A stretch of 62,151 nt of DNA, filler included, from Dugesia japonica (taxonomy: Eukaryota), in NCBI GenBank assembly GCA_001938525.1. It is 6 parts of 6 records of this genome, joined end to end, with 100 filler letters (N's around TTAATTAATTAA, not from the genome) between each part and the next. Parts side by side here need not be neighbours in the genome. Positions count along the whole stretch, not along the records: positions 53,043 to 62,151 come from MQRL01426270.1; 5 more parts are not named here. The stretch is one strand, 5' to 3'. This document shows positions 1 through 62,151 of this stretch, one piece after another; position 1 is the stretch's first letter; each line of letters begins with the position of its first letter. A model generated the notes under the pieces. That model worked only from the letters and a program-made list of their open reading frames with translations, did not search any database and had not been told where the DNA came from. The translations under genes were made by a program, and so were the position numbers.

Positions 1-399
1 CGTATTATTTTACAAATTTTATAATTAAAATGATTTAAATTATTTAAATTTATATTATTATTCAAAAATACTTTGAATATTTCTAATTTTAATATTAAAA
101 AATTTATTTGAAATTTTTTTTATTATTTCATAGAAATATTTTTCCGGTTTCATTAAGAGAACACGGTTAGAATAATCTACTTACATTTAAACAATCTCAT
201 AATGAAAATCCTGNNNNNNNNNNNNNNNNNNNNNNNNNNNNNNNNNNNNNNNNNNNNNNNNNNNNNNNNNNNNNNNNNNNNNNNNNNNNNNNNNNNNNNN
301 NNNNNNNNNNNNNNNNNNNNNNNNNNNNNNNNNNNNNNNNNNATGTAAAAAGAAGGTTGATAGTAACGCACTATATGATCCCTCCCCCCCGAAAAGAAA

Positions 400-690
400 T
401 TTTTTTCAAGATCACTGATACAGTATACTTGCTTCTGGTTGGTCTGTGATCTAGTATACTCTATTCTGATTGGTCGAAAATTTGAAGGTTGATGTGCTAC
501 AAGGTCAAAGTGATATAGTATCATGCGTTCTGATTGGTCGAAGTGTTTTAAGGTCAACAATTACAGTATACTGGATTATGATTGGTCGAAATATTTTCAA
601 GGTCAAAGTGATATAGTATCCTTCGTTCTGATTGGTTGATGTGTTTTAAGGTCAAAATGAGATAGTATCTAGTGATCTGATTGTGGAATA
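400..690. repeat. ~50-bp tandem repeat containing CTGATTGG (reverse CCAAT box) and AAGGTCA
   Basis: About 5-6 units resembling TGATTGGTCGAAATATTTTCAAGGTCAAAGTGATATAGTATCCTTCGTTC. Confidence 0.8.
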
Positions 691-2939
691 TATCAAAATA
701 GAATGAAAGTATATCAAGATCATTTCCATTAAAACTATTGATAGGTTAATTTCAACTATCATTCGTACAGACTTTAATATTATCCTAACCCAATAATCCT
801 CGCGCGGATTTAATATTATTAATCCCTGTGCCAATTCAATATTTAAATTTCCCGTGCAGACTTAATATTTCTTGTTTTAATGTTTAATTTTTTTTGTTTA
901 AATTATTGATTTTTATGATTTGTTTAAATCTACAGATTTTTAAGCTTTTGTTTAAAATTAAGTGGTTTAATGATTTTCATGGATTTTTTAAAGAAAATCG
1001 ATGTTTAAATTTTCAAATATTGAAGTTAATTTCCCTACGACCAATATTAACATCATTATTAATCGCTTGTGGCAATATTAAGATTATATGCTTCTCATAC
1101 AATATTATTAATAATATATAAAAGTCAAATGAAAAGACTAATCAAAACATAAAATTTTGCGTTGATAAAACAGATAACCACAGTCATTATGAACAGTGGT
1201 TTATATCTGGATCTTAATTGTAAATTAGATTTTTATAATACAAATTAATTAGTTTAAATAACAAATTAAATTACCGGTAAATGTGTTTCTTTATAATAAT
1301 TAAATTATATCATTAAGTTAAATCACTGAGTTCAATTAAAATCATTAAATTAAGTAAAAATCTTTAAAATTTGATAATATTATGTAAAGTTTAAATTATT
1401 AAAATAAAAATTATAATTATAGTTAACTTAACTATGTAAATCAAATCATTAGAATAACCATTACAATGAAAATAACTTAATAATACATTAAAAATATTTG
1501 AATTATTTTTATTTATATCTAAAATTTAAAAAAATCATTAAAATAAATTGACGAACAAATTGTCACTTACTTTGTAATTGAATTATGAAATAATGAGTAA
1601 TTATAGATTTTTCAAGGTCATCTACCATTTTATTTTTTTAACTCAGTTAAAGAAAAATAAATAAATAATTTCTATATAATAATAATAAATTATCAGTCAT
1701 TTAATTTACCTAAACAAAAATTAATTTAATATTAATTTAAAATTTATTAATTAAAAACTTATTAGTTAAAATGCTATGAACTTTAAAAATATTTTCAAAC
1801 CAATAAAATCTTATAAAACTCTTTAGGAATATATAAAACTATATAGATAACCTATAAAATCCAATAATATTCTTAAGAAACCTTATTAAAACTTTAATTC
1901 ATCGTGCATTTTTATTGTTTCCATTGCATTCATGTTGCACATATATGACTCATTTTCTATGTTTAATAGAATTTTCTTTATTATAATTTCATTCGTGTTG
2001 CATTGTCTTTTTATACATTACGTTCATTTTAATAGGGGAACATAATAACATGTCAGTCCCCCTGTGAAAATAAAATAATTTTTTTTGTTTTGTTTTAATT
2101 ACTGGGTGATTTTTGTGGTATTTTAAAATTTCTTTTACTTTTATGTTTTTAGGTGAAATTTATTTTATTTTTTTAAAATTTTATTTGTTTATTTATTTTT
2201 TCTGTTTTTTTTGAATTTTTTTGGGAGGATATTTCTATGCAATATTAGAAATATTTTGTCGATTTCTATGTAATTTTTGAAATATTTCAACGACATCTAA
2301 GTAATAAAATTTAAATATCTTTGTAAGTTAACACACAAAAGACTATTATGAGAAAATTTTATTTAAATCACATACATGTTCTTTATTACACACTTAAAAA
2401 TTCAATCAATAACAGTCATTTCTTTATCATTTATTTCATCATTGGACTGTTAATCAGTCATTTCCTCACCAAGCATATCCTTTTTTACTTGTATCAGACA
2501 TTACTTCACCAGAAATATCATCATTTGGAGGCATATCAATTATCTCCTCATCAATAATGACATAATTTGTTTGTGCCTCAATCATTTTCTCGGTAATAAT
2601 ATCATCATTTGGTTGAGTATCGTTCATCTCTTCCTCTGTTGATGCATCTATTTGATCTATGCTTACATCATTTTCTAGAAAATCATCTACTATTAAATAA
2701 TAATTTTTTAGATTAATATTTGTTATTATTATTTCCTTGATCCGATCAAGTTATATGTTCAATAATATCGTCTATAATATTATACAAATGCATTACTAAT
2801 CGGTTGTTAAGTTTCTATCGGTGTTTTGTTTATCTTACATTTTCATTTTTTAACATGTATTTATGATGCACACATGAATTAATATTTATAAAATTTTAAC
2901 ATTCCCCCGGGAACCTTTAATATTAATATTTTAAATAGA

Positions 2940-3660
2940 TGAGTATATTTGCTGTATAATGTGTATTATATGACTATATTGGGTTTATTGTAAGTATTTA
3001 CCTGTATGTATAGGGTTTATTGTATCTTTTAACTATTTTAATTTATGAATTTATATGAATTTAATGTTATTAGGTTTATTGTGAATGTATTATATGAAAT
3101 TATTAGAATTTTTGCATGTATTATACGACTATATTGAGTTAATTGTATGTATTAAAGGACTATATTGAGTTTACTATGTAGTTATTACTCTATAGGAATT
3201 ATCGTATGAAATTAAGAAACTCTATGTGTGTGTATTATATAAATCTATAAGGTTTATAATGTGTGTTATATCCATTGGGTTTATTATGTGTATAATACCC
3301 ATTGATTTCATGTGTGTATAAAGTCCATTAAGTTTTCTGTATATAAGACATTAGGTTTTTATAAGATCAATTGATTTACTGTGTTTAAGACTATATTAGA
3401 TTATTTGTGTGCATTTAATGACTCTATTAGTTAATTTTGTGTATTATATGTATTAATGGGTGTATTTTTTGTATTAAATACCTCTATTAGGTTTCTTGTA
3501 TGTATTATATGACTTTATATGGTTTAATATATGAATCTAATTACTTTATTGAGTGTATAATATTCATTGGTTTACTGTGTAAAAGACTCGATTAGTTTAC
3601 TGTGTATTAAGCTCAATTGGGTGTTTTGTTAGACTCTATTGACATCTATATTAGGTTCAA
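2940..3660. repeat. Degenerate ~28-30 bp minisatellite
   Basis: Recurrent units resembling TATATGACTCTATTAGGTTTATTGTGTG. Confidence 0.7.
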
Positions 3661-4069
3661 AAATATAACATAGAAAGCCACGTAATTTCGAAACATTTGA
3701 TTAATAAGCTCATATAAAGCACTATAATAACCATATAAATCTTTTAAAGAACAATAAAATTTTCCAGATAATCACCTTATTAAACCCAATAATTATCTTA
3801 AAAAACCATATAGAAAACATAATGAATTTTGTATAATATTTTTAATGAAATTTATATGTAAATCTATGAAACTTTGTATGAACTTTGCTTATTTTATTAA
3901 TACAATGATATGTAAATTGTATATGTTAGACGTATTATTAAGTATATGAATGTAATGAATACATTTAATGTATAGGTCTCTTTGAATTATTTGCGTTTAA
4001 ATGATGTAATTATTGAATGTATACTGTTGATTGTTTCATTGAGTTTATTTGCTTTATTGCATCATTTTC

Positions 4070-4350
4070 ATAACTTTAGTAAGTTTTTCAGGAACAGAGT
4101 AAATATTTAAATATAATTACCAGATCTCTGGCAACTTTTTTGAAGTATTTTAAGCACCTCTAGTAACTTTTTGATATATTTTAGGGACATCTAGTAAATT
4201 TTGAGTTATTTTTCTTATGTTTTATATGGGATTTTGAAATCGTTTGCGACATCTAGTAACGTTTTGAAAAAGTACCTGAACACTAGTAACTTTTTTGAAA
4301 TAGTAACATGATCTGTGGTAAAATATTTGAAATAATTACATGAAATCTAT
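4070..4350. repeat. Degenerate ~30-bp tandem repeat; related copy near 2200-2330
   Basis: Recurrent units resembling ACATCTAGTAACTTTTTGAAATATTT. Confidence 0.65.
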
Positions 4351-4459
4351 GTAATTTTAAAACAATTACTCTATAAAGCCCTATAATTATCTTGTTAAAC
4401 ATATAGTTACCATATAATACCCTATAAAAGCATAAAAAGAACATATAAAAATCTATAAA

Positions 4460-6381
4460 AAGTCTTTTCGTTACTGCATTCAATTGTCTTAAATCTAAGC
4501 ATATTCTTATGTCTTTCTTTTCTTTTTTCCAAACACATATCAGTGGGCTATTCCATGGAGAGTTGCATTTTCGGATAATATTATTCTCGAAAAGATTTTG
4601 GATAGCTTCTTAAATTTTATATTCTAAATTCATTGGTTGCCTATAGGGTTTTACATTGATTGGTTCACCACTTGTGATTATTTTGTGTCTTGTCAGATAT
4701 GTGCATCACACATCCCATTTATCTGTAATAAAAGCATCTCCTTTACTTTCAATTATTTTCAATAACCGTTGGTTCTTTTTAATTATCAAAATATTTAAAG
4801 CTCTTGTCAATCGCTCTCCATTTTAAATTTGCCTTCCGAATTTCGCTTCAATATTACAAATGTAATTTTCGACTTTTTCATCCGTTTTGCTATCAAGCTT
4901 TCACATAAGCTGGTATCCAAATATCTTCTGCATATCTATTCCTCCTATCAGATCTAGTGTTACTTTTTCAGCACCTAAGAAAGTAATCTCTTTTGCAAAC
5001 TTCATCAATTATCACTCCGGTTCTAACTTTCCCCACAATTTCAAGTGTTCTAGTATTTGCACAACGCAATCTTTTATCACTCATTTCTAAATTTCCTTCT
5101 CGTAATTTATTAAAACAATTCAAACTCATCACGTTAATTCGAGCTCCTGTATCTAATAGACATTTGAATTTATTTCCCTCTTTAAGAACCTGTATACCTT
5201 TTCTGTAACTTTTCCTATATCATTCCACTTTTCGACCCATTGAGGATAATTACTAACTTCGTTTAACAATAGATGGCTCCAACCAACTTATCTACTGGTA
5301 GAGTCCTGCCTTTTGCTTACTTCCTTTCGGAATCCTTTCATATGTTTCCTCATATCCATCGTTTGTACTGAAATCTTCATCTTCAATCGCATGTACTCGA
5401 TTATATCAATTTCTTGACCTTTCTGCATTCATAAATTTCTCACTTGTTCTTTTCGCTTTCAAATTTGTGTAGCACTCTTCTGCTCTATGTCCACCAATAC
5501 CACATCGTTTACACCTCACTTCTTGACATAACCTTCTAATATGGCCAATCTTTCTACAACCAAAACATTTTGTTCGTTTTTTGTTTGGTCAATCTCGACT
5601 TATATGTCCTGTTTTATGACAACTCCAGCCTCTACCACTTTTTTGTCAGACAATTTGCTTTAGTATGACCGATCTTATTACATAACCAACATTCAATATT
5701 TTGTTTTTCCTTTCTTTGCTTTACATGCTTATTGACTGTATGATTTACAGGTTTCTGATAATTTCGATTTCTAACTCTCGCGTAACTTCTACCTGCATCA
5801 ACTCGAGCTCTGCTTTTCTCTACTTTATCTACTAACGTCTTTGTTTCTTCGATTTCTTCTTTATTCTCTCGTTTCCTCAAAGTTACTTCTTCTTCAACTT
5901 TTTTTTATCTGAACAATATACTAGCATATACTACCATTTTTTCTTCAGTAAAATCTTTATTTGTAAAAACTCTTTTTACTAAATCTTTTACATTTTTAAA
6001 ATAAACTTGAATCTTTACATTTCCACGCCTGTAGTTAATTAAATTTTGAAAATCATTGATAACATCTTTCTCTTTCTCAAATGCCATACTTAAACGAGCC
6101 TGAAAACCTGCAACNNNNNNNNNNNNNNNNNNNNNNNNNNNNNNNNNNNNNNNNNNNNNNNNNNNNNNNNNNNNNNNNNNNNNNNNNNNNNNNNNNNNNN
6201 NNNNNNNNNNNNNNNNNNNNAATTCACACCTTTTGATGAATTTCTCAATATCATCTCCTCTGCAGAATATCTTTGGTGATAACCTCTCAGTAATAGAATC
6301 GTTATTTACCGCTTCCAGCATGTTAGGTAAATCTTTGATTGTTAATTCATTTTGCAAATCAGAATTCATATTGTTAGACAT
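4460..6381 (-). mobile_element. Ty3/Gypsy LTR retrotransposon remnant: gag with four CCHC knuckles, protease and start of RT
   Basis: gag ORF 5905-6381; knuckles CWLCNKIGHTKANC, (G)WSCHKTGHISRD, CFGCRKIGHIRRLC, CKRCGIGGHRAEEC; protease CLLDTGARINV near 5130-5165; RT start SPWNSPLICVWKK...IRICLDLRQLNAVT; stops and frameshifts present. Confidence 0.9.
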
Positions 6382-7129
6382 TTTATATTTTACTACTACA
6401 AACTATACTTAATAAGAGAAATGATTNNNNNNNNNNNNNNNNNNNNTCCTTATCCAGAATTAACTCAATTTCTATTGCTTATATTGCTGCATATTATATT
6501 GTTGCATATTCTTTGTTTCACTTGCACATGCTCTTTGTTATAGTTGCACTCGTGTTGCCCTTGTTTCTTGCATTAGTGTTGTACATTTATGATTCATACT
6601 TTTTCTAAACAGGTATTTGTGTATGTATTAGTCCATTATGTGTGTATTGATTTATTATGTATGTATTAGACTTAATATATGTTGAGTTTATTATGTTTAT
6701 TAGATTTTATCAAGTTTAAATACTATAAAAACCTTATAATATCTTAAAACCTTATGAACCTCATAAAACAAAAACTGCTTTGGTTGAAAGATGAAGACGA
6801 GGGACAAGTGATGATGAAAAGGTTAAATAATTCCTGTGTAAAGGTGCTTATGTGTGCAAAAATAATTTTTTAAAAATGAAAATCGCGACAGAATGGGTGA
6901 CGGGTATAACTTTTGGGTTTCGTAGGTATATTTGAGTTTGCCTACACAATCGGTCTATAGGTTGCCAAAGCTAACTATGAGCTAAAAGGTTTGTGCGTTG
7001 CATGAATGCAGCTTTTGTGTTGCAAAAATGACTTTCAAGTATATTTAATGGTTTATGAGCTTAAAAGTATAAATATTCAAATTAAAACGTTTCTTTACAA
7101 GATGATAAAAACAGAACTTTTTTCTTAAG

Positions 7130-7335
7130 AAACATATTAGCTAGAAGAATTTCTATAAAAAACATTGGTGTTGCAATTTTCTTATAAAATACATAAAAGT
7201 GATGCAATTTATAATAAAAAATCTCATTAGTGATGAAATTTGTAATAAAAACCTCATTAATGGTGCAATTTTTAATATAGAAAATCTCATTAGTGATACA
7301 AGTTTTCTATAAAAAACAAATTAGCTGAGAACATT
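7130..7335. repeat. ~30-bp tandem repeat
   Basis: Units resembling AAAAATCTCATTAGTGATGCAATTT. Confidence 0.65.
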
Positions 7336-7439
7336 TCTTTACAAAATAATAAAAACATAAAACATTTTTCAAAAAAAAATCATAACTTCATGGAACCTTT
7401 CCATGTATAACTTATAATTCTATATAAAAATTTATAAGA

Positions 7440-8070
7440 AAATATTTTTATGATTGTATAGGGTTAATGAGTATATATAGTTTATGAGTGTATTATTTAC
7501 AAAGCAACCATGTATTATAATGATTATGAGTGTATTATTTACATATGTTAATGAGAAAATAGGTTTTATGAGTATAATATTTTCATAGTTTCCGTATATT
7601 ATTTACATAGTTACCCTGTATTATAGGGTTTAGGAGTATATTAATTACATTGTTACCTTGTTTTATTTACATAGCAACCGTGTATTATAAGGATTATGAG
7701 TNNNNNNNNNNNNNNNNNNNNNNNNNNNNNNNNNNNNNNNNNNNTGTATTATAAGGATTATGAGTGTGGGACATTTTCATATAAAAAACTTAAAATTATT
7801 ATATACATATCTAATACTTAAGTAATTTTATAAGTGTATAAGGTTTATGAGTGCATTATTTATATATTAACCGTGTAAAATAAGGCTTACGAGTTTGTTG
7901 TTTACATAGTCACCCTGTAATATAAGGTTTACGAGTATATTATTTGCTTAGTTAACATATAATATTTATATAACAACCGTTTAATATATAATTTTTGTGT
8001 GCATTATTTACATATTAACTGTGTAATATAAGGTTGACAAGTTTATTATTTACAAAGTTAACTTGAACTT
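7440..8070 (+). repeat. Left arm of a long, internally repetitive inverted repeat (~41-bp minisatellite units)
   Basis: Units resembling TTATTTACATAGTAACCATGTATTATAAGGTTTATGAGT, plus a unique block (GAGTGTGGGACATTTTCATATAAA, ~7762-7860) mirrored at ~11870-11980. Confidence 0.8.
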
Positions 8071-8084
8071 AAGAAAAATTACAA

Positions 8085-8730
8085 CGAACAACAGTTTATA
8101 TGAGAATTCGATTAAAGTTTAAGGAAAAGTATAGATTTGTGATTATGTTATACTAGTAAAAAGCTAGTAACATAAACCCAGCTTCCGGAAATCATTCAAC
8201 ATTGCAGAAAACCTGATAGGAGCTTTAATAAATAGGAGTCAGTATGTTTAGATCTTCCAAGCTAAATTGGTCAATCTGTACTTGATTTGAGCAAATTACG
8301 AATGTACTAGCTGCAGTACATCAAGTAAGAAGTACAGAAAAGTAGAAAAATGTAGTATTAATTTTGTAGCTGGTGATACTGACAGCAATATNTTTCTAGA
8401 TTTGGTGGATATAAGTATAGGAAAACTGACAGGATTGATGAAGAAAGACGTATTATTAGATACTTTTAACCATAGTAATACATTCAAATCTATCATTGGT
8501 GACTGAAAAAATGAGGATAAGGAAAAGAAGTATTTAGAATGAAGATTCTTACGTCCAAAATTTACAGGTTGCTTTCTGAGAAAGAAACAATGAAAGCAAA
8601 AGACTTATTTTTGAAAAATAACTGCATCAACCATCAAACATATGTTGACTGCTATAATAATTATGAAAAGATCTCAGTCAAACCATTTTGAGTTGTTTTT
8701 AAGAATCATCAACTGTTTAGGTCCAACAAT
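8085..8730 (+). pseudogene. Polinton/Maverick protein-primed DNA polymerase B, C-terminal fragment
   Basis: IGQSVLDLSKLRMY*LQY, catalytic motif AGDTDS (~8370-8387), RFLRPKF, KAK and FKNHQLF; several stops; homologous to the 24234-24512 ORF. Confidence 0.85.
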
Positions 8731-8841
8731 GTGATAATCTGTATCATTTCTTAATTTCTCCATTTCGTGTTTCTTTGATTGATTCATAATTTAATACATT
8801 GTTTTAACTGATCAATTAAATTAACTTCATAAAAAACCCCA

Positions 8842-9273
8842 ATGTTCGTCATAAATTCATTAATTATATTAACCAATATTAATTACAGAGGTAAAATGTC
8901 GCAAGCAGTAACAAAGAAAATGAGCTTTCCTACAGGCAAACCATGCCAATTCTAAGTCAAAAGCGAGAAATATAAAATTATTTACTTCATATCAGGGAAA
9001 TGTAGAATAATAAGTTACAAGAAACCATTGGAACTGCAAGATTTGAACCCCTTTGGTATAAAAAATTTACAATTAGAATCGCTAACAATTGTCATAAATA
9101 TGGGAGTTTCAATAAATCTGTATAAATTATCAAGAATAGTAAACTGTTGGTTCGAACCAGAGTTATTTCCTGCTCAAAGACTTGTAAAAGATGACCCTTT
9201 ATGTGTAAATGTGTTCTCAAAGAGAAAACTAGTGATACTAGGGCTTAAAAATTTGTATTTTCAGGATTTGTGA
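8842..9273 (+). pseudogene. Minimal intronless TATA-binding-protein-like gene (~143 codons, one internal stop at 8953-8955)
   Basis: ATG 8842 is in frame with ORF 9028-9273. Repeat 1: LTNINY...IIYFISGKCRII. Repeat 2: INLYKLS...FEPELFPAQRL...VNVFSKRKLVILGLK, which matches the TBP consensus YEPELFPGLIYR...LIFVSGKVVLTGAK. Confidence 0.8.
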
Positions 9274-9429
9274 ATAACATTATTTCAGATTTGTTTAAAT
9301 TGCTAGTAAAAATTTAGAAAATTCGCAACATGGATTCAAACCAAGTACAATTCAAGTACAAAAAATATCAATTTAAATTTAGATATTTAAATTTCAAATA
9401 ATTAATATATTACGTTGTGGTTTTTTATT

Positions 9430-9800
9430 ATGCATATATACAATCCCGTCCATATGTTTTGGACCACCCTGTAAAAATGCAAAAAATTGTAGATTTTAAG
9501 ATTTTAACTATTTTAATTTAGAAATGTGTTGATGTTAGCTTTATATTTCATTAAAAAATTATTTACAAAAATTATTTTATAATTATTAAAATAGATTTGT
9601 TATGTTAATGCGTTATTTTGATGTTATTTACATATATTAACTATTATAATGAATAAATTAAATTTTTAAGTAAAATCTATAAGTACAACATTGTGCTAAT
9701 GATTAAGTAATATATTTTTTTACTTTTCGAAATTCATATGTTAAATATGGCAGAGATATCAATAGATATTAGGAATTTAGTCATTAAAAAACAATTATGA
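9430..9800. mobile_element. Possible Tc1-like remnant
   Basis: TIR-like ...TTTTGGACCACCCTGTA near 9457-9473, and MAEISIDIRNLVIKK near 9747 resembling a Tc1 transposase N-terminus. Confidence 0.35.
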
Positions 9801-11619
9801 AATACAAGTATTTAAATATTAATATTTAGATATTTTTATTCCCTTTGGGTGAGATTATTAATTAATAATTATTTCCTCATAATATATATATTGCATTTCA
9901 TTAATATTTCTTGTAATTTTAATAATTAATTCATCAAATACGGGGAAAATGAAGAAAATGGAAGAGCAAATTTAATAAAAGAGGTTTGAATTTTATTAAT
10001 AAATTTAATTTAGGAATGCTTACAGATATATGTGAAGAACAGAAATTTTTGAACGAAGAAAGAAAACCGATGCTCCCGGACTATATTGTTAACCAGTATA
10101 TAGATGCTGAATTTTGCGAATCTGATTGTATCAGGTGCGCAAAGTTTAATCTAATGGTCTCTATGGAAATGCATCTTTTTAATAAAATTAACAAGATTTA
10201 TTGCGTAAATATTTATTTCAATAAAACAACTCCAAGTTAACAATAAGTAAACAAATTTAGATTTTCTTTGCAATATTTTTGACTTTTCATATAACTCCTA
10301 CCGAATTAATTGATTTCTTATAGCCTTTAATCTCCCCTTGAATCATCGATTGGTTGTTGTCTTTATATTGTTTTTCGTCTCTTTCCTTAAAACCTATATG
10401 AATAGTGTCATATACTCCAATTTGCCTGCTTAATATTGCAAACAGAGCTTCCACTATGTTTCCATCCTTCTCATGAATTCCAAATAGAAAGAGATTAAAT
10501 TTAGATATTTTTATTGAAACTGGTTTCTAAAATAAAATATTAATTTATAAAATGTAATAAAAATAATTACATTTTACATATAAATAATTAAATAATAAAT
10601 AATCAGAATCTTTAAAAAGAACAACTTGTAATTGAGGAAATCGGTAATTTTCCATAGTTCCACAGTTATTGTTGACAAGTTTTCCTTAGTGAGTGGTTTT
10701 ACTTGCATTTTTGAGTTGTAAAAGTGATTAATGTTATGTAAACATTTGGTTATATACTAGCTGCAATACACACATACTTGTTATTTGTGAGTTCCTATTG
10801 GTAATTATTTGCTATCATTGATATAATTTGTTACTATTTCTTTTAACTGTTGCGATTAGTTAATATAAAATTAATATGATTTGATAATATTTGTTTTTTA
10901 ATTGGTTACCGGGCTTATATAAACATGACTTGGTTTTCATAATAAATTTACATTCTACAGAAGGAAAATGAATTTCTTTAAAAATTTCGTTGAAAATCCT
11001 TATCAAAATGTATAAGTTATTAAACATATTGTTAAACAGGAAATATTAGTAAATATAATTACCATTATTGATAACTAATCCATGAATATTAATGAAGAAA
11101 TAGAAGAAACAATCATTCAAGATGAAAAAAACCAGATGATGAAAATATAGATGACGCATGTATAAAAAATACCAATATTTTTATGGTAAGAGTTTTATTT
11201 ATTTATCCAACCTTATTAAATTTCTTTTCTAGAATTAGCGAAGCAGATATTAAATGAAAGGTTTCCAGAATTTCTTAATGACTGTATACTGGTGACTATG
11301 GAGTAATATTTTGATTATTTATTGCGAACAACAGCAATTGACATTGATCTTATTATGAACGATTACATATTGTAACTTCAATTGGATTTGCTATGCAATT
11401 TAAACAAGACACTTTACGACATAATGAAGGAACATATTCTAAAGATGGCTAAAGAATTTGAAAACTAATGTACTAATGTGCTAACAATAAATGTTTTATT
11501 GGATAGTTGTTTTGTCTTATTTACTTTTTAGTAGTAAATTAATGAATGTAACAGGTATGAAATAGGAATGCAACATATATTCACTGAGAATCATTTGCCG
11601 GGGAATTCTTATGATAATT

Positions 11620-11980
11620 ACAATATGCATGCAATTTATATGACTATCTCTATTACATGGCTACTATATAATTAATACCAGGTAACTATGCAAATAAACA
11701 ATACATTATATGATTACTATGTAAATAATACACTATTAAACCATATAACACATGGTTACTATGTAAAAACTACAAGGTAACTATACAAATAATATACTCG
11801 TAAACCTTATTTTACATGGTTAATATGTAAATAATATACTAATAAACCCTATAACACAGAGTTACTATGAAAATAATATACTCACAAACCTTATACATTC
11901 ATAAAAATACTTACTTATAAGGTATATTTACAGTAATTTTAAGTTATTTATATGAAAATGTTCCACACTCATAATCCTTA
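11620..11980 (-). repeat. Right arm of the long inverted repeat, truncated by the contig end
   Basis: Reverse complement reads TAAGGATTATGAGTGTGGAACATTTTCATATAAATAACTTAAAATT..., matching ~7752-7860, followed by the same 41-bp units. Confidence 0.8.
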
Positions 11981-12080
11981 NNNNNNNNNNNNNNNNNNNN
12001 NNNNNNNNNNNNNNNNNNNNNNNNTTAATTAATTAANNNNNNNNNNNNNNNNNNNNNNNNNNNNNNNNNNNNNNNNNNNN
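11981..12080. other. Artificial contig linker (44 N + TTAATTAATTAA + 44 N)
   Basis: 100-bp spacer whose core (12025-12036) gives stop codons in all six frames; the same spacer occurs five times. Confidence 0.95.
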
Positions 12081-12118
<38 letters not shown>

Positions 12119-12496
12119 CAATAGTAATAATAATAAATAGTAATAATAATAAATTAATAATAATAATAAATCAATAATAATTACCNNNNNNNNNNNNNNN
12201 NNNNNNNNNNNNNNNNNNNNNNNNNNNNNNNNNNNNNNNNNNNNNNNNNNNNNNNNNNNNNNNNNNNNNNNNNNNNNNNNNNNNNNNNNNNNNNNNNNNN
12301 NNNNNNNNNNNNNNNNNNNNNNATAATAATTAAATAATAATAATAATAATAAATCAATACTAATAAATCAATACTAATAAATCAATAATAATTACCAATA
12401 ATAATAATCAATAATAATAACAATCAATAATAATAAATAAATAATAATCAATAATAATAATAATCAATAATATTAATAATATTAAATCAATAATAT
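12081..12496. repeat. (AAT)n microsatellite
   Basis: Long imperfect AAT array interrupted by N. Confidence 0.95.
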
Positions 12497-12599
12497 TTGT
12501 AGTCTGTAAATAATTGAGTAACAGCTGTTGTTTATATAAGTTTTGATATTTAATGATGATATTTAAGAGTTTAATTGTTCATTTCCAGAGGGTCCTGAT

Positions 12600-14300
12600 G
12601 TCAGATATGTTTTTGTATGTTGCAGCTGTAAAAATACAATATCAATTCTTCTACTCAGTTTGGCGGTTATAGTTTCAAGATTTGTAATGTGAGACATTCA
12701 TTAATACCGTTTTTGCATTATTTCTGATGGCTGTGAAAATAATTGTTATTAACTTGTTTTCTATGTAATTTTATTTTTGATTACCTAACTTAGTTGCCCA
12801 TATCAATATCTCTCTATTTACTATTAATGACGACCACGTGTACCTTTGAAATATTATTGTTCTTTTATTCGTTAGATGTATATATATGTATATGTATGTG
12901 TATGTGTATGTATCTATATTCAATAATACACCGACCAAGATAATATATCTGTCAAATCACAAATTCAAAGATAAACCAAATTTTATACATAAATTTATTG
13001 AAAATTAACCGCTGGAATTTCTAGGAAAAATAATATTTATTAACCTTCATAATGTTGTATACCGTTCATACCTGAAATGAAAATAAAGGAATGGCTGTAT
13101 AAAGTATAGAACGTAGCACATAATTTACATATTTTGCTCATCGTTTAATTTATCTTTTGTTGTCGTTTTTTCAACCACTAACAAAATAGTTTGCTTAGAT
13201 TTCAATAACTAGAACGTGATAATCATTGTAACCATAGTAAATGGAAGAGGGATGTACAGTTTGCGAATCTTGAATAATTTAATGATTAAGGATAAATATG
13301 ACTTGAGAAATATTATTGGGGTTATCCTTTTGCAGGATTGGTTAATAGCTTCATAAACCTTTACGTAGAACAAGTTTAATGTAATAAGTAAATAGTCTTT
13401 ACCATCCCAAATCTTGAAAACTTGTACTGCTATTGGGGCAGATTCAAACCATGTCGAATATATCGTCCGGTAAAATTCCGTGTGAGTAAAACATCAAGTG
13501 CAACATTTTTGAAGTATTTAATAACTGCCTCGTGTGAAAATCCACTCCAATATTTTGTTGAGTTATAACACAACAAAATATCTTAATAACATTGAAAAAT
13601 TAGGAATTGATGTGACATCAAGATCAAAGACGATTGCATTTAAACAAGTAATACAAGAATATGACGCAATCCTTGGAAAAATTAAATTGAAGTTAATCGA
13701 AAAAATTTCAATTAAATATGTTGAGGTCCAGGCTTCTGATGGTGTACTTGATACGTTTAATTTCTACAGTTATCTCTCATTTCCGTCTTTTCTTAATCTT
13801 TTGTTGTTAAGGCGTACATAGAACCCGCAAGTATTTATAACATCTCTTTGTTATGCTTCTCTTTACAGGATTTAGCGCGATTTTGCTGTATAACATCCGA
13901 ATGATTGGATTGATGTTTACTTACGCTCAGTAATTATTCTCGTTTTAGTTTAACGTAATTATTATACCGGCGCAACATAACGGTATAGAAACAATTTGAA
14001 TATTTACTGATTCAATATTTATTTACTTAGTTATACAACAATTTTACTCATTCTGTCGTCCTTCTACGCATCTAAATCCACCACTGCTTTTAGTCTCCTC
14101 TTTTTTCCCGATAGATAACTCGGCCATAGGATGCGAAGCGTGGGAATATTTGCAGCCTCTCTTGGCATATCCTAGGATGAGAACAGTCATCAGGCAATTG
14201 CCCTACTGTGAAGCCAATTTTCGTTCTTCATGTCTGATGCCCTGAGTTTCCGACTTTGTAACCATTTGATTAAGTTGAAGAATCCCCGTTTTTAAACCCC
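12600..14300 (-). mobile_element. Highly degenerate Penelope-like retroelement RT remnant
   Basis: Faint motifs only: LDVLLTRNFTGRYI (compare FLDV...RKPTFTGRY) near 13455-13505 and NIP.LR near 14135-14150. Confidence 0.3.
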
Positions 14301-14929
14301 ATTTCTTCTCTCTCCATATTTTGGCCATTGCCATGACATCTGTTTACATCATTTTGGTTCGACACATAACCAAATTTTTATCAATTATAAATGAGATAAT
14401 CATTAGCTATTTGTATTATGACAAAATAAATATTTCCATATGAGTTTCNCCATTAACTTTGAATTCATCGTTTAAATTAGAAAGGATTATTAGTCTTAAT
14501 ATAGCTTTGGATTCTATTTCATTGCTTTATGCTGTTTTTAGTAAAACTTATTTCGTTTCATTTGATGACCATAATTTTTTTTAATTCTCTCACAATTTTA
14601 TGTAATCCTTATATTTACAAGCACTGCACGGCAACTCAGGAATCATTTTTAACACTGCCACTGAATTTGCATGATAAAGAAAACAAAGCAACCAAAAAAA
14701 TTAAGTCAACTAAAAAGAAAACTGGGACGTACATATCACTTTCAGTTAAAAAATTTGGAATTGACATAAGCTACAACATCAATTTATTAGCTATACTCAA
14801 ATGATAATTGTTCAATAGAGCCACTCAGACTCATCAGCTCTTGTAGAATTCTCCTTTCTTCCTCACGCTTTCTTCAATTCGTTCACGGACATTCTAGCCA
14901 AAATAGTCACCGGCAATTACTCAAACGCT

Positions 14930-16260
14930 TCCGTCAAAAATGTCTGACAGACTTAATAAGCATGATCAATGTTTTTGGTGATAAAGAACTAACATTATCC
15001 ATTCCAGGAATATTCACAATTGTTGATGTACGCAGACCAATTTTAGGATCCCATTTCCTGTCAATTTCAGGTTATTGGTAGATTGTCACAACAATCGTAT
15101 TCTTAGGATACAGAACAATATTATGAGCATATAAAATCAAACTTGTCTAAGAATCGAAACTTCCATAGCATCAGTAAAGAAGAGTTTACTGATCAGAAGA
15201 AATTGTCCTCAGTCAAAAAAATAATGACTTTGATGACATGCTCATTCCGGAAATATTTTTCAACCAAGTAACATCGGTGGTCTTAACCATTTGTAATTGT
15301 CAAAAATAAAGATGGAACTTTTCATCCATCACAACATCAGACCAATAATCATTACCCATAATAAACGACAGTTTGGAGAGAGTTTCAGGTTGTTTATTTT
15401 TTTTACTTTAGATCTTATTATCAAATCCCATCAATAAGGAGGATCGACATAAAGCGGGCTATGTTACCGATTCATGAAGAAGCATTTAAAAATGCTATAA
15501 AAACAACTTACTGAGATAGTTGATATGACAATACCAAACTACCCAAAAGCATTTGTTTTATGTATTGATGCATCTTGCACAATAATCAGTGGTAGTTCCA
15601 ACCACGAAAACAGTGTTAGTCAATTATGTTCTATATAATTTTTCTCAAGAAAGTTAAGGCCTGCAGAACGAAGATATTCAAAATTCGATATATACCTTCT
15701 GGAATTATATCTTTCAGTCGAGCATTTCAATCACTACTTACTTTGCAGCAAATTCTTTGTCTGAACAGATGATATCATACCAATGAAAAATCAATCTGCG
15801 CCACAGTGGAGATGGACAGAGCTTCTGAGTTAATTTGATATGCAAATTTAGTATATTAAAAGATCTGATAATATAGTAGCTGACTCTCTGTCTAGAAAAT
15901 ACACAGACCATGAAAGAAATTGAACACTCCAGACCTAGTCAAAAGCCAGAAAGACGAACAACATTCCAAAGATATACAAAGTTACTCTCTGAAACTGATA
16001 ATATCACTGGAAGGTTTTCTGATTGAAACCTCGAAGGCTAACACGAGAATTGTTCTGATTGAGTGTGTTACCCTTAATGAATTCTAAAGACTTCATAATC
16101 TGTGTCATTAAGGATTAAATGAAACAGTTATATTACTGACAAGTCGTTATGTTTGGCCAGGTAGAAAATCCAAAATTCGTAAATAGTGCAGATTTTGTCA
16201 GATATGTCAAGTCAATAAAATTACTTGGCATATGAAAAGAACCACAAAACAGGTAGAAAA
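14930..16260 (+). mobile_element. Degenerate Ty3/Gypsy pol (protease, RT, RNase H, integrase zinc finger)
   Basis: DVRRPILGSHFL; FVLCIDAS; FFSRKLRPAERRYSKFD; NIVADSLSR; LHNLCH...RYVWP...CQICQVNK; many stops. Confidence 0.8.
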
Positions 16261-16779
16261 ATGATTTCTACTGTCCTTTTATAATCACAAAATTTATAGC
16301 TCCAACAAACCCAATTGAGTTGCCAAAAAGAAAGAATACTGAAAAGAATAGAATGACTTAAAAATGAGTTTAATTTCGTGAGAGCAAAGTTATGCATTGC
16401 ATAATTCTGTTTTGTTTTATTAAATATATTTTGGTGTTAGCGTGATTACTTAATGTTTGAATAAAATATTAACAATGATCTTACTCCTACTAATTTAAGC
16501 CGATAATACTTACGCTAGTAAAATTTAAAGACATCGAAGTCAGAAGGCTCTCAAAGTTAAATTACCAAGTTATCTAATTCGATCAATTTTTACTAGATGA
16601 TAGAGTTTGAGTACTCAACGCAATCAAATATTATACGGTTAATTTGAAGTTTATAAATTAAATTAAATATAACGAAATAGAATATATTAAACAAAATAAA
16701 TATATAATGATTACATTAATTTCCGCACAATTAAATTAAATCGAGTATGTTTAGTTCTTTTCGTCAAATAAATCCAACA

Positions 16780-17370
16780 TACTTTATTCTCTCTATTGAG
16801 ACATTGACTTCCCATATGTCCTTTCTTTCTACAACTCAAACCTTCAATCTTTCGAACTACTCTTTAATTATTTTACTGAATTCGATTCTTCGTTTGAATT
16901 AGTCTCCTCCATTCTCACGTAGTCTCAGTCCAATACTGTCTCGCCACATTAATAAATTCTTTCTTTACTTCCACTTTATCCAATAAAATAAATGTTTCTT
17001 TAATATCGTCCACTAATATTAATTTTCTCAAAACTACCTCTTCATAAATTTTTTCATTTTCTGACGCACTAATCAAAATTTTTGCCAATAATTTCTCTTT
17101 TGAAAAATCTTTGATCAAAAATACTATTTACTTATTTCTTCACAAATTCGTCAATTTAGAATGTATTTCGTCTAAATATGGCCAACTCTTTTATTTCTTG
17201 AATGCCTTTCTCTTTCTGAAACGCTATCCTTATACGCACAGGGAGCCCTACTACTTTATTTGCCGTCTTCATATATTTTCCAATTAATTCATAATCCAGA
17301 AGAAAAATGACCACTTGTTTTTGCTCTTTCACATAATTAATTCCTATTGTTAGAAATATAACCCACACTT
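16780..17370 (-). pseudogene. Degenerate Gypsy gag fragment, related to the gag at 5905-6381
   Basis: ORFs 17156-17368 and 16915-17118 align by eye with the other gag copies (RIRIAFQKEK, KDFSKEK); knuckle remnant near 16800-16840. Confidence 0.6.
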
Positions 17371-17447
17371 CCCAATAAAAGTATCCTAATCATCTTATTT
17401 CCTTAAATTCTTTGGTAACAGTCTTTATGTTATGGAATAAAGGTTCA

Positions 17448-17459
17448 CCGCTGCAACCA
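17448..17459 (-). promoter_or_regulatory. tRNA primer-binding site TGGTTGCAGCGG
   Basis: Follows ...CTCACA (putative LTR end) directly on the minus strand and lies upstream of gag; close to the common Gypsy PBS TGGTGGCAGCGG. Confidence 0.65.
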
Positions 17460-18126
17460 TGTGAGAAACATCAATATTAAATTCCATATTTTCATCAAAC
17501 ATATTTATTTAACAATAAATACTCAGTTAAAATTAAAATGCTAAAAAATCAATAATGTATATTTTTATAATAATTTACAAATACTTTTAAATTAAGATTT
17601 ATTAAAAAATTTTAATTAATTACACTACGAAATGAATAAGAAAATTTACAATTTAAAAACAATGAATAATTAATGATAAAATAAAATACCTTGCAATTTT
17701 TTAATTTCCTAAAAATTCTTATTATTCAAAGAACTTGATCAAATTATTTACATAAAAATATACACAATTTAAATTTAAAAAATCAACATACATTAATTAT
17801 CTCTAACAAACTATATAATATTTGAATTGATTAATTAACATTTATTCATTCAGATTTACTCAATTTTCAACGGTCTACATAGTAGTACTGAAACATACAC
17901 ATGCTTATAAATACGTATGACTGCATTTTATATGTACTAATTCAATCTTAATCACTATTTTTGCAAGTATTATGTTTTTATTTTATTGGAATTTACATGT
18001 TACTCAACCCTAACACATTAGTTAAAATACAAAATTAAAAATAAATTTCAATAAGATTTAACGAATAAAAAAGTCGACCTGAAAAAATTTTCTCCCTAGA
18101 GAGGGAAGTTGGTTCCGTGCGTCACA
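17460..18126 (-). mobile_element. Putative 5' LTR (~667 bp)
   Basis: Minus strand begins TGTGAC and ends CTCACA (TGTGA/TCACA inverted termini), followed directly by the PBS. Confidence 0.55.
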
Positions 18127-19459
18127 ATCCCTATTATCTATATAATTCCTTAAGCTCAGTAATACATTTTTAATAAAGTCTTCATTAGAGAACGGTTTGT
18201 TGTTTGTTATAGTTATACGAAAATAGCAAAATTTGTCTCTACAACAGCCTTTTGTTCACTTATTTATCAAGCCAAAATATTTTGTTGTTTAAATAAATTT
18301 TGAATCAAATTATCAAATGTTTTATTTCCTCTGAAGTTAAATTGGCACCATATTCGATATAATTAGTATAGAAATTTCTTTTAATATTATGATATTTGAA
18401 CACTGATACATTTTCCTGGCATATGAGACAAATAACCTTTTTATTCACTTTTCATTAAACACACGTCACTCATGTTCCATTTTTTTTGGATTCATTTTAA
18501 TAGAGTGTAAATATTATTTCCATGAGTACTAAAGCTTAGACGAGATCCAAAGCCATTGTGAAAGACAAACTTTAAAAAACTAATGAATTGATTTATTATT
18601 CTTGAAGAAAAATGAAATACATGTCATTTCACAGATAAATCATGGTTTTACCCGCTCTCATTTATCCTAATTAGGCACGGTTTAGCGACTCATGGTGTTG
18701 CTTCCATTCACACAGTTTGCATGCATCTTCAAATTCTTGATTTGAACAAAATCATAAGTGATAAAACAATTCATAAGTCAACATTTAAATTAATCGATTA
18801 TATATTTAAATTTAACTTTAAAATAAGTCGTTTTCTTAAAAATACAATTATAATTTGACAATTTCTTAAAATAGATTTCATTCCTTTTATATTGATTATT
18901 AGAGGCGATATGTATTATTAATATTAAAATAGTCTAGCCTTAAAAGGGCAGTTTAAATTTTCAGAATTTGAAAAAGAAGAAATCTGTTTCATGAATAATA
19001 AATTTTGAGAAGAATTTCATTTGATTAATTTAATGAATTTACACATTTTTATACATTATACAATAGCAATAACAAAGATAATTAAAGTCATAACAAAATG
19101 TGTAAACAATCTGACAATATTTTCGAGTTAGAAACAAGAAAACCAGTTATTTGCAGGGGTCTATCGTTTTATAATAAAATACTCAAGAAATTCAATTATT
19201 AAAATTTGGCAAACAAAAGTTTACAAATCTATTTAAAAAATTAAACATACAAAAAACTATTTGACTAACTTTTCAAGTACATTTAATTTTTATTTATAAT
19301 AAAATCAGCGTTTTGATTAAATTTCTAAATAAATTATAAATTAATTATGAGTTTAATCAAAAGTCTTAATTCCCATAACAAATTTATTCAATAAGTTCAA
19401 AATATATCTAAATCTTAAAACACAATATTTTAAAAAAATATTTAGTTTTTTGTAATATT

Positions 19460-22200
19460 CAACTTCTCTCCCTCTTTCTAGAATCTTCATCACTTTAACC
19501 ATTCGATTCTTAGAAATCTGTAACCTTGCGGAGTTTCTAACCTAATTTGATGAGATGTAAGAAATTCAGTACATTTATAAGGACCTTTATAGAGTAAATC
19601 ATTCTTCTTCTATTTTTTAGGGTCTTTCCTTACTAATAGGTCTTCACCTAATTCGAATTCGCGACTAAAACGGTTTTTCCTCAATTTATCATTGTCTGCG
19701 ATCCTCGTTTAATATTATCGTAAGCTTTGTTTTTAATTTTGTCCTCTCCAAAGTTGTGTTATTATTTGTGTGAATATTTATCTTCCTCCTATAAATGATT
19801 GCCATTGGTTAGAATCCAATTGACTTTGAGACAGTGCAATTAAATGCAAACTCTACTCTAGGAATAAGCTAATTCCAAAATTATTCCTCCACCCCAACTT
19901 TCATTAAAGTCGCTATCAGGTCTCCATATGTTCTTATTGCTCGTTCAGCTAATCCATTAGATTTATTTTCATATAGGGACGTAAAGACCTATGCAATATT
20001 AAGTTTACGAGCTAGACTTTGTAATAATTTCCCTTCAAATACTTTACCACGGTCTGTCACAATTTTCTGTGATTTTCCATAGAGTGCTTTTTACAGCGAT
20101 TTCATTTTGATTGCTTGTTGCAGTAAGACTAATCATTTTACTAAATTTATGCATGACAACAATCATATATCTTTTATTTGATCGACCAATATCCATATAT
20201 GCTATATCCATAATGATTTTTTCCATGGGATTACTAACTTCGCACGCAATAAATTTCTCTTGAACCTTCTCACTACTTATTTTCATGCATATGCAAAATT
20301 AACATTGTCATATTATATTTTGAATATCGTTTATCATATATGGCCAGAAGAAATAATCTGATAAATATTTTTTAGTTTTCTTCATTCCAACATGACATAC
20401 ATCTTTGTGTACTTTATTAACAAAGTCGTTTATTTCATTTAATGTTACTAAGATCTTGCAAACCCCATCACGTCCAATGATTATCAAATCATCTTCTACA
20501 AATAAATTATTCAAGTGTTTTCTGTAAATTGATTCATTTAGATCTTTAAGAATTTTTTTGTCTTCTCAAGAGAGGTATTTTTTCACATTAATAAACAATA
20601 CATTGCTCTTAAATCTGTTAATATAGCTATTCACATTGCCTAAAGAATCATCTAAAACATTCAAATATTTCTATTTAAACATCTTAATTTTAGCCTCTAC
20701 GTGTTCGGTTTGACATTGAGAACAATAACTTCAAAGAATACGAGACACACATTCTGTTGCTCACTTTTTCTTTATCTAAGCTCAAAATCATATTCTGCCA
20801 ATTTGATTATCTAGGTTTGAAATTGTGGCGTAATTTGTTTATGTGAACGCTTAATAAATTCTAATGCCTTGTGATCGGTTCGTGCTACAAAATATTTCCC
20901 ATATAAATAATGAATAAATAATGATATATTCATATAACACCAGCAACTCTTTACGTGTCACGCAATAACCCTTTTCATGAGCATTTAATAGTCTAGAGCT
21001 GTATGAAATTACCATTTCACGACCGTTTTGAATTTGGCTCAATACTGCACCGATTCTCTAAAGCTAGCATAAGTATCCAATATGAATTGGTTGCTTGAAT
21101 CCTGAAAACCTAATCTTAGTACAGTACGTAAATCTTGCTTCATTTCGTTAAAGCTTGTTTTACACTTTTTAGTCCATTGGATTTCTCATTTATGGCTTTC
21201 CGTTGCAGCGTATAATGGTTTTGCAAGTAACGAAAAATTCTTAACAAACTTCCTGTAATAGTTTGCCATGCCTGAAAAGGAACGTAATTACTTAGTTCAT
21301 TTTGGTATTTCTGATTTTGCAATTTCTAAGACTTTCTCAGTATTAGGCCCAAATCCATCTTTGCTAACTGTATGGTCCAAAAATAACAATTCACTTTGAA
21401 ATAGCTTACATCTATTTGGATAGATTTTGAAATCAGAATTCTGAATTCTTTAAAATATATTTTCAAGTAATTTATAATGTTCTGATCAACCTTTTGCAAA
21501 TACTAAAATGCCTTCAAGGTATACAACTACATCTTTAAATAAAATCCCATTCAATATTGTATGCATTATATCTGAAATGTAGCTGGAGTAGTTGATAACC
21601 AAAATTGCATACAATTGTAGCAATGTTTTGTTTTNTTTGTTGAAAATGCAGTTTTAATCTTATCTTATTCGTTTAACTCTACTTGAAAATAAGCTTGTCC
21701 CACATCCAAAATTGAAAATATCATACAACCACAAATGTGATCAAACAAAGTTTGCGGTTCTGGCATTGGGAATGAAAACTTCTTTGTAGAATCATTTAAC
21801 ATTCTAAAGTCTTCGCACATTCTGATTAAGCCATTTTTTTTACCAACAATTACGATTGGAAAGCTCCAAGCATTTTCGATAATATCACTGTCTGTCAGTT
21901 GCTCCATCAATTCATCAATCTTCTGTTCCAGATGTATTGGTTGACGTCGAAGTTGTTGAAGAATTGGATCACCAACTGTTGGAATGAAATGTTTTACAAC
22001 ATGTGTTTTCCAAGATCAAAAGTATCTGCCATAAAAATATTTGAAAACCTCAGAAGCATTTCTTTTAAATCATTATCCTCCGGTTTAAAGGCTTCTAATC
22101 TTGCTTTAATACGATTATTATCAGTGAATTTGCTGTTAATGTTCTCTAAAACCAATATATTAAGCATTTTTAATTGAATATAAAATACATTAAATATATC
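19460..22200 (-). mobile_element. Ty3/Gypsy pol remnant (RT, RNase H, integrase) with polypurine tract
   Basis: AWSFPIVIVGKKNGLIRMCEDFRMLN; LDVGQAYFQV; GAVLSQ...ISYSSRLL...TRKELL; TDHKAL; HKDVCHVG...FFWP; SNGLAERAIRT; GPY; PPT AGAAAGAGGGAGAGAAG near 19464-19480. Confidence 0.9.
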
Positions 22201-23611
22201 GATTTCAATAAAACGAGGATAGTATCGTTAGTAGAGTGCTATTTGAGACAAATTCGGTTCAATTTATTTAATTTTAGCTAGTATTTTTTTTCGATAATTA
22301 TTTTTGATTATGGTTTAATTTTTTCTTTAGTTACAAATTCTTTCCATTTCTCGTAATTACTATTCTTTTACGTAGATTCTTTTTACTTTTGGTTTCCTTC
22401 ATTTTGAATTTTAATAATTCATTTTCTATTTGTAATTTTATTTTCAAATATTTACTTACTTCATCCGTTTTGAATTTCTCTTTTTCGTTTGTATCTGTCG
22501 CCACAAAAACAATTGAAAAATTTATTGTAAAAACGTAATCAACAATCACACAACAATTTATGACCATCTTTTGTCTTCTATTTTTCAAATCAAACAAAAG
22601 TTTTAAAAAATATACGGAGGTTTTTTAAAGTTTATATATGTATATGTGTAAATAAATTTTCAATTAATTTGATATATAAATTTGATATATTAATTTCTTA
22701 ATCAATAAGAATTGATTTAAATCACATTCATCTTAATCGGTTTTTTATTGGAATTTTATGGCTACAATGAATTGAACAATCGTTTCTGACTAAGAATATG
22801 TCGAAATATTGAACAATCTGATATTACAGAACAATTTTAATCATTACATTTTGACATTTCATTAAAATAAAGAAAAGCTTCAATCAAAATAAAATGTATT
22901 TTTTTATAGAAATTCAAATTTTCGGCACTTGTCTTCTTCAGGAATATGATGACTTTTTGATAGATTCAAAACGATAATAGATCTTTGTTACAAAATTCTT
23001 TATATTTTATCAAAATTATATTGGTTTATTTAAATTATAAATTTTTTTTTTAATTAAATCTCAAAATTTTTTAATTAAATCGAAAAATCTCTTAACTGTT
23101 TAATTATTAGTTGGATTTTGATATTTATTTTATATAATTTTTATATATTTGAAAATTTTTTTTTTCAATTTTAATTCAAATTATAAAATTAAATTTTTGG
23201 ATTTTAGCATTTTCCAATCAAAAACTTAAACTTATTATTTTATTTTATTAAATTAATTTTAATTTGGAATTTTAAACAAAACTAAATCCTATTGTTATAA
23301 AAAATGTTGTTTAATATATTTTTAATGTATGCCTAAATTATAAATTGATTAAAAGAAACCAATACCAAAGATAGAAATTCCATTGAACTTTCTCATAGTT
23401 TTAATTCTGCCATTCTAATCTCTATGAGATGACGATATAATGGAAATGTTTAAATCATATAATTGTTTTGAAAACATATTTCTATATTTTTTCTAACCGA
23501 AATTACATCTGCAAAGAAAATCAGCAGAAATAAATTATATTCCAAATTGATAATGATCACTTATCATATGCTTATAGATAGAATAGAAGATCTTACGTAA
23601 AATACATTCCT

Positions 23612-23711
23612 NNNNNNNNNNNNNNNNNNNNNNNNNNNNNNNNNNNNNNNNNNNNTTAATTAATTAANNNNNNNNNNNNNNNNNNNNNNNNNNNNNNNNN
23701 NNNNNNNNNNN
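23612..23711. other. Artificial contig linker
   Basis: Same N44-TTAATTAATTAA-N44 spacer. Confidence 0.95.
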
Positions 23712-23765
23712 TGTGATTATATAAATGAAATGAGATTTTTTATAAAATTATTTATATTTTATTAG

Positions 23766-23958
23766 TTCTGGATCAACTATTGCCCAAGTAATAGCTTTTG
23801 ATGAAGATGAAGGTAAAAATTCCGAACTTCAGTATTCATTTAAATCGAATAATCAAACTAATGATTTGTTTCTAATGCACGGAGAGTCGGGAAAAATAAC
23901 ATTACAGCAAACAATTAAAGAATCTCACAAAACTTGTTGCTATGTTCTCATAGTAGTG
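23766..23958 (+). CDS. Host exon encoding part of a cadherin repeat (cadherin/protocadherin family)
   Basis: Bounded by TTAG and GTAAG; open frame SGSTIAQVIAFDEDEGKNSELQYSF...LFLMHGESGKITLQQ...YVLIVV with the AxDxDxGxN calcium motif; absent from the ORF track. Confidence 0.85.
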
Positions 23959-24233
23959 GTAAGATAGCTTTTTTTAAAAATTATAATAAATATAAATATT
24001 TAAAAATGCGGCAAAGAATAAGTAAAATCAGTAAGTAGATTGGTCAGCATAATCCCACTATTTTGATTGGTCAATTCAACCCTCCGCTGATCAATATATT
24101 GATTTTCGATTTGATTGATTTTTTATTTTTGAATTTATTGATTTTTGATTTGATTGATTTTCGAATTTGATTGATAATTGATTTTTAAAGTGATTGATTC
24201 TTGAAAATCTTTCTAAACTTATATCCACTAACT

Positions 24234-27000
24234 CTAGAAAAAAGCTCCCAGTAACAATATTATCGCAGTTACAATATTAATACTAAATTTTTCTTCTTTT
24301 CTGTACTTTTCGAGCTCAATGTACTGTAGCTGGTACATTCGTAATTTGTTCAAGTTAAGGTCAGCTTTACCAATGTATCTGGGACAATTTAGGCATACTG
24401 ACTCTTTATTCATTAAAGCTGTAATAAGGCCTTCGTCAATCTTGATGAATTTCTGGAAGTTGGATTTATAAGCATATATTAGCAGGTTTTTACTTGTATT
24501 GCATAATCGCAAATCCGTTTTTTCTTTTAATTTTCGACCGATTTTACATACAAACTATTGTTCAATAGTTTGTAATAATATTTCTCAAGCTCACTATTAC
24601 ATTCTGCTCTTCATGCAGAAATTGTTTCAATATATTCTTCGAATATATGAGCTTGAGTAAATTTTACTGCTCAATGGACCACTTTATCTTCAACTCCTAA
24701 TCTTATGTACATTTGTAGCAGTTTTCAATGCAATACATAATTTTCTTTACCGTAATAAGTTAACATTAGCTTATTCACTTTTTTAAACAAACATTTATTT
24801 ATAAGTGAGTTTGTGGGTGACTAGGCCAAAATAATTCCTGAATTATTCGAATAAATCCGAGATCTATAGGTTCCTGTTTTATTAAATTTGCTTATTCAGA
24901 AAGAACTCAATTTGATTAAGTTCTTGTGCATTTAAGTCTAAACAGAGTTTAGTTTTGTATTGAGGGAAATTTAGCCTCATTGATCATATGATCTAAGTAA
25001 ATGTGATGGCTCACTTTGATTACTTTTTCGGTGGATATTTGAGAAAGTTTCATTATTTCATTCGAGGTTATACCAATTTGGTTGAGAGGCTTTTGATTAA
25101 AAGGTTCTTATAAGCCTAACGTGCCAATGACAAAAGCATCAAGTGTTTCCTCTTTGTGGAACTTTGAACTAATTTCGGCTCTGATTAAAAGTATTTCAAA
25201 ATTAAAATTATTTTATATTATGCAAAAATTATAAAATTATAAAAATTATTTTGTAAACTTATGTTCAAAAATAATTAAAGTTAAAATTAAAATTAAAAGT
25301 TAAAATTAAAAAAATTAAGTTAATTAATTAAAAATAATTAAAAAATAAATTAATTAAAATAAAATAAAGGTATTTCGAAATTAAAATAGATATTTTTATA
25401 TTATGTAAAATTATAAAATTATAAAAATTATTTTAAAAAAATTAGGTTTAAAAATAATTAAACCTACGGGTAAAATAAAAGTATTTTGGAATTTAAAAAA
25501 TCGATATTTTTCAAAAATATTTTATAAAAATTTCTCAGATTACTTGTTTGAATACGTTAAATTGTTCTTCATCATTTTTCACTTTAATCAAAAATCTTGT
25601 AATAATCAATAAAAATTTATAGAGAGTTGTGAGATTTAAAATTTAACTAATAGGAAGCAACCAGAACTAGAAAACTTGTTGCATAATTATATGGGAATAT
25701 CTTCGTTGACGTGTATTTATTTATGAGACTCCATTGTGAGAATTTGCTTATTCCAAATTTTAAGATATGATGAAAATCATACCTTCTTAAATTTTAAAAT
25801 ACAACAGGTAGTTGCATTTTCACTTTTCTGCTCAAATTACACTTACAGCATGCGGCGCCCAAATACTGACCAGTGATCATAGTCACGAACTAATGAAGAT
25901 AGTGTCTTTTTGCACAAATAATGATCTATTGCACCAAATGATAATTCCTGAGCTCTCGATATTATAATTTTCTTATTTTTGTTTTCTATGTAGTATGGAG
26001 TCACCACGTTCTGATTAATTTCTTGTAGATCCTTAAGGAAATTATATATGCAGGCATCTAAGATGAATTTTTTGTTTTTTTGTTAGTAAAGTTATTTAAT
26101 AATAATATTACTGCTGAAACCGGTATATGTTTCTGAAAATGAACATCATCTGTAGGAAGAACTGATTCCAAATCAGCATATACTAAAAATATTGGAGTCA
26201 AAGTCTTGGTGAAATCTTTAAACTCCAATTTTTTTCTGGTAGCATAGTATATAGAGTTGTACCGGTTAGAAATTTTTCACAAATTATCACATCTTTATCA
26301 AATGTTAATTTAAACCAAAATCTGTTTTGAGCACCAATTTGAAAAGATTTGAACACTAGATCTTTTAACATAACGATTCAATAAGAAAATGGTACTTATT
26401 TCCATTCTCTAGCAGCAAAAAATTATTTTTTTATCCATCGATTACTTTAGACGTAAAGATAATATCCAAAATGAGATGTTTGAAAACATTTTGATCACCA
26501 TTTTCTACTTCATTTGCATTCCATGAAAAGACATTAATGGCATATTCAGGATTTTATCTTTCAAATTTTCTTATATTATCTAATCTCATTGATATGTCTG
26601 ATTCATTGAACTGTAGCTCAGACATGTATTTTTTATATATTGCTGCTCTATTTCTATCATATGCATAAACCCCATTTTCTTTAATAATTGCTAAAATGTT
26701 GTAAATAAAGCATTTACTATCGCTATTCTTGATATTGACAATGACCATTTTCTTTTTTAGATTTTATGGAGATAGTATGTAACCATGACCTGTCAGTCTA
26801 CTCATATTTTCAATCTTGGTGATTTTGAAATTAACTTCCAAAATCCTGTTCAATATTCAGCTGGAGCCGAGCTTGTTTATTATAACTTTTTTTTGTTTAA
26901 TTGATTTATTCCCTCTTGGAAAAAATTATCACTTAATTGAATGGCTCTATTTGATATTCTGTAAATTTTTATTTCTACGTCCTTTATAAATTCAACGTTG
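24234..27000 (-). pseudogene. Polinton/Maverick protein-primed DNA polymerase B, degenerate
   Basis: IVNIKNSDSKCFIYNILA; VYADLES; a DHxH..GAAH..CNL-like motif near 25830-25890; ENYVLH...YIRLG; LNCPRYIG...LNKLRMYQLQY. Confidence 0.85.
24980..25190 (-). mobile_element. 3' end fragment of an RLE-type non-LTR retrotransposon (NeSL/R2-like) inside the PolB remnant
   Basis: TLDAFVIGTLGL*EPFNQKPLNQIGI resembles the RLE C-terminal consensus (DAFIVGSLGSWDPxNxxxLxxLGI). Confidence 0.55.
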
Positions 27001-27019
27001 ATGTCAAATTGAATTTTTA

Positions 27020-28251
27020 CATCTTTCAGTTCTTCAATAATCTTAAACCTTTTTCATATATTTGTGATATAACTGCTCTAATTGTATTAAAACTCGCATC
27101 TGTATCTAGTACAAACATCTTTTTGATATCTAGAAAACTCAATATCGGTGCTTTTGTTAATGCCTCTTTCATCTCATTAAAAGCTTTATCCCAGTTTTTA
27201 GACCTCACAAGTTTTGTATTATTACTTCCACATAGCTCTTCCAAGCTTCTACCTTTCTTTGAGTAATTATTGATAAACCGTCTATAATAATTGTATTTTT
27301 CTAAAAAGTTTCTCAAATTCTTCACAAATATAGGTCTTCCGAAATTTTTTATCGCTTCTATTTTTTGTGGATCGATTCGGACTCAATTTTTGTCTGTGAC
27401 ATGTCCTAAAAGTTTGACTTCTGCTCGTAATAAATGACAATTTTCTGGATTAATTCTCAATCCTGATTCTTGAACTCTTTTAAAACCTTGGTCTGAAATT
27501 CTATAATGCTGCTCTAAATTTTCTGAAAATATCAATATATCATCCATGAATACCATTGTTCCTCTAAATTTCCCTAATACTTTTGTCATTAATTCTTGAA
27601 ACGTTCCAGGTGCTGCAGCTATACTAAAAGGCATTCTTGTGAAACAATACTGTTCATTATTCGTAGAAAATGCTGTTTTTTCTTGTGAATCTTAATTTAA
27701 CGGAACTTGATAATATGCATTACTCAAATCTAACGTCTTTCCTCTCTTTTTTCCAAACACATATTAACGGAGTGTTCTATTGCGAATTAAACTTCCGAAT
27801 CATGCCATAGTCAAACAAATTCATGATAGCTTCATCGATCTTATTTTCTAAATGCATTGGTTGTCTCCATGGTTTCGTATTTATTGGTTCTCCATTTTTG
27901 ATTATTTGATGTTTTGCCATTGTTATTCTGCCGATATCCCAGTTGTCTGCCATTAAAATTCCTTTATAAATCTGTATAACGTTCTACAAATTCTCATTTG
28001 GTTTGTTAATCAATATTTTTATTGCTCTCTATACTCTCTCTTCATCTGTTGTACTTCGTCCATACTTTGCTTTTATATTACAAAGATATATTTCGTTGTC
28101 ATTACATTTAGTCTCTCTCAGAATTTGGAATCCAAACTGTTTCTGTAATTCTCTTTCTCTTATTAGATCTGAATTTAACTGGTTTGAATTTATTCTTGAA
28201 TTCCACTTCTACCTTTACCGTACCTACTATTCAAGTGTACTATGATTGGCA
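27020..28251 (-). mobile_element. Ty3/Gypsy element, 3' part (end of protease, RT, start of RNase H)
   Basis: ANHSTLE..GTVKVEVEF; DLSNAYYQVP; FTRMPFSIAAAPGTFQELM; VFMDDILIF; FVLDTDASFNTIRAVISQ. Confidence 0.9.
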
Positions 28252-28255
28252 GATC

Positions 28256-28399
28256 AGTAAATGGCAAATGACTAATTCCCTACAAGATTCTACCCTTTAC
28301 ATTCATTTACATGTTTAATACCTAGAAAAAGTAATATAAAATTTTGTATTATGAAAGTAAATTGTAAGACCAAGGGGAATTCGTCATTTACCATTTACT
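28256..28399. mobile_element. 144-bp cassette with AGTAA-terminated inverted repeats
   Basis: AGTAAATGGCAAATGACTAATTCCC (28256-28280) matches the reverse complement of 28375-28399 at 23/25. Confidence 0.8.
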
Positions 28400-28929
28400 A
28401 TTGTTGGTGTCTTGATATTTTGGTTTTCTGATTTTTTGATTTTAAAATAAAAAATAAAAAAACAAATACAAATAAAATATAAATAGATTTTTGTTATTTT
28501 ATTATTTTTATTATTTTAGTAACAGTACAGTATGGTATTACAGTACAGTATGGTATTACAGTATGTTATTACGGGATTACATTATGGTATAACGGTACAG
28601 TACCAAATATATTATTATAAAAATGGTTTTTAACAATACAAGTGAAGTAGAGCTAACTCAAAATGAATTTTATAAATTGTTAAAAAATTGTTAAAAATTG
28701 TTATTTTTTATTATTAAAAATAATGGAAGATATTTTTGAAGATATAAAACAAGATTTAAAATTATTTGAAGATAGAATTGAAAGTGAAGAGTTTGAAAAA
28801 TTAAATAAATGTGTTGAAGAAAAAATAAGAAGATTAATAGTTTTGAAAAAAACCGAATAAGATGAAAAAATAAAATAATGTTAAAAGATTAAGAAAACTA
28901 AATGTTATGATAAAAAAATTTTATAAATT

Positions 28930-29163
28930 TTGTTTTTATTATTTTTTAAAAATATAATAAAATTTTTAAACAATAAAAGGAAAGAATATACTTGTAATAA
29001 TTGTAAAGAAAAATTTGATGGTAAAGTTAATTTATATAAACATTTAGATTGGACCCATTGGGATTCTAAAACATGTAGAATTATTTTTAATTTTGAATGG
29101 GAATGTTATTGTCACCAAAAATTTAAGACTACTAAAAATAAATTTGTCTTAATACACCAATAA
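28930..29163 (+). CDS. Small C2H2 zinc-finger ORF inside the mini-element, probably truncated
   Basis: YTCNNCKEKFDGKVNLYKHLDWTH. Confidence 0.5.
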   Translation: MFLLFFKNIIKFLNNKRKEYTCNNCKEKFDGKVNLYKHLDWTHWDSKTCRIIFNFEWECYCHQKFKTTKNKFVLIHQ

Positions 29164-29302
29164 ATACTTATAAATAAAATTACACCACCATATGTTGTTT
29201 ATACAAAAGAGAACAATGAAGAACTTCATGAATATTATGTTAAAAATTTATATATTGGAATCATCATAATAATTAGTTTTTGTTTTTATTTCAATAAAGA
29301 AA

Positions 29303-29704
29303 ATGGATACAACAAAATTAAATATTGATAATAATATTAATTTTCAACACTTTCCTCTCAAAAATGATGTTTTAAGAATTTCACCTTTATCTGGATCAAT
29401 TAATAATTTAATGTCTTCTGGAGATATAGTTTTTAAATCTTTACAGTCTTTAAATCCATTAGACATTTTTAATTCAATGTTATATTTTAAAGTTACATTA
29501 GAATTTGATGCAGCAGATGTAAATAAAGATAAAATAACTTTGGAAAATAATTGGTTTCTAAGTTTATTTAAATCAATGAGATTAACTTTAGGATCTTCAG
29601 ATGTGGAAATAATTAATGATCCTGGAATATCGTCAACAATGTTGAATTTAATAAGAACTAATGAAATTCATAAAAATATATACTGTCATTTGGTTTTTGA
29701 ATAA
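29303..29704 (+). pseudogene. N-terminal fragment of a Polinton/adintovirus major capsid protein (double jelly-roll)
   Basis: GDIVF...LDIFNSMLYFKV...LENNWFLSLFKSMRLTLGSSDVEIINDPGISSTM matches the family pattern NN...LF..IRYELNG.EI....GITST; truncated at 133 aa. Confidence 0.7.
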
Positions 29705-29779
29705 TTTGTTTTTTACTAGCCATTTTTCCAAGTAATAAAATAATAAAATAAAATAATCTTTATAGTTTTTTTGAATAGT

Positions 29780-30120
29780 ATTTTCAATTTGTTTTAAAAA
29801 AATCTAAATCTCTTATTTTATTATAATCAGTTTTTGGTTTATAGGTTAAATTAGGATTTTGAATTTGATTTATATTTTTCTTTTGAATTTGCTGCTTTTC
29901 AAACCGCTTTTTAAAAGATTCATATTGTCCATTAATATATCGTTTTAAGTTTTTAATCTTGGTTTTTCTATTATAAGGAATATTAAATTCTCTTAAATAT
30001 TTTCTTACTGTTTTTTCATTTACATTATTGTTTAGAAAAAGCTAAAATTGAACTTTCAATAAAATTATAACTTTTTAACAATTTATAAAATTCATTTTCA
30101 GTCATATTGTTAGAAACCAT
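29780..30120 (-). pseudogene. Small frameshifted gene with a helix-turn-helix-like motif, starting inside the right TIR
   Basis: MVSNNMTENEFYKLLKSYNFIESSILAFSK, then after a frameshift NNVNEKTVRKYLREFNIPY; the left TIR holds the paralogous start MVFNNTSEVELTQNEFYKLLK. Confidence 0.45.
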
Positions 30121-30221
30121 TTTTTTAAAAATATATTTGATAATATACCGTTATACCATACTGTATTGTTACTGTACTGTTCCTGTTACTAAAATAGTAA
30201 AAATAATAATAAACAAAAACC

Positions 30222-30452
30222 TGAGTAATAGTGATAACTACGAATGTGAGCCGATCTTTTTTGGTTTACTAGATGTGCACGTTTATTTTTATTTCAAAGC
30301 CGCGAACTAAATACTTCCACAAGCCAAAAAACAAAAGCCGTAGTTTGTTTTTATTCTCAACTCTGTTCTACTGGTATCAAACTTTGGTCCACTGGTATTC
30401 TCTTATCATTATAGTGGTTTCGGCTCATATTTGTAGTTATTACTATTACTCA
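30222..30452. mobile_element. 231-bp cassette with 33-bp inverted termini, (TG)AGTAATAGT...
   Basis: TGAGTAATAGTGATAACTACGAATGTGAGCCGA (30222-30254) matches the reverse complement of 30420-30452 at 30/33. Confidence 0.8.
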
Positions 30453-31900
30453 CATCTTAAATTGTCTTTTTTTTTATAATATATTGACTTTCCACAATCT
30501 TTCCAAAATTCTTAAACTCATCACATTAACTCTTGCTCTAGTGTCTAACAAGCAATCAACTTTTATGCCTTGTATTTCAACAGTTATACTTGGTCTACCT
30601 TACATCTAGTCATAACTTATCTCTTGTCGCTTTATCTCTTCTATCGTCAGAATTTCACTGTCATCTTCTCCATTTATATCATTGATCATCTCTGGTGGGC
30701 CTCTAATCAATTCTTTCTTTACAAACTTGTAAACGTTTTCTTTGACATCATTGTACTCATCTACTCTTTTATCTTTGTTTCTTATATTTATATCATTATT
30801 TATACTACTTTTACTGTAATTAACAATACAGAGATTTTATGGGATACTTAATTCAACTGGCAATCTCGATATAGCTTTGCCATTTGGGTAATCATCTTTA
30901 TAAATATTTGATCCTTCATAACAAAAGTGGCCTTTGTCTTCTCTACATACACAATCTTTTCTATTTTCCTCAATTAAATTAACATGACTTCCACTCTTTC
31001 TTGCGTAGTTTTTCGTTTTATTCGAATAATATCTTTGTTTGTTATTTCCGAATACTTTTCTGGTCTGTATACTTTTATTCTGATAACTAAACTGTCTGTT
31101 CATATTTGTGTAACAGTCCTCTGTGTGGTCACCTTTTTTGTTGCATCTTGAGCAACTAACTTTAGTAAAGTCTCTTCTTAGGTGTTGTTCAGATTCACAA
31201 ACAACTCTTTTCTTTCTTTCTTGACAATTTCTACTTACATTACCTATTTTGTTACAGGTCCAACACGTTATTTCTCGTCTTTCGTTGTTTCTGTTCTGTT
31301 GCATTCCTTAATTTCGACTCTTGCTGAAATTTGTTTGTTCTGGACTTCGGTGAACTGCATCTCTGTAATTACGAACTACACATATTTCTTCAGTTTTTAT
31401 ATTGTCTTTTATAATTTTCCCGCTCTTTTATTGTTTTAAATAAATCGTCTACTTTTTCTAGTTTTTCTGATTTGATTTTATTTTTAATCTTTCTGTCATT
31501 GCATTTATTCATTATTAGCTCTTTTCTTAAGTCCTATTTGTTCTATTTTTGAGCCATTAACATTTCTACTAATCCTTCAATCTTCTTGTTATAAATATTT
31601 ATATGCTCTTTATTCCTTCGATAATTTAGAGCTTCCTTCATATCTTTAATCATTTTTGATGGCCTAAAGAAAGCCTTTTTGAATCTTCTTTCAAATCCCA
31701 ATGATTCGTCTTTATTTTCATAGATTTCACGCAGATCTTTATTTATGAAAGCANNNNNNNNNNNNNNNNNNNNNNNNNNNNNNNNNNNNNNNNNNNNNNN
31801 NNNNNNNNNNNNNNNNNNNNNNNNNNNNNNNNNNNNNNNNNNNNNNNNNNNNCGTTGGTCGCCATATTAGTTAAATTCAAAATCTGACAACTCTCCATAA
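30453..31900 (-). mobile_element. Ty3/Gypsy element, 5' part (gag with zinc knuckles and start of protease)
   Basis: CWTCNKIGNVSRNC; CSRCNKKGDHTEDC; IKVDCLLDTRARVNVM; ends at ...DNLRC, which continues at 28251. Confidence 0.9.
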
Positions 31901-32466
31901 ATTTGTCTTTATTATTATAAGTGTTTTTTGATTAAAACAAAAAAAAACTTGAAAAATAATTCATTGTATTCAAACAAATAATCTGAGAAATTTTTCATTA
32001 AAATATTTTACAAATATCGATTTTTCAATTTTATGAAATATTTTACTTTACATAATAATTTCATAAAATAAATTAAAAATATCGATTTTTAATTTTCTGA
32101 AATCTTTTATTTTACATGTTTTAAAAATAAATTTTAATATTATATATAAAAATTAAAACAAAATTTCTCAGATATTTAAATCTATGAATTATTCTAACAC
32201 TTTACATGAAAGCAAATTTTAATGGGTATATTATATATTTTCTTAAAAAATATTTAACTTAAAAAAATTAATCATTAAAAAAACATAATAAAATAAAAAA
32301 CCTAACATGAATTTACATTCATTATATTCCATAATCCAGAACCTCGTCCTTCAGTAACAAATCAATTCTAAATTAATAAAATTACTTAATTAATAATAAA
32401 TAATAACAAATTTACCGTTTTCATATTCGAATTATTATTTCTTCCAATTTGCCTGTGTTTTGTTCA

Positions 32467-33020
32467 CCTAAATTAATAGTACTGTTCTGTTGGCTTTAAT
32501 CTGAATTTCTTTTACAAATACTCCATAAATTATAAATATTTCTGATGTTGTTAAAGCTTTTCTTGTTGAGGTAATTGACTCTGATTTATATCAAAATCAG
32601 GAGCAAGAACAAATGTAAAGAAGGGATAATTGTCCTTAAAATCAAAAGGTTTTATTCCATAATGCAGATTATTATCCAAATATCCGATATTTTTTACTCT
32701 AGATCAGCGGTTCCCAACTTTACTAGTGCTGTGACTCCTTGATACCATTTCCCAAGTTGTGGGACCCCTACGATAAAATTAATTGGGTTGCTCCTCTTTC
32801 ACCACATTTTTGCAGATAACTATTATGTATTTAATTTCAAAAAAACTAGTCAATTTTATAGCCAAATCACAGTAGATAACCTTCAAAGTAGAAGGTTTAA
32901 AAATTTTACAAAAAATACATTTTACTATTTTAAAAATTAATTTTCAGAAGGTTGGGAAACGCTGCTCTAGATTGCATATATTTTGTGGTAATTATCGTTG
33001 TCAAAATCTTGAGTATATAT
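32467..33020 (-). pseudogene. C-terminal fragment of a Polinton major capsid protein, split by a hAT MITE
   Basis: YTQDFDNDNYHKIY, then past the MITE KNIGYLDNNLHYGIKPFDFKDNYPFFTFVLAPDFD...ALTTSEIFIIYGVF..EIQIKANRTV; compare FDLTPD...IVYAEF...IEID..RNV. Confidence 0.65.
32705..32964. mobile_element. Non-autonomous hAT (Charlie-like) MITE, 260 bp
   Basis: TIRs CAGCGGTTCCCAAC / GTTGGGAAACGCTG; perfect 8-bp target-site duplication CTCTAGAT (32697-32704 and 32965-32972). Confidence 0.92.
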
Positions 33021-33240
33021 TTGAACTCCTATGATATCAAAAATTTACAATTACAATAGTTAACAATTGTCGTAAATATACTAGTTTCAATTAATTTGTA
33101 TGAATTAGCAAAAATTGTCAACTTTTGGTTTGAACGCAAATTTTTTACTGCTTTAACACTAGTACAATATGACCATTTATATGTAAATGTGTTCTCAACA
33201 GGACAACTAGTAACAGTAAGACTTAAAAATTTTTTTCAGA
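33018..33240 (+). pseudogene. Second, 5'-truncated copy of the TBP-like gene
   Basis: IKNLQLQ*LTIVVNILVSINLYELAKIVNFWFERKFFTALTLVQYDHLYVNVFSTGQLVTVRLKN is homologous to 9050-9270; the downstream flank CAAGTACAA.TCAAGTAC is also shared. Confidence 0.8.
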
Positions 33241-33495
33241 TTTATTAAATTTGATTGAAAAAATTTAGGAAATTAACAATACAGATGCATTACAAGTACA
33301 AATCAAGTACGAAATGTATTAATTTAAATCAAGATATTTACTAGATCGAGTAAAAAGTTCCCTGAAACTTTTTATTTTGTTTATTTTAATTTAAAAAAAG
33401 CAGTGTTATTTTCAAAAATTTGTATTATCTTTTTTTTTATATTAAGTAAATTATTATAGATTGAATTTCAAAAAAATATTGATCCTAGAAGCACG

Positions 33496-33595
33496 NNNNN
33501 NNNNNNNNNNNNNNNNNNNNNNNNNNNNNNNNNNNNNNNTTAATTAATTAANNNNNNNNNNNNNNNNNNNNNNNNNNNNNNNNNNNNNNNNNNNN
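33496..33595. other. Artificial contig linker
   Basis: Same N44-TTAATTAATTAA-N44 spacer. Confidence 0.95.
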
Positions 33596-35099
33596 AAATT
33601 GGATAATTACCAAAGTGAAATAAAAAGAATCAAAACAACATTTAGATTGAAGCTTTAGTTGGGTTACTAGGCTTTTTGACGTTGTTTTAATATTGTTTCT
33701 ACTGATCTTTAATATTCATCACTCGATCACCATTTTTTCTTTTCTTAAGTATCATTTCTGTCTGGGAGATGATACCTAGTAACCACAGAAATTTGCGTTG
33801 CTTTCTCCAGCAACACGAATCCCCATTCCCGGATTCAGCGGGAATATGCTGTATCCCGTCTTAGGTTTCAATTTCTATTTTACCCGGCTCTCACCTTGTT
33901 GATGTTATTAGCTCCTATTAATTATTAATGCACTCTCCAATTGTAACAATTTATACAAACGCTTTATTTCCAAATACAACTATTTATTCGTCGATGTTAA
34001 TGATCTCTTTCTCTTTGCTGGTTTCCTTTGCTTNCTTTGACACTTGTGAACCGTTGCTATCAGGACTCCTTCTCGATCTGCGTATGCCTTAATAATAATA
34101 ATATTGCTTGACACAACTGTGATAGCGCCAGATCTCCTTCCTTCAATTTGCCAACTTTACCTCTGAGTTGTGCATTCTTATATTGCAATTATGTGATCTC
34201 ATTATTTAATTTCTTCTGTATTGAGCACCATTTTGCTCTGATATTTGCCATAGACGTGTCAGTTAGTTTCTTTGCCTCGGACACTGGAATCATTGAGAAT
34301 TAAAATTATATAGCTTTAATAATCTTCACATAATCATATTATTAAATTTAAAATTCTTAAGAAAATTCATTATTGTTAACGACCCCAGCTTCACTTTATA
34401 AATCATTTTTATCTATGTTTAGCACTCTCAATTAGTGATTTACTGAACAAGTGATAATTTGAAAGAAGACATTTCATGAGAAAAATTATAATGACTTTTA
34501 ACACAACTTTAGACATCGGTCACATGGACATCAAATGTCTCGTCTAATGGTAATAATATTTGTTGTAGACTGGCTTCAATATTCTTTGTTACGAAACCGA
34601 ACAATTTTGCATATTCGTCCGCCTCTGTTTGTACTTCTTACATCGAAGAAATTAGGTGCTGTCTCGATCCTTAGAGTTCCCTGGTGCGAGTTAGTGCGAC
34701 ACTAACTCCTTCTCTCGTTGTTCCTGTCCAGTGGTCAGTTCTGCAATCCGATGTTCCTGTTAGTCCACTTTGAGTTGTAGTTGGTCGGTGCGAACCAGCT
34801 CATCCGCGTGTTGTTCTCTCTGTTGCAGTAAGGCTGTCTGTAACAGCCTTTTCTCCTCCTTCTTTGAGCGTATTCGTTCCGGCGTGATCCATCATGGATC
34901 TACATCTGTGCCATTCAAACCGAGCAAATCCCATAAAGTAGGTATTTAATTTAATGTGTAAAAATTGACAGCACGGGTGCTAATTTCACCCTACATATAT
35001 CATTGTTTACTGTTTATATTAAGGTGAAAAAACTTAACACGTAAGGTGTCACAGTTTACATTAAAGTGTAAAATTTCACAGCTACTGTGTGGTGGCATC

Positions 35100-37980
35100 C
35101 TTTGTTCCAGTCTACCCGTAACCATCTACTGATAACTAATATTGGATTTGATGTAGTACTCATTGCTACTCAAGAGGTTTCTAACAGTTTTAAGGCTTAG
35201 TATCGCAGTAGAGAAGAGTTCTATAATTTTGTAGAAATAGGCCATGAGATGATCTTCCAAGAAAGGGGACAGTGGAAGAGATTCGTGAGTTGTCGGTCTA
35301 CCATCATCTGTAGAGATGGATTGTAGTTAAAATCCGCCACCCTTATCACCTTTAATTTTAGGAGGTTCATCCGATTATAATGATTCCGGTTTGTAGATTG
35401 ATATTTGTAATGAATGTTGATGTCAATGAGTGGGTTTTTTGCACAGAGTAATTATATATACTTGCAGACTATGGGTCCACAATCATCACCGTTGGATTGG
35501 AGTTGATGATGGGTAGATTTCCTTATAAAAAATCGTTATACTATTGCCAATATGTTAGATTGCCAGTTTGGCTTCTTTCCTGACTTCAGGATCTTTCACG
35601 ATAGGGTCTATGATAATAGCAATGAGGTTTTCGATAAAGATTAAGGCCCAGTAGTTCTTATTAACATGCAGAATCTCAAAGATCATTTTTGAAGGTTTAT
35701 AACATCTTATTTCCATATCGCGGAAACCGGTTGGCTGTATCTGATGGCTGATTGTTTTGCCCAAAGTGTAATAATGGTAGCTGTGTTTGAATCGATAAAA
35801 TTCAGAGTGAACGCTTCTATCTGCTCATCACTGAGCCAGAGATGATGATAATCATCAGGTGTCTTCTTCTCTATAGTCTGGTTCGGACTGATAGTGATGC
35901 CAGACCGCCAGTTTCCAATTGCATCTGATTCGTTATCTCTGCTTCTGGTATGGTGTGCGATACAGCTCGAATTTAGGTCTGTTAAAGCATCTTCTTCAGT
36001 GAGGTCAATCAAATAATCAGTAGAATTATTGTTAAGATCTTGAATCTCATGGATGATAACTGATGGTTTCTTAGGGGATTGAGTTGAAGTGATTAAAGAG
36101 AACTAGAGATTGATAGGATTTTCTTTATGACTATGAGAAGGAGAGAGAGTAAAGTGTGAATTGGTATTGGAAATAGTTGTTTTTTGAATAATTGAAGATT
36201 TTTTGTGATGAATGACGTTCGAGCAATTTTTGATTTCAGATGAGAGAGTGAAATTGGCGGAGATAGATATATCTGGTAGATTGGTGAGAGAATAAACACT
36301 AGGCAAACATGTTGGTGTTGACGAGATAGCTTGATTTTCAGTGAGAATGAAGTTTAAGGCTTGACAAGAGGTGATAGAGGGACTTTGATTTGCGTTCAAA
36401 TCTCGCCTAACAGAAGTAGAAGAATTGTTTTGAGATTTACGGAATACTGCAGTATAGATGAGTTCACGGATGAGCAGATTATCAGACGATATTTAAGACC
36501 TTCCATCGTTTCAAACTTTAACAATTGCAGTTTATGAAGACTTCAAAAATTGTTTATCAGGCGAAGATGAGCCGTGGTTTTCGATTTTGCTTCATTGGGC
36601 TCGTGTGTCTGAATAAGAACCTCATATTTGCTATAGAATTTGAACTTTTGCTTTTGAATAAATGAAGCGATTTTGTTGTCACACTTACGGCACCGACCTT
36701 CAATTTTGTTTATAATGTAGTAGAGTTTTTGTGTTGACATGATCTTAAAGGTTGGACGCTTCTTGGTTGGATTCTGTTTTGATTCGGGTGGATGTTGTTG
36801 ATATTGCAGTAGTGAATTTGACATGTTTTCTTCTAGAATATTAGGTGAATTTGCTTTAGTCTGAGTTGAGTGCATTGTCTGAGAGGAATTGTTATTGCTA
36901 TTACATTTTAGCAATCTCTGGTAAATAATTTCTTTAACGAGAGTGGTTTCAGAAAGATTGAGACATGAAACCGTTTCGCAGAGTTAGTCAAGTAATCGTC
37001 AATACAAAATGCTGAGATTAGACGTGTTGGTAGCTAGTTTTGATTATTCAAACGCCAAAGCTTTGTTAGTTTGTTTTTGAAGAAAGTTTAAAATTTTGTG
37101 ATCCCGGTTCCATAATAAATGCTTAAGAATATTGGCCAGATCCTTGTTTTTAGAATAGATGATCGTGAGATTATCTTCAATGTTTTTATAGAAATTGTCA
37201 AAGGAAGTATATACTGATGAGTGCTGTCCAGGTTTATTGATCACAGTGTTGGCATCATGATTGCTTTCAACTTTAACAACCATGTTGAATGAAAGATTGT
37301 ATTTTGCTGTTGAAGGTATGATAGTTCTGTCTGCAAACTGGTTTTCGTTAATTGAATAATCGCATGTTTTCTGCAATTTCTAGCTTTGTAGCAAATGTTT
37401 TTGTGTTAAAAGCATATTTCATATTTGTAAGCTTCTGGATTGTAGAAGTGGCACGACTGGTTGCAAAAACGGGCATTAGAACCAAACTTAATGTGATAGG
37501 AACATAAATGGTTGCTGGTATTACGTGATTGACCTTCATTTTTATTTGGATTAGCAGGTGGTGAGTTATTATTAGATCTCAAAGTCCTAGAATTTTGCTT
37601 ATCGGATTCATTTAGATGATCATTTTGAGAGAGTTGCTTTGAATTTTGAAGTAGGTGCACGGTTTTTTGCACTTTTTAGCTAGATCATTATATTTCTTAC
37701 CATAAAAACATATATCGCTTTTAAATTTTCAGATATGGTAAAATTTCTAAAATTAGTAAATAATTCATTTGTTTCTATGTATAAAGGTTATTATCCAAAA
37801 CATTGGAATAATTAAAATTTGAATCCCGAATAGAATTATTATTAATTAAAGTTTCAGCTTTATTCGGAAGTATTTCAGGATTTAAGTGAGATTTATCATC
37901 TAGTTATTCATTATTAATTTCACAATTGCTTTTATGAGTTACAAATGTAGTTTTTATAGCATTTTGATTATTAATTTCAT
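35100..37980 (-). mobile_element. 5' part of a NeSL-like non-LTR retrotransposon: three Cys/His knuckles, Ser/Thr-rich linker and Ulp1 (C48) protease, pseudogenised
   Basis: WLSDEQIEAF...ILHVNKNYWALIFI...IIDP...QLQSNGDDCGPIVCKY is a Ulp1 signature (catalytic His reads Tyr here); NeSL-clade elements are known to carry Ulp1. Confidence 0.7.
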
Positions 37981-38019
37981 TATTAAAAGCCGATAGTATA
38001 AGATCAATAGTAAATGAAT

Positions 38020-39575
38020 AGTGGCGCACTGTTCAAAGACGAACACATTTCTCAGGAGACTACTAAAAACTCCGAAAACAGTGGGTTACTCTTAGGCGGA
38101 CTCCTTAAAAATTACCTATCCAAAAGCCCCTTCTCAATGTCAATCTCCACTCGATCCAAAAGAAAATTACAGAAATCTCTCAAGACCTACTAGCCCCTGT
38201 TCATGATATCAATGTTAATAACAAAAAGTTAATTCCGTCCTTACACGAAAGACTCCAGAAAGCTTCCAATCTTCATAATAAACTCTTCTCCAAGTCTCCT
38301 GACATCGAGACTGAATTCACAAAATTTATTCACTCCCACATCAAATCAAAAAACTCAGCAAGTCCACTAAAACTTTCAAAAAGAAAGATTTCTTTAACGT
38401 CAAACTCAGATCTGACTACAACAGCTCTCCTTTTTGAATCTCCCTGGAATAGCATTTCAAAGAAAAATCACCGTGCGACTTTACTATAAACTGGTATTCT
38501 CTTGGTTGTACCCGCAGGGGTCCGAGCTTCAAATTCTCGTGCATCAATTAGGATTCCATAATAAACACCATCAAAAAATGCAACAAGAGCTGCCCAGGAC
38601 TCAGCAATGTCTCGTATAGAGATATTCTCCTGTGCGACCCTAAAGCTCAAGTACTGGGTTTACGCTTCAACAAAATCTTGAAAATCAATAGCATCTCAAA
38701 TAGATGGCACAAATTTATGACTATCTTAATTCCGAAGCCAGGAAAAAGAAATTATCAAGATGTTACGGCATGGCGTCCAATAGCACTTCTCCAGTGCATC
38801 TAAAAAAATTTTACTTTGTGCCTCACTGACCAAATAAAAAGTTGGATCTATCAAAACAGCCTCATCCATCCGCCCCAAAAAGCACAGGCTCGTTTAAGGG
38901 ATGTTGAGAGCACAACGACATCATTCGTGTTCTGTTCGAAGATTGAAGTAGAAATAAATCCAGAGAACTTCGCCTAGCATATTTAAACATCAAGGATGCA
39001 TATGGATCCATTCCAATTTCTCATATTTCATGAATTCTTTGCAGTATGGGAATGGTCAAAACGTCTATCGAACTTTTAGAGAATCTCTACTAGAATTGTT
39101 CATCAACTTAATTCTGCGACGTCATCATTACCACTTTCATTCCTGTAGCAAGAGGCGTCCGTCAAGGATGCCCGTTGTCTATGATTCTCTTTAATATAGG
39201 TCTCTATCCTGTTCTAGAAGAATCCATCTCTATCGTTAATGAAGGTGTCGAAATTGCTTCTCGTAGTATTTCCATGATCACATATGCAGACGACATTGTT
39301 CTTATATCAAAAGATCAAAAAACCTTCCAAAATATGGTAAACTCAGTCACGCAATGGGCTGACTAAAGTGGTCTCAAATATAACCCAGCAAAATGCTGGT
39401 ATCAGACTTCTCATTACATCGGAGAAAATCAAATTACCATCTATGGAAAAGCTATTCCAAATTTGCTATATCTTGACACGTACCAGTATCTTGGCGTTGA
39501 TATTGGCAAAGATAGGAAACAAACGTCAAAATTGCTTTTCAAATCAATCATTTCAACATCAATTGAAGGTAAAAC
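38020..39575 (+). mobile_element. Non-LTR retrotransposon reverse transcriptase (NeSL/R2-like), degenerate
   Basis: ILIPKPGK...WRPIALLQ; GC*EHN; LNIKDAYGSIP; RGVRQGCPLSMILFN; YADDIVLI; GLKYNPAKC; YQYLGV. Confidence 0.9.
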
Positions 39576-41113
39576 ACGTGGCGGCTACATAACACGTACA
39601 CAGCAATAGATAATCAGCCCAGTTGTACGGAACTGCTAGAACTCTAAGAAAACAAATATATTTTTGTACGGTAGCCTTAAAAAACGCGAGGACAGTAACT
39701 TTCAACACTTGTTACTAAGTGGTGGTTGTATTACTGCCGATACTTGGTGAGATAATATCTTTCCAGGTAGCTTCTCGATATTACTGGACAAGGCTGACCA
39801 TAGCTGATGGATTTCATGAGGATTACGGTAACTTGAAAAAGTATAGGCCCACACAGGAGTTACTAAAGGGTAGTAGAAAAGGTAGATACTTGTCATATAA
39901 TACTCCAAGAATACTTGTTTACGCCAACGTGTAATGAGACATTATGATAACCTGTATGATTAAATGCTGTCGCTTTACCTAATAGCCAGTATTGGATATG
40001 AACCTTAATAAACTTTTCAACCCTTACTGAGTAGATTTTATTTCCTTAAGACAATTAATGACTCTAACTACAAAACACGACTAAACTTATTAATATATTA
40101 TTGGGATTTTAAATAATTGGTTATTAGGATATTATTGGTTTTATATTATTGGGATTAATTACTATGGCAGCGGTATTATTGATATTACTAAAGTGGTAAC
40201 CATAGAAATAGAAGTAAAGCAAGCGAGTTTGGTAAATAGGACCCATACCAAAGGAATACGAGCAAGCACTCGAACTACGGATTGCGAGTCTCCGGCTCTA
40301 TTACGAAAATCTAAATTTGTGACTTTAGATCAAATTCTTCACGGGATTTCGCTGGGCTACGATACCTTAGATAAAATGTCAGAAATTGAGTTGCTTAGAT
40401 GGAACCCCAACATCATTATACACTGTATTGGTATTAATTGATTATTTATTTCTCTTTATAATTAATTGCTAATATTGCCTTGTACGTTACATTTGCTTTA
40501 ATTAGTTGTTTCTTCCTTATTATGATAAATTGTTTTCGGATATGTTAATATTTCGTGTTAATATTCGTTCTTGAATATATCCCTTGTTATCGTAATCAAA
40601 GTGTTATTTTTCTTTTGTGCATATCCATAATAATTTCTCCTTGGCTGTTGTTTATGGTTATTATCAGTTGTTGTAAGTTGAAGTTTTTATTGTTTTTATA
40701 TTTATGAATACTGTTCATTGTTCAATATCTGCTTGTTCAATATTGCGTATTTGATGATGGAGGTAAATTAAATTACGCTTAAGTGTCTAAATGTCTTATA
40801 TTTGTGATAAATGGGGAAGGAATTGGGATTTGGTCATGATTTATTAATCCAATGCAAAAGGTTGCTGGCGTGTTTTGTATTTCTACTCATATATTATTTA
40901 CTACTGAGCTGATAACTTCTTCAAGAAAGAGAGTGGGTAGATGTGAGCTCTTCAGGACAGACCCTCACACTGACGTAACAATTACAAAGTATTTATAAAG
41001 TTTTATTATGTAACAATTCGTATGTAAGCACTCTAGGGCAGTGATTTTTAACAGAGAATCAGCAAATAATATTTGAGGGGGCCACAAATTCTTTATTATA
41101 AACTCTGAAAAAA

Positions 41114-43090
41114 TTAAAATTNTTCTATTGGGAGTTCAAAGTTTCGATTTAAATCTTTATCTTGATCGAAAACCCATTGCATTTCTCCAGTTGGTAATAA
41201 TTCACACATTGCTGATGAATACAAAGAATTTGCATCATAATACATTAAATAGTTTTCTTTTAAATATGGTTTAAATAATGAATTTAATTTTGACGCTCGT
41301 AGTGGATCCTCACTTATTTTATTAAACATGTATTATTTTGATATATTCTTTTGTTTTATTTTATTAAAAAATTTATCATGAGCTGGTAATTTAGTTTCTT
41401 GCATAATTTCTTCTTTTTTATTAAATGAGTTTTATGTTCTTATATAAGCATATGGAAATATTCCTTTTAATGGTTTTAGATTATATTTATTTAAATGTAC
41501 ACATTCTTCTGGTTTAAAGTTTTTGCCGAAATCTTGTAATGAATTTGGCAATAATCTTAAAGAGTCTAAAATTCTAATACATCCAATTGGAAGTGAAATA
41601 TATTCTTCATCATTTTTACACAAAACATTTGCTCTTTTGTGTGCCCCTTTCGGGTTTTTAATTTCTTCTTTTTCAAAACGTTAAGTAAATATTAAATGTA
41701 AATCATTTTTACATCCATTATGAAAATACATTGGAACAAAATCAAATTTAGCTTTTAAGTTACAACTATTACAAGACAAACTCTAAAGTTTCCATTGAAA
41801 TGATCGTGATCTGCAACTTTATTTTCTGTTAGCTCTTTATTACAATAATAACAATTACATTTCTCGGGCTTATTTAAAATTTTTGAGATCGGAATATTTG
41901 TTTTTAATAATTGTTGAAATTCATTTTCTAAAGATAAAAACACATCAATAAACTTTTCTGCTGAATCTTCTCCATAATATTCAATATATTCTGATTTTTT
42001 TTAAATGCTCATAATAGCTTAAAATATAAATTCCAATCGATAAAGGTTTTTCTTCTAGGAGATGGGGCCCTTTGGGATCTCCATTTAAATTATTAAAACA
42101 TTNNNNNNNNNNNNNNNNNNNNNNNNNNNNNNNNNNNNNNNNNNNNNNNNNNAAATGTAACTTTATTTTTAAAATGATGTTTATTAAAATATAAATATTC
42201 ATCTTCAGGAAATATATTTATTGCTGTTTTATTATTTAAACATAATCTTTGGTTAGTATTTAAACAGTTCTTTGTTCTAAATCCAATTCTACAATTTAAA
42301 CATGGAAATGATTTATTTCTAGAACAATTTATAAATACACTTACAATGGAACAAAATATATAATGTTCTTTGAAAATAAATAAATTTGTATAATGGTTCG
42401 CTTCAAGATCTGTTGGTAGCCAATAATAATGATTTAGAATAATTGGTTTAATTTGTCTTGTTTCATTAATTTCAAATATGTTAACTTTAATATTTTCATT
42501 GTTTTTATTAAATTGTTTTACATAATTAATTGAAACTGGTAAATCTTCAACTGAATTCATTAGATTTTTAGTTTCTTTATAACTTTGATTAGTATATTTT
42601 AATGAATTAATTATTGAATGATAAAAACATTTATTGTTATTGTAATTTTCGTTAAATAATACTTTTGATTTAAATGGTAATTCTTTAAATGTTCAACCTA
42701 AAGGAGATGTATATTCGCCAAAAAAATTTCTATTGAATCTACATTTTGAATAATTAATCCAATTTCATATCCAATTTAATTTCAATGAAGTTATTAAACA
42801 AAACTTTTCATGAGTTAGCAATCCAAATTTTGATTTAAATACTTTGTTACATTTTAAACATTTAAATTCTTTTATTTCTTTTTCTTTATTTATTCCACAG
42901 AATTTTTTATGAGTGGTTAATCCATTTGGTTTTTAAAAAACTTTATTACATTTATCACATTTAAATTCATTAATAATATTTTCAATTTGAATTGATGGAA
43001 AACATTTTTTATTTTTTTTAATGTGTTGATTTAAATCATTTTGTTTTTTAAAATTTTATTGCATTTAGCACAAACAATTGTTGAAGACAT
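41114..43090 (-). pseudogene. Polinton protein-primed DNA polymerase B (N-terminus to motif A, internally deleted) preceded by three zinc fingers
   Basis: KCFYHSII; EHYIFC...FPCLNCRIGF...QRLC; CYYC...DHDHFNGNFR; YFHNG; RILDSLRLLPNSL; KGIFPYAY; YYDANSLYSSAM...LPTG; fingers CAKCNK, CDKCNKVF, CLKCNKVFKSKFGLLTHEKFC. Confidence 0.88.
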
Positions 43091-43254
43091 TTTAAGTATA
43101 AATAATTTAACTAAATAGATTTTTTAAAATTAATTGTTACCGTGGTAATAGGTTTTTATTTTATTTTTTAAATTTAATTTAACAAAAGAAAGATGCGCGC
43201 ATCACTTTTTTAATTTTTATTTTAATTTTAGTTTAAATTTAAATCCAAAGCTAG

Positions 43255-43400
43255 AGTAATGGTAATACGGGCGGCTTATGTTTTTAGGCTGCCGCTATTA
43301 ATATTTTTTTCTTCTATTTACAACGGTGTTTAAAGGTGGTTAATTTCAGATGTCAGGTCAAGCATCGAGCCTGCCTAGGTGCCCCCATATTACCATTACT
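43255..43400. mobile_element. 146-bp cassette with AGTAATGG inverted termini, upstream of PolB
   Basis: AGTAATGGTAATACGGG (43255-43271) matches the reverse complement of 43384-43400 at 16/17. Confidence 0.7.
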
Positions 43401-43685
43401 AATTTTGATGAAAAATCCATTGATTCGATACAAAATCATTTTTAATTACCAGTTTATAAAAAACCAATTTTGGATGTTATGGGTCGAAAATTGAAAAAGA
43501 TGCCAAAATCAATAAAGTGTCGTATCAAGATTGCTTTAAATGGTTTTAAAAAAATGAATAATAACCACTTTATGATTCCTTGATGGGATATCAAGCAAAT
43601 AGCCTATGAATATCAATGATATGTTGTATGATAACTTTATTTGCTATAATAAAATATTTTTTGTCATGTTTGCCAAATTTATTTT

Positions 43686-43785
43686 NNNNNNNNNNNNNNN
43701 NNNNNNNNNNNNNNNNNNNNNNNNNNNNNTTAATTAATTAANNNNNNNNNNNNNNNNNNNNNNNNNNNNNNNNNNNNNNNNNNNN
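43686..43785. other. Artificial contig linker
   Basis: Same N44-TTAATTAATTAA-N44 spacer. Confidence 0.95.
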
Positions 43786-44284
43786 ATAATAAAATATTAT
43801 AATAAAATAATAAAATATTATTTCCAAATATAAAATTATTTTAATCAATTTTTATTGGTTAAAAAATTTTCATAATTAATTTTTAATATTTCCTTGTTAA
43901 AGTATTTTAAATTTGAATGTTTAAATTACTTAAATTCATGTAAAAAAATTGTTTTTACTACATACAAATTTATCGAAATAATAACAAAATTTAAACTATT
44001 TTAATTGAAATTTTGTATTTAATTTTTCAAATAATTAAACAAACATATTTGTTTACTGTTTTGTTTATCTTTATAAAGTAAACAACGCAAATTTAATACA
44101 AATCATGGAGTTCTTATTATAAATATTTTATATTATCAAAATTTATTATTGCATAATTAGTTAATATTTATTTAACTTTTATCACAATTTTAATTTGAAA
44201 TTATGTCAAGTTATTAGTTTTAGAGAATTATCTACCATCAATTATAAAATGATTTTTCTCTTTTGTATATAATAACCGTAAAAC

Positions 44285-44691
44285 ATGTCTAAAGAAAGTA
44301 ATGATGAAGAAATCTCAAATAAAAGCGATCATACTGTAAATAGTAAAATAAATGAAATGGAAGCCGCTGGTGAATCTTCACTGCTTAATTCAATTGTTGA
44401 AGCTGTTATGAGGGGAGACATGAATCAAGTTGTAACGTTGGCGTTATCTCATAGAAGTAGTGATCAGAAAGTCAAGACTATGGTAGATCAAGCTCTTTCA
44501 TCTGCAATATCTAATAAGGCCAAACTTAAAGAGAAAACAGTAAATTATTTTAACATTTTTGCCATAATCCAATTAAAACAGGAATGTGAAGCTTTGACTG
44601 AAAGTGGAGAAATGCTTACAAGTAATACAATAAAATCGGTAGAGGACATTACGTTAACTGAACAAGTTACAAAGTCACTAAATACGATTAA
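44285..44691 (+). CDS. Host gene exon 1 (uncharacterised large, probably nuclear protein)
   Basis: AAACATG start; phase-2 donor GTTTGT at 44692 is compatible with the next acceptor. Confidence 0.75.
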
Positions 44692-45449
44692 GTTTGTTTA
44701 ATACTTTTTTTAGAGTTTATTTATGTGATTTTTGCTTAATTAATTTAATATTAAATATATCATAAGCATAATTTGAAGTTCTTCTATAGTTCTTTCTGAT
44801 TGTTGCATAATTATAATAGCATTAAACAGTAAAGAGTTAAATGATATATGTTAATTATTAATTTAAAATTATAATAGTTTGAAATTTTTTATTTTTATGG
44901 AACGTTAAAGTCATTTTTAATAGTGAATGTAATATTCTAATAATGAAAAAATTAATCAAGCTTCTATTTAATAATTTTTTTATTTAGTTTTATTTGCTGA
45001 TGAAATTTAAACTTATTTAACCTATTACTTTTCGATAATTGAAGTTTCCGAGAACATTTTTGTTAAGAAGCTAGATTTTTATGCACCATTAAAGTAAATG
45101 GATTAATTAATTAAGACTTGTTTGAGGTAATATTTTAAATGTATAAGTTAAGCAATACATAATCGTAAATTCTGCAATAAATCGTTTAAAAAAATTAGCA
45201 CATTTATTTTTATCATTAATCTGTTAACATAATTGCACTATTTTTGAAATTTTTTATGAAATCACTAAATATTTTTTAAATATTTAATATTCCACATTTT
45301 TATATTTGGATAAAATAATTATTAAAAAATATAAGTATTAATAAATACTTGTTTGTAATTTTGAATCTGTTCATATTATAATTTCATTAATGAGATTTTA
45401 ATTTTAAAAAATATATAATGGAAATATGATTTTTATCAATATTTTGCAG

Positions 45450-45660
45450 ACAATGTAATCAATCTTTAGTGACTTCTGAAAGTATAATTTACTCTCAAAG
45501 AAATCAGATAAAATTAAATGAAAATAAAGAAGTTCCATGTACATATTATTTCTCAAATGATTCTATAATATCTTCCAATGGTTCAAATATTAATTCAAAT
45601 GGTAATACGGCTCTTTATTGTCAATCAGACTATTCGACACAAAATACAGATTTAGAAAAT
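45450..45660 (+). CDS. Host gene exon 2
   Basis: TTTTGCAG acceptor and GTAAGT donor; phases 2 and 0 agree with both neighbouring exons. Confidence 0.8.
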
Positions 45661-45881
45661 GTAAGTGATCAAAAAAATTTTCAAAATATAAGTAAAAGTA
45701 AAGAGCTTAAATCAAAATATTCTTTTAATTTTTATCAAAAACTTGAAAAAATTAAGATTTATTATTTTAAATTAATGTCCAGTTCAACATCGCTCTTAAA
45801 ATTATTTTATTGATTGTTTATTGAGATTGCATAATTGAAATTATATAGTCATAGTAAATAGTTTGTTTTATTATTTTTAAA

Positions 45882-45922
45882 TTGCCTGATGATGACGGTT
45901 ATATCGTCGAAATTAATCGCAC
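45882..45922 (+). ncRNA. Minimal type I hammerhead ribozyme (Penelope-type)
   Basis: TGC-CTGATGA-T-GACG(GTTATAT)CGTC-GAAA-TTAA-TC-GCA: intact core, 4-bp stem II, palindromic stem III, AUC cleavage triplet, followed by AATAAA. Confidence 0.7.
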
Positions 45923-46685
45923 TTAATAAATATTTTAAAAAATCGTGTTCTATTTATTTGAAAAAAATACCATTATTTTTAACATTTTATATTGAAAAAT
46001 AAAATCAATGGATCAGTTAAATAATTACCTAAAAATATCTGTAGCTTTAAAAATAAATTAGACAAAAATATATTAACTCTACAGTGTGAATTGATGCACA
46101 TGCACCGAAAGAAAAATGCCGACCGCATTTTTCTTTGATATTTGATTACACAACAGCATAAACAACAACTTTTGCACTGTTCCTAACAGAAATAAAGATC
46201 ACAGTACCATTGAAGATAATTATTTTTTACTTTTTTATGCACAATTCTTTTAATTTATATATTTTTATTTTTGGTTAATCTCAATTACATTACATTCTAA
46301 ACTTCATTGCAACACGAGAATAATCTTTGAGTTATTTAAAAAAAACAAAAAGATGATTTTTTATTAATGTGTATATATATCCAGTGACCCGAATAGTATT
46401 CTTAATAGTCACATTTTTTTTACTTTGATCCGCAGCTAAAAAATGGATGCTGACTCCTTATTTAGACATTCAATTTTTTTTAATTTAAAAATTATATAGA
46501 ATTATTTTCGATTAAATCATCATTTAGAATTAAAAGAAGGAAATTTTAACTGTTTGAATTTTTCGAAACTAATTCAGCATTTTAATATTAATTAATTTAA
46601 ATAAATAAATCGTTTAATGACGAATTTTGAGATTTTTTAAATTTTTATTTATTTTGAATATCATTTTTATTAATTAAATGTTTAG

Positions 46686-49600
46686 CATCCTGATGATTCA
46701 TTGAACAATACTTTGTCACAGTATCAGATCACAAATTCTACATTACAAAATGTGGAGTCAATAAATACGTTAAGCATGTCTCAACAATCTGTTCAGGTTC
46801 AACTACCAGGTATTGGGAATTTTTTGCTTCATATTCCTTCAAATTTCAAACCTGGTGAGCCAATAACTTTACCTTTAAATTTACCTCTAACTCCAGTTTC
46901 TCAACCATCTGGTGTTAATCCTATATCAATACATATGAATACTGGTCAACTAATGTCAAATCAGTTGCTTTCACTTTATAGTCCGTCCTCAAATATTAAT
47001 ATAACAGCTGGTAAAAAAATGAGAGCTATAGCTCCAAAACCTTCTAAACCAACATATCGCCAGCCGTTAATTGCTCCCAAAACGAGTAGTCCAAATACAT
47101 CAATTAACAATCAAGATAGCTTGAATAGTTCCACGCTTCCGGCCCCATCCGGTCCTGGCAGACGCAAAGGTAATAAAGGTAAAAAATCTGGTCGTAAGAG
47201 AGGTGCTCCAGCAAAATCCCATAAAAATTCCAGCTATGCTTCTTCAACGCATAGTATAGATAGTCAAGAGGCATGTCAGTATAATGAAAATAATTCACTG
47301 AAACAAAACTGCAATAATTCTTTGAATACCCGTAGTACATATCAATGCAATTATTATGTAAATAACGATTCATCAGATTATTTAAATCAGCCGCATGTTG
47401 CTATATCACATTCTTTTAACGAAATTAATTCAAATACTCTATTGGATAATTCTGATTCTGGCGAAAAAGATCTTCTTTCCTTGGCTTGGGAAATATCTAA
47501 TGCAGAGTTAAGTAATACTGATGATTTTACAACTGCGTACAATTTATATGATGCCAGCAACTTGGGTACAGATGGTTTTGTGTCAAGTGAAATTCTCGAC
47601 CAATTTTTACAAAATATTCAAAAGGATGATATTACAGAACTAACTAGGTGTTCCACAACCCAGATAAACATTGATTCCAGAGTATCTTATGCATCTTCTT
47701 TCACTACCTTACCCCCGTGTAGTACAGTTTTACCATCAGTAACAACTTCTACATATTTAAATAATTATTCAAATAATTCATCCAATATTGAAATGCCACA
47801 GTGCATTGAAATTGCTGAAGTTGTTAATCTCAATACTGAAGATATGTTGACTGAACTTGAAAAAGAAGAGAATGCTTTTCTTGATAAATTTGTCGCACAA
47901 TATAGTGGTAGTCATCAAAATGAACTTATAAGATGCGATTCTCAATCTGTGATTCCTGTTTCTTTACCGACAACTATTGAATGTCCTATAATTTCAAAAA
48001 TTAATGATAACATTCTTAAAGACATAGATTCAAATTGCCGATCTAATTTAATAATTGAAGATTCAGAGAAGGAAATAGATTTGAATATAAAAGAATCTAA
48101 CGAACTTTCGGAGATTGCCAAACAAATTGAAATATCATGTAGTTCTTCACAACAAGATTCCGAAGCAACACTTAAGTCTAAGATTTATAGTATGTGTGAA
48201 AGCTCGGATGGTCAAAGTAAAATAGATATTTTTTCTAAAGAAAATGATCATATTTCGGAAGCAAACTTTAGTAATAATACTAATAATACTATTAGCTTTT
48301 GTACTATTCCTAATACTTCTATAGAGCTTATTTATTCTTCTACAAATGATGCATTATTAGATGAAAAAACTCAATGCTTGATGTCAATAAATTTCGATTC
48401 AAAGCGTAACAACGAGTCATCATTCTACGTTACTGATTCTGCATTAAAGTCTAAAACATTAGATGATTTTGGTTTATTTGAGTTTTGCACAGATGGAGAA
48501 ATTTCTTTAAATATGAAAACCTTAAATCATGAATCAGCAAATACTATTATTGATGATGACAACAAATATATTGAACCACCTATTTTAGAAGATATATCAG
48601 ATGCTACACCTATACAATCAGATAATGAAAGTGAGGATGAAGATATCGATGAATATGCTTTTAAATTTTCAAGGTTTAATTATTTTAATAGTAGAATAAA
48701 TAAAATGAAAAAAATACAATTTGATCTCACTAAAAAATTGTACTTTAATGATTTTATAAAAAATACACCAAGTTTAAAACTTTTTCAAAAATATGACTTA
48801 ACTCAAAATCAGTCTAAAAATTGGTATATTGGTAATGACGAACTTAAAATACTCGATATATTTTCTAAAGTAAATTTAAGAAGCGAAGAACATGTTTTAA
48901 ATGACAATGTTTGTTGTGAAAGTAAGTCAATTGAGGATTTTCACAATTTGACAAAATCGTCGGAAGATGGTTCGATTTCTTTTAAAAATGTTGATGATGT
49001 AATTTGTAATACAAAATTAAATGATAAAACGGAAAATGATTTTAATATGTTAGTAGTGTTAGAAAGCAACATCGAAAATAATAATGAAAAAACAATTTTA
49101 ATTGGAAATCAAACAAATATGATTTGTACAAAAATGAATTGTGATATTACAAAAGATTTTGAAAACATGTCTACAAGTTTCATTGAAGATAATGTTAAAG
49201 ATAAAATCCAAAAGATTAGAACTGATGAGTTAGATGTTGATTATTGTCCCATAAATAAATCACAGAAATACAAAGTTAAAAATACAGTATGTAGTACATT
49301 AAAAAAACAGAAGAAAGGGAAAAAATCCGAAAAAGTAATTCATCCTCCTAAAGAATTTAAAATTAATAAAATTGAAAATATGTTTGATATTCCAAGAGAT
49401 AGGCAAAGGCGTCTTAGAAAACCTCCTAAAAAATTGGCCATTTATCAATCTATTAATTTTATTGAAAATAAATTTTCTATAGCTATTGATAAAAAAATGA
49501 ATTCTAAGCGAAAGGCTGAATTTTCAGAAAAGCAAAAGTTAAGTACAGATTTTAAGCGATGCACTCGTTCCAAAGGTTCTATATCTAAATCCTTTGACTC

Positions 49601-52202
49601 ATTTTATGAGGCAATTTCAAGACACAAAATTTCTTCGAATTCAAAAAGCAAAGTTCCACAAAAGAATATTTCTAACAAAGAAATTTCATTGAATTTAATT
49701 TCATTAAATTCTCATGAATTATCAGAAAAAAAATCAAGTGAAAATTTTATCGATATTAATATGATTAGTAATTCTAATTCTTGTACAGATATCGATCAAC
49801 TATCCAATCTACAGACTCAAATTGATAATTCAAATATTGTAACAAATGATGATATTGATGTTCGTCTTTCAAACATAAAAATACCTCCTTTCTCAAAAAC
49901 TATTCTAAATCAATTTAAATCTGATTATAAAAACTCAAACGTTATCAGAAAATACAATTTAAGAAAGAATAGCATTTCAATTAAGCGTGAAAATGAACAC
50001 TTTATAGAACACAACTCTTATGTGAAAATTCAAAGAAGTAAAAATAATTATGTCCAAAATATGTCAGAGATTAATAAAAAAGATACTTTAAAAAGTAATA
50101 GTAAACTTAATCAATTTAAGAGAATGAGGAAATTCAGAAAAACCAAACTCCTGCAATACAATATTAACAATGCTATGATAAAAAATAATGCAGATGAATA
50201 TGAAAACATAGATTTCCATTTAGCTTTCTTTGAAAATAAAGCTATAATTATTGAATCTGTGATAGAGAATTTTTTATATCCAACGGTTAACGTTAATGTC
50301 TGCCAGACTGCAAATTTTGTGGAAAATAAGCGTTACGCTTATAATCACACCTCAGAGTTTATTAATAAAAAGTTTTATCCAGTTCGAAAAATTAATAAAA
50401 AACTGAGAATTTACAGTGGCTTAGAATCAAACGTGAAAAACGACAATATAAAATATGCATCTTTGATAGATATGAGTCTAAACGATTTTCCTTGTAGATT
50501 TCAATGTTGCAGTCAATTTGCAAAAGTTATAAAACCTAGCAATATATTGATTAATACTTCGATGTATAATCAGTTTATTCCAGATTCTTATAGTGCCACT
50601 ATTGAAATTCAGAGTTTTAATAATACTGATGAACCGATTTCAGATACAGATGATATTGAAAGTTTAGATGCTCCGTTAGTTATCGTTGAAATAGATGAAA
50701 TTTCTGATCACAGCAGTCATATAAAAAGGAAAGAATATGATAATTTAATTGATAGTAACTTAAGCGAAAATAAAAATTTATCAAATATGTCGAATCAATC
50801 AAAAAATTTTGAGAAACCAATTGTAAAGAAACAAAATGAAGTATCAGATTTTCAAAAAACATATTCCTTAAGAACCAAATGCCGACAAAAAACTAATTTT
50901 GTAAAACGGAAAGAAAAAATAAAAAGACCATTATTTAATCGATTGTGCAAAAAATCAGAAATACATCATGATATTAATTTAGAGAATGATAATGATCTTA
51001 TAAATAATATTAAATTAAAAACGCCAATTTGTTCTATTGAAAAACTATCCCATAATGATATAATTGCTAATTTAAGTGTATCGTCTAATTCAGTTAACAG
51101 TGATATGATTAATAACAAAGAGGAAATTGATTCAAATTTAGAAAATTCATTCAGAAATAATTTTAAGACCTCTGCGATTGATGTTATAAATTCAATTAAT
51201 TTAAAAGAAATTGAAAGAAATGTTTTTAAAAAATTAAAAGGGTCTATTTTGAAGAAGATTAAAACTAAAGTTAATGTTTACAAAATTATAAAAAAATCTT
51301 TATGGAGAAAAAGTGTTCACAGAATTTTCAAGAATAAATTAAAATCTAAATCTAAAATTATTTTGAATTGTTATAGAAATTATTCTGGCAAATTAGATAA
51401 AAATGTCAAATTATTAAAAGATAGTATTACGCATCTAGTTTTACAATCTAAAGATTACAATGAAAATCTTGATAATGATGATAATGAATCCATTAATGTT
51501 GAAAATGATTCTCCAAATCATGAATTTAACACGTATTTAGATTCGAATAACGTTGAAACTTTTTCTAGGAATTATGGTTCATTTTCATTAAAAATTAAAG
51601 TTCAAAAAAAAGATCCTGATCAATTAGAAGAATCAACGAATATTAAAAAACATAAAAAAAATTCGAAAAAGCGTAAGAAACTGAGGCATTTTCTTAGTAG
51701 TATAATTGGATCTGATGATATAACTTATAAAATGAATTCTTCTGAAGAATATGAAAAACTAGCTGAACTTAATAATGAAATAAAACGCAAAAATAGAAAA
51801 AGGAAATACTCTTTAAATCATGATACAGTTTGTTCTGATGTTTATAATACTAATCAAGATTTAAGAAATTATTTAAATCAAGAAATATCTCATTTAACCT
51901 CAGAATCTCGATCTAATGATGATTCTCAATATCAGAAACCGATTAAAATTAAACTTTTTAAATCAACTAATGAAGACTTGTCAAAGTTAGAAGGTAGTTC
52001 TTTTCATTCTGAAAAAATTGTTTTCTCTCTTCAAAAATCTGATGATAACAATAAAAATGAATTTGGAAAAACTGCTAATCAAAAAATTTTGCAAATAATT
52101 CAAAATATGCCTTCTAAACCATGTAGACAAGCAGCTAATTTAGCAAAAAAGAAAATCTTTTCTACTGCTAAAGAAGATCGACGGAGTCAAAATGCTACCT
52201 TG
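46686..52202 (+). CDS. Host gene exon 3: 5.5-kb exon encoding an Asn/Ser/Lys-rich low-complexity region; the gene probably continues past the contig
   Basis: Uninterrupted 1841-aa frame; TTTAG acceptor in phase 0 and TTG|GTAAGC donor at 52203; repeated IAPK motifs and basic NLS-like clusters; no domain recognised. Confidence 0.9.
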
Positions 52203-52675
52203 GTAAGCTTTATTAAAATAATTTAATTCGCTTTTAAAGTTTTCTATCACACTTACTTAATTTGAAATGGTATTGCTTAAAAGAATTTAATTTTATATAA
52301 TTACAAATAATTGGAAAAGTTTAATTTATTTTTAAACTTTTATTAGCTGGTAAAGGAAAATTTTATACATATGCTTTAAATATCGCTAGGTATTTAAAGA
52401 AATTGCTTTACTTATAAATACCTATTTTTAGGAAAATAATCCGAATACTTTTCAATATCAAAACGATTAATTTCACACATTTTATTTGGTTGTTTGGAAA
52501 GTAATTTCGCTTTTTGTGTCCATGTTTTATTCTTAATTTAAAGCACCAAAGACAGTTTGAACTTATTAAATTAAAAATTAAAAAATACTCATTACAACAA
52601 TTTACAAATCTATTTTGATTTAAAGGTAAATTTGTTTTAATATATCAAATTATTTTTAGGTGGGATATTTGACAA

Positions 52676-52835
52676 GGATGACGAGAAAATGCATTTTCGA
52701 CATGTTCTATTATTTTGTTAGCGAAAAATTATAAATGCCGCACATGTAAGAAGAAAATTATTTCTGGCGTACAGAGAATTTGCGATAACTGAATTTGGTT
52801 CGTTAGGTTTCGTTCGGGAAATTTCGAACTTTCTT
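52676..52835 (+). mobile_element. Mariner transposase N-terminal (HTH) fragment
   Basis: EKMHFRHVLLF...NAAHVRRKLFLAY...WFVRFRSGNFEL. Confidence 0.75.
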
Positions 52836-52942
52836 TCTTTCTCGGGAATGGTAAATTTGGGTTGAATTTTAATGAAGTTCATGTGAAAAGTCGAATTTGT
52901 TTAAATTTTCAATTTTTTTAAAAACTTTCCATGGGATTTTTT

Positions 52943-53042
52943 NNNNNNNNNNNNNNNNNNNNNNNNNNNNNNNNNNNNNNNNNNNNTTAATTAATTAANN
53001 NNNNNNNNNNNNNNNNNNNNNNNNNNNNNNNNNNNNNNNNNN
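52943..53042. other. Artificial contig linker
   Basis: Same N44-TTAATTAATTAA-N44 spacer. Confidence 0.95.
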
Positions 53043-53083
53043 TTGATGATCTGTCTTGAGATTCTGCATGTTATGTTTATTTT

Positions 53084-55100
53084 ATGTGTTATGTGTGGTT
53101 TATAAACTCAACAAATCAAAAAAGAAATTTAGCAGAACAAGAACGAGTGCTAATAAAAGATTATATAGACGAAATGGGAATGGAATCTAACAGCACCACA
53201 AGAACGAATACGAGTACAAACGGCATACAATCAATGTTAATGATATTAATGATAATGCTCTTAATTGACCGAGGTGCAGCGATAAAAGCATATGATTCCG
53301 ACAAGATGGATATTGGAGAAACAGTGTACTCACTATTGGACGTGGACGAATGTACAGAAGCGAATACAGAGAAATTAGAACCAGTTCGAAAGGCAATACC
53401 ATATTTTGTTTATCAGGAATCAGATTATTACAGGACAAAGGTGAGAGAATGTAGAGTTAAAATGACAGCTTTTGTGTATTATTGCGAAACGAGAAGTTAT
53501 ACAGCAATCATTGAAACTGGGAAAGAGGTAAGGCAAATTTATCTAACAGGAGAACAATGCGAAGAAGAATTCGTAACCGGGAAGATACGTTAATAGTTAA
53601 CGCAAAAATCGGACAGATTATACAAACTAGAATCTTTGCAGCAGGAAGTATCTCGGACAAACATGGAACATGTACTCGGGGTATCTATACCGTAAAAGCA
53701 GTAGTCACCAGTTATGTAGTAGCCATAAAAAGCCATCGAGTAGAATTAAAAGAATATGACGCATTCTTCGATACTAAAAGACAAATGATGAAAATGTATA
53801 CAATGTGCAAAGCATCAGATCTTTCATGCGATACGGGGATGTCAACTTTATATAACGTTAATCATCAAGAATGTGCAATGACATTTCTCATAGAAACAGC
53901 CTTCGACGAATATCACGGGGAAAAGGTAGAAAAAGATAAAGTGGACAAGATGCCAGATGTAGGGCATGTAGATGAAGCTAAGCTGCCAAAAACAAGCGAA
54001 ACTCGCTGGGTAGACACACCAGTAGTATTAATGTCAACCGACAAAAACGATATTATTAGATTAATATGAAAGAAAACAAGGTCGAAATGTGGGGAACTGG
54101 TATATGAAAGAAATTATAAAGGCATATGGGTGTCAAAAACTAGATTTGGAAAAGCTAAAGCAGGAATTATACCAGCAGATACGAAGTTGCATCTATATAT
54201 TAATGACAAAGTTGACTATTTGTTTCATCAATGGAGAAAATGTACCATGATCTTGTTTGGAACAATTATATGTTAAATAAAGAAATACTAAGGACAAGAT
54301 TGGCGACAGCAATAACGAATTTAGGTAATGTATCACCATTATTACCAATAGAAGAAGGAAAATTTGGACGAGTTGTGGGAGAGGTTATGTTCATATACCG
54401 ATGCAAAAAAGTAGACGCAGCGCTGATCCCGAAAGGAAAGAAATCCTAGAATGAAATGAAAATTTTACATTAACAAGAAAGAAGATTTGTGGAGCCCATC
54501 ACCAGAATAATATTGCTGAAGGGATTCATTCCGAATGTGATAAACTGTTCAAACCTATTTGGACCTTATTTTAAACTACCAAATAATAAATGGGTGCGAT
54601 TTCCAAAAAGACTCCCAGTGACTGAGGTCAAGAATTTTTCACGATTACAGCTAAAAAGTGGAGCAAAATTTACACCCTTAAATGTAGCCTAAGGTGGAAT
54701 TGACCAGCAAGAAGACTTAGATAGAGCAAGAAAACATATGTTATTTCATTTAAAGAGGATGCAAATTCTATCGAATCTTATAAATAGCCGGAGAAGGATT
54801 CACATCAAACGGCAAACCGAACTATGAATGAGTATTATCACAAGATCACTTTCAGATGGCAACAGTAAATTTGATGAAGAAAATGTGGGGTCGATTTATA
54901 GTTTTTGGACAAACAATGGCAGGATTTTTATGAATAATATTCATAGTACAAATAGTAGTAATACAACTACTAGCGTGTTTCGATTAATATAAGAAAGAAA
55001 GAAAGTTATCTTGGTCAATGATGATGGGATAGTTTCTGGCTTGGGCAAAATCAGTAGTATTAAGTAGTCATTCAAACGATCTGCATGACACATGGAGATT
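53084..55100 (+). pseudogene. Chuvirus-like envelope glycoprotein, frameshifted; probably the env of an LTR element or an endogenous viral element
   Basis: Signal-like LMILMIMLLI; AYD...SLLDVDEC...ECRVK...VYYC; YINDKVDYL; GRVVGEVMFIYRCKKV; EPITRII...CSNLFGPYF; GGI..QEDLDRARKHMLF; WGRFIVFGQTMAGFL transmembrane region; motif order is collinear with chuviral G. Confidence 0.8.
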
Positions 55101-55416
55101 ACTGCGATATGGAGATCTAGTATTAGTAAATACACCGACAATCGATATTGGCAAAACAGACAAATTAAAGAGACTAAACAAAGGACCTTACTTGGTATTG
55201 GAAACAACGGCAACAAATTTAATGTTAAAAGAGTTGTGAAACCATTAAAGAAACCTAGCATTGTTCATGTATCTAGGTGTAGCAGCCAATGAAACCAAAA
55301 TAAACAAAAAAAACGACATAGAAGTGGAATCCAAAACGAATAAAGTAAAATGAGTTCGATTTAAAATGGATAAACTAAAGGAACAGGAAAGATATCTAAT
55401 TAGATCAAGAGATTAA

Positions 55417-57050
55417 GTGATGATGATAAAAACGAAGTCAATAGATGCAAGTATAGTTAGTATAACTAATAAGAACACAGTGAAAATTTCGCGTGAAAAA
55501 GATGAGCAGTGTCATGATAAATTAAAATTAGAAGTTCCGTGTAAAGATAATAAGTGTTATAAAATATGCAAAGAAACACGTCTAGAAACAGTACCAATAA
55601 TAAAGAATCAATTGCTAAAGATGTGTTATCAATGTTTAAGAACGACACAGATAAAATCGCACGTGTGGATAGAGAATTTAATCGAGTATCATTGCAAGTG
55701 TGAAGAGAAAAAACCGATATTGAAAGATCAGCATGTAAACAATGTATGGAAGTGGTAATAAAATTAAACATGTCCAAGGAGAAATATAGACAATGGTGTA
55801 TTAATTGTATAACAAATGCGAGACAAATAATGAGTAGTGAAATTAGATGTGTCTTCAATAATTTAACAGGCTTATCAGCAGCAAAACCACTAAGAGTAAA
55901 TATTGAACTAATAACTGAAGAGATTATGAGAAAATTTCAGCTAAATAATGATCTAACTAAAATTGAAAATAGACGAGATATACTTAATAAATATTATCAT
56001 TCAGTGGAAATCGGATTAATTCAAGAGAATCGAATATGCGACTATCTAAGATCTGGATGATATAGAACGAAAAGACACGGATTGGCAGATAACTGGAAAA
56101 CATTGTGTAAACCGCGTTTTACGAATATCACAGAGAATTATAATGAGACAGCAAGAAAGATGGACATTTAATAAATCAAATCGAATCGAAATTGAGCGAA
56201 GCAAGGAAGCCCATTCCCCATGGAACTTAGAAGGAAATTGTAAAAACTTCAGACCTACGAAATGTCCAATTGACGTGACAAAAACAAAGAAATTATAAGG
56301 AAGCTGTCAAATTAATCTACGTAAAGAGATTCAGACATCATGAGTCAAAATAGAACAAAAGAAATGGAAACTAACGGAAAACCAGACTCAAAGTGAAATT
56401 AGATACAATTATTATAATAGAAATCGAATAGAAACCAAGATCGTAATATCTGAAAACAAGTTGAAAGAGATATGTCTAAAATGTATAATTATAATGGGAC
56501 TACAATTGAAAGAAGCTAAAGAGAAAATATGGGATATTATAGATATGAATCAAGAACAGTCAGAAGCTAAGAAGTGTAATTGATGTGTATCAAAAAACCG
56601 ACTAAATGTCCAATTGTAGCGGAAAACTTAGAGAATTTATATAATAAATGTTTCCAAAAGAGAGAAATCGAGTTGAAAGACACACTAATTATAATAGCAC
56701 GAAAGAGACGTTGGTTGATGAACCATCCGGTACCAGATAATCAAGGACACCTCAGATGTAAATCAGAAGATAAAGTGAATTACCAATACCAAATACCATG
56801 TTCAAGAAATTATGTTTATGTTACGAGAACGATTGCGTGTGAGTCGTCGGAGAGAACTCACACTCATCGCGAACAACCGAATGTTTGTCGAGATAATCAA
56901 ATATTATGCAGATCGANAAGCATCCGTCCTCGCCAACGTAAAGACATTGTGAAAGGAATATGAGATGAAGAACAAAAGTGACNATGAATGTGTGATTACC
57001 GAGGAAACAATCTTCAGGTCCCCATGAATTATATCAAAATAAATGTGTAA
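55417..57050 (+). pseudogene. Fragmented Cys-rich ORFs of unknown function downstream of the glycoprotein
   Basis: Same-strand, purine-rich ORFs 55417-55758, 55746-56060 and 56580-56963 with CxxC motifs. Confidence 0.45.
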
Positions 57051-58289
57051 TTATTATCGGATTCTCTTCATTGTTTAAGGAATAAATAGAATCAAATTAA
57101 TAAGATCAATAACAACTAAGACTTTCTTAAAGACAGGATACCGCATAGTCCCGCATAGACTCGGAGTGGATAGAGCAACACAAGGAGTGTTGCCAAATTT
57201 CTGCCGACTCCATGTTATCTGCCCCTAGAAGATAATGAAATAAAAAGAATGCCAAGAAAGAAGTACCAAGAGTTACAAGAGAAGTTATAAAACATCAAAA
57301 CCTCGGAGCTCAACATAATTATTATTTTTATTATTAATATTATTATCAAAACTAAAACCTAATAAGTAATATCGGTTTATGTATGTATACATGTATGAAT
57401 TTGATTGGGTAATAAAAGTAAAACATGTATATAATCTGATTGGTTAATTCTTTATTTTCATCATCTGATTATGCTTCTTTTTTTTTGTTTGCTACTTGGT
57501 TCCCTGCGTACACCTTAGCAACCCTGCTTGCTTTTTGGTTTTCATGGTTTTAGTTTTCTTTTACATACCTAATTATCAGCTACATTGTTAGAAAATAAGA
57601 GTTTAACATAGAAAATTCTTGATTCATCATTAAAACTACTTGATCTCAACATTTAAAATTTAGGTTTAATGGGAAACATATGTTTAATGGCAAATATGGG
57701 TTTTATCATTGAATATAAAACAATTAAACCATATATATTCAATAAACCAATTGTTGTAACTAGATATCACTAGGATATATTAATATTTCCAACACTTAGA
57801 CCAATACAGGGACAAGTAAGTAATACCTATTCAATTATTTCTTATCTAAATTGGGTTTCACTTCATTCTTAGTAAGTTTTTTAAAATAACCTGAAATTTT
57901 ATAGTAGTTGATAAAGATTTTATGAAATTACATAGTAGTTGATAGAAATCATTTGAAATTGCATAGTAGTCACAAACTATTTTATGAATTTTTATAGAAG
58001 TATCAAAACATTTTATTAATTTGTATAGACTTATGCAAGATAAATGTACAATATGGTGTATTACATACATAGTATGAATCCATTACATGTACAGTATGAC
58101 TGCAATACAAATGCAAGATTAGCGCAATATTAATACTACTCATGTGGCATTATAGCATCATTTAAGGAAAGGAATACATGAAAAATAATGGTTTCATAAC
58201 AAGTTTCATGACCCACTGATTCTTTCATTTAGTTACTTAGTAAAACATATTGATTTCAAATGCTAATATTCTCGAGTAGAGTATTTAAA

Positions 58290-58450
58290 CATGTACAACG
58301 CTCACTATCAACATCTATATCAAGACAATTCTCGCTATCAACAGCTCTTATCATACACAATACCCACTATCATCAATTATTAACATATACAATTTTCACT
58401 ATCATCAAGTATTAACATACACAATACTCATTATCATCATTTACATATTG
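58290..58450. repeat. ~28-bp minisatellite
   Basis: Units resembling CATACACAATACTCACTATCAACA. Confidence 0.7.
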
Positions 58451-61400
58451 ATCATTCAGTTAATGGCTTAATATTTTCATCAATTATCCCATATAGTCAG
58501 GTCTAAACTTAACCTTTAATCTATACTTTACAACCAATGAACACAAATAACCTGTCAATTATACACATCTTTTCACTTAATATAGAAATTTTCTTTAAAA
58601 ATAGACCCTCTAATTAATTTATTTACCCATTAATTATCTAATTTTAACATAAATTTATTCAATCATTAAAATTCTAACCAATTATTCATATTATCAACCT
58701 TTCAAATTAATTAATTAAATCCTGAAATTAAAATTTTATTCAATCAAAGTAAAATAATTAATTCAAACTTNNNNNNNNNNNNNNNNNNNNNNNNNNNNNN
58801 NNNNACAATCAGGGAAGAGTGAAGATCAGCAAAAAGTAGATTAAAACCATTGATGACTGAATACTAGTGTATAGTGCATTGAGTATTGATGATTGAAATG
58901 CAGTGCACAATGATCATAGCTTTGATAACTGAGAACCAGTGAGGTGTGAAAAAAGATCCATAAAGGATAAATTATCATATAAAGAAGTCGAAACGAGAAA
59001 AAACTAGACCTGATTGGATATAAATTTACCATTTATTTTAAACGTGGAATGAACACACTGGTGTTGTTTTAATTCTAAAAAAATGGAGATAGTAAATAAA
59101 AAACAGGATGAGCTCGCACGGCGTACAGAGGACATCTTTGTCAACAAAATAAATTTTCTTATACAATATAGCGAATTTGTCTGCTCGACTCAAAATAGAG
59201 AGCTGATTCCTTTGGAACAGCAAGAATGATGAGGCCGCATTTGACTTCTCAAACGATGAGCCAACCCATAAGCTTAACCTTGAGGCTATTAATTTTATGT
59301 AAATAAATGTTTTTAAATTATATGTTTTGTCTCCGTCAATTTAAATATAGAGTGGGGAAATCTTGAACACGAATGAAAGGTGTACGAGTATGCACTCCAA
59401 ATAAGCGTTGGAAGTCAACGACTCTGCACTGAAAGCCTAAATCAGGGACTTTAGGTTAAATTATTCGCATGGTCCACTGAGNGCTGTCTTTTTCCTCAGC
59501 CATCATTTTTCCTTTTGTCACCCACTCAGGTGGAACCCCAACAGTATTATAATTAGTAGAAAATATGTAAAATATTATTAGAAAGAATATTATTATTTAT
59601 TTTTTTGGGACAAAACAAATCAAACTTTTGATGCAAATCACACCCAAAATAATAATCAAAAGTATAAAACCACCGAAGTAGTGAAAGTAAAAAAATCGCA
59701 ATGTAAATTACAAGCAATCAGGAAAACAAAGAAAAAAATCTGCAAAAATTATTATCGATTTATATCAAAAGGGAGATCAATTGAGAGGAAAACATAATAT
59801 TTCCCAGAAATTAATTGTAAATTCTAAACAGTACAATTGATTCGAAAGTAATTCAAACAATATTTGAAATATTGAAGAAAATATTAATGAAATAATTGAA
59901 TTTGTAGAAAAACAGAAATAATTTAGAATAAATGAAGTCAAATTATTATAATTTGACTGGAATTTAAAATTAATTTAACCAACAGAAAAATAAAATTACG
60001 CTAAAATAAGTATAAATACCCCAGGAAAAACTAGAAAAAAATCTCTATCTCCGTGAAAATTCGAGATCGATCTTCAATTTACCTAAGCGAAGAATAGAAA
60101 TCTTTCTACTAAAAAAATCAGAAATTGATCTAAGTCGCAAAGACGAAACCATTACCAACATTAATTGGTCACTCAAAACAATCATTACTGCAGAAAATCC
60201 CTAAGAGAACTTTCAAAAAATCAAATAATTCTCATGGTCAAGTTAAAGTAAAAATAGGTCAAATTAACCTTTCCAAAAAATCAAATCGCTATCATCTTAA
60301 AGTAATCGAAATATATCAGTCAAATTATCTATTCCGTCATTAGAAAATTACAAATTCGTGTAAAAAACAGCAGTCAATTCTCCAAAAACAAAAATTCCCG
60401 ATTCAACTGAGAGAATGGTATTTATTATAGATTCTCCCTCGGTATTATCTACTAGTTATTTCAGTGCCAGAAAATCAGTAGCTTCATACAAGAATCTTGT
60501 GCAATTTGTTAATATTCCTTCGCAGTAAATCCGCAATTAAATTAACAGAGAAAACCAGTTATCAGTTTGTGTGTCAAATAACTTCAATATTCTCTCACAG
60601 AAAATTTGTGTATAAATTATTAATTCGTATGTTTAAATCCTCAGAAAAATTACTATATTTCTTCACCCAATTTATATCAGAATAATTCTCTTACATTGTT
60701 TTTTTCTACTAATTCATTTGCAGGAACAGAGAAAGGAATGAAGAAAGCTTATCGATAGATTTCCAATTGGAATTATTGTAACATTTACTCGTGGAGAAAA
60801 TTCTACAATTTTAAAAGTTCATGTGCAAAAACCAGTTATAAATTTCTACCCAAAGTGAATTTCTTTCACTTTTTTTATTCAGTAAAATTTTTCAATCGAC
60901 AATTCAATTCCCATTTCAACGAGTGGATAAAATAATCTGCGATATTTGCGGTAAAAATCTGTCTAAAAAAGTCAATTCCTGACGAAGACAATGTCGAAAT
61001 ATAGAATTATTATGAAAAACCAAAAAAACTAATTTTTATCGAAGCTTTTATTTTAATGAAATAATAATAAAAATAATAATAATACCTATAAAAATAATAA
61101 AAAAAACTTTTTGGACATTGGAAATTCTTGGGTAATTATTTTTTTTATTTTTAATACAATAAAAGCCTTTAGAATTCAATAGTTTATAAATATTACTAAA
61201 TAATAATTTTTAATGTAATACTGTATGAATCAATTTCAAAAATTAAAGTAAATCTAAAAGAATTTATTTATTGAATTTCTGTAAATAACATTTATCTGAT
61301 TTGTATTCTACTATCCGGGATCTGATTTTCCTTCTCAGTATTCTTGGCATTTTTTTCAAGTCAGTGTGATGTATTATTAATCTTTGAATTAAAATACATT

Positions 61401-62151
61401 TAATCCTGTTATGTGATATTTTAGGTGTGCAAATACTTCTATTATTGAAGCAAGAAACTCTCCGCGACTTGATAGAACAAAGCTCGTCATTCTACATATA
61501 AAATTTACTAATTTAATTTATTCCAAAAATGCAATAATTATGTAAAATTTTCCAATTATAGTAAGCCTGGCCAACTCAGCTCTGCATGTGTATTCAGAAC
61601 CTTAGTTACTTTTCACGTTTACCACGCTTTCTAGGCAATTTTTAAATTTTTATCCGCTAAAAAAATTTGACGCAGTGAAAATTAGAAAAATAAAAATACT
61701 TGTACAAATAAATCTGTCAAAAATGTGATTTAAATTACACATCAAATTATTATAATGTAAACCATATTTTGGCACTGATTTAGTATTATTTATTTTTAGT
61801 ATGTATGGAGAAATACAACAATTAAAAAAATAGTAATAAATAATACTTGTCGTTAGGCAAATGCTGGTCTGTGTTAGTGTGTTTAGACGAGCATTGCGCT
61901 TAAATTTTATTCAGATCCAAATATAAATAATTAAAAACTGTTATATATATTCAAAATCTACCTTTTTAAAGTTTTTTAAGTTATTACTTTTATTTAAAAT
62001 TATTCAATTTAAAATGCGTTCAAGACTTTCATTTTTTATATTTCAATTTTTTGTCACTTATTTTTTGAAAAAAAGTCAAACAAATTTATGTAGAAAAGTC
62101 AATTCACATTTATGACAATTTGTCTCTCATTCTTGTTTCTTAAAATACATT

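Follow-up and report, generated by a model that had tools for sequence, protein, structure and literature searches.

How Polintons (Mavericks) replicate has, to our knowledge, never been worked out experimentally. Short non-autonomous derivatives of these elements are held in Repbase, and the ends of parvoviruses carry a terminal hairpin that serves in fold-back priming. The hallmarks of Polintons comprise a 6-bp target site duplication (TSD), AGT..ACT ends and short tandem repeats (PMC8097293, PMC3014272, PMC4196379), and the standing model of their replication, as given in the accessible parts of PMC4196379 and of a bioRxiv preprint from 2026 (10.64898/2026.07.28.741278), holds that the two ends must pair in an end-to-end racket. 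The same preprint describes terminal palindromes in the endogenous virophages and PLVs of Halocafeteria seosinensis and proposes hairpin priming for them. According to its available sections, these palindromes are tight (52 nt in subtype 5, with a search gap of at most 10), lie within the terminal inverted repeats (TIRs) and occur mainly with non-pPolB elements of the protist.

Here we analyze an insertion of ~2.2 kb in Dugesia japonica, further called the block, which consists of a cassette with spaced inverted arms at either tip (A on the left, C on the right) and a gene-bearing part B between them. Like animal Polintons and adintoviruses, as far as these are covered by the consulted parts of PMC8097293, PMC8502044 and PMC3014272, the block combines a 6-bp TSD and AGT..ACT ends with a double-jelly-roll capsid, and its relatives share PolB, the A32 ATPase and the rve integrase with them. 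Unlike them, the block is only 2.2 kb long, is devoid of polymerase and integrase and carries inverted repeats that are specific for each tip, the two tips having five bases in common. With the Halocafeteria palindromes (10.64898/2026.07.28.741278, in part), it shares self-complementary tips that adjoin the TSD, whereas its type of arms stand 94-165 bases apart, its tips are unlike, its host is an animal and its clade has a pPolB. A tight palindrome (gap of at most 10) is absent, and instead of a link with non-pPolB elements, a further cassette of the same design (D) adjoins a pPolB gene. Streptomyces telomeres, in the available part of PMC4513846, likewise have a terminal sequence complementary to a nearby inner copy in a terminal-protein-primed replicon, but they differ in their internal origin and patched ends, and no homology with the tips is implied. 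The likeness with parvovirus hairpin ends is functional; again no homology is implied, and the block is without a Rep gene. In composite and Foldback-flanked transposons, as presented in the accessible text of PMC6431247, the outer ends of two inverted-repeat units similarly move the intervening DNA with one duplication; in contrast, the flanking units of the block differ mutually, encode nothing and have a putative mobility only. Finally, non-autonomous Polintons are also gene-depleted elements with Polinton ends, and the available portions of PMC11296320 and PMC5499653 describe no unequal tips in them. Neither spaced tip cassettes nor unlike tips were found for animal Polintons in the accessible text of the literature searched; the founding Polinton papers and Repbase were outside its scope and may hold such spaced designs undescribed.

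The window, i.e., the whole stretch of 62,151 nucleotides that was analyzed (assembly GCA_001938525.1), is AT-rich, gapped and full of decayed transposons. It is stitched together via 100-bp linkers (44 N, 12 bases, 44 N; 11981-12080, 23612-23711, 33496-33595, 43686-43785 and 52943-53042), so that its long-range order is uncertain. Besides transposon remains, it includes a cadherin exon (Pfam E 9e-7) and a piece of a Gypsy-type fusion glycoprotein, which are indicative of an animal, and an open frame of 1846 codons without a Pfam match (46686-52226, plus strand), which is probably a large host exon. A broken fusion glycoprotein gene of the Monjiviricetes type (53060-54066, plus strand; Pfam E 7e-14) probably represents an LTR-element env. 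Long inverted repeats of 42-bp tandem units (7391-8065 and 11648-11980) surround ~4 kb, and a fragment of a TBP domain lies within them (8956-9270). The stretch 24210-24563 recurs in inverted orientation at 8086-8423. A third PolB gene is represented by pieces (24321-24781 and 26551-27053, minus strand) that abut the Gypsy element hosting the block, and an 80%-identical inverted pair (25470-25652 and 31865-32115) encloses a PolB piece, a Gypsy fragment and the block; this pair represents either two repeat copies or the ends of a larger element.

The block is a single insertion from AGTAA (28256) to TTACT (30450) in the protease region of a dead Gypsy element (27029-31866, minus strand), of which pieces of gag, protease, RT and RNase H are left (Pfam RVT_1 and RT_RNaseH_2). 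By depth, this host belongs to a very high-copy family, with a sister copy near 4300-6400. When translated and aligned separately, the flanks of the block meet at adjacent codons of this sister copy (~5050-5075), as a sequence-only reading of the locus had claimed. The same reading recognized no TSD beyond a possible CA dinucleotide and, hence, no Polinton-type duplication. This premise does not hold: at the true ends, 28256 and 30450, CAGATC (28250-28255) faces CACATC (30451-30456), which differ by a single mismatch (5/6 identical). Among the 11 ways to combine a left with a right end in the block, A-left with C-right has the best matching flanks, while the other 10 reach at most 3/6. The pairing of the outer left with the inner right end of B, all A/T, yields 3/6 over 6 bp and 4/5 over 5 bp. 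By chance, a match of at least 5/6 arises with a probability of 0.012 between hexamers drawn at random from the window and of 0.0034 against the CAGATC/CACATC hexamer. As to the empty sites that the earlier reading proposed to inspect, other copies of the Gypsy family do carry the hexamer singly at the same place (18 contigs in run X4 and 18 reads in run X14), with loose ends before 30451. The 6-bp TSD around A-left and C-right, together with the AGT..ACT ends, shows that the outer ends of A and C served together in one 6-bp-duplicating integration; A, B and C are enclosed by this single duplication and were thus inserted as one block, as had been read before. Readings with a 2-bp CA duplication, with TG..CA ends for C or with GAG ends and a 4-bp duplication were dropped in favor of the 6-bp repeat, which agrees with both junctions and with the unoccupied family sites.

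Cassette A (28256-28399, 144 bp), whose outer end delimits the insertion on the left, reads AGTAAATGG.. / ..CCATTTACT. Its 25-bp arms match at 23/25 positions, stand 94 bp apart and close one long imperfect hairpin (fold z -6.2, with 0/200 shuffles as good). Cassette C (30224-30450, 227 bp), which provides the right end, reads AGTAATAGT.. / ..ACTATTACT and has 31-bp arms (28/31) at a distance of 165 bp (fold z -5.1, equally with 0/200 shuffles as good). The short tandem units at the ends are AGTAAAT-GGCAAAT/GGTAAAT in A and AGTAAT, occurring twice, in C; overall, the ends are AGT..ACT. Between A and C, an AT-rich spacer of 85 bp (28400-28484) precedes B (28485-30222), which is bordered by a subterminal inverted repeat. 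The left arm of B (28485-28686, plus strand) starts with AG and contains tandem repeats of the ACAGT type as well as an ATG at 28623, and the right arm (30072-30222, minus strand) ends in CT one base before C. Both arms are identical at 137 of 151 aligned bases (91%) with five indels, and their homology stops 1-2 bases from the inner AGTAAT of C. The three inverted-repeat units of the sequence-only reading all exist, but C measures 227 bp instead of 231 bp and the spacer between A and B had not been listed. The AGTAA that it placed at or near each end is indeed the start of A, while the repeat of B starts with AG at 28485 and has AGTAAC 33 bp inside. No homology is detected between the outermost 229 bp on the left, which hold A, and the outermost 228 bp on the right, which hold C: they have only the five bases in common (global alignment z 0.4). 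TIRs that reach both tips are therefore lacking, the 151-202-bp repeat being subterminal. The near-equal lengths of these unlike tips are not explained by the reading that we favor below. The paired sequences of the block (arms and TSD) differ by ~8-17%, and this copy is thus old, and dead. Upstream of the first ATG inside three ends, a motif ACGGTA was seen by eye at a distance of ~25-45 bases (28596-28602; 30147-30152 and 43135-43142, both on the minus strand), which is a possible promoter element; the whole flanks are not significantly alike.

The interior of the block is a Polinton from which most genes have been deleted, between subterminal repeats. Small ORFs and the start of a capsid gene survive on the left, and the start of one gene on the right. 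ORF reading on the plus strand gives decayed small ORFs (28723-29160) that resemble a coiled coil (28723-28857) and a C2H2 zinc finger (28927-29160; Pfam zf-C2H2 E 0.002, below the family cut-off). They are followed by the N-terminus of a Polinton-type double-jelly-roll capsid of ~130-133 residues (29303-29701, plus strand); the remainder of this capsid gene is deleted. The 5' part of the first gene from the right end (29787-30120, minus strand) is broken near 30030-30045; no homologue of it was found, the best Atlas score (0.88) being only a weak helix-turn-helix lead. Pfam and homology searches reveal neither PolB nor rve integrase in the block, nor a parvovirus Rep gene, and no Rfam families were found within it. 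Except for low-complexity matches, the window contains no further copies of any module. The capsid fragment noted in the sequence-only reading is real: among 1.84 billion proteins it has 48 matches at E<=0.001 (best E 3e-23), PF21738 is present in nine of the ten full-length capsid matches scanned, and the fragment aligns with the capsid gene in each of the 16 loci of this clade that were fetched from metagenomes. Among these relatives, protein-primed PolB (locus L002), A32 ATPase (L011) and rve integrase (L004) are encountered. In L004, phospholipase A2-like and rve integrase domains share one frame (5191-6606, minus strand). No capsid or ATPase relatives were confirmed in viral contigs and none were found in prokaryote genomes; the exact pattern of the A arms has 0 matches in viral as well as in metagenome contigs. 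The small ORFs of the block and those of L011 show no significant homology (best shuffle p 0.018 in 9 comparisons), so that their similar gene order is one by type only.

Local inverted repeats of this design are found at four Polinton ends, namely A, C, D and the end of L011, and in 4/4 cassettes the inner arm repeats the terminal bases exactly up to the first AGT. Beyond the first bases, no sequence shared among the four tips was detected, nor among their inner flanks. Cassette D (43255-43400, 146 bp), of the AGTAA type with AGTAATGGTAAT arms (16/18), is located at one end of another Polinton remnant, which is distinct from the block; its fold is weak (z -2.0, with 8/200 shuffles as good). 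A decayed protein-primed PolB gene (41117-43090, minus strand) starts ~165 bp inward from D, which thus lies upstream of it. It aligns with the L002 PolB in five collinear tblastn pieces and with that of L013 in one, and matches Pfam DNA_pol_B_2 with E 4.5e-5 and 0.004, both under the family cut-off. The N-terminal part of this PolB gave no match in a word-index search, and N-terminal zinc fingers are observed in the gene. The L011 cassette is 150 bp long, of the AGTAGT type (AGTAGTTAGTGG..CCACTAACTACT), and located 15 bp from the end of a metagenome contig. Its arms match at 22/22 positions (fold z -10.8) and it precedes small ORFs and a capsid gene of the same clade as that of the block. A third, degenerate copy of its inner arm occurs as a direct repeat 78 bp further in (136-186 versus 214-264, 73%). 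The partner end of D was looked for and not found, and L011 likewise shows a single end. A strict scan, unbiased by position (arms of 18 nt with up to 2 mismatches, AGT ends and a span of 60-400), retrieves three cassettes in the window (A, C and D) against 0 in 10 shuffles. In the related loci, matches occur in one out of 16, compared to 0.07 per shuffled set; the other 15 loci show no terminus. Since A, C and L011 were already known when the thresholds were chosen, D is the cleanest independent case. A looser scan gives eight matches where 1.15 are expected, of which five are AT-rich and away from Polinton ends.

The 24 sequencing runs listed for the block all carry a single species label. 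Reads were consulted at 82% likeness in three DNA contig sets from three studies (X1, X2 and X4) and in one RNA run (X14). Pieces of the block occur exactly (0 differences, depth 5-9) in all three DNA sets: 28564-28824 in X1, 28564-28765 in X2 and X4, and 29052-29320 in X2. Summed depths (X1/X2/X4), which are rough ratios only and not copy numbers, amount to 632/576/363 for the center of A and 14/26/16 for the spacer bin (partly in a skipped region), to 135/83/31 up to 235/223/103 for the left arm and to 97/98/40 for the outer right arm. The capsid piece reaches up to 47,000 and the right-end ORF up to 25,000, while C (79-192/94-181/89-226) stays near the adjoining arm in two of the three runs (X1 and X2). 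By these depths, the modules also exist elsewhere, in unequal amounts, and the exact composite is rare or unique. In each of the three DNA runs, one contig joins the inner end of A (28399) via unknown letters to sequence like 28948 onward (57-58 letters on the shorter side). Coming from another locus, this contig links A to a Polinton interior elsewhere too. A joint from 28414 to 28944 (side of 30, two of three runs) counts for little, its match being AT-rich. None of the 24 pieces listed out of 19,573 spans an internal junction, and the 15 joints listed out of 79 include no strand-changing joint, array or shuffled module order; contigs drop rare forms. The oligo-dT RNA run, of which a quarter of the reads was covered, contributes 352 reads, with 0 at >=99% identity, and no depth on the center of A, the spacer and most of C; it has no bearing on expression. 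That the block would be an assembly artefact is extremely improbable. The window is a gapped scaffold of short contigs (26 N runs) and none of the 24 pieces listed spans the whole block, yet the block lies within an N-free stretch (23712-31753), has a TSD at AGT..ACT ends on both junctions and is represented by exact pieces in all three studies.

The block is a Polinton derivative and not a canonical member, as it is without polymerase, integrase and matching tips. We consider it probable that it is one Polinton/Maverick derivative from a single insertion, in which A and C are the self-folding tips of two subfamilies. The mini-Polinton with hairpin-capped ends that the sequence-only reading put forward is hence the best-supported of its options: TSD, AGT..ACT ends, capsid, D and L011 speak for it, whereas the role of the tips in replication is something we infer. 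Under this reading, B would not be an element in its own right but what is left, in a subterminal position, of the terminal repeat. A Polinton rve integrase joined the outer ends of A and C to the target, creating the 6-bp duplication, and most of the interior was lost either before or after this event. In this clade, each end probably bears a local inverted repeat of its terminal 20-30 bases, 95-165 bases inside; the cassettes of D and L011 support A and C as element tips, not passengers. Once the protein-primed polymerase has displaced a strand, the 3' tip of that strand may pair locally; the resulting duplex could then either be an origin at which the terminal protein primes or provide a fold-back primer. 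Such pairing would need no opposite end and would replace the end-to-end racket. No match between the tips would be required when each folds on itself. An element with tips from two subfamilies could therefore still be copied and integrated, and the present copy may be such a chimera, its body being C-type and its left tip A-type. Several observations count against this reading, among them the late choice of the scan thresholds, the looser-scan matches away from Polinton ends, the lack of detected homology among the tips and between the small ORFs of the block and of L011, and the absence of internal junctions from the pieces listed. In addition, there are two independent examples only (D and L011), each with a single end, and D folds weakly; A appears far more abundant than the adjoining spacer, as a free MITE would be; and the homology of the arms has its edge at the inner end of C, which looks as if C were separately bounded.

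The latter two features recur in an alternative that we regard as unlikely while giving it weight, namely that A, B and C are distinct Polinton-derived units, two of them mini-elements and one a deleted element, each with boundaries of its own; linked extrachromosomally or neighboring in the chromosome, they would have been moved together by the integrase via their outermost ends, as in composite transposition. B is bounded by AG..CT ends of its own, the homology of its arms does not extend past the inner end of C, the apparent abundances of the three units are unequal, each cassette has two integrase-type ends, and a single duplication surrounds the whole block. Yet, the cassettes of D and L011 stand singly at the ends of gene blocks, which would require targeted capping four times; arrays and shuffled orders are missing among the 15 of 79 joints listed; no module occurs solo elsewhere in the window; and C and the arm next to it have similar depths in X1 and X2. 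The concatenated satellite arrays that the sequence-only reading proposed gained little for these same reasons and are equally unlikely.

It is improbable that the tips are genuine but roleless, i.e., by-products of template switching or fold-back repair, with the mismatch of A and C as a one-off recombination. Such an origin would agree with the differences in length and sequence between cassettes, and accidental annealing is what the Halocafeteria preprint, in its available part, offers for its palindromes (10.64898/2026.07.28.741278). It accounts poorly for the same design in four unrelated sequences, three of them within 144-150 bp, and for inner arms that equal the terminal bases up to the first AGT in every cassette. 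More improbable still are cut-and-paste MITEs that nested by chance beside a Polinton fragment and of which the duplications were later deleted. The window is a nest of transposons, GAG or TG ends with flanks matching at 3 of 4 positions are conceivable for C, and A, C and D, taken singly, are short non-coding units with terminal inverted repeats, as MITEs are. However, the 6-bp duplication fits A-left with C-right, which largely refutes this explanation, and an own TSD, which the sequence-only reading had expected of ordinary MITEs, is absent from each cassette: over 6 bp, the flanks match at 1/6 for A, 3/6 for C, 2/6 for D and 3/6 for L011, and no duplication of 4-8 bp exceeds AT-rich chance.

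Non-matching tips that were integrated, in a clade with self-folding tips, provide a testable alternative to the model in which two ends pair. The self-folding tip model predicts flip-flop loops, paired changes in the arms and inverted dimers. For annotation, it implies that such elements would be missed or given wrong boundaries by searches that presuppose matching ends, and that repeat finders would call their tips MITEs. A more far-reaching proposal, which we put forward tentatively and rate as possible but rather doubtful, is that a clade of animal Polintons replaced the end-to-end panhandle pairing by self-contained fold-back tips, so that a cassette of 145-230 bp would constitute a complete origin and integrase end. 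If true, tips would be swappable between subfamilies, unlike ends would be viable and cassettes may break free as minimal satellites.

Follow-up and report, generated by a model that had tools for sequence, protein, structure and literature searches.

The DNA analysed here (the window) is a 62,151-nt stretch of the Dugesia japonica assembly GCA_001938525.1, made up of six short contigs (G+C 25–32% per contig) joined by five N-spacers, each of two runs of 44 N residues around a 12-base linker. The remains of an envelope (env) gene lie at the start of the last contig (53043–62151), directly after the spacer at 52943..53042; this contig begins approximately 180 bases ahead of the signal peptide of the gene, and the long ORF that precedes 53043 belongs to another contig, not that of env. 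The plus-strand frame that is open from 53060 contains an internal signal-peptide-like hydrophobic stretch (53225..53293), recognized by hydropathy and positioned as in intact polyproteins, and the broken env, which occupies 53225..55110 on the same strand, includes a transmembrane segment at 54889..54993 (hydropathy peak 2.75) that is interrupted by stops. When the contig was compared with Pfam, three collinear segments in three frames matched PF24664 (Monjiviricetes_fusion), at 53060–53590 (E 6.6e-14, model positions 5–120 of 653), at 54231–54824 (E 2.1e-18, model 326–515) and at the start of 54787–55755 (E 2.1e-5, model 517–575), two of the three passing the curated cut-off and the last falling under it. 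The segment 53584–54273 had no Pfam match and aligns with intact relatives at 26–38% over approximately 215 aa; its predicted model (mean pLDDT 74) gave 13 BFVD matches at E≤0.001 in Foldseek, with chu-like G on top (best E 3.7e-9), and a weak likeness to rabies G and HCMV gB domains in VIA-align (Z 2.6–2.9, all Z values being under 3). The fold of one intact relative, P0019, matched herpes gB in the PDB at E 1e-12 and chuvirus G at E 1e-38, and in tblastn the window env matched intact env–pol proteins at E values of about 1e-73 to 1e-87. Region 53225..55110 is thus a real fossil of a chuvirus-type class III (gB-like) glycoprotein, and the preliminary description of this DNA, which had proposed from the sequence a nearly full-length, frameshifted glycoprotein of the chuviral G type running from signal peptide to transmembrane helix, was borne out both by the collinear PF24664 matches with the hydropathy peaks and by the structural search. 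The gene carries three frameshifts (near 53590, 54230 and 54785) and eight in-frame stops, 11 breaks in total, and has kept 11 of the 14 cysteines common to 13 relatives while losing the other three. The env gene of this copy is dead, and neither env nor pol can be made from it.

Relatives of the glycoprotein were sought by searching the N-terminal env piece against 1.84 billion representative sequences, which yielded 60 matches, and 17 of these, picked by length or rank, were scanned for domains. Env was followed by reverse transcriptase (RT), RNase H and integrase in four of the 17 and by protease in three more, and an L polymerase was found in none. The same env-to-pol order is present in P0064, L001 and L002, in single frames of 3426–4844 aa; indeed, the closest intact relatives, at 30–36% identity, are env–protease–RT–RNase H–integrase polyproteins. 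Gypsy-type Pfam domains were present among the scanned relatives and BEL/Pao-specific families, which we take to be Peptidase_A17, DUF1759 and DUF5641, were absent. In an alignment of 13 rows the window env is 30–36% identical to eight retroelement-type envs, 22–28% to three more distant ones and 20–23% to two stand-alone G proteins. The one virus in our comparison, L005, has an L polymerase, a G and a third ORF; its G is 26% identical to the window over 173 aa, whereas L001 and L002 are 34–36% identical to the window over the same segment. A quick tree of 25 rows placed the window in a group of 21 rows that holds all the env–pol rows, with L005 and three others apart (SH-aLRT 99). Since this tree came from a quick search, with long branches that meet and only one true virus, and lacked a set of named chuviruses or BEL/Pao elements, it is to be taken as support and not as proof. 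By these comparisons, the env is a retroelement env, clearly closer to retroelement envs than to viral G. A Bcl-2-like domain precedes env in eight relatives that were chosen for this motif, and a profile of the eight matches many Bcl-2/Bcl-xL chains at an E value of about 1e-3. A BLASTP alignment of the window to relative L003 reaches over 53111..53179 (plus strand), a possible remnant of the end of such a domain, and the trace is non-significant both by the profile of the eight relatives and by a pairwise test of 53111..53179 alone. Word-indexed searches were weak, with four unnamed matches for P0019, five unnamed matches for alignment A1 and none among 415 candidates when P0001 was compared with longer proteins, and P0019 had no match among viral contigs. 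Several relatives have further features of their own. In L001 (approximately 9000–12104) and L002 (approximately 10100–13470) the integrase is followed by an extension that by eye resembles a membrane protein, having a signal-like stretch and, towards its end, a hydrophobic helix. An exonuclease ORF of its own also follows the integrase (L001, Pfam RNase_T, E 1.4e-5; by eye, L002 has a comparable one). The env–pol polyprotein P0064 (4844 aa) contains several aspartyl-protease-like repeats, ankyrin repeats and a C2H2 finger, and the env–pol polyprotein P0025 bears the NCBI label of a Flavobacteriaceae hypothetical protein, being probably animal DNA that was binned into a bacterial genome.

Directly behind env lies a remnant of pol. 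A profile built from six relatives, with which the whole window was searched in all six frames, matched 55105–55248 (iE 3.4e-12), with a second, weak piece of the integrase tail following in order at 55218–55286 (iE 0.52); in this region identity to L001 is 57% over 44 aa, the Pfam label there being MLVIN_C, under the cut-off. We therefore annotate 55111..55286 on the plus strand as a Ty3/gypsy integrase C-terminal module (GPY-type, SH3-like) with one frameshift near 55240. It starts at 55111 and shares the frame of the env tail, so that env stands upstream of pol and both are on one strand; at the join (55110..55111) there is no protease, RT, RNase H or integrase core. The two parts are zero bases apart here, compared with 3.5–7.4 kb between env and the integrase C-terminal module in five relatives. 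The gypsy protease–RT–RNase H–integrase core, present in the nearest relatives, is absent from this copy, no match to the pol core having been found on the contig at E≤1. The direct succession of env and integrase tail, the spacing in the relatives and the lack of a pol-core match together indicate an order of env to pol from which the pol core is missing. The preliminary description had placed pol upstream, off the contig, and had left the carrier unnamed; the pol remnant is instead directly downstream, and the integrase tail and env–pol relatives identify the carrier as Ty3/gypsy. Extension of the sequence upstream of 53043 to find pol, which had been suggested, was rejected because pol lies downstream in this group. 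Gag, RT and the 5′ LTR are absent from the contig, and typing of this element by its RT is therefore impossible.

How the join at 55110..55111 came about bears on the anatomy of the locus and not on the identity of the gene. It may be a deletion within one copy or a misassembly in which two copies of a repeat of the same family were fused, and we regard the latter as a serious contender, if somewhat short of an even chance. Among the matches listed, contigs of the DNA sequencing runs X3 and X5 have loose ends behind 55110 and there leave the window, as expected if other copies run on into pol, and the sequence that follows env in those copies was not found elsewhere in the window. Furthermore, one X5 contig of single-locus depth matches 55111–55350 with two differences and has 86 other letters before 55111, so that the join is either a misassembly or a deletion absent from that sample; a fusion of this kind is likely where contigs are short and contain N runs and where a repeat is present in high copy. 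Against misassembly, order and strand at the join are as expected after an internal deletion, there may be a contig that bridges it beyond the matches listed, and X3 and X5 need not derive from the assembled individual. Were the join real and present in many copies, the locus would represent a pol-less, non-autonomous derivative of an uncatalogued high-copy family, which we consider improbable; such a derivative would retain env along with a new accessory gene rich in cysteine, would be mobilized in trans and would supply envelope to its autonomous partner.

The integrase tail is followed on the plus strand by a decayed cysteine-rich accessory coding region with a probable right element end near 57316 (55291..57316), recognized by its CxxC count, by depth and by purine fraction. 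It has four CxxC motifs on the plus strand compared with a mean of 0.6 in shuffled sequences (four were reached in one of 1000 shuffles), and the purine fraction drops from 0.61 to 0.51 past 57316. No match to 55291–57316 was found among 70 fetched proteins or five loci, nor a convincing one in Pfam or the Atlas, and it is the sole part of the element without a known relative. The ESM Atlas gave nothing usable for the ORF at 55417–55755 or for the domain that precedes env in L003, and convincing Pfam families were likewise absent from the plus frames of 55237–62151 and the minus frames of 53043–62151. A purine tract of at least 14 bases of the kind that would mark the start of an LTR was not present in 55250–57600. 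In two public DNA runs, 899 and 898 contigs aligned to 53043–56916, most of them 85–95% alike, and single contigs had a depth of about 1350–1480 compared with 8–13 in locus-like contigs, some exceeding locus depth more than 100 times. The element thus belongs to a dispersed, multi-copy family, and the depth, which is a rough guide and not a copy count, suggests that the family has about a hundred members, or more. The stretch 55643–56916 is as deep as env (the alignment reaches only to 56916), and the cysteine-rich region therefore belongs to the element. In RNA run X11, of which a quarter was read, 22 reads aligned and none was at least 95% alike.

The remaining contigs of the window, and the far part of this one, contain further features. 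Decayed Ty3/gypsy pol fragments are present at 4463–4777 (minus), 15522–15914 (plus), 20092–22045 (minus) and 27062–28013 (minus), with 29–38% identity to the pol of L001/L002 at RT/RNase H segments, and are too distant to be assigned to the env. An open frame of 1846 aa at 46686–52226 (plus) on the neighbouring contig is rich in Asn, Lys and Ser, has no convincing Pfam match and is probably a long host exon. Convincing Pfam matches were also absent from 30837–31307 (minus), 29273–29704 (plus) and 42093–42692 (minus), among which there are, by eye, presumably a gag zinc-knuckle fragment and two Polinton-like fragments. Degenerate tandem units of 42 bases (7464–8104 and 11653–11980) and 32 bases (58325–58443) were also observed, the two arrays of the first family being in inverted orientation about 3.7 kb apart.

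Three other origins of the glycoprotein fossil were weighed against that of a gypsy-type retroelement. The mRNA of a Jingchuvirales glycoprotein could have been copied directly into the genome and by chance have landed beside a gypsy fragment, and both the Pfam family and the top Foldseek matches, which are chu-like virus G, would be congruent with this; however, retroelement envs are clearly nearer than viral G, the integrase tail follows in the order of the intact relatives, the copy number is high and no L match was present in the contig frames scanned (Pfam would not catch N), so that this origin is largely refuted and we hold it to be very improbable. Elements of the BEL/Pao superfamily are known to carry a chuvirus-derived G, the mosquito element Anakin among them (PMC7642597), and an env of that kind would resemble the present one. 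Yet the remnant that adjoins the window env is a gypsy-type integrase tail, and the domains of the relatives are likewise of gypsy type, none belonging to the BEL/Pao-specific families named above, which makes a BEL/Pao origin extremely improbable. Finally, the retention of a near-full-length env with loss of pol is what might be seen if the host had domesticated the env as a fusogen or restriction factor. The three frameshifts, the eight stops and the loss of three of 14 conserved cysteines exclude domestication of this copy unless most of the breaks are assembly errors, and the lack of closely matching reads in the part of X11 that was read also argues against it; its probability is next to nil.

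We conclude that the locus is, very probably, a copy, now decayed, of a Ty3/gypsy LTR retroelement of the Burro type with gag–env–pol order; to judge from env similarity and base composition, the host is most likely a planarian. Intact relatives encode one long polyprotein that runs from gag and a Bcl-2-like domain through an internal signal peptide, a class III ectodomain and a transmembrane anchor to protease, RT, RNase H and integrase. Our working hypothesis for such an element, which draws on what is generally known of signal peptides and of class III fusogens, is that the internal signal would thread the ectodomain into the ER, that signal peptidase together with the protease of the element would free a trimeric protein of predicted fusion activity, and that this fusogen, if displayed on particles, could allow their passage between cells. 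The copy itself would have arisen by retrotransposition within a high-copy family and then decayed; as a genomic fossil it is of an ordinary sort and does not represent a new capture from a virus. The preliminary description had left the choice between an enveloped retroelement lineage and an independent env capture, of which the retroelement env stands and the new capture does not, the kind having been published in planarians. As the gag–env–pol layout with a gB-type env is already published for planarians in two reports (PMC6431247, PMC13524379), the lineage is a catalogued one, and the novelty that had been envisaged for a host without catalogued elements of this sort falls away. What the locus would add is one more family of planarian gag–env–pol elements, together with the practical lesson that a fossil of chuvirus-like G in an AT-rich animal genome is to be taken for a retroelement env, with pol sought downstream. 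Whether such envs yield infectious particles outside insects, a question of interest to the field, is beyond the reach of a dead copy.

Comparison with known systems places the window env in the same protein family and fold as Jingchuvirales G (PF24664), although it reaches only 26% over the best segment to one viral G, has no L nearby and differs in type, being one domain of a retroelement polyprotein. PMC7642597 and PMC10084718 deal with the BEL/Pao and Jingchuvirales cases known from arthropods; Anakin likewise has a chuvirus-like G inside an LTR retroelement, but belongs to another retroelement superfamily and another host, the remnant in the window being of gypsy type. Errantiviruses of Nematoda, Bryozoa and Platyhelminthes are reported to have gB-type env only and GAG-ENV-POL order, and include nine listed flatworm elements, six of them from Schmidtea mediterranea, with 1–215 intact copies per element (PMC13524379). 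The latter, Smed_1–6 (Chary and Hayashi), are Ty3/gypsy elements of GAG-ENV-POL order with an HSV/gB-type env of the C1a group (PMC13524379), and resemble the window in env type, in the position of env before pol and in the multi-copy state, whereas the present copy is broken and without pol core. Over window positions 53390–53581, 24–27 of 64 residues (38–42%) are identical to Smed_1, 2, 4, 5 and 6 by hand count, Smed_3 having been left out because of an indel, and no such likeness was apparent by eye for 18 nematode envs (PMC13524379). We place the window env in none of the six Smed families, because 38–42% is within the range between families (31–64% in 12 pairs). Smed_5/6 were considered as nearest to the window and rejected, the hand counts being about equal for the five families. 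Burro/GYPSM1 are giant gypsy-like elements of Dugesiidae for which a review describes an env that lies between a BCL2-like domain and protease and is in one frame with them, matches of that env to mononegavirus-type fusion glycoproteins, accessory ORFs, and decayed copies with stops and frameshifts in Dugesia japonica itself (PMC6431247); Burro1 is reported to be repressed by SMEDWI-2 (PMC8532177). The likeness of the window env to Burro is one of described layout. Burro elements exceed 20 kb and have long LTRs, whereas the present element is truncated by the contig end, its size, LTRs and gag-side domains being off this contig. Since it belongs to none of the six published Schmidtea families, the element may represent an unlisted family or a Burro.
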